This document shows, in pieces, positions 1 to 64,000 of a stretch of DNA of 64,000 nucleotides (position 1 is its first letter; each line of letters opens with the position of its first letter). The DNA comes from a virus. The notes beneath the pieces are model-generated. The model ran no database searches. It worked only from the letters and a program-made list of their open reading frames with translations, and was not told the DNA's origin. The DNA is taken from UHGV virus genome UHGV-0076293; one strand, written 5' to 3'. Position numbers and translations under genes: made by a program.

Positions 1-2
1 CG

Positions 3-98
3 GCAGCGGCTGCGCCTACCAATAGCTTCGGTTCTTTCGGCAGCTTTGGTGCTCCTGACAATATTTCCACCACAGGCGGTGTATTCGGCGCTTTCGGC
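3..98 (+). CDS. 3' end of a gene running in from upstream (partial); C-terminus is Phe-Gly rich (...NSFGSFGSFGAPDNISTTGGVFGAFGE)
   Basis: Frame-3 open from window start to TAA at 96-98; composition matches FG-rich tail of the next gene. Confidence 0.4.
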
Positions 99-123
99 GA
101 GTAAAAATATCAAGGATTAATAA

Positions 124-1503
124 ATGAAAATTATTGAATTCTATAAATCGTTTCTTAAATCACAAGGATTCGATTTCGAGAACGATTTGCTTACCCGTGA
201 TGACGGTGAGCCAGCAGAATTTACCTACAACAAAGTGAAGCGCCGCCTGGCGCTTCCAACGTCAGCAATGATTAAGAAAGGAATGGAAGATGACGACGGA
301 CGTGAATGTCAGGCATTCCATCCTCTCTGTGAATCTGTGCTGGCCGGTGAATCGGGCACTATCCGTTTCTTGAAGAAATCCATCAATGCGAATTTGTTCA
401 TTCGTTCCTTTGCGTTGATTGATGCTATTCTGGAAACGGCTGCCAGTGGTAAAGCAATTCGTTCTGCGGCGTACAAGAAGTTCTTAACGGAACAGATTTG
501 TGAAGGGATGAAAGATCCGACGTTTGACGATCGTTTGGTAAAATCCTGGGAAGCAGTTAAACAATACGTTTATGGCTTATTGGAGCGCGATAAAAAGCAC
601 AAAGTTACCCAGCTCTTTATTGCATCTGATTTAGTTATCGACGGTGTGAAGTTTAACCGTGTGGCTAATTATCGCCATATGTTCGAAGAAGAATCCTTAG
701 ACGGTACAGCAATGTACTTCTCGGTGAAGCTTCAACGTAAACAGGATAAGGTGATTATTCATCGCCTGCTGACCACTGTGTTCGGTTGGTATCCAAGTGT
801 CACCGGTTCTAATGATTCCCGTCCGTACTTCGGGTCGTTAGCACGCGGTTGGGCACAGTACGTGGTAAACTACAATAACGTAGTGAAAGGGCTACGTGAC
901 CACACACCACTGCGTCCGTTGGACGATGAATGGATTTCACAGCTGGACAACATGGAGATTTACGATAATGTCATCCAGACCTTACCGTATAACACCGGTC
1001 CACGTTCAGACAATCCTGAGCGTGATACCAGTGCCCGTGAGTTCAGAATTGACAGATCGTCGGCAACGGAACAGATCCCGACGAAGAAGGCGTCTGATGC
1101 GGATAAGCCGAACCTGGACGATCCGGTAGAGTTCTTCCGTGCGCGTAAGCAACGGATGGCTCCAACGAACAGCTTCGGTAATCTTTCTCCAGCAATGCAG
1201 CGTTTTGTGGAAGAACACAACACAACTAACCTGGCTGGTACAGGAATGGTAGGACGGATTTCTGTAGTAGATGCTTTCGGTGGCGAGCGTAAGAACAGCG
1301 GTTTTGGTGACGTAGGTGGATTCGGACAACCGAACTCGCTGTCGAATACGTTTGGTGGTGGGCACTCTTTTGGCGGGGGTTCATCATTCGGAGGCAGTTC
1401 TTTCGGCAGCCAGCCTCAGTTTGGTTCACCTAGCGGATTTGGTAGTAGTACAAGCAACCCATTTGCCAGTGCTTCTACGAGTCCGTTTAAGAGCTCGTAC
1501 TAA
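124..1503 (+). CDS. hypothetical protein with ~70-aa Gly/Ser/Phe-rich (FG/FGG repeat) low-complexity C-terminal tail
   Basis: 459-aa ORF, ATG start; tail GFGDVGGFGQPNSLSNTFGGGHSFGGGSSFGGSSFGSQPQFGSPSGFGSS; intrinsic terminator directly downstream. Confidence 0.6.
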   Translation: MKIIEFYKSFLKSQGFDFENDLLTRDDGEPAEFTYNKVKRRLALPTSAMIKKGMEDDDGRECQAFHPLCESVLAGESGTIRFLKKSINANLFIRSFALIDAILETAASGKAIRSAAYKKFLTEQICEGMKDPTFDDRLVKSWEAVKQYVYGLLERDKKHKVTQLFIASDLVIDGVKFNRVANYRHMFEEESLDGTAMYFSVKLQRKQDKVIIHRLLTTVFGWYPSVTGSNDSRPYFGSLARGWAQYVVNYNNVVKGLRDHTPLRPLDDEWISQLDNMEIYDNVIQTLPYNTGPRSDNPERDTSAREFRIDRSSATEQIPTKKASDADKPNLDDPVEFFRARKQRMAPTNSFGNLSPAMQRFVEEHNTTNLAGTGMVGRISVVDAFGGERKNSGFGDVGGFGQPNSLSNTFGGGHSFGGGSSFGGSSFGSQPQFGSPSGFGSSTSNPFASASTSPFKSSY

Positions 1504-1513
1504 GGTAGTAAAA

Positions 1514-1541
1514 AGAAGGGACAGTGTCCCTTCTTTTTTTA
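1514..1541 (+). terminator. intrinsic terminator (agaaggga-cagtg-tcccttct + T7)
   Basis: 8-bp GC-containing stem, 5-nt loop, T-run; immediately after stop of 124-1503. Confidence 0.6.
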
Positions 1542-1862
1542 ATCGTCTACGATGGTGCTAAGAATACTGGCGACGACCCCGGCATCTGGAACTATCAGCT
1601 CTGTAATCTCAGGGGTGAAGTTCATAGGGTCTTCCAAGTTATTGAGTAGCATCATTGGGTAGATGATGTTTTCGGCATAACCTTTCAGTTTGCAATAAGC
1701 GTAGAAATTGTGAATCTCAGGATAACTGAATCGTGGGTCTACAGTTTCTACTTTAGTTTGTGGGTGTTTACGCAGAAAATCTGTGTAATCGTGCAGCACT
1801 TTCCAGGTGCTGGTATAGGGCGCAGGTATGATTTCTTTTAGGGTAATAAAATCTTCAAGCAT
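1539..1862 (-). CDS. hypothetical small protein (107 aa), convergent with upstream gene
   Basis: ORF with AGGAA RBS-like sequence 7 nt upstream of ATG on minus strand. Confidence 0.45.
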   Translation of the reverse strand: MLEDFITLKEIIPAPYTSTWKVLHDYTDFLRKHPQTKVETVDPRFSYPEIHNFYAYCKLKGYAENIIYPMMLLNNLEDPMNFTPEITELIVPDAGVVASILSTIVDD

Positions 1863-1883
1863 AGTTGTTCCTAAATTAAGTGA

Positions 1884-1896
1884 GATAGATATTATC
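1884..1896 (+). promoter_or_regulatory. AT-rich promoter-like element GATAGATATTATC (copy 1), ~30 nt upstream of RNAP beta-like gene
   Basis: Identical 13-mer recurs at 43886-43898, also ~35 nt upstream of a strong RBS/ATG. Confidence 0.3.
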
Positions 1897-1925
1897 CTAC
1901 CGAATCAACCTAAAGGAGCATTAAA

Positions 1926-4166
1926 ATGAAAACGCCAGTTGAGCTATTGAGCAGCGTCGCTGACCGTGAAGTCAATATCGCACAGGTATCAGGTGCAAGG
2001 GCATCGATGGTAGGTAACCATATGAAGTCCTCGGTCCCGATTGACCATCCTGAGCCGTCACCTCACTTTACGGGCGCAGATACCAATTACCACGATTTTC
2101 TGTTTAACGATATTGTGGAAGACAGTGGGAGCATCTGTCATTACACAACTAAGGAAGGTAGACAACGTCGCGCAACGTTTACCCGTTATGGTCGTCGTGG
2201 GGATTCCCGTGCGCTGGAACACGCGATATTCTTCCGTCGTGCAGAATGCCGTATCCCAGGCAAAACAATGATAGACGTCATCGAGATTAACTTTTATACT
2301 AATCACGATAACGTGTTCTCTTCCGAGAAATGGGAATCACCAAAACTGCGCAGTTTGTTACGTGGTGAAACCGACCAGTTAGAAAAGGATGAAATCCTGA
2401 CGACGATGCCGTGCATGGTGGATGGTGAATTCGCAGACAGTGTGGTGCTGCCGACAGTTACCATCTCACACCCAGACATTATCGAGGATTCCTACACGAT
2501 TTCCGAAGAAGCGGCACAGAAGCTTCACGGGTATGGGTTGAAGGTTATCGAGAAAACGTTGCGTGAAGACGAATTCTTACTGGATACCTACGGTTATAAC
2601 GATCCCGAGGGAAATCGTGTACCGCGCTATTTTCCAGACGTGGGTGAAGCAATTCGTGACGACGGCTTAGTTATTGCTTCTCGTCGTTTCGATGACCTGT
2701 ACGCAGCGATTGATGCAACCTTAGGAGAAACCCAACACGTTTCTCCGTTCTTCGATAACTGTGATTACGTGGATGCCGATCCGATACACTATAAAGCACG
2801 TTTGGAAAACAACCACGAACTGATGGAGCGCAGCGGAACACGCATTGTTGATATTCAGGTTTGGCGTGATGAAACGTCATGCGGTAATGGAACGAATAAC
2901 ATTAACTGTACTGAAGAGAACAAACGTGAGCTTGACAAATACGCATTGGCGTTAAAGGACTACTACAATGCGATTGTTCGCTTCTATTTCTCCGTGTCGA
3001 GAGATAAAAACGTTATCTGGTCTCCCAAAGCGTGTGTGTTGCTGGAGAAAGCTTTTGCATCCGAAACGTACGAAGTCTACGCAGAGTTTCGTGAAGAAAT
3101 TCGCGGGGTGATTGAAGACGCAATTCGTCGCGGCGAATACGGTAAAGAGAACGTAAGTCAACAGATTATCTCCAAATTGACTTCACCTGTTCAGCGTGGA
3201 TTAAGCGATCCCATCAATACGTACACAATTCGTATCGCGGTACGTTATCCGATCCCGGTGACGGTGTCTTCTAAGATTACCGACCGTTCGGGTACGAAAG
3301 GGATTGTGGGTCGTGTACTGCCAGTTGAACAGATGCCAATTAACGAGTTCGGCGAACGTGTTCACGTACTACGTTCAATGAACGCCGTAATTCGTCGTTC
3401 TACCTACGCCGCACTGTTCCACATGTATTGGTCAGCAGCATCCGAACAGCTGAAGATGCGTCTTAAACCGATGCTGGATGAAGGACGTATTGGTGAGTGT
3501 TGGGAAATCCTGATGGACTACCTTTCACGCTATAATCCAGAATGGGCGAACACGTTACAGGCTACGCATCCTACGGAGGATTTGCAGCGAGAACTCTTTA
3601 AAGAGATTTACGATTTCACCATCCGCATTTACCTACCTCACGAACTTGATGACACTCCGGTGGAAATCAGTGAACGTTTAGGTGAGTTTAAACCCCGTAA
3701 GTCGAAACTGCTTATTACCAATTACGATGGTAAACAGGAATGGACAAAAGACGAGTTTTACGTGGGTGGTGTAGAAACATTACGGCTTGATAAAACGGGA
3801 CGTGAATTCTCAAGTATTTCGTCGATGTACCTGAACTACCTGGGCACGATCGATGCGTCTAACCAAGGACGTGGTTCGTATCCGGTAAACTATAAAACGC
3901 TAAAATGGGCTGGTCCTTCGGAAGAACGACTATTAGCGGGTTATGGTCCAGGTAACTACGAAGAGGTTCACGATAGGGCAAATAACCCTGCTGTGCATCG
4001 AGAGATTTTAGTAGGGCTGTACCGATCTCAAACTCCTTCCAATCCGGGCGTACTGGTAGACCGGAATAAACTCCCATTAGGAGATTCGCAGATTGACAGA
4101 ATGATGAAAAACATTCACAGCTGTGAAGGGTTTGAATTGGTGAAAATGAAAAGGGGCGAAGAATAA
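1926..4166 (+). CDS. rpoB: multisubunit RNA polymerase beta-subunit-like protein (C-terminal catalytic module)
   Basis: SGTKGIVGRVLPVEQMPINEFGERVHVL..RSMN aligns with bacterial beta [50 protein letters not shown]; 746 aa. Confidence 0.7.
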   Translation: MKTPVELLSSVADREVNIAQVSGARASMVGNHMKSSVPIDHPEPSPHFTGADTNYHDFLFNDIVEDSGSICHYTTKEGRQRRATFTRYGRRGDSRALEHAIFFRRAECRIPGKTMIDVIEINFYTNHDNVFSSEKWESPKLRSLLRGETDQLEKDEILTTMPCMVDGEFADSVVLPTVTISHPDIIEDSYTISEEAAQKLHGYGLKVIEKTLREDEFLLDTYGYNDPEGNRVPRYFPDVGEAIRDDGLVIASRRFDDLYAAIDATLGETQHVSPFFDNCDYVDADPIHYKARLENNHELMERSGTRIVDIQVWRDETSCGNGTNNINCTEENKRELDKYALALKDYYNAIVRFYFSVSRDKNVIWSPKACVLLEKAFASETYEVYAEFREEIRGVIEDAIRRGEYGKENVSQQIISKLTSPVQRGLSDPINTYTIRIAVRYPIPVTVSSKITDRSGTKGIVGRVLPVEQMPINEFGERVHVLRSMNAVIRRSTYAALFHMYWSAASEQLKMRLKPMLDEGRIGECWEILMDYLSRYNPEWANTLQATHPTEDLQRELFKEIYDFTIRIYLPHELDDTPVEISERLGEFKPRKSKLLITNYDGKQEWTKDEFYVGGVETLRLDKTGREFSSISSMYLNYLGTIDASNQGRGSYPVNYKTLKWAGPSEERLLAGYGPGNYEEVHDRANNPAVHREILVGLYRSQTPSNPGVLVDRNKLPLGDSQIDRMMKNIHSCEGFELVKMKRGEE

Positions 4167-6265
4167 TGAAGGCGACTCCGGTTCACGTAAGAGACTTGTG
4201 CAAGTTGAATTCGGATCAGGTGTGGCTACTTCGGGGCGTTTACGACGTGTCCTTCGACGATGGGGTCACGTTGAGAATGTCTGGTCGACACATTAAGTTG
4301 AGCTGGCCGTATTGGGGATTAACCCAGTTTTATCCCCAAGTGCCAATCTCGTCGAACATGGCGTATAAGCATGGCGACACGGCAACTGACGATGCGCATC
4401 TGCGCTTTATGTCGTTGGCAGCTGTAGCAGCACGTAAGGCCGGAGTGGATCTGGCCGATACCCGTTACCTGTTATCACAACACGTTTATGCGAATGCGTT
4501 TAACCTGACGGTGAAAAACCTGTTGTCGTATTGTGTTACCATTGACTACGATACGATGATGGAGATTTATCAGCATGAAAACTTCAAGCTGATTATCGAA
4601 TGGTCTAAACTCTATCCGACGGGTTACGATGAGGAGGGTAACGATAAGGTAGAAGAAGCCTATCAACTCATTGAGAAAATCTTTAAAGATCCGAGACTCT
4701 CAAACAACCCAGTCGTCATGTCTGTGTTAGACCGCACACTGAAAATGGATCAGATTCTCCAGGCTTACATTCGTGGTAAGACTTCAGAGATTGACTCCCG
4801 TGTGTACTCTAACCAGGTATGGGAAGGTTTCTTCACTGGCTTGCATTCTGTTATCAGTCGACTGAAAGAAGCAGGTGCGACATCGCGTTCTCACCTGTAT
4901 AACACCGACAAGATTGCAGACGCAGAGTACGCATCGCGTAAGTTGCAGTTAGCGGCTAACGTGCTGATGTTCTTCGATTACGAAGACTGTGGTACACATC
5001 ACGTACACAGACACACCTTTACGAATTCGCCGTTGGAAGAAGCGAAATTCAAAGCGATGAAAGGAATGCGTTATCGCTTCGAAGGTACTGGTGGTCCGTG
5101 GTTACGATTCGAAGATGGTGAGTTTGAGAAAGTCTTGAACAAACCTATCGAGTTCCGTACCGCGATGTGTTGCAAAGGAATGTCACGACAGACTATCTGT
5201 GCAACGTGTATGGGTGACTTGATTTATAACCTGTCGCCTGGCACGTCACCGGGTCACCTTGCGTCAACCGCAATCTCGGAAAAGGGTACTCAAGGTATTC
5301 TGTCGACGAAACACCTTGACTTCCTGCGTTATCTGCTGAACTTGGTCTTGTCGCCAAGAATGCGTGATTATCTCACGGAGTATAAGCACAACTCCGTTAA
5401 AGGGATTAGTTTACTGGAGAAGCCGCAATACGGTACCTGGGATGAATACCAACTGGTAATTTCGGATGAAGTGTATTCAGAGATTAGCCAGATTGCGTAT
5501 CATGAAGACCTGGACGATATTGATGAAACGGCACTCCCGGAAATTAATGACCTTACGTTTGTTCGTTTAGATGCAGAAGGGAATATACTGGCAGAAGATC
5601 CGATTGACGTTCGAATGGGCGTGTGCGGTAACTTCTCTAAGTCGTTCCTTCGCTTCTTCTTGAAGAATCGTGATAAGCTCGTATTCCCCAGCAAGAAAAC
5701 GGTGCGTGTTCCGCTAAAAGGATGGAAACCGTCCTGGCCGATCCTAATTTATACGAATCGGTCTGAATCTATGGCGGAGTTTGTAGCAGGGTTAGAATTG
5801 ATTTTACGTTCGGTAGCATCGGACAAGTCAGATAACTTCGAACAGTTCTCGGACGAGTCAATGCGTTTGAGCAAGAAGAGTGGTAAGGTTAAACCGATTA
5901 CCCTCGTTCAGATGCGTGGTGCCACGGAAAAACAATGTACTCATGCGTTGTTCTACGTGTTCAAATATATCCAACGTAAGCTCAAAGGGATTCCGATGAC
6001 GCACATCGCGATTATGTTGGCAATCTCTCGTGTTGAGTCACCTACTAACCCATTCCCGGCAGTAGGGTTTGACAGTGAGGATGCCGATGCCGCAGAAGGA
6101 AAACGCTTCGAAGATCACAATACACTGATTGCGATGCGTTCTGCAATCCCGATGTTGTTGTTTGAGGGACAACAGAAGAACTTGGACAACGTACGTTTCT
6201 ATACGTCACGTAAACGTCCTGCTTCGTTGTACGACAATTCTGTCGCAGCAACGATTATTGAGTAA
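4166..6265 (+). CDS. rpoC: multisubunit RNA polymerase beta-prime-like protein (C-terminal module with Zn site and trigger-loop-like motif)
   Basis: CCKGMSRQTICATC (Cx6CxxC) followed ~25 aa later by AISEKGTQGILSTKH, resembling beta-prime C888/C895/C898 and GEPGTQLTMRTFH; ATG overlaps upstream stop (ATGA). Confidence 0.6.
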   Translation: MKATPVHVRDLCKLNSDQVWLLRGVYDVSFDDGVTLRMSGRHIKLSWPYWGLTQFYPQVPISSNMAYKHGDTATDDAHLRFMSLAAVAARKAGVDLADTRYLLSQHVYANAFNLTVKNLLSYCVTIDYDTMMEIYQHENFKLIIEWSKLYPTGYDEEGNDKVEEAYQLIEKIFKDPRLSNNPVVMSVLDRTLKMDQILQAYIRGKTSEIDSRVYSNQVWEGFFTGLHSVISRLKEAGATSRSHLYNTDKIADAEYASRKLQLAANVLMFFDYEDCGTHHVHRHTFTNSPLEEAKFKAMKGMRYRFEGTGGPWLRFEDGEFEKVLNKPIEFRTAMCCKGMSRQTICATCMGDLIYNLSPGTSPGHLASTAISEKGTQGILSTKHLDFLRYLLNLVLSPRMRDYLTEYKHNSVKGISLLEKPQYGTWDEYQLVISDEVYSEISQIAYHEDLDDIDETALPEINDLTFVRLDAEGNILAEDPIDVRMGVCGNFSKSFLRFFLKNRDKLVFPSKKTVRVPLKGWKPSWPILIYTNRSESMAEFVAGLELILRSVASDKSDNFEQFSDESMRLSKKSGKVKPITLVQMRGATEKQCTHALFYVFKYIQRKLKGIPMTHIAIMLAISRVESPTNPFPAVGFDSEDADAAEGKRFEDHNTLIAMRSAIPMLLFEGQQKNLDNVRFYTSRKRPASLYDNSVAATIIE

Positions 6266-6267
6266 AC

Positions 6268-6295
6268 GAGAGGGGCCTGCGCCCCTCTTTTTTTG
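6268..6295 (+). terminator. intrinsic terminator (aggggc-ctgc-gcccct + T8)
   Basis: GC stem-loop + T-run right after stop of 4166-6265. Confidence 0.65.
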
Positions 6296-6307
6296 TAAGA
6301 GGGGAGC

Positions 6308-8017
6308 ATGTACGAATTCCACATGACCTTTACCAGCATGGGGGTGAGGGTTGAAGTCCCGTGCCGACAGATAGAGTCGGCGATACTTAAGTGGGCAGAA
6401 GAACATATGCACGCTCCTAAGATGGGCAAGCAATACGGTCGTATATTCACTGAACGTGGCGATCCGTATTACGCGCATATACCTTCTCTCCGCTCGTTTA
6501 TCTTCCACAGGAACTTTTCTGAGCGTTTACGCATTATTATTAATCGTACGGCCACCGAATTTGGCATTGAGTATAAGCTTTACGAGCATTACTTAACGCA
6601 GGGAACACCTTATCGGTGTAAGTTTGAAAACTACGGCTTTAAGATGGTGGAGGACGATGAGAATTCACGTTTCTTTTACCAGAATGCTGTGGTTGAAACG
6701 GCTTGCGAACCAAATCGTTTTCAAACCATCTTTGAAATTGGTACAGGGATGGGTAAGTCGAAAACGAACATGAAAGTAATGGTACGTAAGGGTGTCAGGA
6801 CGCTACTGATTCACCGTCCGACGTACATCTCAAAATGGTTGTTTGATTTAACTGAAGACCCAACGGGTTTACGTGAGTCGAAAGATGATGTTTTGGTTAT
6901 CCAAGGCGTTCAGGCTATCTACGAAGCGTTAGAGATGGGGGAATCAGGCGAATTAGACAAACGTGGGATTAAGGTTATCATTATCTCGACGGTAACGTTG
7001 CAACGATTCCTTAAAGAGTACATTAACACTGCCGCAACTAACCCAGTGAACATTGATGATTTCTACAACACCTTAGGCGTTGGGTTCTTGTCAATGGATG
7101 AAGTGCATGAGCATTTTCATCTGGTGTACATGGCAGGAATAATGCTCAACCCACCACCGTCTGTTGAGATGTCTGCGACGTTACAGCCAGGTGAATCAAA
7201 AGCGTTTTTAGCCGAACGGTATCGAGAGCGTTTTCCACAAGAGTCACGTATATTCATTCCGATTATTCCTGCTGTACACGTTAAAGCGTTGTACTACAGC
7301 ATTGAGAATAAACGGTTTGCGTGGTGGGCGAATAAGATGACGCCGTATAACCACAAGCTATTCGAAGGTAAGTTAATAAGTGAGAACATGCACTTATCTT
7401 ACGCGGATATGGTGTGGGACGTCATCGAGCGAACGTATCTGGCGAGTTACCAGCCTGGTCAGAAAGTGCTGGTGTTGTTTGCAACCGTTGCGATGTGTGA
7501 GTTCTTTACAGAGTACGTGCGAGAGAAACTGGCACAGTCTGATAAGTTCCACGCGCTGATGGTTGCGAAATACAACGCGGGGGATTCGTATGACGACTTT
7601 ATTCAAGCGGATTTCTCGATTTCAACACCAGGGAAAGCAGGCACTGCGGTTGACAAACCGGGGTTGGTCCACATGTACATCACAACGCCTGTGGAAGACC
7701 AGCAGTTAAACCGTCAGATGGCCGGTCGCCCGCGTAAGATACTTCACAACGATTGGGGTGAACTCGATCCCGTTGTGTGGTTATTCCATTCACTCTCGAT
7801 AGGGAAACACTGTAATTACTTGAATGCGCGTCAAAAGTCGCTTAGTGATTCTGTGTTGTCGTTTAAGATAGCTTCTTCACCGTATGTTGTAAGGAAAACC
7901 AATGTTACTACCGCCGCAGCCGACCGAGCCAACAGCACCGTATGCCGGGCTGAACTTAGCAAGTTTTCTCGAAAAGGTTTTAAAGGCATACCCAGACGTC
8001 GAAAACGTCGTCGATAA
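6308..8017 (+). CDS. putative SF2 (DExH-type) helicase; frame ends in a polybasic tail (GIPRRRKRRR)
   Basis: Walker A-like GTGMGKSKT and DEVHEH (DExH) Walker B; 569-aa ORF; last ~116 nt overlap the next gene. Confidence 0.55.
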   Translation: MYEFHMTFTSMGVRVEVPCRQIESAILKWAEEHMHAPKMGKQYGRIFTERGDPYYAHIPSLRSFIFHRNFSERLRIIINRTATEFGIEYKLYEHYLTQGTPYRCKFENYGFKMVEDDENSRFFYQNAVVETACEPNRFQTIFEIGTGMGKSKTNMKVMVRKGVRTLLIHRPTYISKWLFDLTEDPTGLRESKDDVLVIQGVQAIYEALEMGESGELDKRGIKVIIISTVTLQRFLKEYINTAATNPVNIDDFYNTLGVGFLSMDEVHEHFHLVYMAGIMLNPPPSVEMSATLQPGESKAFLAERYRERFPQESRIFIPIIPAVHVKALYYSIENKRFAWWANKMTPYNHKLFEGKLISENMHLSYADMVWDVIERTYLASYQPGQKVLVLFATVAMCEFFTEYVREKLAQSDKFHALMVAKYNAGDSYDDFIQADFSISTPGKAGTAVDKPGLVHMYITTPVEDQQLNRQMAGRPRKILHNDWGELDPVVWLFHSLSIGKHCNYLNARQKSLSDSVLSFKIASSPYVVRKTNVTTAAADRANSTVCRAELSKFSRKGFKGIPRRRKRRR

Positions 8018-8285
8018 ACTGTGTACCGATCCAACATTGTCCGTAGCGTTCCACTACTATATGGTAACGGAACACTTCGCCGGTATGCAGATTTTCCAAC
8101 GTGGTAAATGTTATTACATTACGCGTAACTCCAGTATCCGCAATACCTCGGCCTACGAGCTTTACAGCTGGGTGCTGTGGTCTGAAAACCCTGCGGGCAA
8201 TATCGATGAAAACCCGAAGGTGGCTTATCGACTATACTCTGAGAAATGGCACAGTTGGGTAGCCGTTCCTCACGATAGCAATTAA
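7902..8285 (+). CDS. hypothetical protein (127 aa)
   Basis: ATG with AAGGAAAA RBS; followed by terminator. Confidence 0.45.
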   Translation: MLLPPQPTEPTAPYAGLNLASFLEKVLKAYPDVENVVDKLCTDPTLSVAFHYYMVTEHFAGMQIFQRGKCYYITRNSSIRNTSAYELYSWVLWSENPAGNIDENPKVAYRLYSEKWHSWVAVPHDSN

Positions 8286-8297
8286 AAAGTACAGAAC

Positions 8298-8332
8298 GGG
8301 TGTATATTGTGTACACCCTTTCTTTTTTTGTT
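8298..8332 (+). terminator. intrinsic terminator (gggtgta-loop-tacaccc + T-run)
   Basis: Hairpin + tttctttttttgtt. Confidence 0.6.
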
Positions 8333-8346
8333 AAAGGAATATTAAA

Positions 8347-8919
8347 ATGTCTCGTCGTAAGAAGAAACCCGCTTATAACCCACGTACTCTGGCGAAAAAA
8401 GAACTTCGCGAAAGCGTGAAATCAGTGTATAAACTACTGGTTATCTTTGAAGAACAGATGAAGATTCTGGCGGAGCGTATCGACAAAGAACGTGAAGTCT
8501 TGGAAGCTCTGGAGGAGCCAGAATACAAAGCCTTTGCTATTAAAGCGTTGGACGAAGCCAAAGCTGCGTTCGTTGGTCTGATGGCAGAAGGTAAAGAAAA
8601 ACTGGGTGCAAAACTTATTGAGATCGATAAGGTTGCGACCAATGCAAAAACCATGCTGGAAAACAACAGCTGGGCGTCTGTGAAAGACGAGTTTAGCGTG
8701 GAAAGCATGAACGTGACCACGTTAGAGACCGAAGCTGTGTGGCTGGGCAAAGATATCCAGGGCGCTGCCATTGAAATCCTGTCGCTGTATAACGGCCGAG
8801 CTGATTTTGTAAAACGCGCTATGCACCAGGGCCACACCTTTGCAGAAGCCTACGAACTGCTTCAACAAGCTGAAGCCGCAGTAAAACAACCCGACACTGA
8901 AGTCGTTACCGAGGTATAA
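8347..8919 (+). CDS. hypothetical, probably abundant small protein with polybasic N-terminus (MSRRKKKP...)
   Basis: 190-aa ORF, RBS AAAGGAA; codon choice appears strongly host-optimised by eye (ctg, cgt, gaa, aaa). Confidence 0.55.
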   Translation: MSRRKKKPAYNPRTLAKKELRESVKSVYKLLVIFEEQMKILAERIDKEREVLEALEEPEYKAFAIKALDEAKAAFVGLMAEGKEKLGAKLIEIDKVATNAKTMLENNSWASVKDEFSVESMNVTTLETEAVWLGKDIQGAAIEILSLYNGRADFVKRAMHQGHTFAEAYELLQQAEAAVKQPDTEVVTEV

Positions 8920-8921
8920 AG

Positions 8922-10880
8922 ATGTCTGATTCATTAGACCAACGTCCTGGCAATGGACGCCGTCGTCTACAGACGGAACCTGTACAGGTTCACATCCCTG
9001 AGCTCGACTACAGCACTATGTCAGCGGACGATGGGATTATGGCCATTAAACGTGCCAACCCACAACTGTCCTTTGCAGAAGCTGAAGAAGCGTACAAAGG
9101 ACTGAACGTGGTGAAAGAAGAACCTATTCTTCAACCGCCTACGTTCGAAGAAGAACCCCTTCCTGAATTTCTACAGACCGAACTGACAGGACAACCTGTC
9201 ATTGCTGAAGTTGTAGAGCGTAAAGAAGTGGTCGTTGAAGAACGTAAACCGGAACCTGTCCTGGTAGCGGAAAAAACGCGGGAAGAATATGTTCCACCGG
9301 CTCCTGAACCTCAGGCACCTGCGGCGGATCACGAACCAGAAGCGACGCCCGTAGTAAAAGAGAAAGCTTCTACCGAACGTATCAACTTTGGCGATCAACC
9401 TGTTCATGAAGAGTTCTCGGAATTGGAAGAGGATTCAGAAGCCAGTGTAATGGCAAGCTTCGGCACGCTTATCGGTCTTTGCCAGGACCCGAACCTCGTC
9501 GGAAATGATTTGAAGAAGTTCTTCTCAAGTATTCCGAAAAGCAAAGACGGGCGCATGTTGTTCAAGTCCGAAGAACAGCGCGATTTGTACGAACGTCTGT
9601 ATCGTGCCCTGAACATGTCCCCACCTCGTTTACAGAATAACCTGCAAGCGTTTGATGTGGCCCTGTCACGTGATGACACAGCTTGGGAGCAGCGAGTACA
9701 GTTGCCGGGGATGAATAAACCGGTAGGTCTGATCAGTACCCGTCTCAACCAGCAGACAGGTGCAATTGCAGCCCTGCGTCGTCGTCGTAAATCTGGTATT
9801 CCTAACTGGGTATGGTTACCTGCCACGGGTATCTTCGTCGGCTTCCGTGCACCGTTGGAGCGCGAGATTTGTGACTTCGATATTGAATTGGCGTTAGAAA
9901 CCGCGAAGATTGGGATGCAGACTTATGGTCTGATGCTCTCCGCATCTTCTGGTGTTTACTTAAGCCACATGATCGAATTCGCTTTACGGTTTGTTACCGA
10001 TTGCAGCTTAGACTGCGAAGGTAACGACATGAAGACCGTACTGATGGATACCATCGATATTGCTGACTACTGGTTACTGTTAATCGGCGTTATGCAAGCG
10101 AAGTTCCCAGGTGGTTTACCGTGGACGCTGATTTGTGGCCACGAAGGTTGCGGTCATCAGGAAGACGTTCGTCTGAACCTGGCACGCTGTATCCGTATGG
10201 GGACTTCTCTGTATACGGACATTCAGCGTAATCTGTGGGCACTTCAACGCGGTAAAGACGACGCGACGATCACCCGTGCTGACCAGCGTAAGTTCGTTGA
10301 AGAACACATTAAAGACCCATCAGCGATTTTCGAACAAGACGGTATTATCGTTAAGTTTGGTCGTTCTACCCTGGGTAAATTCTTCGACAACACCGAACGT
10401 TGGATTGAAGAAACTAACGCTGCCACGACCTCTGCGTTGGCAGAGAAGGGCACAGAACGTGAGCGTGAAGACCACTTACGCTTAACCGCTGAAGCTCGTC
10501 GTCTAACCCGTTACGCGCACATGGTTGAATCTATCACCGTTATGGAAGAAATCTACGACGGTGAAGAATCCCACGAAGAACCTATCGTAGAGAAAGATTA
10601 CGATAAGATCGTCCAGATGCTGGAAGAACTGTCGTCCGATCGTAAATACGTGGCTAACTTCGAAGGCGCTATTGCGACGTACAACGACCGTAGCCGTCTG
10701 GCGGTGTTCGGGTATATGGGTCAACGTTGCCCAGCGTGTGGTAAAGCCGATGAAGGCGAGAAAGAAGGCGTGTATCGTGGTATCGTAACGATTTCCCCGG
10801 ACCGCGTTTTTTTCGAGCTATCTCGAGTGGTGTTCGAGATTCAGCGGTTTATGAGGGATCAATTCGGCGTTACTGGCTAG
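8922..10880 (+). CDS. hypothetical protein (652 aa) with Pro/Glu-rich low-complexity N-terminal region
   Basis: Long ORF, GAGG RBS, 3-nt spacing from upstream gene. Confidence 0.55.
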   Translation: MSDSLDQRPGNGRRRLQTEPVQVHIPELDYSTMSADDGIMAIKRANPQLSFAEAEEAYKGLNVVKEEPILQPPTFEEEPLPEFLQTELTGQPVIAEVVERKEVVVEERKPEPVLVAEKTREEYVPPAPEPQAPAADHEPEATPVVKEKASTERINFGDQPVHEEFSELEEDSEASVMASFGTLIGLCQDPNLVGNDLKKFFSSIPKSKDGRMLFKSEEQRDLYERLYRALNMSPPRLQNNLQAFDVALSRDDTAWEQRVQLPGMNKPVGLISTRLNQQTGAIAALRRRRKSGIPNWVWLPATGIFVGFRAPLEREICDFDIELALETAKIGMQTYGLMLSASSGVYLSHMIEFALRFVTDCSLDCEGNDMKTVLMDTIDIADYWLLLIGVMQAKFPGGLPWTLICGHEGCGHQEDVRLNLARCIRMGTSLYTDIQRNLWALQRGKDDATITRADQRKFVEEHIKDPSAIFEQDGIIVKFGRSTLGKFFDNTERWIEETNAATTSALAEKGTEREREDHLRLTAEARRLTRYAHMVESITVMEEIYDGEESHEEPIVEKDYDKIVQMLEELSSDRKYVANFEGAIATYNDRSRLAVFGYMGQRCPACGKADEGEKEGVYRGIVTISPDRVFFELSRVVFEIQRFMRDQFGVTG

Positions 10881-10993
10881 ACCCGAGAGAGATTCCTTCA
10901 GACCACGTCATTAACACGCTTAAGTTAGACACCACCTCTTTATTCAAGCAACGCAGCACCCGCCCTATCACTTATCAAGAAGCGCATGACGAA

Positions 10994-11302
10994 TTGTTAG
11001 GTGCTTACGATTTGTCGATAGGGCTGGACACCGGTTCAAAGCACGTCGGCTTGTCAGATTTCGAAAACCCGGAATACGGGAGCTTACACGAAATCTGGAT
11101 GGAAGTTTATTTGCGTGAGCAGATAAATGAACATTATCGACTCTCATTTGACGAGTGGCTTAATCGTCCTCGTTGGGAGATTATGATGATGTTACGTGTG
11201 CTTAATCGCCGTAAAGCGTCGATTAAGAAAATCATGAGTGATGTTGCTGGCAGTGACCCAGAACTGCAAAATCTTGAGAAAGAGCTTAAGTTGAAAGGTT
11301 GA
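10994..11302 (+). CDS. hypothetical small protein; start uncertain (TTG at 10994 or internal ATG ~11098)
   Basis: ORF followed by strong terminator; no convincing RBS. Confidence 0.3.
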   Translation: MLGAYDLSIGLDTGSKHVGLSDFENPEYGSLHEIWMEVYLREQINEHYRLSFDEWLNRPRWEIMMMLRVLNRRKASIKKIMSDVAGSDPELQNLEKELKLKG

Positions 11303-11307
11303 ATTTA

Positions 11308-11350
11308 AGGGAGTCTATTAAGACTCCCTTAGCTTTTTCTTTTTTTTTTT
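11308..11350 (+). terminator. intrinsic terminator (aagggagtc-tatta-gactccctt + long T-run)
   Basis: 9-bp stem + ~18 T-rich nt. Confidence 0.65.
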
Positions 11351-11384
11351 GCTTTGGTATGAACCCCTTGTATTGGAAAAGGCT

Positions 11385-12236
11385 ATGATTGACATTTATA
11401 CAGATTACGCCGCCGTTCTTACCGTCAATCGTTCGGAGGAACGTGCTGCACCGTTTCTGGATTTAGTCACGCTTTGCATGGACTACGGATACGACGTTGC
11501 GTTAAGTGATGTATACTGGCAACCGTCTTCTGACCCGGCAGACGAAACGGTTCGATTAGAAGGCATTATCGTTAAGTGTGCGGTAGCGTTAGGTAACCGT
11601 CTAGGGATAGCGTTAAATCCCCAGGAAGTTTACCATAAACCCAAAGAAACCGTACGTATTCTGGACGGTATTACTTCCAAGTTTGAAGAGTTTGAAGACA
11701 CCGATACGCTTTATGGTATTGTGATGTCGGGCGAGACGCCGGAATACATTCTGGAAAGTATCTGTCGTTACGTTTACGGTGATGACAATATTCATTTCGA
11801 AGATTTGGTTGTTCGGGTGTCTCCTCGTGTAATGACAGTGATGAGGAACTACCTGTCTTCTGTGACCGTAGACGAACAATTAGCGGCAGGTAACGACAGA
11901 CGTTTGTCACGTATCGCTGATTACCTTCGTTTATATCCTCAAAACCCATCAGCGTTCGTATTCCTTAACTTACCAGACCTGCCTGATTTGACCGTGGTTC
12001 AGCAGTCGCTGGTCTTCGATGTTGAAGACTACACGGAAGCCGAGCTGTTGGAAATGTATGCAGTGGGCTTATCGATTATCGATAACGAGGATTACGAAGA
12101 TGCGTATAGTGCGTTATCAGAGAACTTGGAGAAGCTCAACAACGAAGGGTTAAAACCTATTCCTATCTTGCAACCTGCTCTGGAAAGCTTGAAGGAGATT
12201 TATAAGGTAGCGGAGGAAGATAATGACGAGATTTGA
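11385..12236 (+). CDS. hypothetical protein
   Basis: ORF; first ATG at 11385 (ORF track begins at TTG 11349); acidic C-terminus. Confidence 0.45.
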   Translation: MIDIYTDYAAVLTVNRSEERAAPFLDLVTLCMDYGYDVALSDVYWQPSSDPADETVRLEGIIVKCAVALGNRLGIALNPQEVYHKPKETVRILDGITSKFEEFEDTDTLYGIVMSGETPEYILESICRYVYGDDNIHFEDLVVRVSPRVMTVMRNYLSSVTVDEQLAAGNDRRLSRIADYLRLYPQNPSAFVFLNLPDLPDLTVVQQSLVFDVEDYTEAELLEMYAVGLSIIDNEDYEDAYSALSENLEKLNNEGLKPIPILQPALESLKEIYKVAEEDNDEI

Positions 12237-13524
12237 GTTTCTGGTGGCGGCTTGTAAAGCTGAAGCCTGGCGTCGTTTAGTGTGGCGTATTGCAATATTC
12301 AACATGTCAGTGTTCCCGTCGAAACGTGAAGAACCTGAAGCGTTCGATATTACGTATATTGACGGAATGCCGCACTATTACGCGGTAGAAGATGGGAAAG
12401 GTGATTGGCAGCCCATTACTGATGGCGTGAAAGACCAAGAACTGTTTATTCCCGAAGAACAGTTCGAATTGAAAGTCGATGACTACCCAGGATTAGAAGG
12501 GCCGATTCCTACCACTGTGGGACGTTATATCTTTAACTGGATTGTTATCTGGTATGCGTTTGGTACTCGCTTACCGTATATGGGCGTTTCACAAAACCCA
12601 TTAGAGTATCGTAAAGAGATGCACCGTCGTTGTTTGGATCACGAGACCGATGAACCTGAGAACGAAGGTGCTATTCGTCCGAGCATGATAGAACGCTTTG
12701 TAAGCGGCTTACACGAACTTGCACCGTTAACCGCTGGTATTGCACCAACAGGTACACTTAGAAGCCTTACGGTGCATCCTGATGCGTATAAAATACGTGA
12801 TGCGTTGCTGTTAAAGCATAAGGACGAGTTAGACGACCCAGCAGTGATTGTTAAGATAGAAAAAGCACTGGACGAACTGGATAAACAGTGGTTGTCAGGT
12901 GACCAATCTATCGAGTTCTATAACTCGCCGAAATCACGAATGCGTCGACGTAAGTTGATGTTGATGTACGGGATTGAATCATCTTTCCAGGAAGGGGGTA
13001 ACTATACGTTAATTCCTAACGCACTGGTGGAAGTTGATAAGGCGGGAATGGATAATCTGGTCGCGAAGTTTAACTCTATTCGTGAAGGCTCGTTCTCGCG
13101 TGGTGCAGAAACCGCGAAAGGTGGGGAACAGGTACGTATCATCCAGATGATTTTCCAGAACCACCGAATCGTTGCAGGTGACTGTGGGACGAAACTCACG
13201 CACCCTGTGGTTATCACAAAAGACAACGTAAAACGTTACGTTGGGATGAACGCGATGGTTAATGGGAAGTTAACCTCCCTGACGGAAGAGTTTCTGAATA
13301 GTCAGCTAGGGAAAGTTGTGCGCCTACGCCGACCCATCTTATGTCAATACGGCCACATCGACTGCTGTACTGCGTGCTCCTCCGAAGCGAAAGGTGAAGA
13401 ACCTCGCGCTATCGCGGCGGATATTTCGTCAGCGTTCTCTAACGTTATGTCCGTGGCAATGGCCGCAATGCACGGTAAAGAAACCGTCGTTCAAGAATAC
13501 GATCCGTTGATCCATATCACCTAA
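12223..13524 (+). CDS. hypothetical protein (433 aa)
   Basis: ORF overlapping upstream gene end by 14 nt (translational coupling). Confidence 0.5.
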   Translation: MTRFEFLVAACKAEAWRRLVWRIAIFNMSVFPSKREEPEAFDITYIDGMPHYYAVEDGKGDWQPITDGVKDQELFIPEEQFELKVDDYPGLEGPIPTTVGRYIFNWIVIWYAFGTRLPYMGVSQNPLEYRKEMHRRCLDHETDEPENEGAIRPSMIERFVSGLHELAPLTAGIAPTGTLRSLTVHPDAYKIRDALLLKHKDELDDPAVIVKIEKALDELDKQWLSGDQSIEFYNSPKSRMRRRKLMLMYGIESSFQEGGNYTLIPNALVEVDKAGMDNLVAKFNSIREGSFSRGAETAKGGEQVRIIQMIFQNHRIVAGDCGTKLTHPVVITKDNVKRYVGMNAMVNGKLTSLTEEFLNSQLGKVVRLRRPILCQYGHIDCCTACSSEAKGEEPRAIAADISSAFSNVMSVAMAAMHGKETVVQEYDPLIHIT

Positions 13525-13536
13525 GGATTATTAGTA

Positions 13537-14046
13537 ATGGCAACCAAAGACATTTCTACCCAAGATGCTCGCCCTGCTGCTGTTAAGCGCTCCGCAGAAG
13601 CGGCAGTAACTTATAGCCAAGATGACTCTTATCAGGTAAACCTTATTGCTGCACAGTTAGACGAAGCAGGGAATACCATCGGTACCAACAAACCGAAAAA
13701 CACGCCGGAAGCAGACGACGCTTTCCGTAAACTGCATCAGTCTTTCCGTAGCCTGTTTGAACTGCGTGGTCAGGCGTTTATCGACGCTTTTAACGTTTTC
13801 GTTGCTGCTGCGATTAAACACAAGCGTAGCATCTTCTATTACCCGAATGTGAACTACCACCTGGATTGGTTCCACGATTCTGCTGAACGTGAAACTTACG
13901 TGGTGTTTATCAACATGCTGGTACGTTTTGCTAACTCTCAAGATAAAGCAAACTTCGCACAGCGTGACAACGTTAACCGTCTGCTGCAACGCGTAGCTGA
14001 CCCAGAGCTGCAACAGCTGCTGGCATACTGCTTCAACGCGGCTTAA
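13537..14046 (+). CDS. hypothetical, probably abundant protein (169 aa)
   Basis: ATG with AAGGA RBS; codon usage appears host-optimised by eye; followed by conserved terminator element. Confidence 0.55.
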   Translation: MATKDISTQDARPAAVKRSAEAAVTYSQDDSYQVNLIAAQLDEAGNTIGTNKPKNTPEADDAFRKLHQSFRSLFELRGQAFIDAFNVFVAAAIKHKRSIFYYPNVNYHLDWFHDSAERETYVVFINMLVRFANSQDKANFAQRDNVNRLLQRVADPELQQLLAYCFNAA

Positions 14047-14049
14047 TAA

Positions 14050-14098
14050 GCTTTACCCTACTCCTCTCGGGAGTAGGGTAGCTTTTATTTTTTCTTAG
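14050..14098 (+). repeat. conserved ~45-nt terminator element, copy 1 (ccctactcc-tctcg-ggagtaggg-tagcttttattttttcttag)
   Basis: Near-identical copy at 19417-19465, differing only in loop bases; both between convergent genes. Confidence 0.7.
14056..14094 (+). terminator. intrinsic terminator within repeat copy 1
   Basis: 9-bp stem, 5-nt loop, T-rich tract. Confidence 0.65.
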
Positions 14099-15876
14099 TG
14101 AGTGGTTTTGATGTATTCAAACGGATCGGTAACGGCTTCTCCCTGACGACGTAAGAATGCTTCTAACACAACGTTCTTATCTGGCAGTAAGAAGAAGTCC
14201 GTTGCGATTTCCATTGCATTAACACGCCCTGCGGTAAGGTTAATCCCTACACGACGTCGTACTTCTTCAGGAACACCATGAATGCTCAGCAACTCGATTA
14301 ACGTTGTTTCACGAGACTGGTTCATCATGTTCGTTGCAGAAGGATACGCCTGGGTTAAGTCCGCATCTGCGGTTTGCCCACGGAATGCAGTGTAGAAATC
14401 ATCAAACTCTTTAATGATTCCTCGCAGACCGTTTTCCGCGTTCATACACGCAGTTAACGTAACAATCCAACCGTCCGTACCGATAACTTCTTCATCGAAA
14501 TCATTACGCATTGCACTGCCTACACAACCGATAACCAACCCTTGTTCATAAAGGTAATAGGTGTAAGCAATACAAATACGTTTTGGTAACGAAGGGAAGA
14601 TATCGTACATCGAATAACCCGCCAGTACGGAAATTGCCGAAGACAAGTCGTTCGTTTTTTTATCCAACAACACAATCATCAGGTTATCGAAGATGTTATA
14701 AACGCAGTATTCGAGCGGGAACTCTTTCTGTGCTTTTAAGTGCCATTCCAGTTTCTCCTCGTAAGGCAGTTCTGGCAAGTCTAACTTGTTTAAGCCCAGT
14801 TCAGTTTCCAGAATAGCGTTAAGTTTGTAAGAAGGACGTTGGCCTTCGTGAACACGCAGTGAACGAAACAGACACATTGCATCCACACAGTAGAACGATG
14901 CGGTACAATAAAGTACGTGCCACTGTTGTGAAGGTGCTTTGGTCAGTGATTTCGATTCCGTTTTCTTCGATGCTTCGTCTTTCTTGAAGTAAACACGACG
15001 GTATTGCTTCGGTACATCAGGATGACAAAAGACGTCTTCCGGTGGAATCCCTGCGGCTTCTAGCGCTTCTAACATACGTGAAATATCGAACTCGTGGTTC
15101 CATGCAACTAATAAGTCAGGTAGCCGAGGGTGAATCTCTTCAAACATGCGTTGAATACAGCAGCCAGAGTTTAAGCATTCGTAAACGAAGATTTTATATC
15201 CGGCAATAACGTCTTTGATTTCAGTATTAGGATTACCTTCTTTGTCTTTGCCACGAAAAGCAATTTTAGAAAGTAACTCCTTCGCACGTTTAATTAGTCG
15301 CGCTTCGAAGTTCTCACGACCACAACGCGTAACGTAGTCTTTCGTTGCGAAGAAATGAATTTCGTCATCCAAAACAAAACTCATAATCCAAGGGTCTCGA
15401 GATTTGTCTTCTTCTCGAGTTTCCACGTCGTATACACAAATACGGTTAGGTGAAACAGCGTTAGGCCATTTCTTTACATACCTTTCTTTAATCCAGCTGG
15501 TGATAGGTAAGTCAGCCCAGTAAACGTACGGAGAGGTACAGACTTGACGTAATGAACGTTTTTTGTCAGGAAATCTTGCCCCTAGACCCATTTGAATGGT
15601 TTGTGACATCATCACATCCGTGGTCATGTATTCCTGACACTTACTGCGTTCTTCGTATTCTTTCTTTTCTTGATGGTTACGGTGTTGTGGTAAAGTAATG
15701 TAGATAGGCCGTTTCAGATTTTCACGCATGACGATACGCGGGATGAATCTGCCATCTTTAGTATGGACGACCTCCTTTATGAGCACGAAGTCGTTTTCTT
15801 TCTGCTGATCGGTTGCGTACGAAACAAATTTGCACTCTTTGGCAATAACGTCTTCCGGTGCGTAATAGTTATTCAT
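14095..15876 (-). CDS. DnaQ-like 3'-5' exonuclease-domain protein, possibly the exonuclease part of a split family-B DNA polymerase
   Basis: Exo I-like VYDVETRE (DxE), Exo II-like AWNHEFDISRML, Exo III-like YCVYNIFD; start ambiguous (ATG at 15876 or 15975, TTG at 15990; the latter two overlap the divergent gene). Confidence 0.5.
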   Translation of the reverse strand: MNNYYAPEDVIAKECKFVSYATDQQKENDFVLIKEVVHTKDGRFIPRIVMRENLKRPIYITLPQHRNHQEKKEYEERSKCQEYMTTDVMMSQTIQMGLGARFPDKKRSLRQVCTSPYVYWADLPITSWIKERYVKKWPNAVSPNRICVYDVETREEDKSRDPWIMSFVLDDEIHFFATKDYVTRCGRENFEARLIKRAKELLSKIAFRGKDKEGNPNTEIKDVIAGYKIFVYECLNSGCCIQRMFEEIHPRLPDLLVAWNHEFDISRMLEALEAAGIPPEDVFCHPDVPKQYRRVYFKKDEASKKTESKSLTKAPSQQWHVLYCTASFYCVDAMCLFRSLRVHEGQRPSYKLNAILETELGLNKLDLPELPYEEKLEWHLKAQKEFPLEYCVYNIFDNLMIVLLDKKTNDLSSAISVLAGYSMYDIFPSLPKRICIAYTYYLYEQGLVIGCVGSAMRNDFDEEVIGTDGWIVTLTACMNAENGLRGIIKEFDDFYTAFRGQTADADLTQAYPSATNMMNQSRETTLIELLSIHGVPEEVRRRVGINLTAGRVNAMEIATDFFLLPDKNVVLEAFLRRQGEAVTDPFEYIKTTH

Positions 15877-15947
15877 GTTTTCACTCTCAAATCTAGCGGC
15901 TGCTATACTGATTTGTGGGTAATGTAATTTCTCAAAAGGAATCACAA

Positions 15948-17282
15948 ATGGGATATTGGCAAAATCACATTGCATCAGTTGCGGATGCAAAGGTTGTAGC
16001 CGCAGAATCGATTAAATTCCAAGATAAAAAGAAACTCGCAGAACTGGCAGACATTATTGCTAAATTTCGTGCAGCCGGAGACTTTAGTCCGGCCGGTTAC
16101 GAGAGTTCTGGTGTTTCTGATTGGGTATTTAAAACCAACGGTATTAGCATTAACTTTAAGAACGGTAGCGAACTCGGATTATTCGACGTTGCCTTCGCGG
16201 GTGTAGAACCGCCTAAACTGGACGCGAATAGTCCGGTAATTGCGTCAATGGCGCGTGCACTGTACGCAGGTAATAAAGACCTGGACATGTACAGTAAGTT
16301 TATTAAAGAAAACGAACTGAACAGCAGCATTGACGATTCCAGTGCGAAAATCAGCGGTGACTTGAGCAAAGTCAGTTCTCCGCTTTACCTGACTCCGGTG
16401 CTGTTGGGGAAACTGGAGCTCACCGATTTGGAGGTTGCTTCGGTAATCCTTCATGAAGTCGGTCACATTTATTATTACTTCCGTACGCTGATGCGTACCG
16501 TGGTAACGGATTTACTGGCAGACGCTGCGGCTAACCGAATCATGGAAAGCGAAGACCCAGCTGTTCGTTTACGTGTGGTTAAAGACGTTGAACGAATGCT
16601 GAACACGAAAGTGAATCAGCCAGAGACCATCTGCACTGAGTACAAGAAAGAAAACGTCTACATGCACCTGGTAACAGATTTGCTGTTAGACCGTCCGTTC
16701 ATTAGCGGTAGTCAAGGCTTTGCAAACCGTACCTGGGAACGTGCTGCTGACGACTTCGCTGCCCGCTTTGGTGCTGCCCCGTACTTAGCTTCTGCACTGT
16801 ACAAAATGGAAACCAGCCCGTTCTATCTACTGCGTAACTCGTCGTATATGAACATGGGTGTCCATTTGACGATTGAGTTGTTCCGTGTGACTGCGCTGAT
16901 TGCCCAAGCTGCCATTCCGATTCTTCCGGTTATCTCTGTTACGTTTGGGATGATTCTGAACGACCCAGATAACACCATCTACGATCCGCCGCAGGAACGT
17001 TTTGAAGCGATGCGCCGTACGCTGGTAGAAGAACTGAATACCATCAAAGACAAAAACACGAAAGCGGCTAACGAGCAACGTAAACGTATTCTGGATGGTA
17101 TCGCGGTAATTGATCGAATTCTACTCACGGTTAAAGACAAAGATAACCTGTATCAGTTTATCTGGAAGACGCTGACACCGAAAGGGCGTCGTGACCGTGC
17201 TGCGGTGGATTATCAGCGCGCTATCGGGAAGTATATGTCGAATGACCTCCGTATCGCATCTGCCATGTTTAACGTCGATTAA
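15948..17282 (+). CDS. putative zinc metallopeptidase (HExxH)
   Basis: VILHEVGHIYYYF zincin-like motif; ATG with AAGGAA RBS. Confidence 0.45.
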   Translation: MGYWQNHIASVADAKVVAAESIKFQDKKKLAELADIIAKFRAAGDFSPAGYESSGVSDWVFKTNGISINFKNGSELGLFDVAFAGVEPPKLDANSPVIASMARALYAGNKDLDMYSKFIKENELNSSIDDSSAKISGDLSKVSSPLYLTPVLLGKLELTDLEVASVILHEVGHIYYYFRTLMRTVVTDLLADAAANRIMESEDPAVRLRVVKDVERMLNTKVNQPETICTEYKKENVYMHLVTDLLLDRPFISGSQGFANRTWERAADDFAARFGAAPYLASALYKMETSPFYLLRNSSYMNMGVHLTIELFRVTALIAQAAIPILPVISVTFGMILNDPDNTIYDPPQERFEAMRRTLVEELNTIKDKNTKAANEQRKRILDGIAVIDRILLTVKDKDNLYQFIWKTLTPKGRRDRAAVDYQRAIGKYMSNDLRIASAMFNVD

Positions 17283-17296
17283 GTAAAGGTAAAACC

Positions 17297-17740
17297 ATGA
17301 CGCATAAAGTTTCTCTGAATTCGTTAGTTCTTGATTTTAAACGCGCTAACGAAGGTAAAGGTGTCCAGGCGCAGCGTGCCCTGACTGGCCTGGTTGCATT
17401 CTCGCTGGCGTATAATGCCGATATGCCAGACAACGGACCGTATGGTTCTAACGAAGTTTCACAAATCAAACTTCGTCCACTGATGAAAAACGTGGTATCC
17501 GACGTTAACGAACTTTACTGCGTTGACTTAGGCACTGTCGAAGACCTGACCGTTGCGTTGTTCTGTAATCGTTACGACAGCGCCTGGGGTGGACGTCGTG
17601 CAATTGAAAACTTCTCCGTACGTGAGATTTTCAACCAAGCCTTAGGTGATGATGTTTGGAACACTATCAACTTGTGGCTGGAACGTTTTGTCGACGCAGT
17701 GAAATTCTACATGGATGAAACGCGAGGCAAATTATCATGA
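17297..17740 (+). CDS. hypothetical protein (147 aa)
   Basis: ORF with AAAGG RBS. Confidence 0.45.
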   Translation: MTHKVSLNSLVLDFKRANEGKGVQAQRALTGLVAFSLAYNADMPDNGPYGSNEVSQIKLRPLMKNVVSDVNELYCVDLGTVEDLTVALFCNRYDSAWGGRRAIENFSVREIFNQALGDDVWNTINLWLERFVDAVKFYMDETRGKLS

Positions 17741-19410
17741 GTATGGAAATGACAGCAAACATTGCACAACCGCAATGGAAACTCGACGAACTTCCAACTA
17801 TTATCGAACAGCGAATGGAAGAACGTATCGATTCTGTCAGCCAGCTCAACCTCTACATGCAGCGTAACGAAGCCGATTTGATTTACGGTTCACGTATTAT
17901 CGCGCAGATTGAAGCGATTCTTCGTGAAGTTCGTAAAGCGGGTCTAAACCGCGACGTTGCCGTAGCGACGGAATCTTTGCGTCCGGGCACTATCCCGAAA
18001 GCGGTGCAGAGCATCCTGACGTCGAACTACAGCCGTACTCATCAGAAAGAAACCGTCATCGCGCTAGAGTCTTACGCGAACTTCGGTAAGATCAGTCTTA
18101 TCGTGATGGTAATGATGGGGATTATGAAAATCCTGAACTGGATTATCAGTAACGCTGTACCGTTTGCAGGGGCTGCTGACGTAGATGGGGACGAGTATCG
18201 TGACAAACTCTTAGAGAAGATCGATGCGGTTCCTTTCATTGAACGTCTGAAAATCACCGCGCTGAAAGAAGCGTATATGGACGCGTCGAAGGGACTGAAA
18301 GACGGTGAACTGAATAACCTGGAATTGGCTATTCTGATGGCCGATGAAGTCCTGACGAACATGAACGCAGAAGACCTGTTGAATAAGCTTAGCGCAGCTC
18401 TGGGACGTTCTCCGTTCGTAGGGATGTTTAAAGACTACACGAAACGTCGTCAGAATGAACAGCAGGTTATCCACGATATCCTCGATACGTTGCTGCGTAC
18501 TAATATCGGTTGTGCGGTATTCAGTCAGCAGGTTTGTGACGAAGTGTACAAAGCTTTACCGGCGGACGTTCGTAAAGCAGGTATCAACATTCCTAACGAA
18601 GCGTTCTACCGCCAGATGGGAAGAAACCTGGAGAGCTTCTCCGCAGGGTTAAAACGTTTAGATCAGTCGTTAAAAGACCTCAAGTCGTATTACTTCTCGG
18701 GTGACCGCACGCTGGGTACGGATCAAGAAAACCGCATTAGTGCAACGGGGATCGTTCAAGCACTGGCGTTGCTTAACGGCGAAATTGAAATAGCGTTAAC
18801 CGATTTTGCATCGTGTCGTGGTGCACCGCTACCAACGATAATGGTGAAATCCGATCGTGACTTAATCGGTTATTCGTCTCGAGAGTTCGGTAATGGATTC
18901 ATCATCGCTTCTGCAGGGGTTAACTCGTATTTCGGTTCTGCGGCTAACATGGAAATTATGCGCCAGGAACTGAGCTTTACCAGCGGTGATTCTCGTGAAT
19001 TGTTAGCGTGTCTGATTACGTTAGCTCGCAGCGGGATTACTAAAGGGCCAGCCGATACGTCTATTGACCGCTTCAAAGTGGTGGAGAAACAGATCGAGAA
19101 AGTGGTTAGCCAGTTGAAAGACATGTCACGCCAATCTCGTTCTGGTATGAACAGCAAAGCTTGGCAGATGATGGAACAAGCGTTCCGTGACGAAGCACAA
19201 CGTTCAGATCTGTACGAATTGGGCTTTGGTCGTGAATTGACGACGATGACCGTGATGGACCCAGATCGAAACGTGTGGGATTCTGTTGCGTTTACGACGG
19301 AACTGATTAAGTCCTGGACAACTGCCGCCGGTGCTCTGGCGACGATTCTGAAACGGGCTAAGAACAACCCGCTGGTAAAAGGTGGGAAGTTTAATAAACT
19401 CGTCGATTAA
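17737..19410 (+). CDS. hypothetical protein (557 aa)
   Basis: ORF; start overlaps upstream stop. Confidence 0.5.
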   Translation: MSMEMTANIAQPQWKLDELPTIIEQRMEERIDSVSQLNLYMQRNEADLIYGSRIIAQIEAILREVRKAGLNRDVAVATESLRPGTIPKAVQSILTSNYSRTHQKETVIALESYANFGKISLIVMVMMGIMKILNWIISNAVPFAGAADVDGDEYRDKLLEKIDAVPFIERLKITALKEAYMDASKGLKDGELNNLELAILMADEVLTNMNAEDLLNKLSAALGRSPFVGMFKDYTKRRQNEQQVIHDILDTLLRTNIGCAVFSQQVCDEVYKALPADVRKAGINIPNEAFYRQMGRNLESFSAGLKRLDQSLKDLKSYYFSGDRTLGTDQENRISATGIVQALALLNGEIEIALTDFASCRGAPLPTIMVKSDRDLIGYSSREFGNGFIIASAGVNSYFGSAANMEIMRQELSFTSGDSRELLACLITLARSGITKGPADTSIDRFKVVEKQIEKVVSQLKDMSRQSRSGMNSKAWQMMEQAFRDEAQRSDLYELGFGRELTTMTVMDPDRNVWDSVAFTTELIKSWTTAAGALATILKRAKNNPLVKGGKFNKLVD

Positions 19411-19416
19411 AAAAAG

Positions 19417-19465
19417 AAGTACCCTACTCCTTATCGGGAGTAGGGTAGCTTTTATTTTTTCTTAG
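19417..19465 (+). repeat. conserved ~45-nt terminator element, copy 2
   Basis: ccctactcc-ttatcg-ggagtaggg-tagcttttattttttcttag; stop codon of the convergent minus gene lies inside the repeat, as in copy 1. Confidence 0.7.
19422..19461 (+). terminator. intrinsic terminator within repeat copy 2
   Basis: Hairpin + T-tract. Confidence 0.65.
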
Positions 19466-22416
19466 TCTGCGCTGGTATCGTGACGGTTGTAAGCGATAAC
19501 AATATCGTCTTTCAGACCGATGTCACCACTGGCTTCAATATCCAGTTTCTTACCAATCGTTGCACGTGCAGCTTCGGATACTACAGTAAACAGACGCATG
19601 TCTTTGTCTGGCCCCATCGCATCCAACTCAACGCCGATAATCGACGTGTCAAGCGTTTCGCTGAGCTTATTACCAATCTCTGTTGCCGAGATAGTAAGAT
19701 GTGAACCCAAGTAGTCGTTGATAACTTGAGACGTTTTCTTACGAATCTGCGTTAACAGATCGCTGTTGCTACGGTTAGCCGCAGTCAGGTAATAACGAAC
19801 GGTAAACTGGTTTTCAGCCGGTATCGGCGTAACCACCCCGTCTTCGGTACGTGCATCGATATAACCCATCGTGGTGATAGGAACGAAATACCCTTCCGTA
19901 CGTTCTAACAACATCGGTTTTAACGTCGGTAGAACCACGGTCACGTAGTTAACGATATTCTCAATAACTGCGTTCAGATAGGATTTCGCAGACGCTGTGG
20001 TAGCGAATTTATAACGTGCGTCGAAGACCGCCATTTCACTACGGAACTTAATAGAACGAGATTTCGCAATCTTAGGATTACCGTACTCGTCTTTTACTAA
20101 GTCCCCTTCGTGGTGTAGGATAATCTGCTGGCCGGTTTCGTCAAGCTTAGGATCGCCTTTACGGTGTTCGTAAGTGATTTGTAGCGGTGGTGTACGGCCT
20201 GCGTCGTACGTGTAAACCGGAACCCCATTCTCATCACGTTTCACCACGTCAATTTCCCACGTCGCTAACACGTCTTTGTCGTAATACTCGTAGTTGATGC
20301 TGTCAGTAACAGCACGAGCTTTACGCCAATAGTACGTCATTGCTTTACCCAGTTCGATTTTGAATATCTCGTGAGTAATACCGATAGCGTCACGAGAAGG
20401 CGGTGTGATTAACGCATCCATCTCTACACGTTCGTAGTTCCCAGGGTAATAACCTGTACAACCGTAGAACAGGTTAAAATCTGTCAGCAGTGCGACAGGG
20501 GTTTCCGTTGGGTTACTTCCGTTAATACGGGTGTTGGTCAGTACCAGTTCGTCGTTACGGTCAACGTCCAGGTTAGTTTCCAGCAAGAACTCCCAAACAC
20601 GTTCGCTACCCTGCTTACCGACTAACGTACCGTTAATGTACGCCAAGGTGTTATCGGAATTACGAGGACGGAAAGACAGCTGTGCAAAGACTTGGTCATC
20701 AGCCAGTGCCTGGTAAGGTGCTTCTGACTTCGTAACCGTACGCAGCACATAACCCGCTTCCGTTTTCTCGATAGTGTAGTCAGCAGTAACGACGCTGAGC
20801 TCCGTCGAGACGTTGGTCGCAATAAAGCGTTTAGAGTTTAATACCGGTTTATCCAACTGGTAAATACGTACGTCAATCGCTTTGTTGTTAATGTCAACAA
20901 CGTAATGGAACGGTGTAAACAAATAACGGTTAGTGTTTGCTGCGTTAATCAGGTCTTCCTTACGCATGGTCTTCGCTAACACCGTCATTTCGGCATCTAC
21001 AGTTAGACTGGTATCCGTAAAGCGATAGAGTGTGTCAGGAAGAATGGTCAGGCGATTACCGTTGACTTTCACTGTCGGGAGATTAACCAGCTCGTTCCAG
21101 GAGAAATAGAACGGGGCAGTAATCGTCCCTATCGGTGAACTGACGTTAGCAATCGTCGATTCCAACATCGGTGCTGTCATGAAGTACGTACGACTGGTCA
21201 CGTAGTCGTTAGGTTTAGACAACGTGAGACCGTAATCAGAAACCGTAGCCTCAAGCTGCTTTTCTGTCACGGGCAGTTTACGTGCGCCCACGGCGTTGTT
21301 AACAACGCGAGTACGTAAATCACTGAACGAAAGCTGACTACGGCCACCCGATAGCATCTTCCCAGCTTTTGCTGCAAGCTGTTTAATAGAGAACGCTTTA
21401 ATCGGGTTGATATAGTTCGCGTCGTACTCTTCGTTTAAATCGCGTAGGCTGAAACTATACTCGTCGGACGGATACGCAGAGATGTCCAGCTCCAACGGCC
21501 CTAAGGTCGTATAGACGTCCATCCTGATAGTCCCACTGACGAGATTCTTCGCCATGTAAATAGACGGAATCGTACAACGGATATTGCCGTTACCCACCTG
21601 AATCAATGCCGTTGGTGTGTTCGGGTCGTAAACATCGCGACTGTGAGTGTGTTGAATCTCTACCCACTTGTTGCTGCCCGTTGCCTTCATCCAAACACGA
21701 ACATAGAAGAACTTGTTAGTGTAACTACGCGTCATGACAAACGTGTTGCTACCTTCGACGGTGTTACTTTCTTCTTTTACCGCATACTGCATCACTGGAA
21801 TATGGATAGCCAGCAGCTGTGAAGATGTTGTGTTAGCGGACGTTAGTTCCCATTCCAGTGCGTTCGTGGAAACTGGTGAAATCGGTGATTGTGTTTCAGT
21901 AATCCACAGTACCTGGAAAGCCGGGTTCTCGTTCGTTCCGTACGGGAGTACACGGATTTCAATCGGGTACTGGATAGCAAACGTGTAACCAGAAACCGTA
22001 AAGACCGTGTCACGTGGGATAACGACTTTACGAACCCCCGCGATTTGCAACGGATACGCTTTCGAGATTAAGCTGTCAACGTCAATTAACAGTAACAGTT
22101 CTGTAGTAGCAGGCTGCGCAAAGACGTCAACGTAATCCACGTCTGACATGTGTCGGAACAGGTCATCGTAAGTCTGTGCCATTGACGGGAACGTTTTAGG
22201 AATAGATTCCTGGAGTCCCATCAATGTAGCGTGCCCCATCATTGTTCCCATTTCTGCCAAATAAACGACAGGGTCGGTAGGGTCACGGAGATAAATCTGG
22301 CCATCGGCATCTTCAACATCTTGAAGCTGGTTTAGCAGCATTGTCTGCATCGCCGCAGGGTTGTGTGCGAACAGCAGAAGTTTCTTTGCCAAAGTATCGT
22401 AAGTTGTTGAACTCAT
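19462..22416 (-). CDS. large hypothetical protein (984 aa), likely virion/structural
   Basis: Long ORF; coupled to upstream minus gene (ATGA overlap). Confidence 0.55.
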   Translation of the reverse strand: MSSTTYDTLAKKLLLFAHNPAAMQTMLLNQLQDVEDADGQIYLRDPTDPVVYLAEMGTMMGHATLMGLQESIPKTFPSMAQTYDDLFRHMSDVDYVDVFAQPATTELLLLIDVDSLISKAYPLQIAGVRKVVIPRDTVFTVSGYTFAIQYPIEIRVLPYGTNENPAFQVLWITETQSPISPVSTNALEWELTSANTTSSQLLAIHIPVMQYAVKEESNTVEGSNTFVMTRSYTNKFFYVRVWMKATGSNKWVEIQHTHSRDVYDPNTPTALIQVGNGNIRCTIPSIYMAKNLVSGTIRMDVYTTLGPLELDISAYPSDEYSFSLRDLNEEYDANYINPIKAFSIKQLAAKAGKMLSGGRSQLSFSDLRTRVVNNAVGARKLPVTEKQLEATVSDYGLTLSKPNDYVTSRTYFMTAPMLESTIANVSSPIGTITAPFYFSWNELVNLPTVKVNGNRLTILPDTLYRFTDTSLTVDAEMTVLAKTMRKEDLINAANTNRYLFTPFHYVVDINNKAIDVRIYQLDKPVLNSKRFIATNVSTELSVVTADYTIEKTEAGYVLRTVTKSEAPYQALADDQVFAQLSFRPRNSDNTLAYINGTLVGKQGSERVWEFLLETNLDVDRNDELVLTNTRINGSNPTETPVALLTDFNLFYGCTGYYPGNYERVEMDALITPPSRDAIGITHEIFKIELGKAMTYYWRKARAVTDSINYEYYDKDVLATWEIDVVKRDENGVPVYTYDAGRTPPLQITYEHRKGDPKLDETGQQIILHHEGDLVKDEYGNPKIAKSRSIKFRSEMAVFDARYKFATTASAKSYLNAVIENIVNYVTVVLPTLKPMLLERTEGYFVPITTMGYIDARTEDGVVTPIPAENQFTVRYYLTAANRSNSDLLTQIRKKTSQVINDYLGSHLTISATEIGNKLSETLDTSIIGVELDAMGPDKDMRLFTVVSEAARATIGKKLDIEASGDIGLKDDIVIAYNRHDTSAD

Positions 22417-23720
22417 CAGTTAGTACCTGCCTCTGTAACAAGACCATTGACACTGTCAAGTAATCCTGCTTTCTTGAGAATATATTGATAGTCTGCTTGG
22501 TAGACATACCAGGTAAGCTTGCGCCGTACGGAATCGATATGTGGATAACCGTAATAGTTAAATAAAGGCAATAACTGTGGCGCGATAGGAACAAGTTGGC
22601 TGCTGGCCATCGGGATAAAATTCCCTGAAGCGACTGAGCCGGGTTGCGGGAGCATATCAGGGTTAAACATCCCAACAGTTTTATTGAACATCTCCATGTA
22701 AAGCGGATCGTTAAACCGTGCCCCGATTGCTTGCCAGTTGATGTTAATCGTCACGTCGTCGTTTAACTGCGGTTTTGAGTTATCGACGTTCGCCATTTGA
22801 CCCGCGTTATCGTTCATCGGCCAGGCTACACAAATTGTCCAGAAACGGGTAATGTTCCCTAACGCATCGTAGCGTAGACCGTAGATACGTGACTGGTAAT
22901 CAATGCGTCGTTGGATGGAGTTGCGCATCTTCGGACGGAACTTACCCATCTTAACACCCGCCATATACTCCAACCACACGCCCATCATTCTCATTAATGG
23001 GTCACCGTAGGGGTTGTTTAGGGACATTGACACAGAGAACGCGTTGTTGATTTCGTGCGTAGAATCAACCATACCCCATTGTTCACGCATCAGCCCTTCG
23101 CTGGCCATCCAGTTATCGACGGACTGATCGGGTGTTCCGCTTAAACTGATCAGCTGTGTACTGAGTATTGGTATGAACGCTTGTAGATTATCGAATCTTA
23201 CCTGCGGCATAAACGGAGTACCTAAGCGGTTTCTCCGTATCCCCGTTTTGCTCTCAACAGGAGAGTCCGAAAACCCTAGTTCGAAATCAGGGTCGAGAGC
23301 AGCAAGTATCGAATAATCTAAAGAGTCCTTCGGCTGCAATGCCATGTTTGACATTTTACGCGACTTGGCAATGTTGTCGTAGCACAGGTTGAAATCGGGC
23401 CGGGTAATAAATGTTAGACCACCGTATTCTCGGTTGATTGGCGTGGGGTTAGACGCCATCATATGGTTGAACCCCATGTAGGGGTTGGTCAAACGCTGCG
23501 CAGCAAGACCCAAACCTACAGTAAGGCGGATACGATCGTTCCATGCCGTAAGTTCGGTGTTTGCATCGTAAGGTGTTGCCGGATTGTTGTTGCTGAGTCG
23601 GTTATTAAAATACCCGGCAACAGAAGGCACCGCATCTGCGTTATTCGGATTGTGGAGAGAATCGTCGTAATCAGTATTCGGGTCATACCCCGGATCGTTC
23701 TTATCTGTCTCGTCACTCAT
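22416..23720 (-). CDS. hypothetical protein (434 aa), Asn/Pro-rich N-terminus
   Basis: ORF co-oriented and overlapping with 19462-22416. Confidence 0.5.
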   Translation of the reverse strand: MSDETDKNDPGYDPNTDYDDSLHNPNNADAVPSVAGYFNNRLSNNNPATPYDANTELTAWNDRIRLTVGLGLAAQRLTNPYMGFNHMMASNPTPINREYGGLTFITRPDFNLCYDNIAKSRKMSNMALQPKDSLDYSILAALDPDFELGFSDSPVESKTGIRRNRLGTPFMPQVRFDNLQAFIPILSTQLISLSGTPDQSVDNWMASEGLMREQWGMVDSTHEINNAFSVSMSLNNPYGDPLMRMMGVWLEYMAGVKMGKFRPKMRNSIQRRIDYQSRIYGLRYDALGNITRFWTICVAWPMNDNAGQMANVDNSKPQLNDDVTININWQAIGARFNDPLYMEMFNKTVGMFNPDMLPQPGSVASGNFIPMASSQLVPIAPQLLPLFNYYGYPHIDSVRRKLTWYVYQADYQYILKKAGLLDSVNGLVTEAGTN

Positions 23721-23746
23721 CTTTAACTCCGGAGTTCATTAGGAAA

Positions 23747-24853
23747 ATGTTAGAAAAAACGTTTGAGACAAGCGTTGTCTCTTTCCTCTCCAGACTTCCC
23801 ATGCTGTTTCGTTCGCGTGCGGAGTCGACGGAGGAATTTAACTCCGTGCTCTATAACGAGCACATTACCTTAGTCGAACAAAGCCTGCTGGGTTTAGATT
23901 ACCTTCCGGGAATTCTGGAGAAAATCCAAGTTTTGCTGGCAGGAAACCAACTTACCGCAATCTCCCTGTTAACGGGTGTGCCTGACGTTGATATTATCGG
24001 TACGCTGGATCAAGTAAGTACCCGTCGTAGCGCACTCGATAACGCAGTGCGTAGCGGCTCACGCTTAGCAGCACTGGCAGTCGGCGAATCTTCCCGCCTA
24101 GGATTACCATCATACGATAAAATCGGCATTGCTGTGGGCGAATCCACCCGCCGTGTCGCACAGGAATCCAAAGGTTCCGTTACTGGTGGTAAAGCAGACC
24201 CGATTAAACAACTGTTCGATCAGGAAGGACTGTCTAACGGGAAAATGTTCTCTGTAACGTTTGAACGTGACGGTAATAAAGTCGAACTTCCAATGCGTTT
24301 ACGTTTGGACGTTAAGTCTCTTCCGACCGACCAGATTGAAACACTGATTGCATTCAGCGACCAGACGAAAACGTTCTGGGAACGTTGGCTACGTGCGCGT
24401 GTAGGTGCACTGAGCTATGTTAAAGACATTGCGTTCTGTAACGACCTGGTAGAAGAATACCGTAAGAACCGTTATCGCGATAAGTCAGGTTACTATCGTA
24501 AGATGATGGAGAAGAAAAACGGCAACTGGCTGTCTGGCTTGCTGACGCTGGCACCGTCTATTAATAACGCTTCTTCTGTTATGGTGGTTTCTCAAGACAC
24601 TATCGACGGCCTGACTGCCCAGCTAGGCGGTGAGTTTGACGATTTCAATATTCGTCAGCGTGTCTTTAAAGACACCTTAACCGTCTATTACGTGGTAGTG
24701 GACACTGCGTGGAACCGCGTTACTATTTATACTCGTGGTCAGAACGGTTCTCAGGAACTTGATAAATCCGATTTCAGCAAAGCGAAGTCCGGTAGCGCCG
24801 ATGTGAACAAAATCATTGAAGCGTATCGCTCTGGCGCACAGCCAGTTCTTTAA
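23747..24853 (+). CDS. hypothetical protein (368 aa)
   Basis: ORF, AGGAAAA RBS; divergent from 23720 with only 26 nt between start codons. Confidence 0.5.
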   Translation: MLEKTFETSVVSFLSRLPMLFRSRAESTEEFNSVLYNEHITLVEQSLLGLDYLPGILEKIQVLLAGNQLTAISLLTGVPDVDIIGTLDQVSTRRSALDNAVRSGSRLAALAVGESSRLGLPSYDKIGIAVGESTRRVAQESKGSVTGGKADPIKQLFDQEGLSNGKMFSVTFERDGNKVELPMRLRLDVKSLPTDQIETLIAFSDQTKTFWERWLRARVGALSYVKDIAFCNDLVEEYRKNRYRDKSGYYRKMMEKKNGNWLSGLLTLAPSINNASSVMVVSQDTIDGLTAQLGGEFDDFNIRQRVFKDTLTVYYVVVDTAWNRVTIYTRGQNGSQELDKSDFSKAKSGSADVNKIIEAYRSGAQPVL

Positions 24854-24863
24854 GGGGTAAGGC

Positions 24864-25799
24864 ATGGCATTCCCGAATATGCTCGCTATGTTGTTGCCGA
24901 GCTTTGAAGCAACAAACTTGAAAAATCAGCTTTCGTCCAACTGTGATGCAATTGGCGAACAACTTTTACCACGTTTCCAGTCTTTACAAGAACTGGTAGC
25001 GTCGAAAGAAGGCAAACCGTTTAAATCGAAAACGGTACAAGAAATATCCGATGAAGTGGTTAACTACCTGCGGACTTCCGGTCTGGAAGCCAAAGGTCTC
25101 CGCAATCCATCGATGTTAGAGTACATCGTTTCCTCGATGGAAAACGTGTTGCAGTTGCGTTCTTTCTTAGACCAATGTATTGCGCGTGACATTGGTAAAT
25201 CGTTAGTCACGTCTTCAATGACGTTTAATAAATTAACGGTGCTCAGACTGCTTGACCTGATTGATTTCTTCACAGGTTACAGCGCTACGTTACTTAACTA
25301 CGTTACCGCAGAAGAGATTGCCGCTGTCGAAGGCTCGAATATTGAAGTGAAGGGCATCGGTCCGAATGACCTTCAATACCTCAATACTCGTTCGGTCTCT
25401 TACTGCATCGCCATCCGTGTTTTGGCAACGCCGGTAAATAAACTGAAAGCGGATTATGCCGAAATCCCAGAAGCGATTTTCAATGACGAAACTTACGGTG
25501 AGTTGGTTCAGCAGTTCGGTTCGGGCTCGACTGACCCGCTGGGAATGAGCAGTGTACCGTTCCCAATCTCACTGGTACTTCGCGTTCGTTTGAATATTGC
25601 TGAAAGGCAGATGGATAAATACGACGAGTGCGTAGAAGCAGCGAAAGCTGCGGAGTTGCGTATCCTGCTTTACAAAAAGCAATTAGCGGAAGGTAAGGGA
25701 GATGCGCACATCGAAAAACTCATCGAGCTAAGTGAAAAGCATCTGTTGGAACTCAAGCATAAGCGTGAGCGTCTTGAGAAGAAATACGGTTTAGTGTAA
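24864..25799 (+). CDS. hypothetical protein (311 aa)
   Basis: ORF with AAGGGG RBS. Confidence 0.5.
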   Translation: MAFPNMLAMLLPSFEATNLKNQLSSNCDAIGEQLLPRFQSLQELVASKEGKPFKSKTVQEISDEVVNYLRTSGLEAKGLRNPSMLEYIVSSMENVLQLRSFLDQCIARDIGKSLVTSSMTFNKLTVLRLLDLIDFFTGYSATLLNYVTAEEIAAVEGSNIEVKGIGPNDLQYLNTRSVSYCIAIRVLATPVNKLKADYAEIPEAIFNDETYGELVQQFGSGSTDPLGMSSVPFPISLVLRVRLNIAERQMDKYDECVEAAKAAELRILLYKKQLAEGKGDAHIEKLIELSEKHLLELKHKRERLEKKYGLV

Positions 25800-25816
25800 A
25801 CCGTTAGGAGAGCCTC

Positions 25817-26377
25817 ATGTTTGAGCACGATAGTCCCGATTTTAATGTGGCCGTAGAGCGCATTAAAACCTATATGTCGATTTTATCAAAAAACCCAATC
25901 GACACACACGATGACGAGCTTATTCACAAAACGCTGGAAGCGTGTGCGGTTGTATTACCGTACTTTCGTCTGTTAGCTGCTGACTCTGTGCAGCAGGTAT
26001 TATATGACGAATATCCGCAGGTCGGATTTACCTTTAATACGTTTTATAACGAAAGCGTAGCCTTCCTGCTTGATGGTAAACGACGCACCGTGACGTTAGG
26101 ACAGTGGTCCGTATTGCTGTCGTCGTACATGAATGATGTTCGCAATACGAAGAACGTTGAACAGACGGGCTCATTGGGTGCACGTCTTCTTGCTGCTGCG
26201 TTTGGTCGCCGGGGTACTGTACGTAATATGGGTTCCGCTCACCAGTCTGTTGAGTGTAGCAAACGTCTTTTATCTTATGCAGACCATGAACTGCTGGCAC
26301 GCTGGATGACACGCCCGAACGGGTTGTCCGACATGATCTCGTCGTTAGCAGTGTTTTTGAAAATCGCACGTCCCTAA
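25817..26377 (+). CDS. hypothetical protein (186 aa)
   Basis: ORF with AGGAGAG RBS. Confidence 0.5.
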   Translation: MFEHDSPDFNVAVERIKTYMSILSKNPIDTHDDELIHKTLEACAVVLPYFRLLAADSVQQVLYDEYPQVGFTFNTFYNESVAFLLDGKRRTVTLGQWSVLLSSYMNDVRNTKNVEQTGSLGARLLAAAFGRRGTVRNMGSAHQSVECSKRLLSYADHELLARWMTRPNGLSDMISSLAVFLKIARP

Positions 26378-26381
26378 GGGG

Positions 26382-26420
26382 GCCCCTCATTCTAGGGGCG
26401 TGTAATTGGGTTATATAACC
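26382..26420 (+). promoter_or_regulatory. GC stem-loop without U-tract (gcccct-cattct-aggggc) followed by 12-bp perfect palindrome GGTTATATAACC, upstream of abundant paralog 1
   Basis: Inverted repeats read directly; ~17 nt before ATG 26437. Confidence 0.3.
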
Positions 26421-26436
26421 AAAGGAAATAAACGAA

Positions 26437-27708
26437 ATGGCAAATTTCGCAAAAACTCGCGCCGCTCGTGAATCGATGGAAGCGGCCGATGAAGTAATCG
26501 ACGGTATCAGCAACGTTGAACCGGCAGAAGAGAACCTGGACGTCCAGCTTGCAGACGTAGCCTCTATCGACGGTCAGCTCGAACAGCTGGAAACCGACGG
26601 TGAAACCCTGGCTGCCGATACCGAGCGTACTGAAGACGCTATCGAGCAGGCGGAAGAAGCCGTTGCTAACGGTGAAGAAATGCCGGAAGAAGCGGTTGCC
26701 CTGCACGAAGTGGCACAGGAATCCATCGCACGTCGTTGGAACCTGGAACGTACCAAACTGGCTCGTGAATCCTATCGCCGTGGCCGTGGCATGACTGCTG
26801 CTGCGCAGGAAGGCTGGAAAGAAACCCTGAAAGGTCTTTACGAGCGTTTCATTCAGTTCTGTAAAGAAGTAATTGCGAAAATCAAAGACCTGAAGCTGAA
26901 ATATTTCAACGTCGGTAAGACCGCACAGAAACGTGCGAAGAAATATCAGGAAATGATCCGCAAGCTGGGCAAACAAGATAAAGACAACATTTCTGGCGGC
27001 TTTATCACCAAATTGTCCATCGAAGGTAAATTCGATGCTGCTGGCTCTATTGCCATCGCTAAAGAAGTGACCGCAGGTAAAGCGAAAGGTGCTATCAGTG
27101 CACTGGAAAAACAAGCTGGTGAAGCTGTGACTGCTGTTACCAAAGGTGACGATGACGCATTCAAAGCGATGCGTGGCGATCAGCCGGTTGAACTGTTTGG
27201 TAAAGCAGCGTCTAAACTGCATTCTCTGCCGAACTTTGAAAACGGCGACGCGTCTAAACTGCTGGCACTGCCGGGCAACGCTTACGTTCAGGCTGGTACT
27301 AAAGAACTGGCTGGCGGCCACAAGTTCACCGCAATTGCATTCATGAGCACCGGTGACGCTTCTGACGATAAAGAAGTGGCTACTCCGTCTGTTTCAGAAA
27401 TGGCTGGCGCGGCATCTGCTCTGGAAGCGATCGGTAAAGGCTTCGAAGCCGTACTGAAAGATTTCCGTGCTTACGATTCTGAAATCGTGAAACTGCAACA
27501 GGCTGCTGAAAAAGCGTCCAACGCGCTGAACAACGAAAAAGACGAAAGTAAGTGGGAAGGACTGCGTAATGCACGTCAGGCCGCTGATCAGTCTGTGAAG
27601 AACTACCAGACCCTGAACCGTGCCGTTAGCTACGTAGCTAACACCGTTATTAGCGGTCTGAACGGTTACCTGGGTGCTGGTATCGGCGCGTACAAAAAGT
27701 CTAAATAA
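26437..27708 (+). CDS. abundant hypothetical protein, paralog 1 (acidic N-terminal region; possibly a processed virion/inner-body-type protein)
   Basis: 423 aa; first 47 nt identical to paralog 2; C-terminus GLNGYLGAGIGAYKKSK; codon usage appears host-optimised by eye. Confidence 0.6.
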   Translation: MANFAKTRAARESMEAADEVIDGISNVEPAEENLDVQLADVASIDGQLEQLETDGETLAADTERTEDAIEQAEEAVANGEEMPEEAVALHEVAQESIARRWNLERTKLARESYRRGRGMTAAAQEGWKETLKGLYERFIQFCKEVIAKIKDLKLKYFNVGKTAQKRAKKYQEMIRKLGKQDKDNISGGFITKLSIEGKFDAAGSIAIAKEVTAGKAKGAISALEKQAGEAVTAVTKGDDDAFKAMRGDQPVELFGKAASKLHSLPNFENGDASKLLALPGNAYVQAGTKELAGGHKFTAIAFMSTGDASDDKEVATPSVSEMAGAASALEAIGKGFEAVLKDFRAYDSEIVKLQQAAEKASNALNNEKDESKWEGLRNARQAADQSVKNYQTLNRAVSYVANTVISGLNGYLGAGIGAYKKSK

Positions 27709-27746
27709 TTAGACTTACGCTCGTACAGTTCTTGAAATAAATCAAT

Positions 27747-27768
27747 AGGGGAACACGTCGTTCCCCTT
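27747..27768 (+). promoter_or_regulatory. GC stem-loop without U-tract (aggggaac-acgtc-gttcccct) upstream of paralog 2
   Basis: Hairpin read directly; analogous position to stem-loop before paralog 1. Confidence 0.3.
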
Positions 27769-27784
27769 AGAGGAAAAGCTTAAA

Positions 27785-29047
27785 ATGGCAAATTTCGCAA
27801 AAACTCGCGCCGCTCGTGAATCGATGGAAGCTACTGCTACTGTAGTTCCAGACGGCATCGAACTGCCAGCAGAATCTGTTGAAGGTACTCTGGCCGATAT
27901 CGAACATGATACCAAACCGATCGAAGCCCTGGACGCTGACGCTGAACTGCTGGCCGAAGACGGTGACGAAACTGATGCTCAACTGGATGTCCTGGATGAA
28001 GCTCAGGCCGCTGCTGACGGTGAAGGTGCAGGTGAAGACGGCGAAGACCCGATGGATGCCGAAGAAGATATGCCGGACGACGCAGCGACTGCGCTGGACG
28101 TTGCTCAGGAATCTATCCGTTCTCGTTGGAACTTCGAACACCGTTCTTCCGTTGCACACGAATCCTACGGTTCTCGTAACCGTCGCCAGGTTGCTCGTGA
28201 ATCCCTGTGGGAAGACATTAAAGCATTCCTGAAACGTATCTGGGAATGGCTGAAAGAACAAGGCCGTAAGATCAAAGATCGTTGGCTGAAATTCTCCAAC
28301 CAGGGTAAATCCATTCAGGCTCGTTCTAAGAAATACGACGAAGCTATTCGTAAACTGGGCAAACAGAAGAAAGATGAAATCTCTGGTGGCTTCATCAAGT
28401 CTCTGTCTGTCGACGGTAAATTCGTTGGTGACGATCTGCCGCGCCTGAAGAATATCCTGAACCACGTCTCCACCTACTACAGTGGTAACGTTCAGAGCTT
28501 CCTGAACAACGGTACGGATATGGTTGGTAACGTCGTTAAAGGCGATGGCGCTAAAGTTGAGAAACTGAAAGCAGATTTCGCTGCTCTGGCCAAAGAAGAC
28601 GTTAGCAAGTTCAAACTTGGTAACATGGCACTGAAGATGGAATACGACGAAGAAGGCGGATTTAGCTCCAGCTATGTGGAAGCTGAAAACCGTGCTGAAA
28701 CCAACGTGAAAACTCCGTCTGTTAGCGATCTGGCTAAGACCAATGCCTTCTTCAACGAAGTGGGTAAACAGATCGAGAAGAACGTTCTGGAATATCGTAA
28801 GACTGAACAGGCTCGCGAGAAATTCAGCCAGCAGATTGAGAAGCTGCTGAAAGAAATCGACAGCGTGAAGATCGACGAAAAACCGGAACTGACCGAATCT
28901 GTACGTACCGCACGTCGTTACATCAACAGCATTAACCAGGCAGTGTCTCTGGGCGAGAAAGTTATTTCCTCTACTCAGAAACATCTGGCTGGCGGTCTGA
29001 ACGGCTATATCTCCGCAGGTATCGCTGCTTACGAAAAATCTAAATAA
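27785..29047 (+). CDS. abundant hypothetical protein, paralog 2
   Basis: 420 aa; N-terminus MANFAKTRAARESMEA and C-terminus GLNGYISAGIAAYEKSK shared with paralog 1. Confidence 0.6.
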   Translation: MANFAKTRAARESMEATATVVPDGIELPAESVEGTLADIEHDTKPIEALDADAELLAEDGDETDAQLDVLDEAQAAADGEGAGEDGEDPMDAEEDMPDDAATALDVAQESIRSRWNFEHRSSVAHESYGSRNRRQVARESLWEDIKAFLKRIWEWLKEQGRKIKDRWLKFSNQGKSIQARSKKYDEAIRKLGKQKKDEISGGFIKSLSVDGKFVGDDLPRLKNILNHVSTYYSGNVQSFLNNGTDMVGNVVKGDGAKVEKLKADFAALAKEDVSKFKLGNMALKMEYDEEGGFSSSYVEAENRAETNVKTPSVSDLAKTNAFFNEVGKQIEKNVLEYRKTEQAREKFSQQIEKLLKEIDSVKIDEKPELTESVRTARRYINSINQAVSLGEKVISSTQKHLAGGLNGYISAGIAAYEKSK

Positions 29048-29065
29048 TCTCTGATTGTTTAGTAA

Positions 29066-29112
29066 GAGAACCACCCTGTAATGGGGTGGTTCTCCCTTTT
29101 CTTTTTTTTTTC
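29066..29112 (+). terminator. strong intrinsic terminator (gagaaccaccc-loop-gggtggttctc + T-run)
   Basis: 11-bp stem + >12 T. Confidence 0.75.
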
Positions 29113-29125
29113 GATTAAAAATAAA

Positions 29126-29166
29126 CTCAGATATATATTACCTTAGTGAGATTACGCTGTAATCTT
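29126..29166 (+). promoter_or_regulatory. conserved promoter-like element TCAGATATATATTACCTTAGTGAG (copy 1) followed by inverted repeat GATTAC-gctg-GTAATC
   Basis: Near-identical element at 37380-37404; contains TATATTAC; ~50 nt upstream of ATG 29202. Confidence 0.45.
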
Positions 29167-29201
29167 TTAACGACCTGTTTATTACGTTTAGGAGAATTAT
29201 C

Positions 29202-29843
29202 ATGACACGTTACAATTTAGCTGACTTCTGCGATTGTGCCTTTTCTGTTGAAGGTGACAAACTTGTAATGGCTGCGCCAAACGCAAGAGTCTTATCGTTG
29301 TATCAAGCCGAAGTTATTGCAATTTCGATTTGGTTAGCAAGGGCTATAGACGGCGGCTGTAAGGACCTTGATAAAGAAGTGTTGAAAGTCGGTCGTCGTG
29401 AATTTGTGTATAAAGCAGAAATCCAGAACCGTTTACCACAGACCTTTTTAAGCAGCTTGCTTAAAGATGTCAACACCCCAGTTGTCAGCCGAACATTTGA
29501 CGGGGTGAAATATTACTCTTTTGAAGATTCGCACGTTGCTATCTGTGAAGGCGAGAATAAGTTTTTTACGACCGTTATCTACTTTCGTATTGTTGAACCT
29601 ACGAAAGAAGAACTGGTTTGCAACACTGCGAACGATGTGGCCGGGATGCGTATGGACGATATCACCGGTTCACTATCTGGATTAAATGACATACCGCGTA
29701 TTGTGGAGCGAGTCTTGGAAGGAGACGATTACTTTAAGCTGCTTCCGCTGGTAGCAAGCGAAGAAACAGAACAGGAAAGCGCTTTCATTCAGGTTAACCT
29801 TACCGCTGCGCAGGCGGTAGATCGTTTCTTCGAAGCTTTATAA
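29202..29843 (+). CDS. hypothetical protein (213 aa)
   Basis: ORF with TAGGAGAA RBS. Confidence 0.55.
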   Translation: MTRYNLADFCDCAFSVEGDKLVMAAPNARVLSLYQAEVIAISIWLARAIDGGCKDLDKEVLKVGRREFVYKAEIQNRLPQTFLSSLLKDVNTPVVSRTFDGVKYYSFEDSHVAICEGENKFFTTVIYFRIVEPTKEELVCNTANDVAGMRMDDITGSLSGLNDIPRIVERVLEGDDYFKLLPLVASEETEQESAFIQVNLTAAQAVDRFFEAL

Positions 29844-29847
29844 TCAG

Positions 29848-29877
29848 AAAGCCCTCTACGGAGGGCTTTATTTTTTC
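29848..29877 (+). terminator. intrinsic terminator (aaagccctc-tacg-gagggcttt + T-run)
   Basis: Hairpin + T6. Confidence 0.65.
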
Positions 29878-29895
29878 GACCTTTAGGAGATAGAA

Positions 29896-30447
29896 ATGAA
29901 CAAATTTAATATCTTAGACGCTAAAGTCGTATCCGAGTCTTCTATTCAGCAAGAAATCTTTCGTGTTCAGTTCGGTGAGAAAGTTCTGAATATTCCGCGC
30001 CCAGTTATGATTGGCTTAGCGATATTCGTTAACAACAGCCATTGCAATGGTTCGGCGTTGTCAGTTCTTGAGTACGGTGGCTACCAGTTCTATATTCCAG
30101 AGCATCTCGAGTATAACCGTTTTATTGAACTTAAACCGTTCTATAAATTCATGCTTGATGCAGGGTATTCGATTCTAACCAAAACGTATATTCGTGACTA
30201 CTCGAAGTTAGAATCTTTCTATCGTGCCCGTGGTCTTCGTGTCCCGCAACCGTTTGACGGATACCAGACCCGCGTTGTGTTAACTGCGCCGTTAACGAAA
30301 GAACTGGCTTCCTATAAACTGGATATCGAGCAGAAACTACTGCGTGACGACTTACTGAAAATCTATAACCAGTTGTCCGTGGTACCTTCTTCAACTGTCT
30401 CGAACATTGAACCAGAGTACGGAATAAGACAATACAAGGAAGGTTAA
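29896..30447 (+). CDS. hypothetical protein (183 aa)
   Basis: ORF with TAGGAGA RBS. Confidence 0.5.
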   Translation: MNKFNILDAKVVSESSIQQEIFRVQFGEKVLNIPRPVMIGLAIFVNNSHCNGSALSVLEYGGYQFYIPEHLEYNRFIELKPFYKFMLDAGYSILTKTYIRDYSKLESFYRARGLRVPQPFDGYQTRVVLTAPLTKELASYKLDIEQKLLRDDLLKIYNQLSVVPSSTVSNIEPEYGIRQYKEG

Positions 30448-30448
30448 G

Positions 30449-30754
30449 ATGAAACCGAGAGCCGACCGAGTAGACGTAATACATTTTGAAGAGTGTGAAA
30501 CCGAGTATCAGGTTAAACGCACTGATTTACGTTTAGTTATTCCTAAGCTAAACGAACCTGAGTGGAACGGCGAGCTGATGGTACCGCTTGCCGAACCAAT
30601 TAAAACGGGGACAGGCGAGATTAATTATCTCCATTTAGAAGCCGCCGGACGCAAAGTAACCGTTTGGCATCTTGCTGACGGTTACAAAACCAGTCAGCTT
30701 ACACGTAAAGCATTTATTCGGAAATTAAGAAAGTCGATGGGAGTTGTGAAATGA
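30449..30754 (+). CDS. hypothetical protein (101 aa)
   Basis: ORF tightly packed between neighbours. Confidence 0.45.
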   Translation: MKPRADRVDVIHFEECETEYQVKRTDLRLVIPKLNEPEWNGELMVPLAEPIKTGTGEINYLHLEAAGRKVTVWHLADGYKTSQLTRKAFIRKLRKSMGVVK

Positions 30755-31287
30755 CAGTTACTGTATCTTTGATTGCAGCAGCGGGACTTAATAATGAAAT
30801 AGGGAAAGACAATAAACTCCCTTGGCATATTCCCGATGACTTGAAGAACTTCAAAGCACTTACGTCAGGTAAGGTTATCGTGATGGGACGTAAGACGTGG
30901 GAGTCGTTGGGATATAAACCCTTACCGAACCGTCACCATGTTATCTTAACACGAAAACAAGGCGGTGTTCCTGACATCGACGGTGTGTTGAACCTTAAAG
31001 GTGGCATGGGGTCGGTTATCGAGTTTCTCAAGAAAGAAGTCGTGGAGAAAGATTACCCGAAAGAAATCTTTATTATTGGCGGCGCAGAGATTTACCACCA
31101 AGCGATGCCTTATGCAGATAAGATTTACTTGTCTCGTGTTGAGGTTAAGGTAGAGGGCGCGGATGCGTTCTTCCCTGAAATCGATCGCGATGTCTTCAGA
31201 CTGAATTACAACCTGACACACTATTCGAAACCAGAAAGTGGTATTCCGCGTTGGCATTATCAGATTTGGAAAAGAGATGGGCGCTGA
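30751..31287 (+). CDS. folA: dihydrofolate reductase
   Basis: VSLIAAAGLNNEIGKDNKLPWHIPDDLKNFKALTSGKVIVMGRKTWESLG and IIGGAEIY match DHFR signature regions; 178 aa. Confidence 0.85.
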   Translation: MTVTVSLIAAAGLNNEIGKDNKLPWHIPDDLKNFKALTSGKVIVMGRKTWESLGYKPLPNRHHVILTRKQGGVPDIDGVLNLKGGMGSVIEFLKKEVVEKDYPKEIFIIGGAEIYHQAMPYADKIYLSRVEVKVEGADAFFPEIDRDVFRLNYNLTHYSKPESGIPRWHYQIWKRDGR

Positions 31288-31573
31288 GTTTGTAACCTTA
31301 GAAAAACTCTTTTTAGGCAGCGTCGCTAAAGGGAAGATAGCCCGTTTCACCTGGAACCGTACTCCCGTAAAATACGCGTTTCTACGTCGTTTACACTACG
31401 AGAAAAGCATCAAGCTGGTCTTGGTCGTGTTGTTCGAAAACAAACGCGGATTGTTGATTAATAATCGTCGTTTTGCGGCGGAGATCTGGGCGACCACATC
31501 TGGCGGCGAGGAAGCATCTGTTGGCTTTGCTAACGATGAGGTTATCTTTGAGGGTATACCTTATCTGTTATAG
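31275..31573 (+). CDS. hypothetical small protein
   Basis: ORF overlapping DHFR 3' end; ATG at 31275 (track begins 31238); terminator downstream. Confidence 0.35.
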
Positions 31574-31586
31574 CACAGATAAACAT

Positions 31587-31621
31587 AAAAGGGGACTTCG
31601 GTTCCCTTTTATTTTTTTTTC
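31587..31621 (+). terminator. intrinsic terminator (aaaagggga-cttcgg-ttccctttt + T-run)
   Basis: Imperfect hairpin + T9. Confidence 0.55.
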
Positions 31622-31662
31622 ATTTCGCGCCTGTGATATGACTATAACGAAGGAACAAGCCA

Positions 31663-33171
31663 ATGCAACAGTATTTTGAAATTCCGTCGTTAGACGCGAC
31701 CATTCGCAAACCGATAATCGATGGCGTTATACAACGTGTACTTAATGAATCAGGTATTGATAAAGCAGCGGTTGTTTTCCTTGATGAATTCAATAGCGCA
31801 CATCAACCCGATTCCACGTTAGGCGACGGTACAGAAGTTGAGTACAGCTCGCCTGAAAAGGTGTATGTTGAAGTAGAAGAAGAACGTGATGAGTGGGCCA
31901 GAATCAATCGTCAGGTTGGTCAGCAAGCCGAACCGTACTTCTTTGAAAACTCCGTCGATCAGGTACGCGCCTGGCCCGTTAGAACGATGTATAACGTAAC
32001 GGTGACGTTACGACGTACCAGTGCTTCTCGCGATGAGTTATTGCGCTGGACAAACCGTTTAGACTCGTTAGTGGACATGGGTCGGTATTCGACAATGACC
32101 GAGTCAGAAGCGTTTTATTATATTCCGAAACCGGCACTGAAGTTGCTGAATGCCTGTTATGTCGCCGCAGGGACTCGTGTACCGACGTTTGATGATTTTA
32201 AAGCCTATCTCAAAGCGTACTTTACACCCGACGTGTTTCGCGCTGCTAACGTTGCCGGTGGACAGGAATCTATTGCGGTTCGCTATGCACCTACTCGCTT
32301 AGAGACTGTATACGACGTTCAGACACCTGCCTGGGATAAAGACGAGAACCACTGGGAAGCTACATTCGTCGTGCGTTTCTCTTATCAACGTCCTGAAGAG
32401 ATTGTGGTTTCGTATCCGTATATCATCAACCAGACACCGCTTCCTGATGAATATTGGCCAGAGATAGATCCACCGTGGGTGTCTAACGAAGAACTGGTGT
32501 ATCGTCATCCGCAACAAAAGAATCTCGATTCAACGTGGTGGATTAACGAAACCCGTCAGTATATTCGTTTACCGTATCTACTGTCACCGACAGAACAGTT
32601 CCACCGTACACATTCCCCGTTAAAAGATAAACTCTTACACGTTTTCGGAACAGACGTTGTATTTGATGAAGACAATATGAGCTCACCGAAAGTGTTATCT
32701 GTGGAGGATTTACCGTACGAGTGGAATCCAGATTTGTTGCCGTATATCGAACACTGTCGTGCAATAGACCCTACCGGACAGACAGGTGTCTTCCGTGTGG
32801 AGCTGTTCGAAGAAGGACAAATCATCGAACCGCGTTTCTATCATTGGGAAGACAATACCTTCTTTTTGAAAGGACGTGATTTAAAAGTTAACAAGAGTTA
32901 CTACCTAACCGAATCGGTGATGTTCGACTGGCGAGGGATGAACCTGTGGCCACTCCAGCTCTATCCTAAAGCTGCGAAAGTGTTGATAGAATGGTTATTT
33001 CCGAAATGGGATGTACCGGACTGGTGGTGGGATAAACCCGTATTACCGCCTAGTGTTGTCGACGACATTAATAAACTGATTCCTAACGTAGAAGCCCGCG
33101 TCTTGCTGACGGTGCTGAACTCGACTGTGATTACCATGCGAGGGACAGAGAATGCTCAAAGCGAAGCGTGA
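31663..33171 (+). CDS. hypothetical protein (502 aa)
   Basis: ORF with AAGGAA RBS. Confidence 0.55.
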   Translation: MQQYFEIPSLDATIRKPIIDGVIQRVLNESGIDKAAVVFLDEFNSAHQPDSTLGDGTEVEYSSPEKVYVEVEEERDEWARINRQVGQQAEPYFFENSVDQVRAWPVRTMYNVTVTLRRTSASRDELLRWTNRLDSLVDMGRYSTMTESEAFYYIPKPALKLLNACYVAAGTRVPTFDDFKAYLKAYFTPDVFRAANVAGGQESIAVRYAPTRLETVYDVQTPAWDKDENHWEATFVVRFSYQRPEEIVVSYPYIINQTPLPDEYWPEIDPPWVSNEELVYRHPQQKNLDSTWWINETRQYIRLPYLLSPTEQFHRTHSPLKDKLLHVFGTDVVFDEDNMSSPKVLSVEDLPYEWNPDLLPYIEHCRAIDPTGQTGVFRVELFEEGQIIEPRFYHWEDNTFFLKGRDLKVNKSYYLTESVMFDWRGMNLWPLQLYPKAAKVLIEWLFPKWDVPDWWWDKPVLPPSVVDDINKLIPNVEARVLLTVLNSTVITMRGTENAQSEA

Positions 33172-34522
33172 TAAGCCGTCAACATTTGAACCCGTAGACC
33201 GGCCTATCCCCGAATTAAATAAACCACAGGACGGTGTAAAAGAAACCACCAATATCGTTACGCAACCCACACGTACAACTGTTACTGATTTAGACCGTAT
33301 TCCAAAGCAATACCTAATGAAGTATCTGGAAGGGTCAGCGTGGACGGTGGACTTCTTTAACTTCCTGAAAGGAAGAAACGACGCCAAGAAGTTTTTCGAT
33401 TCGAAAGTGCTTACACCTGACCAACAGGTGGAGAAAATCATCGGGTTGGAGCTGCGTGTAACGACACCGCTCGACCGTAGCCAAGACACCACGAACAAAA
33501 CGTTCAGCATGTCAGGCGCTGCAACAATTGCAAACTCGATTATCCCTAACGAGGGTTGCTTTTTCATCGCCCCTATCGGTGACGGTCGTTTCGCGTTGTT
33601 TAACGTTACCAACGTTGTGCGTATGTCGAATAACAAAGTCGCGACGTACAACATTGAATACACGTTACTTTTCGAAGTTGACCCAGAAACCGCAGAAACG
33701 ATTCGTCGTTGTACCGTACGTGAATACTACTACGTTGCAGAGCGTGCCTGGACAGGTGGTGATACACTTCTCACACCGAAAGAGTACCGTGCGTTCCTGG
33801 AAGTCGTTGACGCGATTGAAGACATTGAACAGACGTATGTAAAACGTTTCTACGACGGTGAAACGGCCACGTTGTTGTTCCCACACGATCGTCACAGCGA
33901 CGGTTTGCGTAGCCGTGCTTACTACGACGTGTTCTTAGCGCTGTTTGTGCGCGCGGTGGGGTTACGTACCGTAGGTAAGGATATTCAGATTTATCCGCAC
34001 CCACCGATGAACGTGGAAGACATTGAAACGGTGTGGACAGCGCTGCTGCAACAGTCGCCAACGTTCTTAGCAGATTACAAACGTGACAGCACGGTGTGGC
34101 AAACGAAAACTTTCCGTACGATGCAACATCGTAACTCGGTAACGTGGTCGTTGATCTCTGATACCCGGTTCTTTACGGAAGAGTTAAAGCCAGGTTACGG
34201 GATGGCGCAACGTTTCCCCGGTCAGTGGCCAGAATGGAAACCGTTTGAGCCGGTTGAAGTTGAAAACTATCGTGGGAACGAAGGGGAGTCTATTCCGGCC
34301 TTCCTACCGCTGTCCTTTAAACCGTATTTGCTGAGCGAGACGTTCTACGACGGTTCTTACAGTTCGTTGTTGGAATACGGCTTGTACTTGTACCTGCATA
34401 AACGTTCGCTACCGTCGGTAATTGCGTTAAAACTGTTTGAGGAAGTTTATAAGCTCCCGAAAGACGCACAGTTCTATTACATTCCGATGGTGTATCTGCT
34501 TTTAAGATATTCGAGGGATTAA
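33152..34522 (+). CDS. hypothetical protein (456 aa)
   Basis: ORF overlapping upstream gene end. Confidence 0.5.
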   Translation: MLKAKRDKPSTFEPVDRPIPELNKPQDGVKETTNIVTQPTRTTVTDLDRIPKQYLMKYLEGSAWTVDFFNFLKGRNDAKKFFDSKVLTPDQQVEKIIGLELRVTTPLDRSQDTTNKTFSMSGAATIANSIIPNEGCFFIAPIGDGRFALFNVTNVVRMSNNKVATYNIEYTLLFEVDPETAETIRRCTVREYYYVAERAWTGGDTLLTPKEYRAFLEVVDAIEDIEQTYVKRFYDGETATLLFPHDRHSDGLRSRAYYDVFLALFVRAVGLRTVGKDIQIYPHPPMNVEDIETVWTALLQQSPTFLADYKRDSTVWQTKTFRTMQHRNSVTWSLISDTRFFTEELKPGYGMAQRFPGQWPEWKPFEPVEVENYRGNEGESIPAFLPLSFKPYLLSETFYDGSYSSLLEYGLYLYLHKRSLPSVIALKLFEEVYKLPKDAQFYYIPMVYLLLRYSRD

Positions 34523-34523
34523 T

Positions 34524-35063
34524 GTGTCAGTGAAACGTAGTGCAGCATTTATGCTGTTCCATAAGTGGGTAGCATGGCGGGTTCCTGAATGGACAACCAT
34601 CACCCAGTATATGTCGCAAGAACACGGATTGTTCTTGCCGGATGACGAAAAGAAAGCACGAGCGATTTTGTTGAATAAGAAAACGGTCTATATGCGGCCA
34701 TTTGAAGTGGCGGTGTATGCAGAGACCGGTGCTGCGTTAGATGTTCACGATCCGAATGACGGTATTATCGTTTACGGATATATCATGGAACACCTAGCAG
34801 ATTGGTTACATTACATGCAAGAGCCTCATCTGACGACGCGTAAAGTGCCGATAGAAGGACTCCGTCAGTTCAACGCCTTAGCATGTAAACTCTTTCCCGT
34901 TGCTAACCGATACGGTTATTTTAAGAAACCGGAAGTGACGATGGCGACGTCGGTACAAGCGTTATTTGGAGAGGTGCGTTTAGAAACGCAGCAACACCGT
35001 TTTAACGATACGATAATGCGACGTATAGAAGCGATTTATCGTAAAAGGGGAGGTATACTGTAA
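34524..35063 (+). CDS. hypothetical protein (179 aa), GTG start
   Basis: GAGGGA RBS 5 nt upstream of GTG. Confidence 0.45.
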   Translation: MSVKRSAAFMLFHKWVAWRVPEWTTITQYMSQEHGLFLPDDEKKARAILLNKKTVYMRPFEVAVYAETGAALDVHDPNDGIIVYGYIMEHLADWLHYMQEPHLTTRKVPIEGLRQFNALACKLFPVANRYGYFKKPEVTMATSVQALFGEVRLETQQHRFNDTIMRRIEAIYRKRGGIL

Positions 35064-36382
35064 TGTCGTTTGGTCGGTTACAGAACATAGCAAACGTGCA
35101 CATTGCACAAGCGGCGGGATTACCGGCCATCGAATACGTACCTATCATTACGGTACGTGGCACAGTTATCAGCGTATTTAAAACGTTGTCGATAATCCAT
35201 GCCAGTAACTTCGCACAGGACTTAACGACTATCACCCATCTTACCGTGATGATACCGTTAAGCCAACAGCGTGTGTTAACGTCTTCCGCAGACGGGGATT
35301 TGTCCGTGAAAATTCTAATGCGGACAATGAACAAGAAAACCGTTGCGAAACTCGACTATCGGGGTATCGTCGTGAACAACCACGATCCCGATATGGAATC
35401 GCCCACGATGTTCTTAGGTGAGTCTGACCAGAAAGCGTTAGCGGTCGTCACCCTGGAGTTGATGGACGAGTCGATGTGGTTCTTACGTTGCCGTCAAGTC
35501 GGTGGGATTTATCACGAGACAGATGGTCTTAGTGTTGTTCGTGCACTGCTGGCAGATACGTTACCTACTGGTGATGCGCCAGAAGGCCAGTTGGTGGGTG
35601 TGGAGTACGAGGAAGAGGAGCAACAGCCCTATCGGGATATTTTGATTCCTGACTCGGAAAGTTTCCTGTCCGTGTTCGATTACCTTCAGAATCGTTACGG
35701 GGTTTATAGTCAAGGTCTGGGGGTGTTCCTCTACAAACACCGTTGGTATATTTTCCAACCTTGGGATTCTAAGAAGTTTTCATCAGCGAAGAATAAGCTG
35801 GTGATTATAAACCTGCCGAAAGAGAAAGCAGCGTATCTGAATAAGACCTGCCACATTGACGGTGACGTGATTTACCTGATATGTGGTGGCGATGTCCACA
35901 CCTTCGAAGATAAAGACTCCTTAGCACTAAACCAAGGTACCGGTTATCGTGTGGGGTCTATCCGTGCGTTGGATGGCCGTGCGTCTTCTTTCTCGTCAGG
36001 CGATGTTTCTGCTACAACGTCAGATTCGTTCGTGTCAGCGGCTGATCCGACGCAATATCCAGGTGGGGTGGTTAACGCACCAATAGACCCGAACCAACAC
36101 TTCTCGGACACAGATAAACCGCAACGGTCTAAGTTGGCGGCGGCGAAAGGGACGCTAACAGCAACAACCTGGAACGCATCAACGTACGGCTTACTCCGTC
36201 CGGGGATGGCAGTAAAATATATTTATGCGAATAACTATGGTGTATACACGCGTTACGGAACATTAGTTGCAGAAGTTTTCCAAGGTGCAATTGATGGTGG
36301 TTCAGCGGCTTCACCACGGTTTAATACCATTAGCCAGTTGACGTTGTGGCTGACTAATGAAAATTTTACATCCACAACGTAA
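35063..36382 (+). CDS. hypothetical protein (439 aa)
   Basis: ORF with GGGGAGG RBS; start overlaps upstream stop. Confidence 0.5.
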   Translation: MSFGRLQNIANVHIAQAAGLPAIEYVPIITVRGTVISVFKTLSIIHASNFAQDLTTITHLTVMIPLSQQRVLTSSADGDLSVKILMRTMNKKTVAKLDYRGIVVNNHDPDMESPTMFLGESDQKALAVVTLELMDESMWFLRCRQVGGIYHETDGLSVVRALLADTLPTGDAPEGQLVGVEYEEEEQQPYRDILIPDSESFLSVFDYLQNRYGVYSQGLGVFLYKHRWYIFQPWDSKKFSSAKNKLVIINLPKEKAAYLNKTCHIDGDVIYLICGGDVHTFEDKDSLALNQGTGYRVGSIRALDGRASSFSSGDVSATTSDSFVSAADPTQYPGGVVNAPIDPNQHFSDTDKPQRSKLAAAKGTLTATTWNASTYGLLRPGMAVKYIYANNYGVYTRYGTLVAEVFQGAIDGGSAASPRFNTISQLTLWLTNENFTSTT

Positions 36383-36414
36383 GTTATGTCGACAGCAACC
36401 TAAAGGATTTGTTA

Positions 36415-37215
36415 ATGAGCAATTTACTTACTTTCCGCATGTCTGGTCAAACGTTAATGCAGATTGACGAGTACGAAAAAGAACATTTCGCTAAACCGTC
36501 TAAACTGTTAGAACGTTGCTTAAAGGTTATTCCAGGCGGCGAGCATTGTCAGCTAGATTTCGTCATGGCGTCTTCTGCTGACAAAACGGTCTCTGTTATC
36601 TACACGGTTGACGGAGTACAGGGCCATCGCTTATTACCGATTGAAGAAAAAGGTTCTTTGGGTAATTTGTTGTTCTTGCACGCAATCACGACTGCGGTAG
36701 TGACGGGAGCACTGGAAGCGCAGTACGGTTTCGCGTATTGTTATTTCTACGCACAGAAGTTGGCGAATGCGGTAGTTCCAGGAGAACCAGAAACGTATCC
36801 GAAGTATATCGAACGTTTGCTTCCGACGCATTTTGCTGAGTCTGACGACTATGAGTTCAATGCTTTCCGTTTCACGATGGTTGGCGAAGCACGCGATCCT
36901 GAAAACACCATTGCGTTACGTGCTGTTGTTCGTTACGCAGTAATTTCGTCTGACAGCGGAATGGCAAGCAACTTCAACGAAGTGTTCCCGGTTATGCAAC
37001 TAGGTCCGTATATCACGTTTAATGCGTACGTACCGTTTACTTGTCAGTTAATCGGCCCGCAGGATAACGATTCTATCCTCCCGATTACTGAAGAGAAAGG
37101 TCTGCATATTCGTGACGCTGTAGAAGTCATCAATGATAAACGTTTTACGATCTCATCAAAAAGCGGTATTGCTGATGAAGAACTTGCGGTCGTGAACAAA
37201 ATGCAAGTGATGTAA
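36415..37215 (+). CDS. hypothetical protein
   Basis: ATG at 36415 with AAAGGA RBS (track begins at TTG 36409). Confidence 0.5.
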   Translation: MSNLLTFRMSGQTLMQIDEYEKEHFAKPSKLLERCLKVIPGGEHCQLDFVMASSADKTVSVIYTVDGVQGHRLLPIEEKGSLGNLLFLHAITTAVVTGALEAQYGFAYCYFYAQKLANAVVPGEPETYPKYIERLLPTHFAESDDYEFNAFRFTMVGEARDPENTIALRAVVRYAVISSDSGMASNFNEVFPVMQLGPYITFNAYVPFTCQLIGPQDNDSILPITEEKGLHIRDAVEVINDKRFTISSKSGIADEELAVVNKMQVM

Positions 37216-37220
37216 AATTA

Positions 37221-37258
37221 TCCCGTTACCTTTGTGGGTAACGGGATGTCCTTTTATT
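37221..37258 (+). terminator. intrinsic terminator (tcccgttacc-loop-ggtaacggga + T-rich)
   Basis: 10-bp stem + ttttattt. Confidence 0.65.
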
Positions 37259-37379
37259 TACTCGTAAATGCGTCTTAGACGCTGTTTTACACCTTAAGAC
37301 GATTAATGGTGTTTAAAAAATAAAAGGTCGTCAGAATGCGATACAGCGCGTTTTAGAGGGTGTTTTAATTAAAAATATT

Positions 37380-37415
37380 TTCAGATATATATTACTTAGG
37401 TGAGAGAATTACGTA
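37380..37415 (+). promoter_or_regulatory. conserved promoter-like element TCAGATATATATTACTTAGGTGAG (copy 2) followed by palindrome ATTACGTAAT
   Basis: Matches 29126-29150 at 23/24 positions; sits in the longest intergenic gap (37216-37452), ~50 nt before ATG 37453. Confidence 0.45.
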
Positions 37416-37452
37416 ATACTCATTTATCGAATACCTAATTAGGAGCTATATC

Positions 37453-37596
37453 ATGATTTCTGTAAAACACAAAAAAGCTATCTTCGCTGTTGTTATCGCT
37501 GTTGTTCTGGGTTGCCTGTACCTGGATATCGATAAAGGCTACGACACTTGCATCGACAACGGTAATTCCGTTGCGCAGTGCACTGGTCGTGGTTAA
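37453..37596 (+). CDS. small hydrophobic protein (47 aa), possible lipoprotein/membrane peptide
   Basis: Not in ORF track (<60 aa); AGGAG RBS; sequence MISVKHKKAIFAVVIAVVLGCLYLD... with lipobox-like VLGC; own terminator. Confidence 0.45.
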   Translation: MISVKHKKAIFAVVIAVVLGCLYLDIDKGYDTCIDNGNSVAQCTGRG

Positions 37597-37603
37597 TGTA
37601 TAA

Positions 37604-37632
37604 GGCACCTTCGGGTGCCCTTAATTTTTTTA
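37604..37632 (+). terminator. intrinsic terminator (ggcacc-ttcg-ggtgcc + T-run)
   Basis: Tetraloop hairpin + ttaattttttta. Confidence 0.6.
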
Positions 37633-37650
37633 TTAATTGGAGCATAAACG

Positions 37651-38466
37651 ATGATTACTATTAAAGATTATTTTCCGCGTGGGTTGAGCAATGAAAACTT
37701 CGTTCCAACTGAAGACATTGCCATCGTTGCAGAGTCCAGCGATAAGTCTTTTAAACTCTACTTGAGTACGGCAGCAGGAAAATCCACTCTTATCCTTCGT
37801 GAACCTGAAGTGATAAGCATCTGCTCGTTTGGGGGTGGTGTAGAAGGAACGATTAACTGGTTGAAATCCAGAATGCATCGTTTGCTTATCGTGAATACCG
37901 ATCCTGTGATTCGTTTACAGCAATTGAAATCGTTGAATGAAATTATCGTCGGATTATTGGAACATGAAACGTTTGGTAATGCTGAGATTGCGGAAGCGAT
38001 TAAATCTGTAGAACTAATCGAGTGGAGCGATATCGAATACGAACGTGCTGGGTTATTCGCAATGTACGGTGATGATAATCCCGTTGCGTTTGCACAAACG
38101 TTGGATAATGTTACCGTAACAGCGCGCGTATTGTTTGGTTTACAACGTGTTGAGTTTGAACTGAAACACGTCTACGTGAGCAATAAACCGGAGATGGTGG
38201 AGACATTGATTCGTGCTTTCGCATACCCGTTAGACGGTGAATGGGAACAGCAGATTAATGAAGCGTTAGAAGCCATGCATTTCCTGGCTGAAACGTTAAG
38301 GAAGGATGAGAAATTGAAAGGTCGTGTTTATCCAGAACACGATTTTGTTTGTGAAGAATGTGGAGCACAGTATCAAATCCGTGTTCCTTTAACCGGCCTA
38401 ACATTCCCGCAAGCCAACGTGCAATGTAAGGAATGTGGTCATGTTCAATACGTAGCGATTAAATAA
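37651..38466 (+). CDS. hypothetical protein with C-terminal zinc-ribbon (CEECG...CKECG)
   Basis: 271-aa ORF, GGAG RBS; two CxxC pairs 24 aa apart near C-terminus. Confidence 0.5.
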   Translation: MITIKDYFPRGLSNENFVPTEDIAIVAESSDKSFKLYLSTAAGKSTLILREPEVISICSFGGGVEGTINWLKSRMHRLLIVNTDPVIRLQQLKSLNEIIVGLLEHETFGNAEIAEAIKSVELIEWSDIEYERAGLFAMYGDDNPVAFAQTLDNVTVTARVLFGLQRVEFELKHVYVSNKPEMVETLIRAFAYPLDGEWEQQINEALEAMHFLAETLRKDEKLKGRVYPEHDFVCEECGAQYQIRVPLTGLTFPQANVQCKECGHVQYVAIK

Positions 38467-38472
38467 AAGCAA

Positions 38473-38516
38473 CCCCTAATCCCGAAAAGGATTAGGGGTA
38501 CACTTTATTTATTTTC
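38473..38516 (+). terminator. intrinsic terminator (cccctaatcc-cgaaaa-ggattagggg + T-rich)
   Basis: 10-bp stem + tttatttatttt. Confidence 0.65.
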
Positions 38517-38538
38517 GCTCTTAAAAGGAAATTGTGTC

Positions 38539-38694
38539 ATGAGAAATGTTAATGCAATGCTTAACCAGGCATTTGTTAACCAACAGCGTTTTCAGGAACG
38601 CTTAGCACAACTTAAAACACAACACAGACCACCACAACAAAGAGTGGTTAAGAGCAAGTTCGGCGAAATGGTTTTCGAAAGAAAATCTTTCTAA
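38539..38694 (+). CDS. small basic protein, member A of a 3-gene paralog array (51 aa)
   Basis: Not in ORF track; AAAAGGAA RBS; C-terminal half RVVKSKFGEMVFERKSF resembles the two downstream small ORFs. Confidence 0.45.
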   Translation: MRNVNAMLNQAFVNQQRFQERLAQLKTQHRPPQQRVVKSKFGEMVFERKSF

Positions 38695-38702
38695 TAACCG
38701 TT

Positions 38703-38727
38703 AGGGGTGTGACAGCACCCCTTTTTA
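38703..38727 (+). terminator. intrinsic terminator (aggggtg-tgacag-cacccct + T5)
   Basis: Hairpin + T-run. Confidence 0.55.
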
Positions 38728-38844
38728 CGCTTTAACTTTTCCAAAGAGAAGTTAAAGCAGTAAGGACTGTTGGCGCAGTCCTTACTTGTCATCGCTATTA
38801 CAGAAACGTGATAGCACAATTCTAATTTTTAGAGGCGATCAGAA

Positions 38845-39012
38845 ATGTTCGACAGTATTACACAAATTTTTAACACTACCGTAAACAATCACGCTCAGCA
38901 AGCGAAGTTTAATGAACGATTAAGGGAAGTTCAACAATTAGGATTAAATAAAAGATTAAAATCTTCCAATAATCCTCGAGTACAGATCTTCACCGAAAGG
39001 AGAAGTAACTGA
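38845..39012 (+). CDS. small basic protein, member B of paralog array (55 aa)
   Basis: Not in ORF track; ...QQLGLNKRLKSSNNPRVQIFTERRSN closely parallels member C. Confidence 0.45.
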   Translation: MFDSITQIFNTTVNNHAQQAKFNERLREVQQLGLNKRLKSSNNPRVQIFTERRSN

Positions 39013-39020
39013 TAAAAACA

Positions 39021-39050
39021 AGGTGAGCTGTTGGAGCAGCTCACCTTTTA
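39021..39050 (+). terminator. intrinsic terminator (aggtgagctg-ttggag-cagctcacct + tttt)
   Basis: 10-bp stem. Confidence 0.55.
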
Positions 39051-39108
39051 CAACGCCATTACGTTTCCGTAATGGATTTCTTTAATCACCCTACAAAGAG
39101 GGCTTACC

Positions 39109-39282
39109 ATGAACAATGGTTACTACTTTACTGACAAAATGCTTGCAGAACAATATGCAGCAAAAACCAATTTACAGCAACGTATCTACGAGTATAGTCA
39201 ACTCGGTGCGAATAAACGATTAAAACCATCAACCAACCGTTTCACACAGATAATCACTGAAAAAAGGAGTGAACGCTACTAA
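39109..39282 (+). CDS. small basic protein, member C of paralog array (57 aa)
   Basis: Not in ORF track; AAGAGGG RBS; ...SQLGANKRLKPSTNRFTQIITEKRSERY. Confidence 0.45.
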   Translation: MNNGYYFTDKMLAEQYAAKTNLQQRIYEYSQLGANKRLKPSTNRFTQIITEKRSERY

Positions 39283-39417
39283 CTAATAAAAGGGGGTGTG
39301 CTACCACCCCCTACTTAGTTCAGCAGTTGTCTTTCGTTCATAAATATTAGATGTCTTGTTTTTTTTTGCTTTTCGGGACGCATAAGGGGTCGTAGGGGGA
39401 GCCGAAGCTCCCCAGAC

Positions 39418-40980
39418 TCAAAAGAGTTCGTCACCCATACCGCCTGTAAAGACGTTAATCGACGATGCAGTCACTGTTTCTTCTTTATCGCAATCCCAAG
39501 GCAGAATGCCAACTTCACGGAAAGGTATTACTGTATAATGGTAAGCTTCTTTAGTATCGATAATTGTACGGTGTTTACCACGTTGTACTTCTAAGTAACT
39601 ATGCCCATTGACAACACGTTTGTTAAAATACATCTCACCGTCAGCTTCGTTATCCAAGCTGGAGCAGTTATCGTAAAGACCGCGACCTGGTAAGTTCTTA
39701 CAGAAACTTGCTGGGTCTAACGCTTTTAATTTTTTGCCTTCCGGTGAGATTTGGTGTGGCGCTAACAAGAAACCACGGTTACGTACTACCTGGATGTTTC
39801 GAGCGATACGATAAATTTCTTTAATGTCGCTACCGGCAATCCCGTTACCGTGACCTGCTTTACTGATAGTCCCGAAATAGTCTCCGCGAATCCCAGCTAC
39901 ATGATAACCTCGACGCTTTAAGTCCAGTATTAAGTCGTTTAAGTAATGTATTTTAAAATCTGAGTTTGTGTGTTTCTGAAAGATGTACTCCCAACCGTTA
40001 GCCCGCATTTTACTACAGAGGTAGTCCGACATTTTTGTGTTGTGTAAAGCTTTCTCTTCGTCGGTAGCGTTTTCAGAAGCAACCATAACCGGTGCTTCAC
40101 CTTCAAAATGACCGTAGAGCGCTTGGTACGCATACGCCAAGTTAACGTCCAGTTCGTTCTCTAAACTTAAATCGAGAATAACCGGCTGCAAATCACCTTT
40201 AACGTTTTCCATTACTTTTTCAGGCGTATTGAATACCGGAATACTGATAGACAACAACAGACTAAAAAGCGATTTACAGTTAAAGGGCAATGCAGGCATT
40301 AGCCAAAGTTCTTCGGTAATCCCTTTGTTACAACCCAGCATCTGGTTAATGGCTTTCCATCCGGTACGTAAACCATTACCCGCTGCTTTCTTACTGATTG
40401 AGTCGAACACATGTACGAACGGTGCACGGTTATCCGTAATAAGCTCACCAACTAGTGAGGGAATCTTATTATGAGAGCGTTCACTGAACGTAGAGAGACT
40501 ATCTCTGAGGTCGTTGAGCGCCGTTTGTAAATCAACGCGCGTTTCGGTTCCGTTCAGTGCGCCTAACGTACGACCTAATTTTTGTTTCAGTTGTACGCCT
40601 TGAATAGCTTGACGTAATTGGAAGTAGTATTGTGCTACTTGACGGTTAAGATGCTCGATGCGTGCTTCTGGTTCTTCTGGAATATCATCTTCCAGGAATT
40701 TGGTAATCGTATCGTATAGAGGACGTATTTGCGTAGTGGCCAGTTTCAAACGTTTCATGACGTTTGTGTGGTCGTAAGGCATACCGCCGTCTATGATGGA
40801 TGTGATGATATCCTTGATTTCGACGAGGGCGGCACGTTCGTCACCTTCCTCTACGTAATCAGGAAGCTTAGCCTCTAACAGCACTTTTCTTATGACCTCG
40901 TGATCCTTCTCAGGGTCGGTCAGCAGACTTTCAGTGTATAGTGTGGCTAATGCGGTTATCAACATCATTTTGTTATTCAT
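39418..40980 (-). CDS. hypothetical protein (520 aa)
   Basis: Long minus-strand ORF; start codon only 13 nt from divergent + gene. Confidence 0.5.
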   Translation of the reverse strand: MNNKMMLITALATLYTESLLTDPEKDHEVIRKVLLEAKLPDYVEEGDERAALVEIKDIITSIIDGGMPYDHTNVMKRLKLATTQIRPLYDTITKFLEDDIPEEPEARIEHLNRQVAQYYFQLRQAIQGVQLKQKLGRTLGALNGTETRVDLQTALNDLRDSLSTFSERSHNKIPSLVGELITDNRAPFVHVFDSISKKAAGNGLRTGWKAINQMLGCNKGITEELWLMPALPFNCKSLFSLLLSISIPVFNTPEKVMENVKGDLQPVILDLSLENELDVNLAYAYQALYGHFEGEAPVMVASENATDEEKALHNTKMSDYLCSKMRANGWEYIFQKHTNSDFKIHYLNDLILDLKRRGYHVAGIRGDYFGTISKAGHGNGIAGSDIKEIYRIARNIQVVRNRGFLLAPHQISPEGKKLKALDPASFCKNLPGRGLYDNCSSLDNEADGEMYFNKRVVNGHSYLEVQRGKHRTIIDTKEAYHYTVIPFREVGILPWDCDKEETVTASSINVFTGGMGDELF

Positions 40981-40993
40981 GGAGCATCCTTAA

Positions 40994-41518
40994 ATGCAAA
41001 TTCGTTTTAGTCCACCGTGGGAAGTTCAGCCTAACATAGATAAAGGCGCTGCCGTTAAAAGTGTAGAATTGCTCCAGGCAGGGTTCTTTAACTGGTTATA
41101 TGACTGTCCGAATGGTTTCAGTTCTATCATCTTACCTGAAGTAAGTCGTTCTGCTATTTATAAAGCGTTAATGGCTCCGCCTGTACTTCCAGGTAAATAT
41201 TATGATCAGGTGTTACGTCTGGTCGAATCAGGCGAAAAGGTTTCCCTTGACGATTTATATGGGGAAACAATTCCTTGTCGCTTACGCTGGGTCTTTACCC
41301 AACGTGGTGATACGATTGTGGCGTCATTTGCAGAAGCGAAGTCCGGTTCGGGTTTTTCTTCGGGTGAAGACCACGCTGCGAAAAAGATGTTCTGCGCAGA
41401 ACTTTTTAAATATATGCGTACCAAGACTCGCGTCGTGGATGACTGCTTCAGTACCTCAACGCAGTTTGCCGCTAACGAAGTGCTGACGCAATTATACGCA
41501 TGTCATTTATCTCATTAA
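40994..41518 (+). CDS. hypothetical protein (174 aa)
   Basis: ORF immediately upstream of putative capsid gene. Confidence 0.45.
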   Translation: MQIRFSPPWEVQPNIDKGAAVKSVELLQAGFFNWLYDCPNGFSSIILPEVSRSAIYKALMAPPVLPGKYYDQVLRLVESGEKVSLDDLYGETIPCRLRWVFTQRGDTIVASFAEAKSGSGFSSGEDHAAKKMFCAELFKYMRTKTRVVDDCFSTSTQFAANEVLTQLYACHLSH

Positions 41519-41530
41519 GGTATTAAACAA

Positions 41531-43816
41531 ATGAAAGATACCCGAATCTCTAATTTAGAGAAACTCGTAGAAGCCGGTACTAGTCTGGCCCAAAACGTCA
41601 TCGGCAACAACACCGCCAGCGAAATGTGGAAGACGATTGTTGCAGGCGAGTCCGTACGTAGCAACGCAAAAGTATTTGGCGCTCTGCGTGACGAAGCATC
41701 ACAGCACTATGCCAACGCTTTTGGCGGCAAGAAAATGTCTCATGCTGCGACCGTCGCTTCCGCAATGATTCTGGGCGTAGCTAACCACGGTAAAGACCTG
41801 CAAGAACGTGTTGCCCAGGAATACGCTAAGCCGGAATTCCACACCAAGTATAACCTGGATATTGGTATCCCTGGTGCGCAAGGTGGTGATTGGGGTCGTG
41901 AGCGTATGGTTGTTGCTCAGGAATACTACAGCAACAAAGACTACGACAAAAACCTGGGCCTGACCTGGACCCTGAACGTACGTGCTCTGGAAACTCAGTC
42001 CAAGTTTGCTGAAACACTGTTCCCGACCATTACCGTTGACACCAACGATGTTGGTATTACCGTACGTACTAAAGTGACTACCGTTTCTCGCGGTATCATG
42101 AACGCGCTGCTGAGCAAAGACGTCGTTGAAGATCATCGTCGTCCGCTGCACAACGCTCTGACTGACCACACCGTTCTCCAGGACGAAGCGATCAACATCG
42201 TTCCTTACGTAATGGAAACCGGTGAAAACCAGGAATACTTCGTAAGCGAAGATCTGGTTCCGAACGAAACCGTTCGCCTGGGCCGTGTACCTCCGTATCC
42301 GACTAACTACCTGAGCTTTGCAAACGACACACTGAACCTGTTCCAGCTGTCTGCGCATCCGGGTATTGTTCAGGAAGGTTACGATGAAACTGATGAAATC
42401 GCACCGGGTTGTGCTCTGGGCAGCCTGCTGATTTCTGTACGTAAACCGGCCGAAGAAGCGAAAGCGGGTAAATTCATCAAACTGCACGTTCGTGACATGC
42501 AGTTCGCAACCTTCCAGCGTCCTGCTGAAGGTGACGGCCGTGAACTGGTTCTGCAATTCCGTCGTACCGCGTTCTCTCTGAATGCGAAAACCACTGACTG
42601 GAAAGGCGACGCTATTCCGGCACTGCAAGCACTGGGCCAGAACTCCTACACCCTGCGCTACGTTATCACCATCACCATGTCCCTGTTCACCAGCGGCCAG
42701 TTCGGTGGTAAAGTAGACATTTCCGGCCACAAACTGGAAATCGAAGGTCTGTACGATGCAACTGGTAACAAAGTTGATACCAAGTCTGGTACCGGTAAAG
42801 TTATCCTGGACGGCCTGAAACTCGAGCTGATGGGCTGGCGCTTCGATGGTACTCGTACCAACGAAAACCGTCGTACCCAGGGTCTGCTGCTTGACCCAAT
42901 TTGGGAACAGGAAAACTACAAACTGCAATACGGTTCTCCGATTCTGACCAAGTCTCCGGTTGGTGTTGAATACGACGACACTGAACGTCTGGATGACCTG
43001 ATCTCTGCGGTGAACATCCGTAACGAACAGCTGGCTATTACTCAGACGCTGTCTTACACTGAAGCAGTACGTAACGCAGCCGCTGCGATGATCACTCCGT
43101 GGGACAAACCGGCTATCCGTGGTCTGGGCCGTCACTGGGTTGCTCCGTGGTTCAAAGAGTCTGACTACAAAGTCGATGAAGTTGTTCAGTCTCTGGATAC
43201 CAAAGAAGCGCTGATCAACGCTCGTCAGGGTCTGTTGCAGCGTATCGGTAGCCAGGTAACTCAGGCTATCCAGGATTCTCGTTTCATTCCTGCACTGCGC
43301 CTGCTGACTGCTGATCCGGACATTCTGCCGAAAGTTATCATCGCAACTGACGAACCGACTGCATCCATGCTGCTGCTGGTTCAGGGCGACCAACGTCTGC
43401 TGGGCGACCGTTATGAATACGAAGTCGTTACCACCAACGATGACCGCTGGCGTATCTACAACGCAGCTGACGATTCCTGGACTCGTCGTCTGCAATGGTT
43501 CCTGAAAGTTCCGACTGCGGACGATGGTTCCTACTGCGTACTGAACTGGGGTAACCACTTCTGGTCTCCGATCATGGTTACCAACATCAACATCCAGCGT
43601 AACGGTTCTACTTCTAAAGAACTGGCTGTACAGCCGCGTAACGCGCATATCTGCCACTGCCCGATCACTGGTCTGATTTGGGTTAAAGGCATCACCAAAC
43701 TGGTTGAAGAAAAACTGGCTTACAACGTTTCTGTAGAACAGAACGGCCAGAAACAAACCGAAGGTGGTGTAGCAGGTAATGTTGCTGGCGACGGTAAAGA
43801 CAAAGCTGGTAAATAA
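41531..43816 (+). CDS. abundant structural protein, putative jumbo-phage major capsid protein (761 aa; tail sheath not excluded)
   Basis: Size matches the ~750-aa capsid proteins of phiKZ-like phages; codon usage appears strongly optimised by eye; own strong terminator; no homology search possible. Confidence 0.45.
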   Translation: MKDTRISNLEKLVEAGTSLAQNVIGNNTASEMWKTIVAGESVRSNAKVFGALRDEASQHYANAFGGKKMSHAATVASAMILGVANHGKDLQERVAQEYAKPEFHTKYNLDIGIPGAQGGDWGRERMVVAQEYYSNKDYDKNLGLTWTLNVRALETQSKFAETLFPTITVDTNDVGITVRTKVTTVSRGIMNALLSKDVVEDHRRPLHNALTDHTVLQDEAINIVPYVMETGENQEYFVSEDLVPNETVRLGRVPPYPTNYLSFANDTLNLFQLSAHPGIVQEGYDETDEIAPGCALGSLLISVRKPAEEAKAGKFIKLHVRDMQFATFQRPAEGDGRELVLQFRRTAFSLNAKTTDWKGDAIPALQALGQNSYTLRYVITITMSLFTSGQFGGKVDISGHKLEIEGLYDATGNKVDTKSGTGKVILDGLKLELMGWRFDGTRTNENRRTQGLLLDPIWEQENYKLQYGSPILTKSPVGVEYDDTERLDDLISAVNIRNEQLAITQTLSYTEAVRNAAAAMITPWDKPAIRGLGRHWVAPWFKESDYKVDEVVQSLDTKEALINARQGLLQRIGSQVTQAIQDSRFIPALRLLTADPDILPKVIIATDEPTASMLLLVQGDQRLLGDRYEYEVVTTNDDRWRIYNAADDSWTRRLQWFLKVPTADDGSYCVLNWGNHFWSPIMVTNINIQRNGSTSKELAVQPRNAHICHCPITGLIWVKGITKLVEEKLAYNVSVEQNGQKQTEGGVAGNVAGDGKDKAGK

Positions 43817-43831
43817 TAACGAATAAAAAGT

Positions 43832-43870
43832 GTCTAAGCCCTTCGGGGCTTAGACCTTTTATTTTTTTCT
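43832..43870 (+). terminator. strong intrinsic terminator (gtctaagccc-ttcg-gggcttagac + long T-run)
   Basis: 10-bp stem, tetraloop, ~14 T-rich nt. Confidence 0.75.
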
Positions 43871-43885
43871 TTCTATTATTTTTTG

Positions 43886-43898
43886 GATAGATATTATC
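43886..43898 (+). promoter_or_regulatory. AT-rich promoter-like element GATAGATATTATC (copy 2)
   Basis: Identical to 1884-1896; ~35 nt upstream of strong RBS (AAAGGAGA) and ATG 43934. Confidence 0.3.
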
Positions 43899-43996
43899 AA
43901 AGGGAGACTGTCAGTTGGTTTAAAGGAGACTTTATGGAAAAAATACAGTTAAGACTAAAGATATGTACCATTATTAAAACTTAATCTGGCCCTTAC

Positions 43997-45007
43997 ATGA
44001 ACCGTCTTGATATTGATGTGGTACCCAGTATTACTGACCGCTCGTTGTATCAAAAGTCAGGACTACAAAAACTCATCACTTTTGAGAATAATACTGGTGT
44101 GCCAATTTACGTCACTGAAACCAGTGGCGGTAGCTTTATTTTAACTCCGTCCAAAAGCCCGGCTGATGAGCATGGGGTTGTTGTTTATGTAACGTATCAA
44201 TCATTCGGAAATCTGGCTAACCTGAACGGGTTTGCAGAAGTCTTACCAGAAAAACAATTCACTAAATTTTGTGCAGATTTAAAGGAGAAAGGAGAGGTCA
44301 CACTCCGATACGTGGTTGACGATATCGGTGCTTTATTACGTGGGGACTTGGTTGTATTGAAGCAGCTAGGATTCGCATTTTCAATTACACCAGTTCGATT
44401 AGAAAGTACGCCACCGAGCGTAAGACCAGGAGGTGAGAGAACTGAATTTACATTAGGTGTTATTGTTGTGCAGCGTTACGACGATCCCGAACTATATCGT
44501 TGGATTAGATTCTACGGAACGCGCATGGAAGTACAACCGGTACTATCACGGTATTACGAACCGGGTGTGTACATGGTAATAGGAGGAGGAGACAAAGTAG
44601 AAGGGAGCAGGATGATTCACTTTGAGTTCGATGACTTATTGTCACCGTTCCGTGTTTTTAAAGATAAAGAAACAGCCACTGCGTTTCGATGGCAAGAAAC
44701 GTTACCGGATATTCACGAGATAAAGGAAAAGCTGGAAAGTCAATACAGAGAAAAATTAGAAAGTTTGGATTCGGCAAAAGACAAACTGGAATTAGAACAC
44801 AAAAAACAACTACAGAATTTGGCTTTAGAAAAGGAGCGTTTGACTCTAGCGTATAAACAACAAGAACTAGAAGCAAAGTCTCGGGCAGAGGCACGAAAAG
44901 AATTCTACGAGACTCGTTCTTACATTCGTAAAGATGGGTCAGACCTATTTAAATCAGTCCCTGCGTATCTGGCGGCGGGTGTCGCATTTATAGGGATGCT
45001 AAAGTAA
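43997..45007 (+). CDS. hypothetical protein with C-terminal coiled-coil and terminal hydrophobic segment (336 aa)
   Basis: ORF; no RBS at its ATG; in frame with a 16-codon ORF (43934-43984) that has a strong RBS. Confidence 0.45.
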   Translation: MNRLDIDVVPSITDRSLYQKSGLQKLITFENNTGVPIYVTETSGGSFILTPSKSPADEHGVVVYVTYQSFGNLANLNGFAEVLPEKQFTKFCADLKEKGEVTLRYVVDDIGALLRGDLVVLKQLGFAFSITPVRLESTPPSVRPGGERTEFTLGVIVVQRYDDPELYRWIRFYGTRMEVQPVLSRYYEPGVYMVIGGGDKVEGSRMIHFEFDDLLSPFRVFKDKETATAFRWQETLPDIHEIKEKLESQYREKLESLDSAKDKLELEHKKQLQNLALEKERLTLAYKQQELEAKSRAEARKEFYETRSYIRKDGSDLFKSVPAYLAAGVAFIGMLK

Positions 45008-45017
45008 GGAGCGTGGC

Positions 45018-46793
45018 GTGTTTAAAGATGCAATCAGAAAGCTTAAAGAGGATGGCAAAATAGTACCCTTTAACCGAGCGATTGCGGAAGGTGTCGGTTA
45101 TACCCAGGCCAAAGATGGTATACACGAACGTGTTCAGATTATCTTGAAACGTGAGCTGGATTATCATCCTGTTGATAATCCGCGTGTTCCTGAAGGGCTG
45201 GCTGTATTAGGTGTACGGTTAATGTCGCCGTTTGAAACGTTCATCTATAAGCTGTCTCGTTCTGAGAGCAGCAGAATGGATAGACGCCGTGGTGTGATGT
45301 CCATTGCGAACACCGATGCGTATATGGTCATGTCAACATTCCGTATTCCAGGAGATTCTCGACCGATCTCAAGACCGATTAACTTACCCTTTATCCGTCG
45401 TGGTGGTTTAATGAACTATTACGGTACGACGTATCACGTTGCGCCGGTTATTCACCAGCCAGGTATCTGTCGCGAACACGGTGGGGTATTTGTTAACTTT
45501 GACTTTAAACGTAAAGCCTCGTTGAAATTCTGTAAGCAACCTGTCCGTGTGTTAGTCAACGGTAAAAAAGAGGAGCTATTCTTACCAGGAACCAAAAACC
45601 TGTTCAAAGCGAAGAACGCAACACATCCCGATACTGACGAGAAACCGTTAATGTATTGGTTGTTCGGACGTTACGGATTTAAAGAAGCGATTAAACGCTA
45701 TACTGGTGTTGACGTAGAAATTTATCCATCGTTTAAGATCCCAGAACTCGATCTCAACGAGAAAGTTGTAATCAGTTCCGGTGAATCGAAATATAACCGT
45801 TCGATAATGTACGCGGTTGTCGTACCCGCAGAAGCATTGCCGAACGTGGATAAAGTCGGTTGGGATCAAAACGAGCATTTATTGCTGGCTGCAATTGCTG
45901 CGTTCTTCAAAGCTGCTCACTACTATTGCAGTAAACAATCTATTAAGAACGGTAACGTCACACCGCTGCCGCCGCTGTTTACCGCAATTAACGAGTTAGC
46001 GATGGAAGACGATATTGCTAATCTGAACTCTGCTCCGATTTGGCGTGAGATTCTGGGAAGAAGTATCGTAGGACTGAAACCTTCCGATATTGAGTTAGCG
46101 CACAGTATGGCGAAACACTATACTGAATGTGATCGCTATGTTAACTCAACGTTCCGTGCAGAACTGAAGATGACCGATCCCGACATTCCAGACGATATGG
46201 ATATGTTTGATTTCTTCTGGTATGCAACGAAACTGATGGTACGTACCCGTTTGACCAAACAGGGCGACATTCCGTCGATGTACGGAAAACGTTTAACCGT
46301 AACTGACTACTTACTGTTAGGTGACCGTGGGTTTACACCAACGGTAGCGGCTATTCGTTTCCAGCTGGGACAAACGGAGAACCGTTCGCCGGAATCCTGC
46401 GCGAATATGATTCGTAGCGCACTCAATAAAGAAATTGTCACGAGTCTGGTACTGCGTAATATCACCGGTAATGGCGGTGTAAGTTATTTTAACGCATCAA
46501 CAGAATCCATGGTGTTAGGAGTATCCACACACGCGATCAGTCAAACTGAAACGGAATCTAAACGCAACAGCAAGGGCGGTAAAACGGTTAACCTTAACGA
46601 CCGTACGAAACACGCTTCTGCATCGCATCTGGAGTGCGGTAACGTTTATTATATTCCGAAATCGTCCCCGTTCAAATGGGGTGTCCTTAACCCGTATATG
46701 AAAACTAACCGTCAGTTAGTGATGGTTCGTAATCCAAAACTTGACGAGTTAATCCAAGCAACTGAAGAAGACATTGCGAAGATTGGCCGTTAA
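45018..46793 (+). CDS. hypothetical protein (591 aa), GTG start
   Basis: TAAGGAG RBS 7 nt upstream of GTG. Confidence 0.5.
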   Translation: MFKDAIRKLKEDGKIVPFNRAIAEGVGYTQAKDGIHERVQIILKRELDYHPVDNPRVPEGLAVLGVRLMSPFETFIYKLSRSESSRMDRRRGVMSIANTDAYMVMSTFRIPGDSRPISRPINLPFIRRGGLMNYYGTTYHVAPVIHQPGICREHGGVFVNFDFKRKASLKFCKQPVRVLVNGKKEELFLPGTKNLFKAKNATHPDTDEKPLMYWLFGRYGFKEAIKRYTGVDVEIYPSFKIPELDLNEKVVISSGESKYNRSIMYAVVVPAEALPNVDKVGWDQNEHLLLAAIAAFFKAAHYYCSKQSIKNGNVTPLPPLFTAINELAMEDDIANLNSAPIWREILGRSIVGLKPSDIELAHSMAKHYTECDRYVNSTFRAELKMTDPDIPDDMDMFDFFWYATKLMVRTRLTKQGDIPSMYGKRLTVTDYLLLGDRGFTPTVAAIRFQLGQTENRSPESCANMIRSALNKEIVTSLVLRNITGNGGVSYFNASTESMVLGVSTHAISQTETESKRNSKGGKTVNLNDRTKHASASHLECGNVYYIPKSSPFKWGVLNPYMKTNRQLVMVRNPKLDELIQATEEDIAKIGR

Positions 46794-46832
46794 CCACGAA
46801 AGACGTATTAAGACCTATTAGGAGAATTAAGA

Positions 46833-48443
46833 ATGGCAAGCTACAGCGAAACTCGTGAATTTATCTTGAAAGTTGTAATGGCTAAACAGGATCAGCTGTT
46901 GAACTATCTCGTCGATGCGATGAATGCGAAAGGGATAAAAGAAGATCCGTTTGTTAATGCAGCGTGCATTGTAGGTAACTGGTATCTGCAAAACCGTCGT
47001 CCTAACGACCAGACTAACGTTGCGGTTATCGAAACCTTTAAGGCAACGCTGTATAGCCGTCTGTTAGGTTTAGGCCTGACGCCGTTGCAGCCGGACATTC
47101 ATAGCGCGTTAGAGAAAGCGTTTGTGCTGGCGAATCAACTTGCAGAAGAAGCTCGTCGTGCCGGGCAGGGTGGATTCGGTGTACGTACTGAACCAGTTAA
47201 CTTCGGTATTCAGAATTCACAGAATGCGCAACCAACCGCACCGATTCAGGGTTCTTCTGTACCAATGGCCAGCTATACTCCGGCAGGTGTAACAGTGCAA
47301 CCTGTACAACCCGCTCCGGTATTCGGCGGTACTCCGCAACCTCAACCTCAGCCGCAATCGCAGCCTGCTATTATTCAGCCGGCTGTTCCGCAGGAAGTGA
47401 TGAACAAAAGCAAGCCTGTGGATATGAATAAGGAAACGATGGATGATATCATTCAACGTGCTAACCGTCCTCACCATGACATTTTGCGGGTAGAAATTGT
47501 GGAAGACTATTTAGATCACGAGCTGAAAGAAAAGATTCAGCAAAACGTTGTTTCGCCGAAAGAAGCTAACACACGCGTCAAGAATTCTGTGTATGCAGAA
47601 CATCGTGACTGGGGTGATAAGGTTAGTGAACTGGTTGAAGATAACGACAAACAATATTGCTCGTATGACGATGCGGGTATCATGGTGAAAGTCGAAAGCG
47701 AATATCGTCTGTATCCGATGGCACAGACTGAAACTTCTGCGGTGTATCTCCAGGAGTTTTATAGTTCGGTTCGCCAGATTATCGACGATCTCGATACCGT
47801 ACGTGATATTGACGATATTGAAAAGCTGATGGAGCGTGTTTCTAATGACGTCTTCAGACTGCGTGACCTTGCACAACGTTTGTTAATGTACTTCCTCACC
47901 AAATCTGATGAGAATGAAACGTATCGTAGCGAATGTTCAATGTTTACTCGTCGTTTCATTGCAACATTAACTGTGCTGGTTCACAACGCCATCTCCGTGG
48001 CATCTGCTTACGGTAAAGACGTTCCGGGTACGAAATTCGTACAGTTGGAATGCTGCCTGGATGACATGACCTACTTTAAAGAGACAGTGTATGGTCGTAC
48101 CATCGGTGAAAATGGTGTGAGCAAGTCTGCGGATTATTTCCGTGAAATGTTCCTGCTGATCGCGCGTTCTCTGCGTAAGCTGCACATTCGTCTGACCTGC
48201 GATAATAAAGCCATTGAACTGTCTCAGGTAACGTACACGATTTCTCTGCAAGCAGATTATCAATCCGCTAACGATCGACATATCGTGGAAATCTCTTCGT
48301 TCGGTAACAGCTTCGAACCGATTGTTTCAATCTACGAAGTCATTAACCAGAAAGCACCAGAAGCGTTCATTAAACTTAAGACTCCGTCTCATGTTTACTC
48401 GCTGCTGAGCACAGGTGACGTTACTGCACCAGTTCGTTATTAA
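46833..48443 (+). CDS. hypothetical protein (536 aa) with Pro/Gln-rich linker (PQPQPQPQSQP)
   Basis: ORF with TAGGAGAA RBS. Confidence 0.5.
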   Translation: MASYSETREFILKVVMAKQDQLLNYLVDAMNAKGIKEDPFVNAACIVGNWYLQNRRPNDQTNVAVIETFKATLYSRLLGLGLTPLQPDIHSALEKAFVLANQLAEEARRAGQGGFGVRTEPVNFGIQNSQNAQPTAPIQGSSVPMASYTPAGVTVQPVQPAPVFGGTPQPQPQPQSQPAIIQPAVPQEVMNKSKPVDMNKETMDDIIQRANRPHHDILRVEIVEDYLDHELKEKIQQNVVSPKEANTRVKNSVYAEHRDWGDKVSELVEDNDKQYCSYDDAGIMVKVESEYRLYPMAQTETSAVYLQEFYSSVRQIIDDLDTVRDIDDIEKLMERVSNDVFRLRDLAQRLLMYFLTKSDENETYRSECSMFTRRFIATLTVLVHNAISVASAYGKDVPGTKFVQLECCLDDMTYFKETVYGRTIGENGVSKSADYFREMFLLIARSLRKLHIRLTCDNKAIELSQVTYTISLQADYQSANDRHIVEISSFGNSFEPIVSIYEVINQKAPEAFIKLKTPSHVYSLLSTGDVTAPVRY

Positions 48444-48486
48444 GTTTGGATTGGGGGTGGAAACATCCCCATTTTAAGGAGTGCGT

Positions 48487-48735
48487 ATGGCCGCTTATGT
48501 TGATTACAGTAAAGCCAAGATAGAGCTAAACGTAATTGATACCGTAGAGCGTTTAAAGCAACAACTTTCTTTGGAGTTATATCAACTTCGCGTCCGTATT
48601 CACGAGCGTGAACAACTTATTGAGAAACATCCATTATTTATCGACGAGAAGCAGGTAAAACTTATCACTGCGGAGTTAGAAGTTATGGCCGCAGAGAAAC
48701 TGTTACTCGAAGAACGTATCGCTGCTATTGGTTAA
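48487..48735 (+). CDS. small coiled-coil protein (83 aa)
   Basis: ATG with TAAGGAG RBS (track begins at GTG 48481); terminator downstream. Confidence 0.45.
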   Translation: MAAYVDYSKAKIELNVIDTVERLKQQLSLELYQLRVRIHEREQLIEKHPLFIDEKQVKLITAELEVMAAEKLLLEERIAAIG

Positions 48736-48744
48736 TCACCACGC

Positions 48745-48778
48745 AAGGAGAGCTTCGGCTCTCCTCCTTTATTTTTAT
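48745..48778 (+). terminator. intrinsic terminator (ggagagc-ttcg-gctctcc + T-rich)
   Basis: Tetraloop hairpin + tttatttttatt. Confidence 0.6.
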
Positions 48779-48823
48779 TCCCCAATTTATTATAGCTGCC
48801 CACTATAGTGAGGGAATGAGGAA

Positions 48824-49129
48824 ATGATTAAATATGTTGTTATTAATGTAAACTACGAACGTAGTCCACGTTTTCGCTTCGAATTACCTGAAACCGAAGC
48901 AACCATGGAGTTTAATCGCTACTTTTTACAGCATTCAAACACCAAAGTCAATCGCGGTAGATACTGGCTTATCTACTATAATGCACGTAATGAGTTATTG
49001 GAAGCCGTTAAGAAATCAGGTCAGTCAGAACTGTTAGCGAAACTGATGGCGTTTGATAACGATCCTTTAGCGATAGGAATTATGTTAGACCTTGTTATTA
49101 ATAAAGACCATATAGCATGGTCCGATTAA
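48824..49129 (+). CDS. hypothetical protein (101 aa)
   Basis: ORF with GAGGAA RBS. Confidence 0.45.
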   Translation: MIKYVVINVNYERSPRFRFELPETEATMEFNRYFLQHSNTKVNRGRYWLIYYNARNELLEAVKKSGQSELLAKLMAFDNDPLAIGIMLDLVINKDHIAWSD

Positions 49130-49139
49130 AGAAAAGCTA

Positions 49140-49186
49140 CTCCGACCCCAGAAGGGTCGGAGTAAGCTCGAATTAATTTTTTTTTT
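49140..49186. terminator. possibly bidirectional terminator between convergent genes (ctccgaccc-cagaa-gggtcggag, T-run on + side)
   Basis: 9-bp stem; T10 13 nt downstream on +; T-rich on the minus side as well. Confidence 0.45.
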
Positions 49187-49191
49187 GCTAT

Positions 49192-51909
49192 TTAGAGAGT
49201 TTCATCGGTGTTGTCATCTGCACCGGTATCCGTCTCGTCTGTGCCTTCAGTTGAAACGTCTTCTTCCGTTGTCGTATCGGTTTCCGTCGTTTCGTCATCA
49301 GTCATGTCCAAGTCTTCATCACCGCCCAGATCGTCACCACCTAAGTCCTCATCGCCTCCTAAGCCGCCGTCGTCTTCAGAGCCGCCACCGAAGTCGCTAC
49401 CCCCGCCGAAGTTATTGGCGTCCTCAGGATTCAGATCAGCTGCTTTTGCCAATGTTTCGACTTTCCCTGTTACACGTTTTGCTAACTGAATCAATGTCTT
49501 AGACGCAGAAGCAATTTCGTCAGAGATCATCTTCACATTTTCACCGCGTTTCTCTTCATCGTAAATCAGGTCGAACATATCGTTCTCAATGCCCTGATTA
49601 CGTAGCCAGTGGCGCGCGTAGAAGGTCTTAACCATCGTCTTGAGGTCATCAGGCGACATTTCAATACCTTCGTTCTGAAGCATATTAGCAATGTCATCCG
49701 TGACCACCAGATCTGCAAGTTTCTCGATAAATTCATAGCGTTTATCGAAGAGATCAGCTTGAGATGCTGTTGCAGAAGTATCAGGCGGTGGCAAGGTGAC
49801 CTTCATACCGTTGATAAACTTCGCCATATACTCTGACGTTTGTTTTGTCATCTCTTCGCTAGATACATTCGGATTCTGCTCACGGATATACTCAACGATA
49901 ATACGGATGAGTTCTGCTTGCAGTTTCGGTGAAGCTTGCAGACTGTTTGTAACGTAGCGCGTAAGCGGGGTTGAGAGGATTTCCTGTTTCTTCACAATCT
50001 GTTGAGTAACCAACAGCGATTTAGAATAAATCTGAGAAGCAAACTCCAGGTTCTCCGGGGTAAGTACAAGGTCAGGATCAACACACGCGATGTGACACGT
50101 ACGGCGTAACAGGTTCTCGTCAATTTGTTGATCAGGAACTTTATACTCCGGCGTGGTATCAGACACAGACACTTTGTGGCTGGCGTAGTAATCGTTACCC
50201 GTTACGTTAAAGGCAATCCCCGCGTTAGCTCCCATTGCCCAAGCATCGTTAATATCCCCCCACATCGGTAAACGACGGTTGTAGGAGTTAAGGATATCCG
50301 ATTTGGTTTGGTCGACAGTTTTTTGACCGTTTGCATCATCTGGTGATAGCTCAATGTCGTACTGCATGTGACGTGCCGAGTTCAGTACAGATGAGTTCAT
50401 TGTCGCAAACAACAGCGCCATCCTGACGGTGGAGATGATAAAGGAGCGTTCAGTGATAGAAACCCCGATACCGTCTTCGTTAAAATCCGTTGCAAAATAG
50501 CATAGGTTATTAACCGGAATGTAAACCACCTGAGTATGACGTTTTGCGAGATGACGCGCTAACAGAATACGACCGAATGTTTCGGTAATATTCATGCTGA
50601 TTTCTGCGCCACCTAGTGCCTGACTTAATGCGCGGGCAAATTCGTTTTCAGCGATTTCACCGCAACGTGTACTTAAACGGTTGGCGATTTCCGGGGTAAT
50701 GCGAGAAGTGTTCCCTAGGCCCAGATTAGAACGGTTAATGATGCTGTCCGTCATCCCGTCGTTATTCAGGTAGTTCATAAAGTTCGCATCGCCGTACAGC
50801 GAGGAGCGAGCATTGATGAAGTTACCCATGTCATCTACGATGGTCAGATAACCGATAGGGTTACGAACGTCATCGCCAATTACCAGTGGCAGCGTTGACT
50901 CTGCGGGCAGTAAACGTTCGATGTATTCGATTTTGTTATTCTCATCCATTGAGATAATAGGAATATCACCGTACGTTTGTGTTTTCGGTGTTGACTTATA
51001 CGCCTCGTTTAAATCACCCAAGTTAATGAACCCTTTTTCAGCGGCGTCACGCTGACGGTCATCGAAAGATTGGTTAGGGTCGAACGGACTGCCACCGTTT
51101 GGTGTAGACGGCTTTTCATATGCGGCTTGCTCTAATTGCCCGTACAATCCCGTACGTGCGTTCTCATGCGCAATACGACGATACAAATCTGGCAGCATGG
51201 TAATGCGCGGGTTATCGGTAATCGTGATTTCCATCTGGAATTTATCCGAGAACATCGAATCGTGCTTACCGAAATCGATTTTCAACGTCTGAGGACCAGT
51301 AACGGCTCCGTGTAAACGGTTGAGAATTGATTCCACACCAACTCGCTGCCCTTCTTTCGGCGCATTAATAGGCCCGAGAATACCAAGCTGTTGTTCGAAG
51401 AACGCCGTTTGGGAACGACGAACAGATTCAGTAGCGACCTTTGTATTCAGACCGAATAATTGGTCGAAGCCGGTATCCGAGATTATCATCACTGGACTTG
51501 CGCCTTTGGTTTTTAACGCATCGTAAATCCACTGATATAATTTCTTAGGTAGCTGACGAATGTTATCGTGATAATCACGGGTCGGTGTCAGTAGTGCGTT
51601 ACGCAGATCGATGGGGATGTCCGCGATGTTGTCGTAAATCAACGTCGTGTTGATTAAGTCTTTTGTTGATAGCAGGCTCGAAGTTGCAATAGTAACGATT
51701 GTTTCGAGTTCAGGTAACGCATCAAAGATACGTTCCGCATTTTTGATAGTACGAATACGTGAACTCGCAATTGCCGTGAGTTCTTGACGTGTTGGCGTAG
51801 AACCACCCTCGCTACGCGTACCGCGTTGTTGCTGAGGTGCTGGGCCCGTAGTTTTACGAAGAATTGCAGCTACGGCGGGGTCGCCCGTTAATTTACTAAT
51901 ATCGTCCAT
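49192..51909 (-). CDS. large hypothetical protein (905 aa) with Asp/Glu/Gly-rich repetitive C-terminal tail; possibly portal or other virion protein
   Basis: Long ORF, GGAGA RBS; C-terminus GGGSEDDGGLGGDEDLGGDDLGGDEDL...TDETDTGADDNTDETL. Confidence 0.5.
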   Translation of the reverse strand: MDDISKLTGDPAVAAILRKTTGPAPQQQRGTRSEGGSTPTRQELTAIASSRIRTIKNAERIFDALPELETIVTIATSSLLSTKDLINTTLIYDNIADIPIDLRNALLTPTRDYHDNIRQLPKKLYQWIYDALKTKGASPVMIISDTGFDQLFGLNTKVATESVRRSQTAFFEQQLGILGPINAPKEGQRVGVESILNRLHGAVTGPQTLKIDFGKHDSMFSDKFQMEITITDNPRITMLPDLYRRIAHENARTGLYGQLEQAAYEKPSTPNGGSPFDPNQSFDDRQRDAAEKGFINLGDLNEAYKSTPKTQTYGDIPIISMDENNKIEYIERLLPAESTLPLVIGDDVRNPIGYLTIVDDMGNFINARSSLYGDANFMNYLNNDGMTDSIINRSNLGLGNTSRITPEIANRLSTRCGEIAENEFARALSQALGGAEISMNITETFGRILLARHLAKRHTQVVYIPVNNLCYFATDFNEDGIGVSITERSFIISTVRMALLFATMNSSVLNSARHMQYDIELSPDDANGQKTVDQTKSDILNSYNRRLPMWGDINDAWAMGANAGIAFNVTGNDYYASHKVSVSDTTPEYKVPDQQIDENLLRRTCHIACVDPDLVLTPENLEFASQIYSKSLLVTQQIVKKQEILSTPLTRYVTNSLQASPKLQAELIRIIVEYIREQNPNVSSEEMTKQTSEYMAKFINGMKVTLPPPDTSATASQADLFDKRYEFIEKLADLVVTDDIANMLQNEGIEMSPDDLKTMVKTFYARHWLRNQGIENDMFDLIYDEEKRGENVKMISDEIASASKTLIQLAKRVTGKVETLAKAADLNPEDANNFGGGSDFGGGSEDDGGLGGDEDLGGDDLGGDEDLDMTDDETTETDTTTEEDVSTEGTDETDTGADDNTDETL

Positions 51910-51920
51910 TGGGGTCTCCG

Positions 51921-54104
51921 ATGCAGAGATTTAACATATTTCGTGAACAGAACATCGCGTTGGCGAAATCACTGATTATTAAATCAGAATCAATCGCACA
52001 ACAGATGAATCTGGCAATAACCGAGAACGGCGGTTTCGTTTCCGATAACCGAAGTACGTGGCGATACTACCTGCATTTAGCAGGACAACGTCACGAATGG
52101 GATAAGCCCATTTACATAACGTCGCTCGACACGCAAGAGCAGATAGAATTAACGACAGCCAACCTGTCCCGTCATAAAAAGACCTCAAACGTATTTCGTT
52201 CGAACGGCGAGTACATTGAGGAGCTGATCAGAACGTATCCTGACTACGCGATTTATATCCGAGGTGTGTTTAATCCGGTGGATATAAACTACGCCATCCG
52301 TGTGGCTGATTGTTCTATTCTCTATTACGACAGTTCATTAGTGGAGTCGCAAGAGACGTCACTGATGTCGAGATTGGAAGACAGAATAAGGGCAGCTCAC
52401 GTTCGCTATATGTCAGAAGGGTGGAAAGTTCACAACGATGCGTTCGTGTTAGCATTCTACTGTATTCTGTATCCGCAGCTACCCGGCATTATCGGCTATA
52501 TCCGTTCTTCTTTACAGCATACCACGGAAACACACTCGTTTTACGTGACAGAGTTCTTAGCATCGCACCAAGAACTTCACGAGTTTATGCCGTATCTGAC
52601 CCAGAAACAGAAATTCATTCTTTATCGGAACATTCGTTACTGGGAACGTAACTCAGGGAAAGAGGAGATTTTCGACTGGCAGATTGATGCTTTGCTGACA
52701 GGTTGGGGGATGCCTGCGGTTGGGTATAATGTTGCACAACAGATACACGAACCGAAGGATGATGACGACTCCACGTTAACACCGTTACCGATTGGTTATC
52801 AGCAATCGCTTAACTATACGGAAAAGGATTCTGGTCGAGACCTTGACATTGTAACGACGACGGACATTATCCAGAAGGAAGTCGCGTTAGCGTACAATAA
52901 CCCGGCGTACGAACCGGAGTATCAGGAAGACTTAGATACCCGTTTAAGTTTAACGCAATACCCTAACCTGAAAACCAAACTCATTGAAGTTACAGCAGTC
53001 GACCCAGAAGCGATTGAGCGCTTCGAGTATCTGCATAACCTCTTTAACGAATGGGTACATCTCGTCGCGAAAGGGAAATACAACATTTACCACGAGATTC
53101 TTAACCCAACAAACGGGGATACCCTAAAGCTTAGCTCAAAAGAGTTACTGGCGCTGTTCTTGTACGCGGCGTATAAAGGGTATTCTGACGTTGCGTTAGA
53201 AGAGATTCCTGTGTTCAACGTGTTCGGGGTGTTAATCAAACGCTGGGTTTCGTTCGATGAAATGGAACAACATTTAATTCCGAGTTGGGAAAACCGTTTC
53301 GATGCGTTGATTAACTATTATACCGATACACACACAGAAGTCGTCGGAACGATTCTTAGTGCTGATGAACTTTACGACACGGTTAATGAAATCATTACCC
53401 AGAAACGTCGTCGTTGGCGTTATAGTCAAAACCGACGTAAGATTCCTGACCGTGCAGCGGGCTTGATGCTGTTTAACTACCATTACCGTGATTATCGTTG
53501 CGATTTAAAACTGAACTATCGTAATTACGATGAGTTCTTTAAAACGTTTGGGTTAGATTATACGTTGGTTTCGGCGGAGACGTGGCAAGATATTGCTATT
53601 GACGCATTTAACACCGCAACTAACCTGGAAACCCGCGCAACGATTTCACAGTCTGAGATTCAGCGTGCGATGGTACGTCTGATGACGAAGTTGTCATCCT
53701 ACACCGTACATTTTGCTGCACGAATGGGGTCAGATTCTTACGACGTTATGGACCCGCTCTGTCCTATCTTAGGGGATATCCCTATGAGTGGGGAGGGGTC
53801 GGTTACCATTATTGAACCCCTCTTAGGCGTACAGCAAGTTACGCGTCACCAGTATATATCCACCGACACTGTGTTACCGGCAGCGCCTGTTATTAAAGAA
53901 CTGTCGATGCCGCAGCACATCAAACTCAGGATGAACATTTACATGGGCATCCGAGTGAAAGTAACACAGCAGGTTGTGGTGGATATTAACGAGCCGACTA
54001 CCGGGGTTGTTAAAGTGAAATCTTCGCTTGACGATTGGACGTTAAACGAACAGGTGAAAATTAACGATCTTGACGGCTTCACGCTTGACCAGCTACCTAA
54101 GTGA
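51921..54104 (+). CDS. hypothetical protein (~727 aa)
   Basis: ATG at 51921 (track begins at TTG 51909); divergent from 49192-51909 with ~11 nt between start codons. Confidence 0.5.
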   Translation: MQRFNIFREQNIALAKSLIIKSESIAQQMNLAITENGGFVSDNRSTWRYYLHLAGQRHEWDKPIYITSLDTQEQIELTTANLSRHKKTSNVFRSNGEYIEELIRTYPDYAIYIRGVFNPVDINYAIRVADCSILYYDSSLVESQETSLMSRLEDRIRAAHVRYMSEGWKVHNDAFVLAFYCILYPQLPGIIGYIRSSLQHTTETHSFYVTEFLASHQELHEFMPYLTQKQKFILYRNIRYWERNSGKEEIFDWQIDALLTGWGMPAVGYNVAQQIHEPKDDDDSTLTPLPIGYQQSLNYTEKDSGRDLDIVTTTDIIQKEVALAYNNPAYEPEYQEDLDTRLSLTQYPNLKTKLIEVTAVDPEAIERFEYLHNLFNEWVHLVAKGKYNIYHEILNPTNGDTLKLSSKELLALFLYAAYKGYSDVALEEIPVFNVFGVLIKRWVSFDEMEQHLIPSWENRFDALINYYTDTHTEVVGTILSADELYDTVNEIITQKRRRWRYSQNRRKIPDRAAGLMLFNYHYRDYRCDLKLNYRNYDEFFKTFGLDYTLVSAETWQDIAIDAFNTATNLETRATISQSEIQRAMVRLMTKLSSYTVHFAARMGSDSYDVMDPLCPILGDIPMSGEGSVTIIEPLLGVQQVTRHQYISTDTVLPAAPVIKELSMPQHIKLRMNIYMGIRVKVTQQVVVDINEPTTGVVKVKSSLDDWTLNEQVKINDLDGFTLDQLPK

Positions 54105-54111
54105 GAAAACC

Positions 54112-54639
54112 ATGGCATATCGCGTCGACTTAACGAAAACTCCGAAACAAATTCTGGTAGATCGTATTAACTACGTTTTCGGGGTATCCTATACCACTGA
54201 CAACATCGATTTTAACGATAAAGGTGTGCAACCACTGACAAAAGATGAAGCCCGTCGTTACGGACTGGAATCGAAAGTGGCTGCTGACTTTAAAAACGGT
54301 GTTGCAGGGAACCAGGAATTTATCTTAACCCGTGTTGACCTGGCAACGTTCTTAGCTGACGAACCGGTTACGGTACCGAAAGGCGAAGTAACCAGCAGCC
54401 AAGAACTGGCAGACTATATCGTTGCTCAGACCGGTATTGATTTGACTGAAGACGACATTATGATCGAGCCTATCAGTGAGGAACTCGATTCTTATGATGT
54501 TCGCTTAGTCCCGAATCACTTATCTTTTAAAGGAACGATTCCGGTCGTATTTACTGACCCCACACCACGTACGTTGGCGTCTCTCGTGACGAAACTTGCG
54601 CTGGACGGGTTCCGCCCTGGAGAATTAATCAATGTCTAA
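54112..54639 (+). CDS. hypothetical protein
   Basis: ATG at 54112 (track begins at TTG 54070). Confidence 0.45.
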   Translation: MAYRVDLTKTPKQILVDRINYVFGVSYTTDNIDFNDKGVQPLTKDEARRYGLESKVAADFKNGVAGNQEFILTRVDLATFLADEPVTVPKGEVTSSQELADYIVAQTGIDLTEDDIMIEPISEELDSYDVRLVPNHLSFKGTIPVVFTDPTPRTLASLVTKLALDGFRPGELINV

Positions 54640-55519
54640 TGTCAAAGTTTACGACGGTAAACTCTCGACGGTAACACTTAATGCGATGCGTCTGGCTACC
54701 GCATTAATTACCGGTGCCGATGTGCAATACCCACAGAAGTCCACACTGAATGAGTTTTATAAGCTCATGCAAACTCCAGTGCCGGACGGTAAAGCACGTC
54801 CCCATTTGCAGTACATGGCGATTGGTAACCGTGGCCACATGGTCGACACATCAGATGTTGTTGCTGATGTTGTTCCTGTAGCTAAAGAACCTATCGCGTC
54901 CGGGATGTTTTCACGCGTTCCGTTTGTCCTGCGTACTAAAGACAACGATTTGTCTGATGAACAGCGTAAGAACTACGCTTTCCGTACTCTGGAAACCATC
55001 AACAAACGTGAGTATTGGGCGTACTATTTAAAACGCATTGACATGCGTGCAGTAAAAACTACCGACTACGACATTAAGCGTGAGAACGGTGTTGAAACTG
55101 TAGAAGACTTTGTTTATACGGATACTGAACTGAACCCGGTACCGAAAGTGTTGCCGGACTACGATTACGACGATGACGGTACCGTTGCAATTCCTGATGG
55201 CCGTTATGTGGAATCAGGCGCAGACCTGGTTATTCCGTGGACGGACTTTGACGTTCAGGAGTACATGAACGTGACCAGCATTATGCGCGGTAGCCCTCGT
55301 AGTTCGATTATCTCTGAACTGGCACTGTGCTCTGGTTTAGACCAGGTAACGTCCGGTGACTCTGCCACAGGTTCGAAGTTCAGCTACACTGAAGCTATCG
55401 GTGTACAAGCCCTGTATTACATTTCGATGTTTACTAACCTGGCGCAGACGAACGATAAGCTGTCACTGACAATCCGTATCGGTCAACCTGCACCGTTCTT
55501 CTTAGGGACAGCGAATTAA
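54632..55519 (+). CDS. hypothetical protein (295 aa)
   Basis: ORF overlapping upstream stop. Confidence 0.5.
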   Translation: MSNVKVYDGKLSTVTLNAMRLATALITGADVQYPQKSTLNEFYKLMQTPVPDGKARPHLQYMAIGNRGHMVDTSDVVADVVPVAKEPIASGMFSRVPFVLRTKDNDLSDEQRKNYAFRTLETINKREYWAYYLKRIDMRAVKTTDYDIKRENGVETVEDFVYTDTELNPVPKVLPDYDYDDDGTVAIPDGRYVESGADLVIPWTDFDVQEYMNVTSIMRGSPRSSIISELALCSGLDQVTSGDSATGSKFSYTEAIGVQALYYISMFTNLAQTNDKLSLTIRIGQPAPFFLGTAN

Positions 55520-56163
55520 TGTTGATTCCTGAGCCGAGACTTCCCGATAAGATGGTCAGGATCGCGGCGATAGACCCCGGTACGAGCCATCTCGGGATGG
55601 CGGTGCTGGATTGGGAATATGGCAGCGACCAAGCCGAAGTGGTGTGGGCTGATACCATGCACGTATTAGACCCAACACATCCAAGTGCGTTTGCAGAGTG
55701 TGTCGGTAAACGCGACGATCGCTTAGTAAAACTCGAAGCGTGCTACCGTGAGTTTCTTCGGATTGCGCGTCCGACGTTTGTTGCAACAGAAACGCCGTTT
55801 ATGCGGCGGGCAAAACTCTCCGCGTACGAATCTGGCGTAGAGTTACAGCTGATGTTAAGACGAGCGTTATGGGACGTGTTTCCAGAGAAGGTGCTACACG
55901 GGTTCAATCCGATTATTGTAAAATCATTCGTTGGTGTGGAAGCGAAAGGAACGGACAAAACAGATATGTTTCGTGCCGTAACGAAGTTGTATCGCGACCA
56001 CGCGTTGTTTGACATTACAACGTTGGATGAGCACAGTATCGATGCCGTGGCGGTGGGGAATATCTTTGTCAGGGTAAACCTGTTAAACTTGAATAGTCTC
56101 CTACCGCCAAAACAAAAGTCTGCTAAGACAGCAAAACGGCGGAGAAGACGTCGGAGGAAATAG
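55519..56163 (+). CDS. ruvC: RuvC-like Holliday junction resolvase with poly-Arg C-terminal tail (KTAKRRRRRRRK)
   Basis: IAAIDPGTSHLGMAV vs RuvC ILGIDPGSRVTGYGV; ETPFM vs EQVFM; DEHSIDAVAVG vs ADAADALAIA. Confidence 0.6.
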   Translation: MLIPEPRLPDKMVRIAAIDPGTSHLGMAVLDWEYGSDQAEVVWADTMHVLDPTHPSAFAECVGKRDDRLVKLEACYREFLRIARPTFVATETPFMRRAKLSAYESGVELQLMLRRALWDVFPEKVLHGFNPIIVKSFVGVEAKGTDKTDMFRAVTKLYRDHALFDITTLDEHSIDAVAVGNIFVRVNLLNLNSLLPPKQKSAKTAKRRRRRRRK

Positions 56164-56165
56164 CG

Positions 56166-56744
56166 ATGTCGCAACCAACACAAGACGTGTCAGCAGCAAT
56201 TCTTGACATTCTTATCCAAGCAGGGAACAGAAAGTTAAGTAAAGAGCAGTCCGAAGAACTGTCTAAGATTCTCAAAGACAACTTCGGTGACGAAGTCTCT
56301 GTAGACGTAACACGGTCGGGTACAAAGATTCTGTCGGAGTTACGTCCAACGCTTCTTGAGAACCTTGGAAAGATGGCGGAAAACTTTCAGCAGCAAGCCA
56401 CAAATGCTGTAGAGAGTTTAGGTGACGAAGTAAGCAAAGAAACGATGTTGACACTGTGGCCGAAACTTGCTGGCGCACAGAAGTTCATTATTGTTCTGCT
56501 TGCATTCGCCACTGTTGTCGTGACAGGCTTCTTAGCGTACGACACTCATCAGAACTTTCCAAAAGACAGCATGGAAGTGTTGTTTGTATCCTTACTTCCG
56601 CTGTTCGGATTGGTAGTGTTCGCAACGTGGCCAATTAAAACATTGGCTTACAAGTCGTTGGAGATTGCTACCAAAGTTGTCGAGAAGAAACTTGAGAAAT
56701 CAGGTCAGGTCATCGCGAAGACAGAAACAAAGACAACGAAATAA
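56166..56744 (+). CDS. membrane protein with two predicted TM helices (192 aa)
   Basis: Hydrophobic stretches FIIVLLAFATVVVTGFLAY and VLFVSLLPLFGLVVFATWPI; followed by terminator. Confidence 0.5.
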   Translation: MSQPTQDVSAAILDILIQAGNRKLSKEQSEELSKILKDNFGDEVSVDVTRSGTKILSELRPTLLENLGKMAENFQQQATNAVESLGDEVSKETMLTLWPKLAGAQKFIIVLLAFATVVVTGFLAYDTHQNFPKDSMEVLFVSLLPLFGLVVFATWPIKTLAYKSLEIATKVVEKKLEKSGQVIAKTETKTTK

Positions 56745-56748
56745 AACC

Positions 56749-56786
56749 AACCTCTACCTTCGGGTAGAGGTTTTCTTCTTTTTATT
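56749..56786 (+). terminator. intrinsic terminator (cctctacc-ttcg-ggtagagg + T-run)
   Basis: Tetraloop hairpin + ttttcttctttttatttt. Confidence 0.7.
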
Positions 56787-56832
56787 TTACAATTTTTGAT
56801 CATACTGTGAGACTTCTAGCGAGGAGATTTAG

Positions 56833-57519
56833 ATGAAGGAATTGCAATTAAGAAAGCGTACTACTCTTATCCCCCTTAAGGAACTAAAACAGTGTCCCGT
56901 TTTCTACTCACCGAAAGATCACCTAGATTTATCTAAAGAGAAAAAGATTATTATTTCTGCCTTCCGAGAAGTAATCAATCTTCGTTATTTCGCGGCACCA
57001 ATGGATTGTGCTATCGAACATGCTATGTTGGATGGAAGAACGTCGCTTACAGTTTACGATTTGTTAGAAGAAAAGAATATCGGTATTGAAACTGGTATAC
57101 TGAGAGTAAACAAAAATGAGTTATTAGAAAGTCAAAAACAACTAATGACAGGTGTTCAATTACTCTTAGAGCAATATGGCTTCTATTCGGAAAAACCAAC
57201 TTCTGCGGTATCTACGCAACCCATCATCTGTGACCATGGGTTTGAGGTAGAATGGAAAACAATTCGAGGGCAAGATTTTATTTTAATACATTGGTTCGTT
57301 CCCTATCTTTGGAAAGAGCGTACCACAGTTTATGCTTTACTTGAATTCGCTGTCTACTGGAGCATTTATAAAAAAGAACGTGCTACTGCAATGAAAACGG
57401 TAATGACCACGCCGTTAAATCAACTTTTTACCTCTGGGTTAGAAACAGATTTTAACGAACTATGTACAACTATTTTCAAGATGGAGTATGGCTATGCACC
57501 AGTTGGATATAACCGCTGA
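56833..57519 (+). CDS. hypothetical protein (228 aa)
   Basis: ORF with GAGGAG RBS. Confidence 0.5.
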   Translation: MKELQLRKRTTLIPLKELKQCPVFYSPKDHLDLSKEKKIIISAFREVINLRYFAAPMDCAIEHAMLDGRTSLTVYDLLEEKNIGIETGILRVNKNELLESQKQLMTGVQLLLEQYGFYSEKPTSAVSTQPIICDHGFEVEWKTIRGQDFILIHWFVPYLWKERTTVYALLEFAVYWSIYKKERATAMKTVMTTPLNQLFTSGLETDFNELCTTIFKMEYGYAPVGYNR

Positions 57520-57970
57520 TAAAATCTCCGCTAAATTTCCACAATTACGTGAATACATCAACGACTTAAATTCAATTCGGGAAACACCGGTTAGAATTAC
57601 GTTAGCAGTTGAAGATGATATTACTCACGGTATTGCGATCTGGGAGCCGGGTAATCTTATTTATCTGGTGGTGGCGGAAGGTTCTCGACGTTTCGGTGTT
57701 GGTTCGTTTTTATTGCAATACGTTCAATTGAATTCCGATCGTCAAATGGTGACGTGCCGTGTCCACCCTTCGAACATTGACGGCCTGTGTTTCTTTTCGA
57801 AAAAGGGCTACCAGATTGACCGTTGGTATATCGCCAGCGACTCTCGTCGGTATTTTCGTATGACGAACGGTAACGTTGTTTCGTCATACGCCCCGCCGGA
57901 AGAAGGATATTTGGTGGATTTTATCGAAAACACGCCCATCTTTCTCTCTGTTGCGGATAAAATTTATTAA
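57488..57970 (+). CDS. GNAT-family N-acetyltransferase (putative)
   Basis: LVVAEGSRRFGVGSFLLQYV fits the GNAT acetyl-CoA binding motif A (R-x-x-G-x-G/A); 160 aa. Confidence 0.45.
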   Translation: MAMHQLDITADKISAKFPQLREYINDLNSIRETPVRITLAVEDDITHGIAIWEPGNLIYLVVAEGSRRFGVGSFLLQYVQLNSDRQMVTCRVHPSNIDGLCFFSKKGYQIDRWYIASDSRRYFRMTNGNVVSSYAPPEEGYLVDFIENTPIFLSVADKIY

Positions 57971-57986
57971 CCGTTGAGAGTCTAAA

Positions 57987-58463
57987 ATGATACGTGTCGA
58001 ATATGAGACGCGGTGCTTAGAAGACAATCGAGCAAAAGCATTACGTTGTGTTGAAATCGTCCCCGCACACGAACTGGATATTCAAGCTGGTAAGGTTCGG
58101 GGCGTTCCGGTTAAGATCGTACAACACAGCCATTGTTCGCAATATAAAGAGAAAGCTGTCCCAGTAGTACGTTCCAGTAAACGAGAAGACTTTTCAGAAC
58201 TCCGTAAGTGTTTTCAACGACACTACCGCCGGAGTAAATGGAAGGTGTTGGTATTAATGTTAGTCGACGATTTCATTAAAGACCTGGTTTGGGAAGAAGT
58301 GCTTAAAGAGCGTGGTTTTCAACCCAAACCGTTCTCGTATCACTGGGAACGTTTCAAAAAGAAATACCACGAGTCATTGCGTTGGTCTCCGAACACACGG
58401 AATATGATGCCACGTTTGGAATCAATGCCTTGGCTTCGTGTTTATCTCGATGAGGTAAACTGA
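57987..58463 (+). CDS. hypothetical protein (158 aa)
   Basis: ORF. Confidence 0.45.
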   Translation: MIRVEYETRCLEDNRAKALRCVEIVPAHELDIQAGKVRGVPVKIVQHSHCSQYKEKAVPVVRSSKREDFSELRKCFQRHYRRSKWKVLVLMLVDDFIKDLVWEEVLKERGFQPKPFSYHWERFKKKYHESLRWSPNTRNMMPRLESMPWLRVYLDEVN

Positions 58464-58852
58464 TGAAACGTTTTATTACTCCCTTTCTAATGTTACTTTC
58501 GTTTTCCGTATTAGCGGATTTTAAACCTTACGATATCAGTCGTTACGAACCCGCTGTTCCTGGCGATAAACCGGTTGTGTTTAAAGCAGGTGACCAACCC
58601 GTCACTGTGGTTCAAAACGATGAGTTTGCAGTGGTGAACTACGGCAAAACGGAGTTATGCCCTGCGGGTGGATTTTATCTGGTGAACATCAAACGTCGGA
58701 CTTACCAGTTTGTTGATCCGGGTAGCTGCTCTGCAACGGTTAAGGTAACGTTAGAAACCGTACCTTACACGAATAAAAACATTAATATACAACGTTTAAC
58801 CTTTTATGCGGGTGATGAAATCACAGCACGTTATCCGTTATACGGGTATTAG
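58463..58852 (+). CDS. secreted/periplasmic small protein (N-terminal signal peptide)
   Basis: MKRFITPFLMLLSFSVLADF: basic n-region, hydrophobic core, cleavage-like LA-D; GAGG RBS. Confidence 0.5.
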   Translation: MKRFITPFLMLLSFSVLADFKPYDISRYEPAVPGDKPVVFKAGDQPVTVVQNDEFAVVNYGKTELCPAGGFYLVNIKRRTYQFVDPGSCSATVKVTLETVPYTNKNINIQRLTFYAGDEITARYPLYGY

Positions 58853-58875
58853 TGATTAGCCCCCACGGAGTTCGT

Positions 58876-59514
58876 ATGTCTTTTGTAATTGATTTCGACG
58901 TTGGCCACAGACAGAACTTACTTAATCTCGTTAGTTATTGTAACAGCGACAGTGTACGGAAAAAGCTTTCGGCTGAAAAGGTAGACGTTACGCTCGTCGG
59001 TGCCCCAACACCTGAAGGGCGCTATAAGGTAAAGTTAACGAACCGTAACGACATAAACGATGCGGTACTGATTACCTACACAAAGCTTCAACTGAACGAC
59101 TTCCTTGAGATTCCCGCCAAGTATCTGGATTGGTTTGATTTCGAAAACGGTCAACCTAAGAACTACGATACGTGGGCAGCTTCCGCTAAAGTCGCTGTAG
59201 AGAAAATGTGCCAAGACCGAGGTATGGTGTTATCGCGCGCTTGGGACACCGGTTCACAGTGTCATGTTGAGTTTGACGAGTCTATCGAACGGTATGTGGT
59301 TGTTTACGAGTGCGACTCTTTTATTTATAGTGCGAGAAACCGATTCATCTTACCTCTACACTTAGGGCAGGTGATTAACGACACGACATTAGACGGTCTT
59401 AATTACAATAACGAACTGAACAAGAAACCATTGGCGGATTTGGACGGTGAGTTAGAAGTGTGGATGGGTCAGGCGTTGGCTGAGACAGTAGTCTTAAGCG
59501 GCCTGGAAGTGTAA
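58876..59514 (+). CDS. hypothetical protein
   Basis: ATG at 58876 with ACGGAG RBS (track begins 58852). Confidence 0.45.
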   Translation: MSFVIDFDVGHRQNLLNLVSYCNSDSVRKKLSAEKVDVTLVGAPTPEGRYKVKLTNRNDINDAVLITYTKLQLNDFLEIPAKYLDWFDFENGQPKNYDTWAASAKVAVEKMCQDRGMVLSRAWDTGSQCHVEFDESIERYVVVYECDSFIYSARNRFILPLHLGQVINDTTLDGLNYNNELNKKPLADLDGELEVWMGQALAETVVLSGLEV

Positions 59515-59526
59515 TAGTAACGGTGT

Positions 59527-59569
59527 GTAGAGAGAGCTTTCGGGCTCTCTCTACTTTTCTTTTTTTTTT
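59527..59569 (+). terminator. strong intrinsic terminator (gtagagagagc-tttcg-ggctctctctac + T-run)
   Basis: 11-bp stem + T13. Confidence 0.75.
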
Positions 59570-59598
59570 CATTATCGACGGTCTTTATGGAGGTGACT

Positions 59599-60153
59599 AT
59601 GAAAGAATATAGAATTGCGATCATCGGGTCTCGAGAAACACCGGAAGACGTTATGCAGGAAATGTTAGAAACGTTACGGGAAGGGTTTCGAATCTTACGA
59701 AAGAAAGGCTACACGATTACCACCCGTTCTGGAGGGTGTTATAAAGGCCCAGACCAACTTCAGTTTATGATAGCACGTACCGAGGACGTTAAGAGCGTTT
59801 GTTATCTGCCGGATGAAAAGAAAATGTGGTTAGGGAAAATACACCCTAAGGTAGAGTTTCGTTATATCCCACAAGACGTTCAGTATCGTGCAGTTGTTGC
59901 TTCACTCCACCCAAACCCAGATAAGCTCTCACCGATTGCCTGGGCGTTACACGGTCGTAATCTGAACATCATCGCAGGTGACCGCTTAGACGAACCGGTA
60001 GACGCAGTATATTACTTTAGCGACCACGACAAACACGGAAACGCAAAGGGTGGTACTGCGATGGGTGTAAAATACGCGAAGTCAATCGACGTTCCTTGTT
60101 ACTATCATACCGCCGATCGAGATAAGTGGTTGGAAAGTCTTCGTTTATTATGA
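59599..60153 (+). CDS. DprA/Smf-like (SLOG-type Rossmann) protein, putative
   Basis: IAIIGSRETP...TRSGGCYKGPD...GGT resembles DprA/SLOG GSR, SGxAxGxD and GGT motifs; ATG 59599 with GGAGGTGA RBS (track begins 59587). Confidence 0.35.
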   Translation: MKEYRIAIIGSRETPEDVMQEMLETLREGFRILRKKGYTITTRSGGCYKGPDQLQFMIARTEDVKSVCYLPDEKKMWLGKIHPKVEFRYIPQDVQYRAVVASLHPNPDKLSPIAWALHGRNLNIIAGDRLDEPVDAVYYFSDHDKHGNAKGGTAMGVKYAKSIDVPCYYHTADRDKWLESLRLL

Positions 60154-60276
60154 ACTTGACTTTAACCGCGTAGTTGAGTTCAGCGATTCACCGTGTGATG
60201 GGAACAGAAGTTACTGCGTATCCGTTAGCAGGGTGAACTGGGTAAAAGTAAGATCAAAGCAAACGAGTAAATTATC

Positions 60277-61410
60277 ATGTCAACGTTAGATAGCGACTTA
60301 GAAGTGCTTTGTGACGATTACGACCGACTCGTAGCGTTAGAATCCATTGGAGTAAAAGACAATTATCCGGCTATCGTTGCTATCCGTAAACGTTGGCTTT
60401 TGGATGATGTGGTTGTTGCGTCAGAGTCTGCGGCCATGATGCATCGTGCGCAGTTTTTGTCAGACACGGAACCTGATAAAGGGATTGGCAAAGCGGCGGC
60501 GCGACTCACCGGTCGTGCGGTTCGTGGCGTAAGTCGGGTAGCAGGACGTGCTGCCAGTGCAGGTGCAAAAGCATCAGCGAACTTTGCAGGTAAACATTCC
60601 AAACAACTTGCTTTACGTTTTGTGGATTTTGCTGAGGCTGCCGGTAAAGAAGTCATTAAGGAATTAAAAGAAGCGACGTCTAAAACGACGACCTTAGAAC
60701 GCAAACTGCAAAAGTTAACCGCACGTCTAAGTTTAATCGGTGACAAAGACACTTTAAAACCGGTTGACTGCGACACGGGAAGTTGGACGACCAAAGTCTG
60801 TTTAGAAGACAAACCTAACGTAAAAGCATGTATTGAGTTCAGTAAGAACCTGAACGCAATGGATGCGATGGTCAACGAGTATACCGTTAAAACACGCACC
60901 ATTATCGGTAAGAGCAAGAAAGTTACCGAGAGTGGTTTGGAGAAAGTAGGCCGGTCAACGAACTGGGCGATTAAACGTAGCGCAGGATTGTTCGGTATTA
61001 TTGATCCGTTTAAAACGGTGAAAGCATATCCGTGGCCAGGTAACGTGGTGGTCGTTGAACACGACAGCGGTAAGATTGAGTGGGCGATTGCCCGTGATGG
61101 TGATTTTGGCCACACAATCAAATCGCTGAACTTACACGAAATCGGTTCAGCACTCGATGCCGTTAGAAACATTATCCGTGCTTTACGTCAGCGTGGTACG
61201 AAACGACGTAGCGTTGGTTATACCGGTATTTACGATGAAATTCAGCGAATGAAAAAAGAACTGAAATCGTTAGACGGTCGTGAGTTACGTGACGCTACCG
61301 TTCGGTATAAGAACGCACTGCGTTTAGAAGATGCGTTTACTACCTCGTTAGTGCGTGTTGCGGAAGGCTTACTGGAATGGTGCAGGTTGTCGCTGATTGA
61401 GGTTAAATAA
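60277..61410 (+). CDS. hypothetical protein (377 aa)
   Basis: ORF; Ala/Arg-rich region ARLTGRAVRGVSRVAGRAASAGAKASA. Confidence 0.5.
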   Translation: MSTLDSDLEVLCDDYDRLVALESIGVKDNYPAIVAIRKRWLLDDVVVASESAAMMHRAQFLSDTEPDKGIGKAAARLTGRAVRGVSRVAGRAASAGAKASANFAGKHSKQLALRFVDFAEAAGKEVIKELKEATSKTTTLERKLQKLTARLSLIGDKDTLKPVDCDTGSWTTKVCLEDKPNVKACIEFSKNLNAMDAMVNEYTVKTRTIIGKSKKVTESGLEKVGRSTNWAIKRSAGLFGIIDPFKTVKAYPWPGNVVVVEHDSGKIEWAIARDGDFGHTIKSLNLHEIGSALDAVRNIIRALRQRGTKRRSVGYTGIYDEIQRMKKELKSLDGRELRDATVRYKNALRLEDAFTTSLVRVAEGLLEWCRLSLIEVK

Positions 61411-61877
61411 TGCGTATCACTATTATTCTCAAACCCGACAGTAAATACGGAAAGTTATACGGCGACCAGGTACTCAAACTGCACAACATGCTGTTCGCAG
61501 AAGAGAAAGTGCGTATTAGTCAGTTAACCGGCCGTGACACGTTCAACCCCATCGAACGTTTAGAAGAGATTTGGCCTCAAGATTATCTCTGTGCGTGTGC
61601 GGTAGGTGACAACGAACAGCTTCTGGGATTTATGACGTTCTCATTGGGTTCTTGCTCAAAAGACACGTTTGTTTACATCGGGAATTACTATGTGATTCCT
61701 GAAGCACGTTCTCAAGGGGTAGGGCGTGCGCTTATGGACAAAGTCCGTGAATACGGAAAGTCCAAAGGTTGTGGTTGGATGAGTCTGGATGTGTTAGACA
61801 ACAACGTTAAAGCTATCTCCTTGTATGAGAAAATGGGATTCCGTACCGAATGCAGGGAAATGATAAAGGAAATCTAA
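61410..61877 (+). CDS. GNAT-family N-acetyltransferase
   Basis: YVIPEARSQGVGRALMDKVREYGKSKGCGWMSLDVLDNNVKAISLYEKMGF: canonical GNAT motif A/B; 155 aa. Confidence 0.65.
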   Translation: MRITIILKPDSKYGKLYGDQVLKLHNMLFAEEKVRISQLTGRDTFNPIERLEEIWPQDYLCACAVGDNEQLLGFMTFSLGSCSKDTFVYIGNYYVIPEARSQGVGRALMDKVREYGKSKGCGWMSLDVLDNNVKAISLYEKMGFRTECREMIKEI

Positions 61878-61878
61878 A

Positions 61879-62511
61879 ATGGCTGCAAGATTCGTACCGT
61901 TTCACGACGGGTCTAGATATACTTTTGGTGTAGAGCGTTACGCTGTGGGTTTTCGTCCTGGTTGGAGAGTGGTACGAATCGATAAAACGTGTTGGTGTTT
62001 ACCGACCAGCATTTTTGATTACTTTACACCTGAAGCTTTAACGCGGTTTGTTTCTCTGGGTTCACCCACGCAACGTGCTGCGTGGGAAAAGAATATTCGT
62101 TGCCGTTATTTGGGTAAAACACGAAACGCGACGGTACGTGGTGTTTATCATGTAGGGAGTCGTTGGTTACACGTTGAGCCAACACATCCCCGTTGTGCCG
62201 TCACGCCCTTTAACGGTGAATATCATGGTCAGGTGTATACGGGGTTACATTTTGCGTTCCCGGATAACCCTGACCTTAATTATTTTCTGGCTACCCCGAA
62301 AGACGTTACATTAGCCACGTTCTATAAATACCTTTTGTTCTATCCTGCCTACGTCGTTGCAGAATACGAACACAAAGCATTTCCTCTGCCTTACGGTAGA
62401 GACAGGAGATTAGCAGGATGTTCTATCGAGAACTTCAGCAATACACCGACGCTCTCCGAAAAGCGACCATTGATGCTCACAACAACCTCAGAGATGTCGT
62501 TAGCGTTATAG
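61879..62511 (+). CDS. hypothetical protein; 3' end overlaps the next gene by ~94 nt
   Basis: ORF; low-complexity C-terminal extension in the overlap. Confidence 0.45.
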   Translation: MAARFVPFHDGSRYTFGVERYAVGFRPGWRVVRIDKTCWCLPTSIFDYFTPEALTRFVSLGSPTQRAAWEKNIRCRYLGKTRNATVRGVYHVGSRWLHVEPTHPRCAVTPFNGEYHGQVYTGLHFAFPDNPDLNYFLATPKDVTLATFYKYLLFYPAYVVAEYEHKAFPLPYGRDRRLAGCSIENFSNTPTLSEKRPLMLTTTSEMSLAL

Positions 62512-62789
62512 AACAGTGTTCGGATGTATTGTATGCGGAAACGATTGAAACGCCAACCCACGACGGTGTGAAATCGCTCCAGCTACACGTTTGTAGTAAA
62601 CACGGCAGTCTGTCGTTAAACTTCCGTGTAGGTTTAGATTATTACATGGTTCGTAAGAGCTATTTAAGTTGTGACGGTGACCTCTATCCGGTTGTCTGGA
62701 ACAACGATTATTCTAAGTTTGTTTATCCACTTGAAGAACACCGACGCACGGTTTATGAATTTGTGAAAGCTGTTCTCGAGGGGTTCTAA
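62418..62789 (+). CDS. hypothetical protein (123 aa)
   Basis: ATG with GGAGA RBS. Confidence 0.45.
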   Translation: MFYRELQQYTDALRKATIDAHNNLRDVVSVIEQCSDVLYAETIETPTHDGVKSLQLHVCSKHGSLSLNFRVGLDYYMVRKSYLSCDGDLYPVVWNNDYSKFVYPLEEHRRTVYEFVKAVLEGF

Positions 62790-62802
62790 AGAGGGTATTG
62801 TG

Positions 62803-63408
62803 ATGTCAGAGATGATTCTCGACTCATTACTGCTGATTACGGTGGCGTATATCAACAAAACCGGTAAGCTACCAAAGCGTGGGGTGACGATTGAACGGGA
62901 GGGGTTTAAGCACCGCTACCCGTTAACGAAAGTTCTCGATTTGGCAGCGCGGTTAGCGAAGATGCGTAGACCGACGTCAGACGCAGCACCGAAGTACGTA
63001 TTAGTGGTACTTCAACGTGCGATTTCTGAAGTTCGTCGTGCGCGTCGTCGTGCCTCGTTTCGCTTTTATCCAAACTCTACGCAACAGGTTGTGGGGGTCT
63101 ATAACGAAATGGTTGTTGATTTACGTACCGAACACTGTAACGTTACGGGACTTGCGTATAACCGCCTCAAACGCATTCTGGACAACTCAGACGCGTTTAC
63201 CACACCGCAAGAAGGCCAAGCGGCTTTAGCGCTTCTACGTGGCGCTGAGCTCGTTATTGTGGACACCGCAGTACAGGCCGCAAGAATGCAGCACTATCTT
63301 GCTAAGCAAGGGTTAGTTATACTGTGTGTACCGTCTGCACAGGCTGCTAATCTTACCGCACCGGAAACGTCAGAAGTGTGGAGTGGTCCGATTGTTGACC
63401 ATCAATAA
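62803..63408 (+). CDS. hypothetical protein
   Basis: ATG at 62803 with AGAGGG RBS (track begins at GTG 62800). Confidence 0.5.
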   Translation: MSEMILDSLLLITVAYINKTGKLPKRGVTIEREGFKHRYPLTKVLDLAARLAKMRRPTSDAAPKYVLVVLQRAISEVRRARRRASFRFYPNSTQQVVGVYNEMVVDLRTEHCNVTGLAYNRLKRILDNSDAFTTPQEGQAALALLRGAELVIVDTAVQAARMQHYLAKQGLVILCVPSAQAANLTAPETSEVWSGPIVDHQ

Positions 63409-63415
63409 AACCTTA

Positions 63416-63449
63416 CCCCTACCGTTAGGTAGGGGCGGGTTTCTTTTTT
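63416..63449 (+). terminator. intrinsic terminator (cccctacc-gtta-ggtagggg + T-run)
   Basis: 8-bp stem + tttcttttttat. Confidence 0.65.
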
Positions 63450-63546
63450 ATCCTAAAATTTATTACAACCAATAGCTATTATGTGAACGCCGGTATGGAA
63501 TAAAGAAGTATCGGTTTAAATTTTTGTGCGTAAAGGTAAAACAATA

Positions 63547-64000
63547 ATGCTTAAGACAGTGTCTATTGATGGCCCTGACTTTTCTGGGAAATCGACGTTG
63601 TGCAAAATAGTAAAAGGTATGCTGGAATCTGCGGGGTTAAAGGTCTGCATCCGTAATCACCCTACGACGGAGACCGAAGCGGGTATCCGCGCACGCAGTT
63701 TAGTCGTTCAGTCCGCAGCAAAAGCAAAAATTGCTGAAGCGATGTGCGACGATTTCCTCCACACGCTAGACCATGTTGTTGACGATTACGATGTTGTTAT
63801 TTTCGACAGGTTCTGTCCCTCTACAATCGTTTACCAGGGCGTCGACGGTAAAGACGAAGTTTTCCGACGCAAGCTAACGCGTCATTTCCACGCGCCAGAT
63901 TTATACGTTTGGACAGATGTGGATTACGACGGCGCAGTAGCACGCTTTAAGAAACGAGTAGAAGAACAAGGTAAGAATTGGGACGATGAAGTTCTTACCG
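63547..64000 (+). CDS. tmk: thymidylate (dTMP) kinase, 3' end beyond window
   Basis: P-loop GPDFSGKST and VIFDRFCPSTIVYQG matching Tmk P-loop and DR(Y/F)..S..AYQG region; ORF runs to window end. Confidence 0.7.
   Translation, partial: MLKTVSIDGPDFSGKSTLCKIVKGMLESAGLKVCIRNHPTTETEAGIRARSLVVQSAAKAKIAEAMCDDFLHTLDHVVDDYDVVIFDRFCPSTIVYQGVDGKDEVFRRKLTRHFHAPDLYVWTDVDYDGAVARFKKRVEEQGKNWDDEVLT

Follow-up and report, generated by a model that had tools for sequence, protein, structure and literature searches.

A conserved gene block of SPN3US-like jumbo phages pairs an internal head protein with a possibly capsid-delivered acetyltransferase

Does a stretch encoding two GNAT acetyltransferases, a DprA/SLOG-like protein and a signal-peptide protein between terminators form an accessory cluster for host manipulation or anti-defence, as a first-pass annotation of this DNA had proposed, or does it belong to a conserved part of the phage genome? 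We addressed this question for a 6.6-kb block in a 64,000-nucleotide stretch of viral DNA (hereafter, the window), combining gene and terminator analysis, comparison with relatives and published virion proteomics.

Conservation and organization of the block

The window derives from an SPN3US/Asesino-like jumbo phage related to phiKZ, and the block lies between the portal/virion-protein/RuvC region and a thymidylate kinase gene starting at 63548, downstream of the 63416-63449 terminator. The following features were assigned:

56749-56772 (T-run to ~56786), + strand: intrinsic terminator, 10-bp stem and T-run; closes the upstream unit and marks the left edge of unit A
56833-57519, + strand: gp87-like protein, 228 aa (phrog_8034, E = 1.6e-14)
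57494-57970 (likely start; ORF from 57488), + strand: GNAT1, clade-restricted GNAT acetyltransferase, SPN3US gp88 ortholog (phrog_7861, E = 1.6e-69)
57987-58463, + strand: gp89-like basic protein, 158 aa, pI 9.6 (phrog_9187, E = 2.5e-69)
58463-58852, + strand: gp90-like secreted/periplasmic small all-beta protein with a Sec-type signal peptide
58876-59514 (likely ATG start; ORF from GTG 58852), + strand: gp91-like protein, tail-protein ortholog (phrog_10571, E = 4.5e-61)
59527-59554 (T-run to 59570), + strand: intrinsic terminator, 12-bp stem and long T-run; splits units A and B
59599-60153 (likely start; ORF from 59587), + strand: stand-alone SLOG-superfamily protein with a DprA-type Rossmann domain, 184 aa, SPN3US gp92 ortholog (by structure)
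60277-61410, + strand: phiKZ-type internal head protein, 377 aa, SPN3US gp94 ortholog (PF12699; phrog_2497, E = 4e-73)
61410-61877, + strand: GNAT2, canonical GNAT, 155 aa, SPN3US gp95 ortholog (PF00583, E = 9e-19)
61879-62511, + strand: gp96-like protein, 210 aa (phrog_9255, E = 1.5e-61)
62418-62789, + strand: gp97-like small protein, 123 aa, head-protein ortholog (SPN3US gp97 is in the head)
62803-63408 (likely start), + strand: gp98-like basic protein, about 201 aa (phrog_8075, E = 5.9e-77)
63416-63435 (T-run to ~63449), + strand: intrinsic terminator, hairpin and T-run; closes unit B

All ORFs listed in the first-pass annotation were present, as were both bounding terminators. The start choices were based on the distance to Shine-Dalgarno sequences, the N-termini of orthologs and gene calls made independently for the nearest relative.

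The block was syntenic gene for gene in all eight relatives compared (five named genera) and was also kept in two metagenomic relatives. Salmonella phage SPN3US (genes 87-98), the Erwinia phages Asesino (gp103-114), phiEaH2, Caitlin and Kwan, and Cronobacter phage CR5 carry the same genes in the same order with the same flanks, namely virion protein 10 and a RuvC-like resolvase upstream and thymidylate kinase downstream. Protein identity to the window was 27-68%, and megablast gave no DNA-level match. Conversely, about 200 other phiKZ-like records with the flanking anchor genes lack the block. Variation within the eight relatives included loss of the secreted-protein gene in CR5 and of the gp91 gene in two Machinavirus members (Caitlin and pEa_SNUABM_6), while the window lineage is without the gp93-like small gene and the gp99-like gene. 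The GC content of the block (0.40-0.46) is inside the range for the remainder of the window, and neither integrase or mobility genes among its ORFs nor other evidence of a mobile element was found. Together, these results indicate that the block is a vertically conserved, clade-specific segment within phiKZ-like phages and not a free-standing accessory island; it is conserved in all close relatives, although its genes do not carry housekeeping annotations.

Terminators delimit two transcription units in the block. Unit A (56833-59514) runs from the divergent gp87-like gene to the tail-protein ortholog, and unit B (59599-63408) runs from the SLOG protein through a small head-protein set, beginning with the internal head protein, to the gp98-like protein. 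The terminator separating them is the strongest of the three and had been overlooked previously. In SPN3US and Asesino, terminators occur at the same junctions, after the gp86-like gene on the left and between the two units, and in the relatives a terminator immediately precedes the thymidylate kinase gene. An extra terminator after the secreted-protein gene in SPN3US-like relatives is missing from the window lineage. Terminator-like sites in the region numbered 18, against 10.0 ± 3.0 in shuffles. Since non-virion proteins are encoded alongside a tail protein in unit A, the units are not clean functional modules. Promoter-like motifs at the unit heads were not enriched in the window, so that expression timing can only be inferred.

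Virion proteins and enzymes in the block

According to SPN3US virion proteomics, four block orthologs are virion proteins: gp91 in the tail and gp94, gp95 and gp97 in the head. Thus the block mixes virion parts and enzymes, and the earlier view that it serves functions other than morphogenesis does not hold, as it includes an internal head protein and four orthologs found experimentally in virions. The tail assignment of gp91 follows from its detection in virions (~41 PSM) but not in tailless heads (0 PSM).

In unit A, the gp87-like gene evolves fastest within the block (24% identity to Asesino gp103, E = 1e-8), and its product matched nothing in Pfam or NCBIfam. GNAT1, whose identification as a GNAT was borne out, matches PDB 7DQG, the crystal structure of SPN3US gp88 (E = 5.5e-60); its ortholog profile retrieved only GNATs from the PDB (YjaB, 3e-5; Ard1; RimI), and the R67-x-x-G70 motif is invariant among orthologs. 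Only 12 clusters in a large protein database contain GNAT1, all within the SPN3US-like clade, and SPN3US gp88 was not detected in virions. The gp89-like gene was found in all eight relatives, and its ortholog profile had no match in the PDB. The signal peptide predicted at first pass for the gp90-like protein is kept in orthologs, with predicted cleavage after VLA18 and two invariant cysteines.

In unit B, structure confirmed the earlier call of a DprA/SLOG-like Rossmann protein, the fold being of the DprA type. Unlike bacterial DprA, which has flanking domains, the phage protein is a single domain, and it scores under the Pfam DprA threshold. Its ortholog profile recovered no DprA from the PDB by sequence, and the PADLOC models, which presumably include the DprA-like ShosA, gave no ShosA match. 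It is shorter than the proteins of SPN3US-like relatives, without their 14-aa insert. The gp96-like gene is present in all relatives, and its ortholog was not detected in SPN3US virions; SPN3US gp98, seen in trace PSMs only, was classed as non-virion. Neither the gp96-like nor the gp98-like ortholog profile had a match in the PDB. The gp96-like and gp97-like genes overlap by 94 nt in the -1 frame (40-94 nt across all relatives); the gp97-like start is conserved along with the overlap, and no slippery heptamer was found within the overlap of the window. The unusual overlaps noted at first pass are therefore real and conserved, but the 377-aa product grouped there with small unknowns is the internal head protein.

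The internal head protein and GNAT2

The product of 60277-61410 scored 31.3 bits against PF12699 (gathering score 27). Like other phiKZ-like internal head proteins of this family, it carries A-x-E protease motifs in an N-terminal propeptide, and its ortholog is located in the head. Two prohead-protease sites, VALE22↓S and VASE50↓S, are invariant in six sequences and are the sole full-logo AXE sites within the block. These VALE↓S and VAxE↓S sites agree with the published gp245 logo and with the candidate sites of SPN3US gp94, a head protein that may be cleaved at ALE-22, ARE-51 and/or AME-60, suggesting that the prohead protease would cut the propeptide at V-A-x-E↓S. With 48 PSM, SPN3US gp94 is present at low abundance, in contrast to the major ejection proteins gp53 and gp54. 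Pairing with a GNAT gene is unique to this phiKZ-like internal head protein. The GNAT2 start overlaps the internal-head-protein stop by 1 nt in the window, SPN3US and the nearest relative, and the two genes are adjacent in all relatives examined, although they lie 12 and 51 nt apart in Caitlin and CR5, respectively.

GNATs are promiscuous enzymes. The canonical character ascribed to the second GNAT was confirmed, with the acetyl-CoA loop R100xxG103xG105 and the catalytic Y139 being invariant. Its best PDB match was SSAT2 (2bei, E = 5e-10), and the solved structures closest to it are those of diamine/polyamine acetyltransferases. Its top similarity among curated models was to RimI-type protein N-acetyltransferases (49 bits), and it fell short of every curated model for spermidine acetyltransferases (PaiA, 25 bits; cutoff 250). 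When overexpressed heterologously in E. coli, the orthologs from phiEaH2 (YP_007237670) and Caitlin (YP_009292176) acetylated spermidine, whereas SPN3US gp95 (YP_009153389) was inactive in the same assay (PMC9992855). The two active proteins are positional orthologs of GNAT2, sharing its length, acetyl-CoA loop, catalytic Tyr and neighbors (49% and 45% identity, respectively). At the position corresponding to SSAT2 Glu92, both active orthologs have His, SPN3US gp95 has Tyr and GNAT2 has Gly (position 91), the last being a feature of the window relative to the SPN3US-like phages. Since this candidate catalytic position differs (Gly versus His), polyamine activity is not simply transferable to GNAT2.

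SPN3US gp95 was detected with ~41 PSM in CsCl-purified virions and ~32 PSM in tailless heads, with an intact N-terminus, and again in a 37-slice head analysis. It has no propeptide, protease motif or known capsid-targeting signal. The head location is reported only in the SPN3US virion proteomics and not in PMC9992855. This ortholog, from which the packaging evidence derives, is 47% identical to GNAT2 and is the one negative on spermidine.

Possible roles of GNAT2

Overall, the region is an unremarkable example of an already known block and raises one testable idea, a capsid-delivered acetyltransferase. We consider a conserved SPN3US-like block with GNAT2 in this role the best explanation and a reasonably likely one. 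GNAT2 would be synthesized late alongside the internal head protein, enter the prohead uncleaved at low copy number and exit the capsid with DNA and other ejection proteins. It could then use host acetyl-CoA in the first moments of infection to modify a small amine (a spermidine-type polyamine) or a host protein. Because its ortholog sits inside the head with the internal head protein, GNAT2 is probably delivered into the cell together with the DNA; packaging in the window phage, ejection, timing and physiological substrate are what we infer.

The accessory-island reading, in which the GNATs are toxins or modifiers with neutralizing neighbors and the SLOG protein counters defence by binding nucleotides or ssDNA, appears unlikely. 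The absence of the block from most phiKZ-like phages, the faster evolution of its proteins than of the flanking virion protein (36-68% versus 63-85% identity) and the small gene gains and losses described above are compatible with it, and the authors of the polyamine study suggested that phages might carry spermidine acetyltransferases to counter CRISPR or restriction (PMC9992855). However, the five genera and the metagenomic relatives share gene order and content, mobility genes and a GC anomaly are missing, and four orthologs are virion components. Neither an RHH/DUF1778-type antitoxin neighbor nor AtaT/TacT-type chains among the PDB matches of either GNAT were found, leaving the idea of GNAT toxins without support, and PADLOC returned a single marginal, unrelated match (Cas11a for the gp97-like 62418-62789, E = 0.0045). 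Host manipulation thus does not describe the block as a module but is plausible for individual genes, since the block is clade-specific and GNAT2 may act on the host.

GNAT2 might instead work inside the assembling particle, acetylating head or ejection proteins of the phage (at lysines or N-termini of the internal head protein, for instance) or polyamines on their way into the capsid, for maturation or charge-tuning, its presence in mature heads being a leftover. The tight coupling of its gene to that of the internal head protein in every relative, the head location of the SPN3US ortholog, the RimI-type similarity and the inactivity of gp95 on spermidine would fit this role, which we nevertheless regard as improbable, as two orthologs acetylate spermidine in cells and the nearest solved relatives are not protein acetyltransferases. 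The word "acetyl" appears nowhere in the text of three published SPN3US virion studies, but oxidation and deamidation were the sole variable modifications listed for the 2023 mass-spectral searches, so this is weak evidence either way. Least probable, and in our view quite unlikely, is that GNAT2 is a cytoplasmic infection enzyme entrapped passively at a low level in SPN3US heads, with the gene adjacency being historical. The low spectral counts of gp95 (~41 PSM versus 6,698 for the major capsid protein), its lack of a propeptide or protease site and the gene spacing in Caitlin and CR5 would be expected from entrapment. Against this, reproducible counts were obtained in triplicate for both virions and tailless heads purified by step and buoyant-density CsCl centrifugation, the gp95 head/virion ratio (~1.1) resembled that of bona fide head proteins, and gp95 reappeared in the 37-slice analysis. 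Moreover, most abundant non-virion proteins did not reach its level, and its adjacency to the head-protein gene is retained in every relative examined.

Capsid delivery of GNAT2 would have a functional analogy in T4 Alt, a low-copy, host-modifying enzyme among the internal capsid proteins: this ADP-ribosyltransferase travels in the head and is injected along with the DNA, making it available before phage gene expression (PMC5694885). The two differ in fold and chemistry (ART versus GNAT), and Alt has a capsid-targeting sequence and is trimmed by the prohead protease, in contrast to the intact N-terminus and missing protease motif of SPN3US gp95. Early expression of phage spermidine acetyltransferases has been the subject of speculation by Li et al. 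(PNAS 2023; PMC9992855).

Layout and conservation of the gene block

Eleven tightly packed ORFs occupy the + strand from 56.7 to 63.5 kb. Three hairpin-plus-T-run terminators accompany them, and the ORFs form two transcription units, A (56833–59514) and B (59599–63408), inside each of which the genes abut or overlap. Protein names of the form gp88-like refer to SPN3US gene numbers. The main features are as follows.

56749–56772, + strand: hairpin-plus-T-run terminator 1
57494–57970, + strand: GNAT1 (SPN3US gp88 ortholog)
58463–58852, + strand: predicted secreted protein (gp90-like)
58876–59514, + strand: gp91-like gene
59527–59554, + strand: hairpin-plus-T-run terminator 2, with the longest stem of the three (12 bp)
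59599–60153, + strand: DprA-like protein (gp92 ortholog)
60277–61410, + strand: predicted internal head protein (gp94 ortholog)
61410–61877, + strand: GNAT2 (gp95 ortholog)
61879–62511, + strand: gp96-like gene
62418–62789, + strand: gp97-like gene
62803–63408, + strand: gp98-like gene
63416–63435, + strand: hairpin-plus-T-run terminator 3

The first-pass annotation had described a terminator-bounded cluster containing two GNATs, a DprA/SLOG-like protein, and a signal-peptide protein. All four proteins were found where it had placed them, as were terminators 1 and 3, but it had omitted the internal terminator at 59527–59554 and the internal head protein. Terminator-like sites in the region numbered 18, compared with 10.0 ± 3.0 in shuffled sequence, and three junctions carry a terminator in the window, SPN3US, and Asesino alike: those following the gp86-like and gp91-like genes and the one immediately ahead of thymidylate kinase.

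Two promoter-like elements were found at these junctions. A TTAC-N~14-(T/A)NTGTG(A/T)A element follows the terminators preceding unit A (56787–56810) and thymidylate kinase (63463–63486), and TAT(A/G)GGAGG lies before unit B (59586–59593), right at the DprA-like gene's ribosome-binding site. Although both are positionally conserved at the same junctions in the relatives' loci L001, L002, L004, L006–L009, and L012, neither TTAC-N~14-TGTG(A/T) (6 found versus 7.45 expected) nor TAT(A/G)GGAGG (2 versus 1.81) was enriched in the window. We therefore do not claim them as promoters and draw no expression timing from them. An earlier promoter guess, TTWTTACAA, had a single match.

A megablast search of the region against 50,697 phage records gave no match, and relatives were found at the protein level only. 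All 10 proteins scanned against PHROGs matched a family, nine of them strongly, and a local tblastn matrix identified an ortholog of nearly every block gene in all eight relatives compared, which belong to Seoulvirus, Erskinevirus, Machinavirus, Derbicusvirus, and Wellingtonvirus. In the annotated regions of SPN3US, Asesino, phiEaH2, Caitlin, CR5, Kwan, pEa_SNUABM_29, and pEa_SNUABM_6, gene order and flanks were identical, with virion structural protein 10 and a RuvC-like resolvase upstream and thymidylate kinase downstream. The arrangement was repeated in two metagenomic relatives, one of which is ~89–98% identical to the window in the proteins compared. Within the matrix, the secreted protein was missing from CR5 and the gp91-like gene from Caitlin and pEa_SNUABM_6, and the gp87-like gene was barely recognizable (24% identity to Asesino gp103, E = 1e-8). 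Missing from the window lineage are two genes that most relatives have, a gp93-like gene (~90 aa) ahead of the internal head protein gene and the gp99-like gene(s) (~250 aa) ahead of thymidylate kinase; no remnants were found at 60154–60276 or 63409–63547, and the nearest metagenomic relative also lacks both.

When a concatenated query was used, the two upstream anchor genes were found in 259 phiKZ-like records, but the block only in their SPN3US-like subgroup; it is therefore clade-specific, yet core within the clade. The anchor genes mark the border between family-wide core genes and the clade-specific block. These anchors, just upstream of the block (54632–56163), encode a virion protein (PF23838/DUF7208 in relatives; matching PHIKZ139) and the RuvC-like resolvase. 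Identity to orthologs was 27–68% for block proteins versus 63–85% for the upstream virion protein, and the block proteins are faster-evolving but vertically inherited. The idea of an accessory or mobile island is contradicted by the presence of the block at the same place in all clade relatives examined, by the lack of mobility genes, and by a GC content (0.40–0.46) that is not unusual for the window. The block is a divergent version of a conserved set of genes that is already known, with annotation and partial characterization available for its relatives. For annotation, the label of an accessory anti-defence island would give way to the better-founded one of a conserved SPN3US-clade block, whose members include two genuine GNATs, a DprA-type SLOG protein, probable components of head and tail, and an internal head protein bearing predicted protease sites. 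The earlier interpretation was partly supported for individual domains but not at the level of a host-manipulation module.

As closest relatives, we found unannotated contigs from metagenomes or assemblies, namely ENA ERZ24910761 (119.6 kb) and Logan runs, with 84–98% protein identity. A partial protein with 94% identity to the secreted protein is deposited under Enterobacter quasiroggenkampii, a hint of an Enterobacter host.

Predicted virion-associated and secreted proteins

The protein encoded at 60277–61410 matched the Pfam family phiKZ_IP (PF12699; residues 108–369, 31.3 bits against a gathering score of 27) and phrog_2497, annotated as 'internal head protein' (E = 4e-73). The published logo of the SPN3US prohead protease gp245 is A-x-E with a preference for Val at P4 and Ser at P1′. 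Two N-terminal sites of the protein, VALE22/S and VASE50/S (slash, predicted cleavage point), are the sole sites in the block fitting the full logo, and both were invariant in six sequences (five orthologs and one paralog). By these sequence features, the protein is a predicted phiKZ-like internal head protein with an N-terminal propeptide and putative prohead-protease sites. Its SPN3US ortholog gp94 is a head protein for which cleavage at ALE-22, ARE-51 and/or AME-60 was described as 'possible', based on gel migration and peptide coverage (PMC10052503). The gene is present twice in phiEaH2, Kwan, and pEa_SNUABM_29, where a shorter paralog of ~330 aa lies immediately upstream of the main copy (L003, phiEaH2, 10051–11040; L007, Kwan, 12335–13333; L008, pEa_SNUABM_29, 12976–13965). 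The phiEaH2 paralog, the one aligned, retains both protease sites. A minus-strand ORF (60363–61172, 269 aa) runs antisense to the internal head protein gene; it is probably spurious, being confined to the interior of a conserved coding region and lacking independent support.

Locations of the SPN3US orthologs come from Scheuch et al. 2023 (PMC10052503, Tables S2, S3, and S6), with data on CsCl-purified SPN3US virions and tailless heads.

SPN3US orthologs of block proteins in virions and tailless heads (PMC10052503; PSM as reported)
gp91; ortholog of 58876–59514; tail; ~41 PSM in virions, 0 in heads
gp94; ortholog of 60277–61410; head; found in virions and tailless heads
gp95; ortholog of GNAT2; head; ~41 PSM in virions, ~32 in heads; intact N-terminus, no protease motif
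gp97; ortholog of 62418–62789; head; 13.8 kDa
gp86 and gp98; orthologs of 56166–56744 (upstream of the block) and 62803–63408; classed as non-virion
gp87–90, gp92, gp93, and gp96; rest of the block (gp93 without a window counterpart); not listed

Four of the 11 block genes thus have virion-protein orthologs in SPN3US, which contradicts the earlier statement that the cluster looks like a host-manipulation or anti-defence module rather than one for morphogenesis.

The gp97-like gene overlaps the gp96-like gene (62418–62511 in the window). This overlap of 40–94 nt is kept in every relative, with the downstream gene always in the −1 frame, and the gp97-like start ATGTTCTAT (MFY...) and a purine-rich stretch ahead of it are likewise conserved in every relative. 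We considered a programmed −1 frameshift joining 61879–62511 to 62418–62789 and rejected it: no slippery heptamer was found in the overlap of the window, the downstream start is conserved, and SPN3US gp97 is catalogued as a head protein of 13.8 kDa.

The N-terminus of the protein encoded at 58463–58852, judged by inspection, reads MKR followed by FITPFLMLLSFSVLA, with the predicted cleavage before D. The −1 Ala is invariant, and 18 homologs retain the signal-peptide pattern although their sequences have drifted. With its positive n-region, hydrophobic h-region, and small residues at −3 and −1, this is a predicted Sec-dependent secreted protein. Its mature part has two invariant Cys residues, and a C-terminal RYPLYxY motif is conserved in the 18 homologs, all from this clade. 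Its all-beta model had no informative structural neighbor. For the gp87-, gp89-, gp96-, and gp98-like proteins, Pfam and NCBIfam gave no functional clue; PDB searches with ortholog profiles of the gp89-, gp96-, and gp98-like proteins found nothing, and NCBIfam had no match for any block protein of unassigned function. The gp86-like protein (56166–56744, 192 aa), adjoining the first terminator, is probably a membrane protein because it has two hydrophobic stretches, KFIIVLLAFATVVVTGFLAY and VLFVSLLPLFGLVVFATWPI.

DprA-like protein and the two GNATs

Sequence methods were weak for the DprA-like protein: Pfam YAcAr and DprA scores were below threshold, and there were no PDB sequence matches. PF02481 (DNA_processg_A) did not match the window protein and matched 2 of 20 family members weakly (best E = 2.5e-4). 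Since the ortholog profile searched against PDB sequences gave chance matches only, and no DprA among them, the fold had to come from structure prediction. A 20-sequence alignment yielded a confident model (pLDDT 94.5), in which the protein adopts a predicted Rossmann-like fold of the SLOG superfamily, and the initial DprA/SLOG call was thus correct. The model also resembled ShosA (12.6) and, further down, Moco carrier protein, YpsA, LOG enzymes, and the SLOG domain of ThsA. The motifs GSR, SGGCxxGPD, HGRNxxI, and GGT are invariant or nearly so in the family. Many DprAs have flanking SAM-like and winged-helix domains; unlike bacterial DprA, the protein encoded at 59599–60153 is a single domain without these extra domains. 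The resemblance to ssDNA-binding, RecA-loading proteins is at the level of motifs only (conserved GSR, SGGCxxGPD, and HGRNxxI). For DprA homologs of jumbo phages, ssDNA binding or recombination mediation has been proposed (PMC7824862), and by analogy such a role would be the most economical for this protein; a speculative alternative would be that it mimics a ShosA-type antitoxin.

GNAT1 alone scored below the Pfam threshold (PF13508, 20 bits against 27), but its orthologs carry precomputed PF13508/PF00583 matches, and all 31 PDB chains matched by the ortholog profile were GNATs. The acetyl-CoA loop R67-x-x-G70-x-G/A is conserved. PDB 7DQG, a 'putative acetyltransferase' for which the literature searched had no paper, has the sequence of SPN3US gp88 throughout the aligned region and matched GNAT1 with E = 5.5e-60. 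These are good evidence that GNAT1 is a true member of the GNAT superfamily. The best profile matches were YjaB and the putative acetyltransferase of PDB 3ld2, then Ard1/Naa-type N-terminal acetyltransferases, with RimI further down, so that the similarities lean toward protein acetyltransferases. The family comprises only 12 clusters in 5.8 billion sequences, all of this clade. In tblastn searches, GNAT1 matched 62 records, every one from an SPN3US-like jumbo phage of Erwinia, Salmonella, Escherichia, Cronobacter, and Proteus, with Asesino, phiEaH2, and Stratton as the best matches (68% identity). The ortholog gp88 was not detected in SPN3US virions (PMC10052503).

GNAT2 matched PF00583 with 68.3 bits (gathering score 20.7, E = 9e-19), and PF13508 and PF13673 were also above threshold. 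The motif A loop R100-S-Q-G103-V-G105 and Y139, which aligns with the Tyr of the LYKALG segment of SSAT2, are invariant among orthologs. GNAT2 is therefore assigned by sequence as a canonical GNAT superfamily member. Full-length matches at ≥40% identity comprised only three clusters in 1.84 billion representative proteins, and the 58 phage records with GNAT2 were all of the same clade. Its nearest solved structures were human SSAT2, nourseothricin acetyltransferase, and the polyamine acetyltransferase Dpa; the best PDB match, SSAT2 (E = 5e-10), covered the C-terminal half only.

Li et al. 2023 (PMC9992855) assayed candidate phage spermidine acetyltransferases by expressing them in E. coli BL21 ΔspeG. 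N-acetylspermidine was made by phiEaH2 YP_007237670 and Caitlin YP_009292176, whereas SPN3US YP_009153389 produced none in the same assay (PMC9992855). Gene neighborhood verified all three as positional orthologs of GNAT2, and the family thus has experimental support for this function, which is not uniform among its members. In the column of SSAT2 Glu92 (GNAT2 codon 91, 61680–61682), both active enzymes have His, SPN3US has Tyr, and the window lineage has Gly, so that position 91 tracks the activity results available for the three enzymes assayed. Glu92 is the proposed general base or catalytic residue in SSAT enzymes. Across lineages the position is hypervariable (His, Tyr, Gly, Thr, Trp, Gln, Asn, or Cys). 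Position 130 is Asp in the window and the active enzymes and Gly in SPN3US and pEa_SNUABM_29. Against curated spermidine acetyltransferase families, GNAT2 reached 25.4 bits for the NCBIfam PaiA model (cutoff 250), and the 25 NCBIfam families listed for it included no SpeG model. Because the orthologs differ in activity, position 91 differs, and no curated model was reached, polyamine acetylation is the leading but unproven candidate substrate assignment.

The proposal that GNATs in such elements act as toxins of type II toxin–antitoxin systems was rejected for this pair. RHH/DUF1778-type antitoxin domains were absent from the neighboring proteins in Pfam and NCBIfam searches, and no AtaT/TacT chain occurred among the PDB matches of GNAT1 (E ≤ 0.1) or GNAT2 (E ≤ 1e-3). 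PADLOC returned one marginal, unrelated match only.

Larger GNATs (285–342 aa) lie shortly downstream of thymidylate kinase in relatives, as a tandem pair in CR5 (loci L006, 17356–19074; L010, 12065–end; L012, 13329–end), a place that falls beyond the window's right end. The clade therefore has at least three or four GNAT genes hereabouts.

Possible capsid delivery of GNAT2

Of broader interest is one feature: the internal head protein is paired with a GNAT that has one ortholog in the head and others that acetylate spermidine. The two genes are adjacent in every relative, and the GNAT2 start overlaps the internal head protein stop by 1 nt in the window, SPN3US, and the nearest relative. Taken together, the head location of gp95 and the spermidine acetylation by orthologs suggest a capsid-delivered acetyltransferase, which we infer from joining both datasets rather than demonstrate. 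In the full form of this tentative and rather doubtful proposal, GNAT2 and its orthologs would enter the head by associating with the neighboring internal head protein, be ejected along with the genome, and act at time zero, ahead of any phage transcription. The target would be the host polyamine pool or a lineage-specific host target, and the hypervariability of position 91 might reflect retargeting between hosts. T4 Alt would be a functional analogue of such delivery, but GNAT2 differs in having no cleaved targeting peptide: it contains no full-logo A-x-E site of the kind expected for an Alt-type capsid-targeting propeptide.

The function of gp95 was left blank in Table S6 (PMC10052503), and 'acetyl' is never mentioned in the text of the three SPN3US virion papers. 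Early expression of the phage spermidine acetyltransferases appears as speculation only in the polyamine paper (PMC9992855). In the literature searched, we found no paper linking jumbo-phage virions with an ejected acetyltransferase and no statement that a spermidine-acetyltransferase-family GNAT of these phages is a head component. If true, the proposal would join two published observations not found connected in that literature, namely the head location of gp95 and spermidine acetylation by orthologs, and would describe a virion-delivered metabolite-modifying enzyme in a nucleus-forming jumbo phage. If ejected, GNAT2 would be one case of a phage that sends an acetyltransferase for small molecules or proteins into the cell along with its DNA. 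This would be relevant to the way in which chimalliviruses protect and establish their genome ahead of phage-nucleus formation, and to the link proposed between polyamines and host defences. SPN3US, with its amber genetics and established virion proteomics, offers a direct test system.
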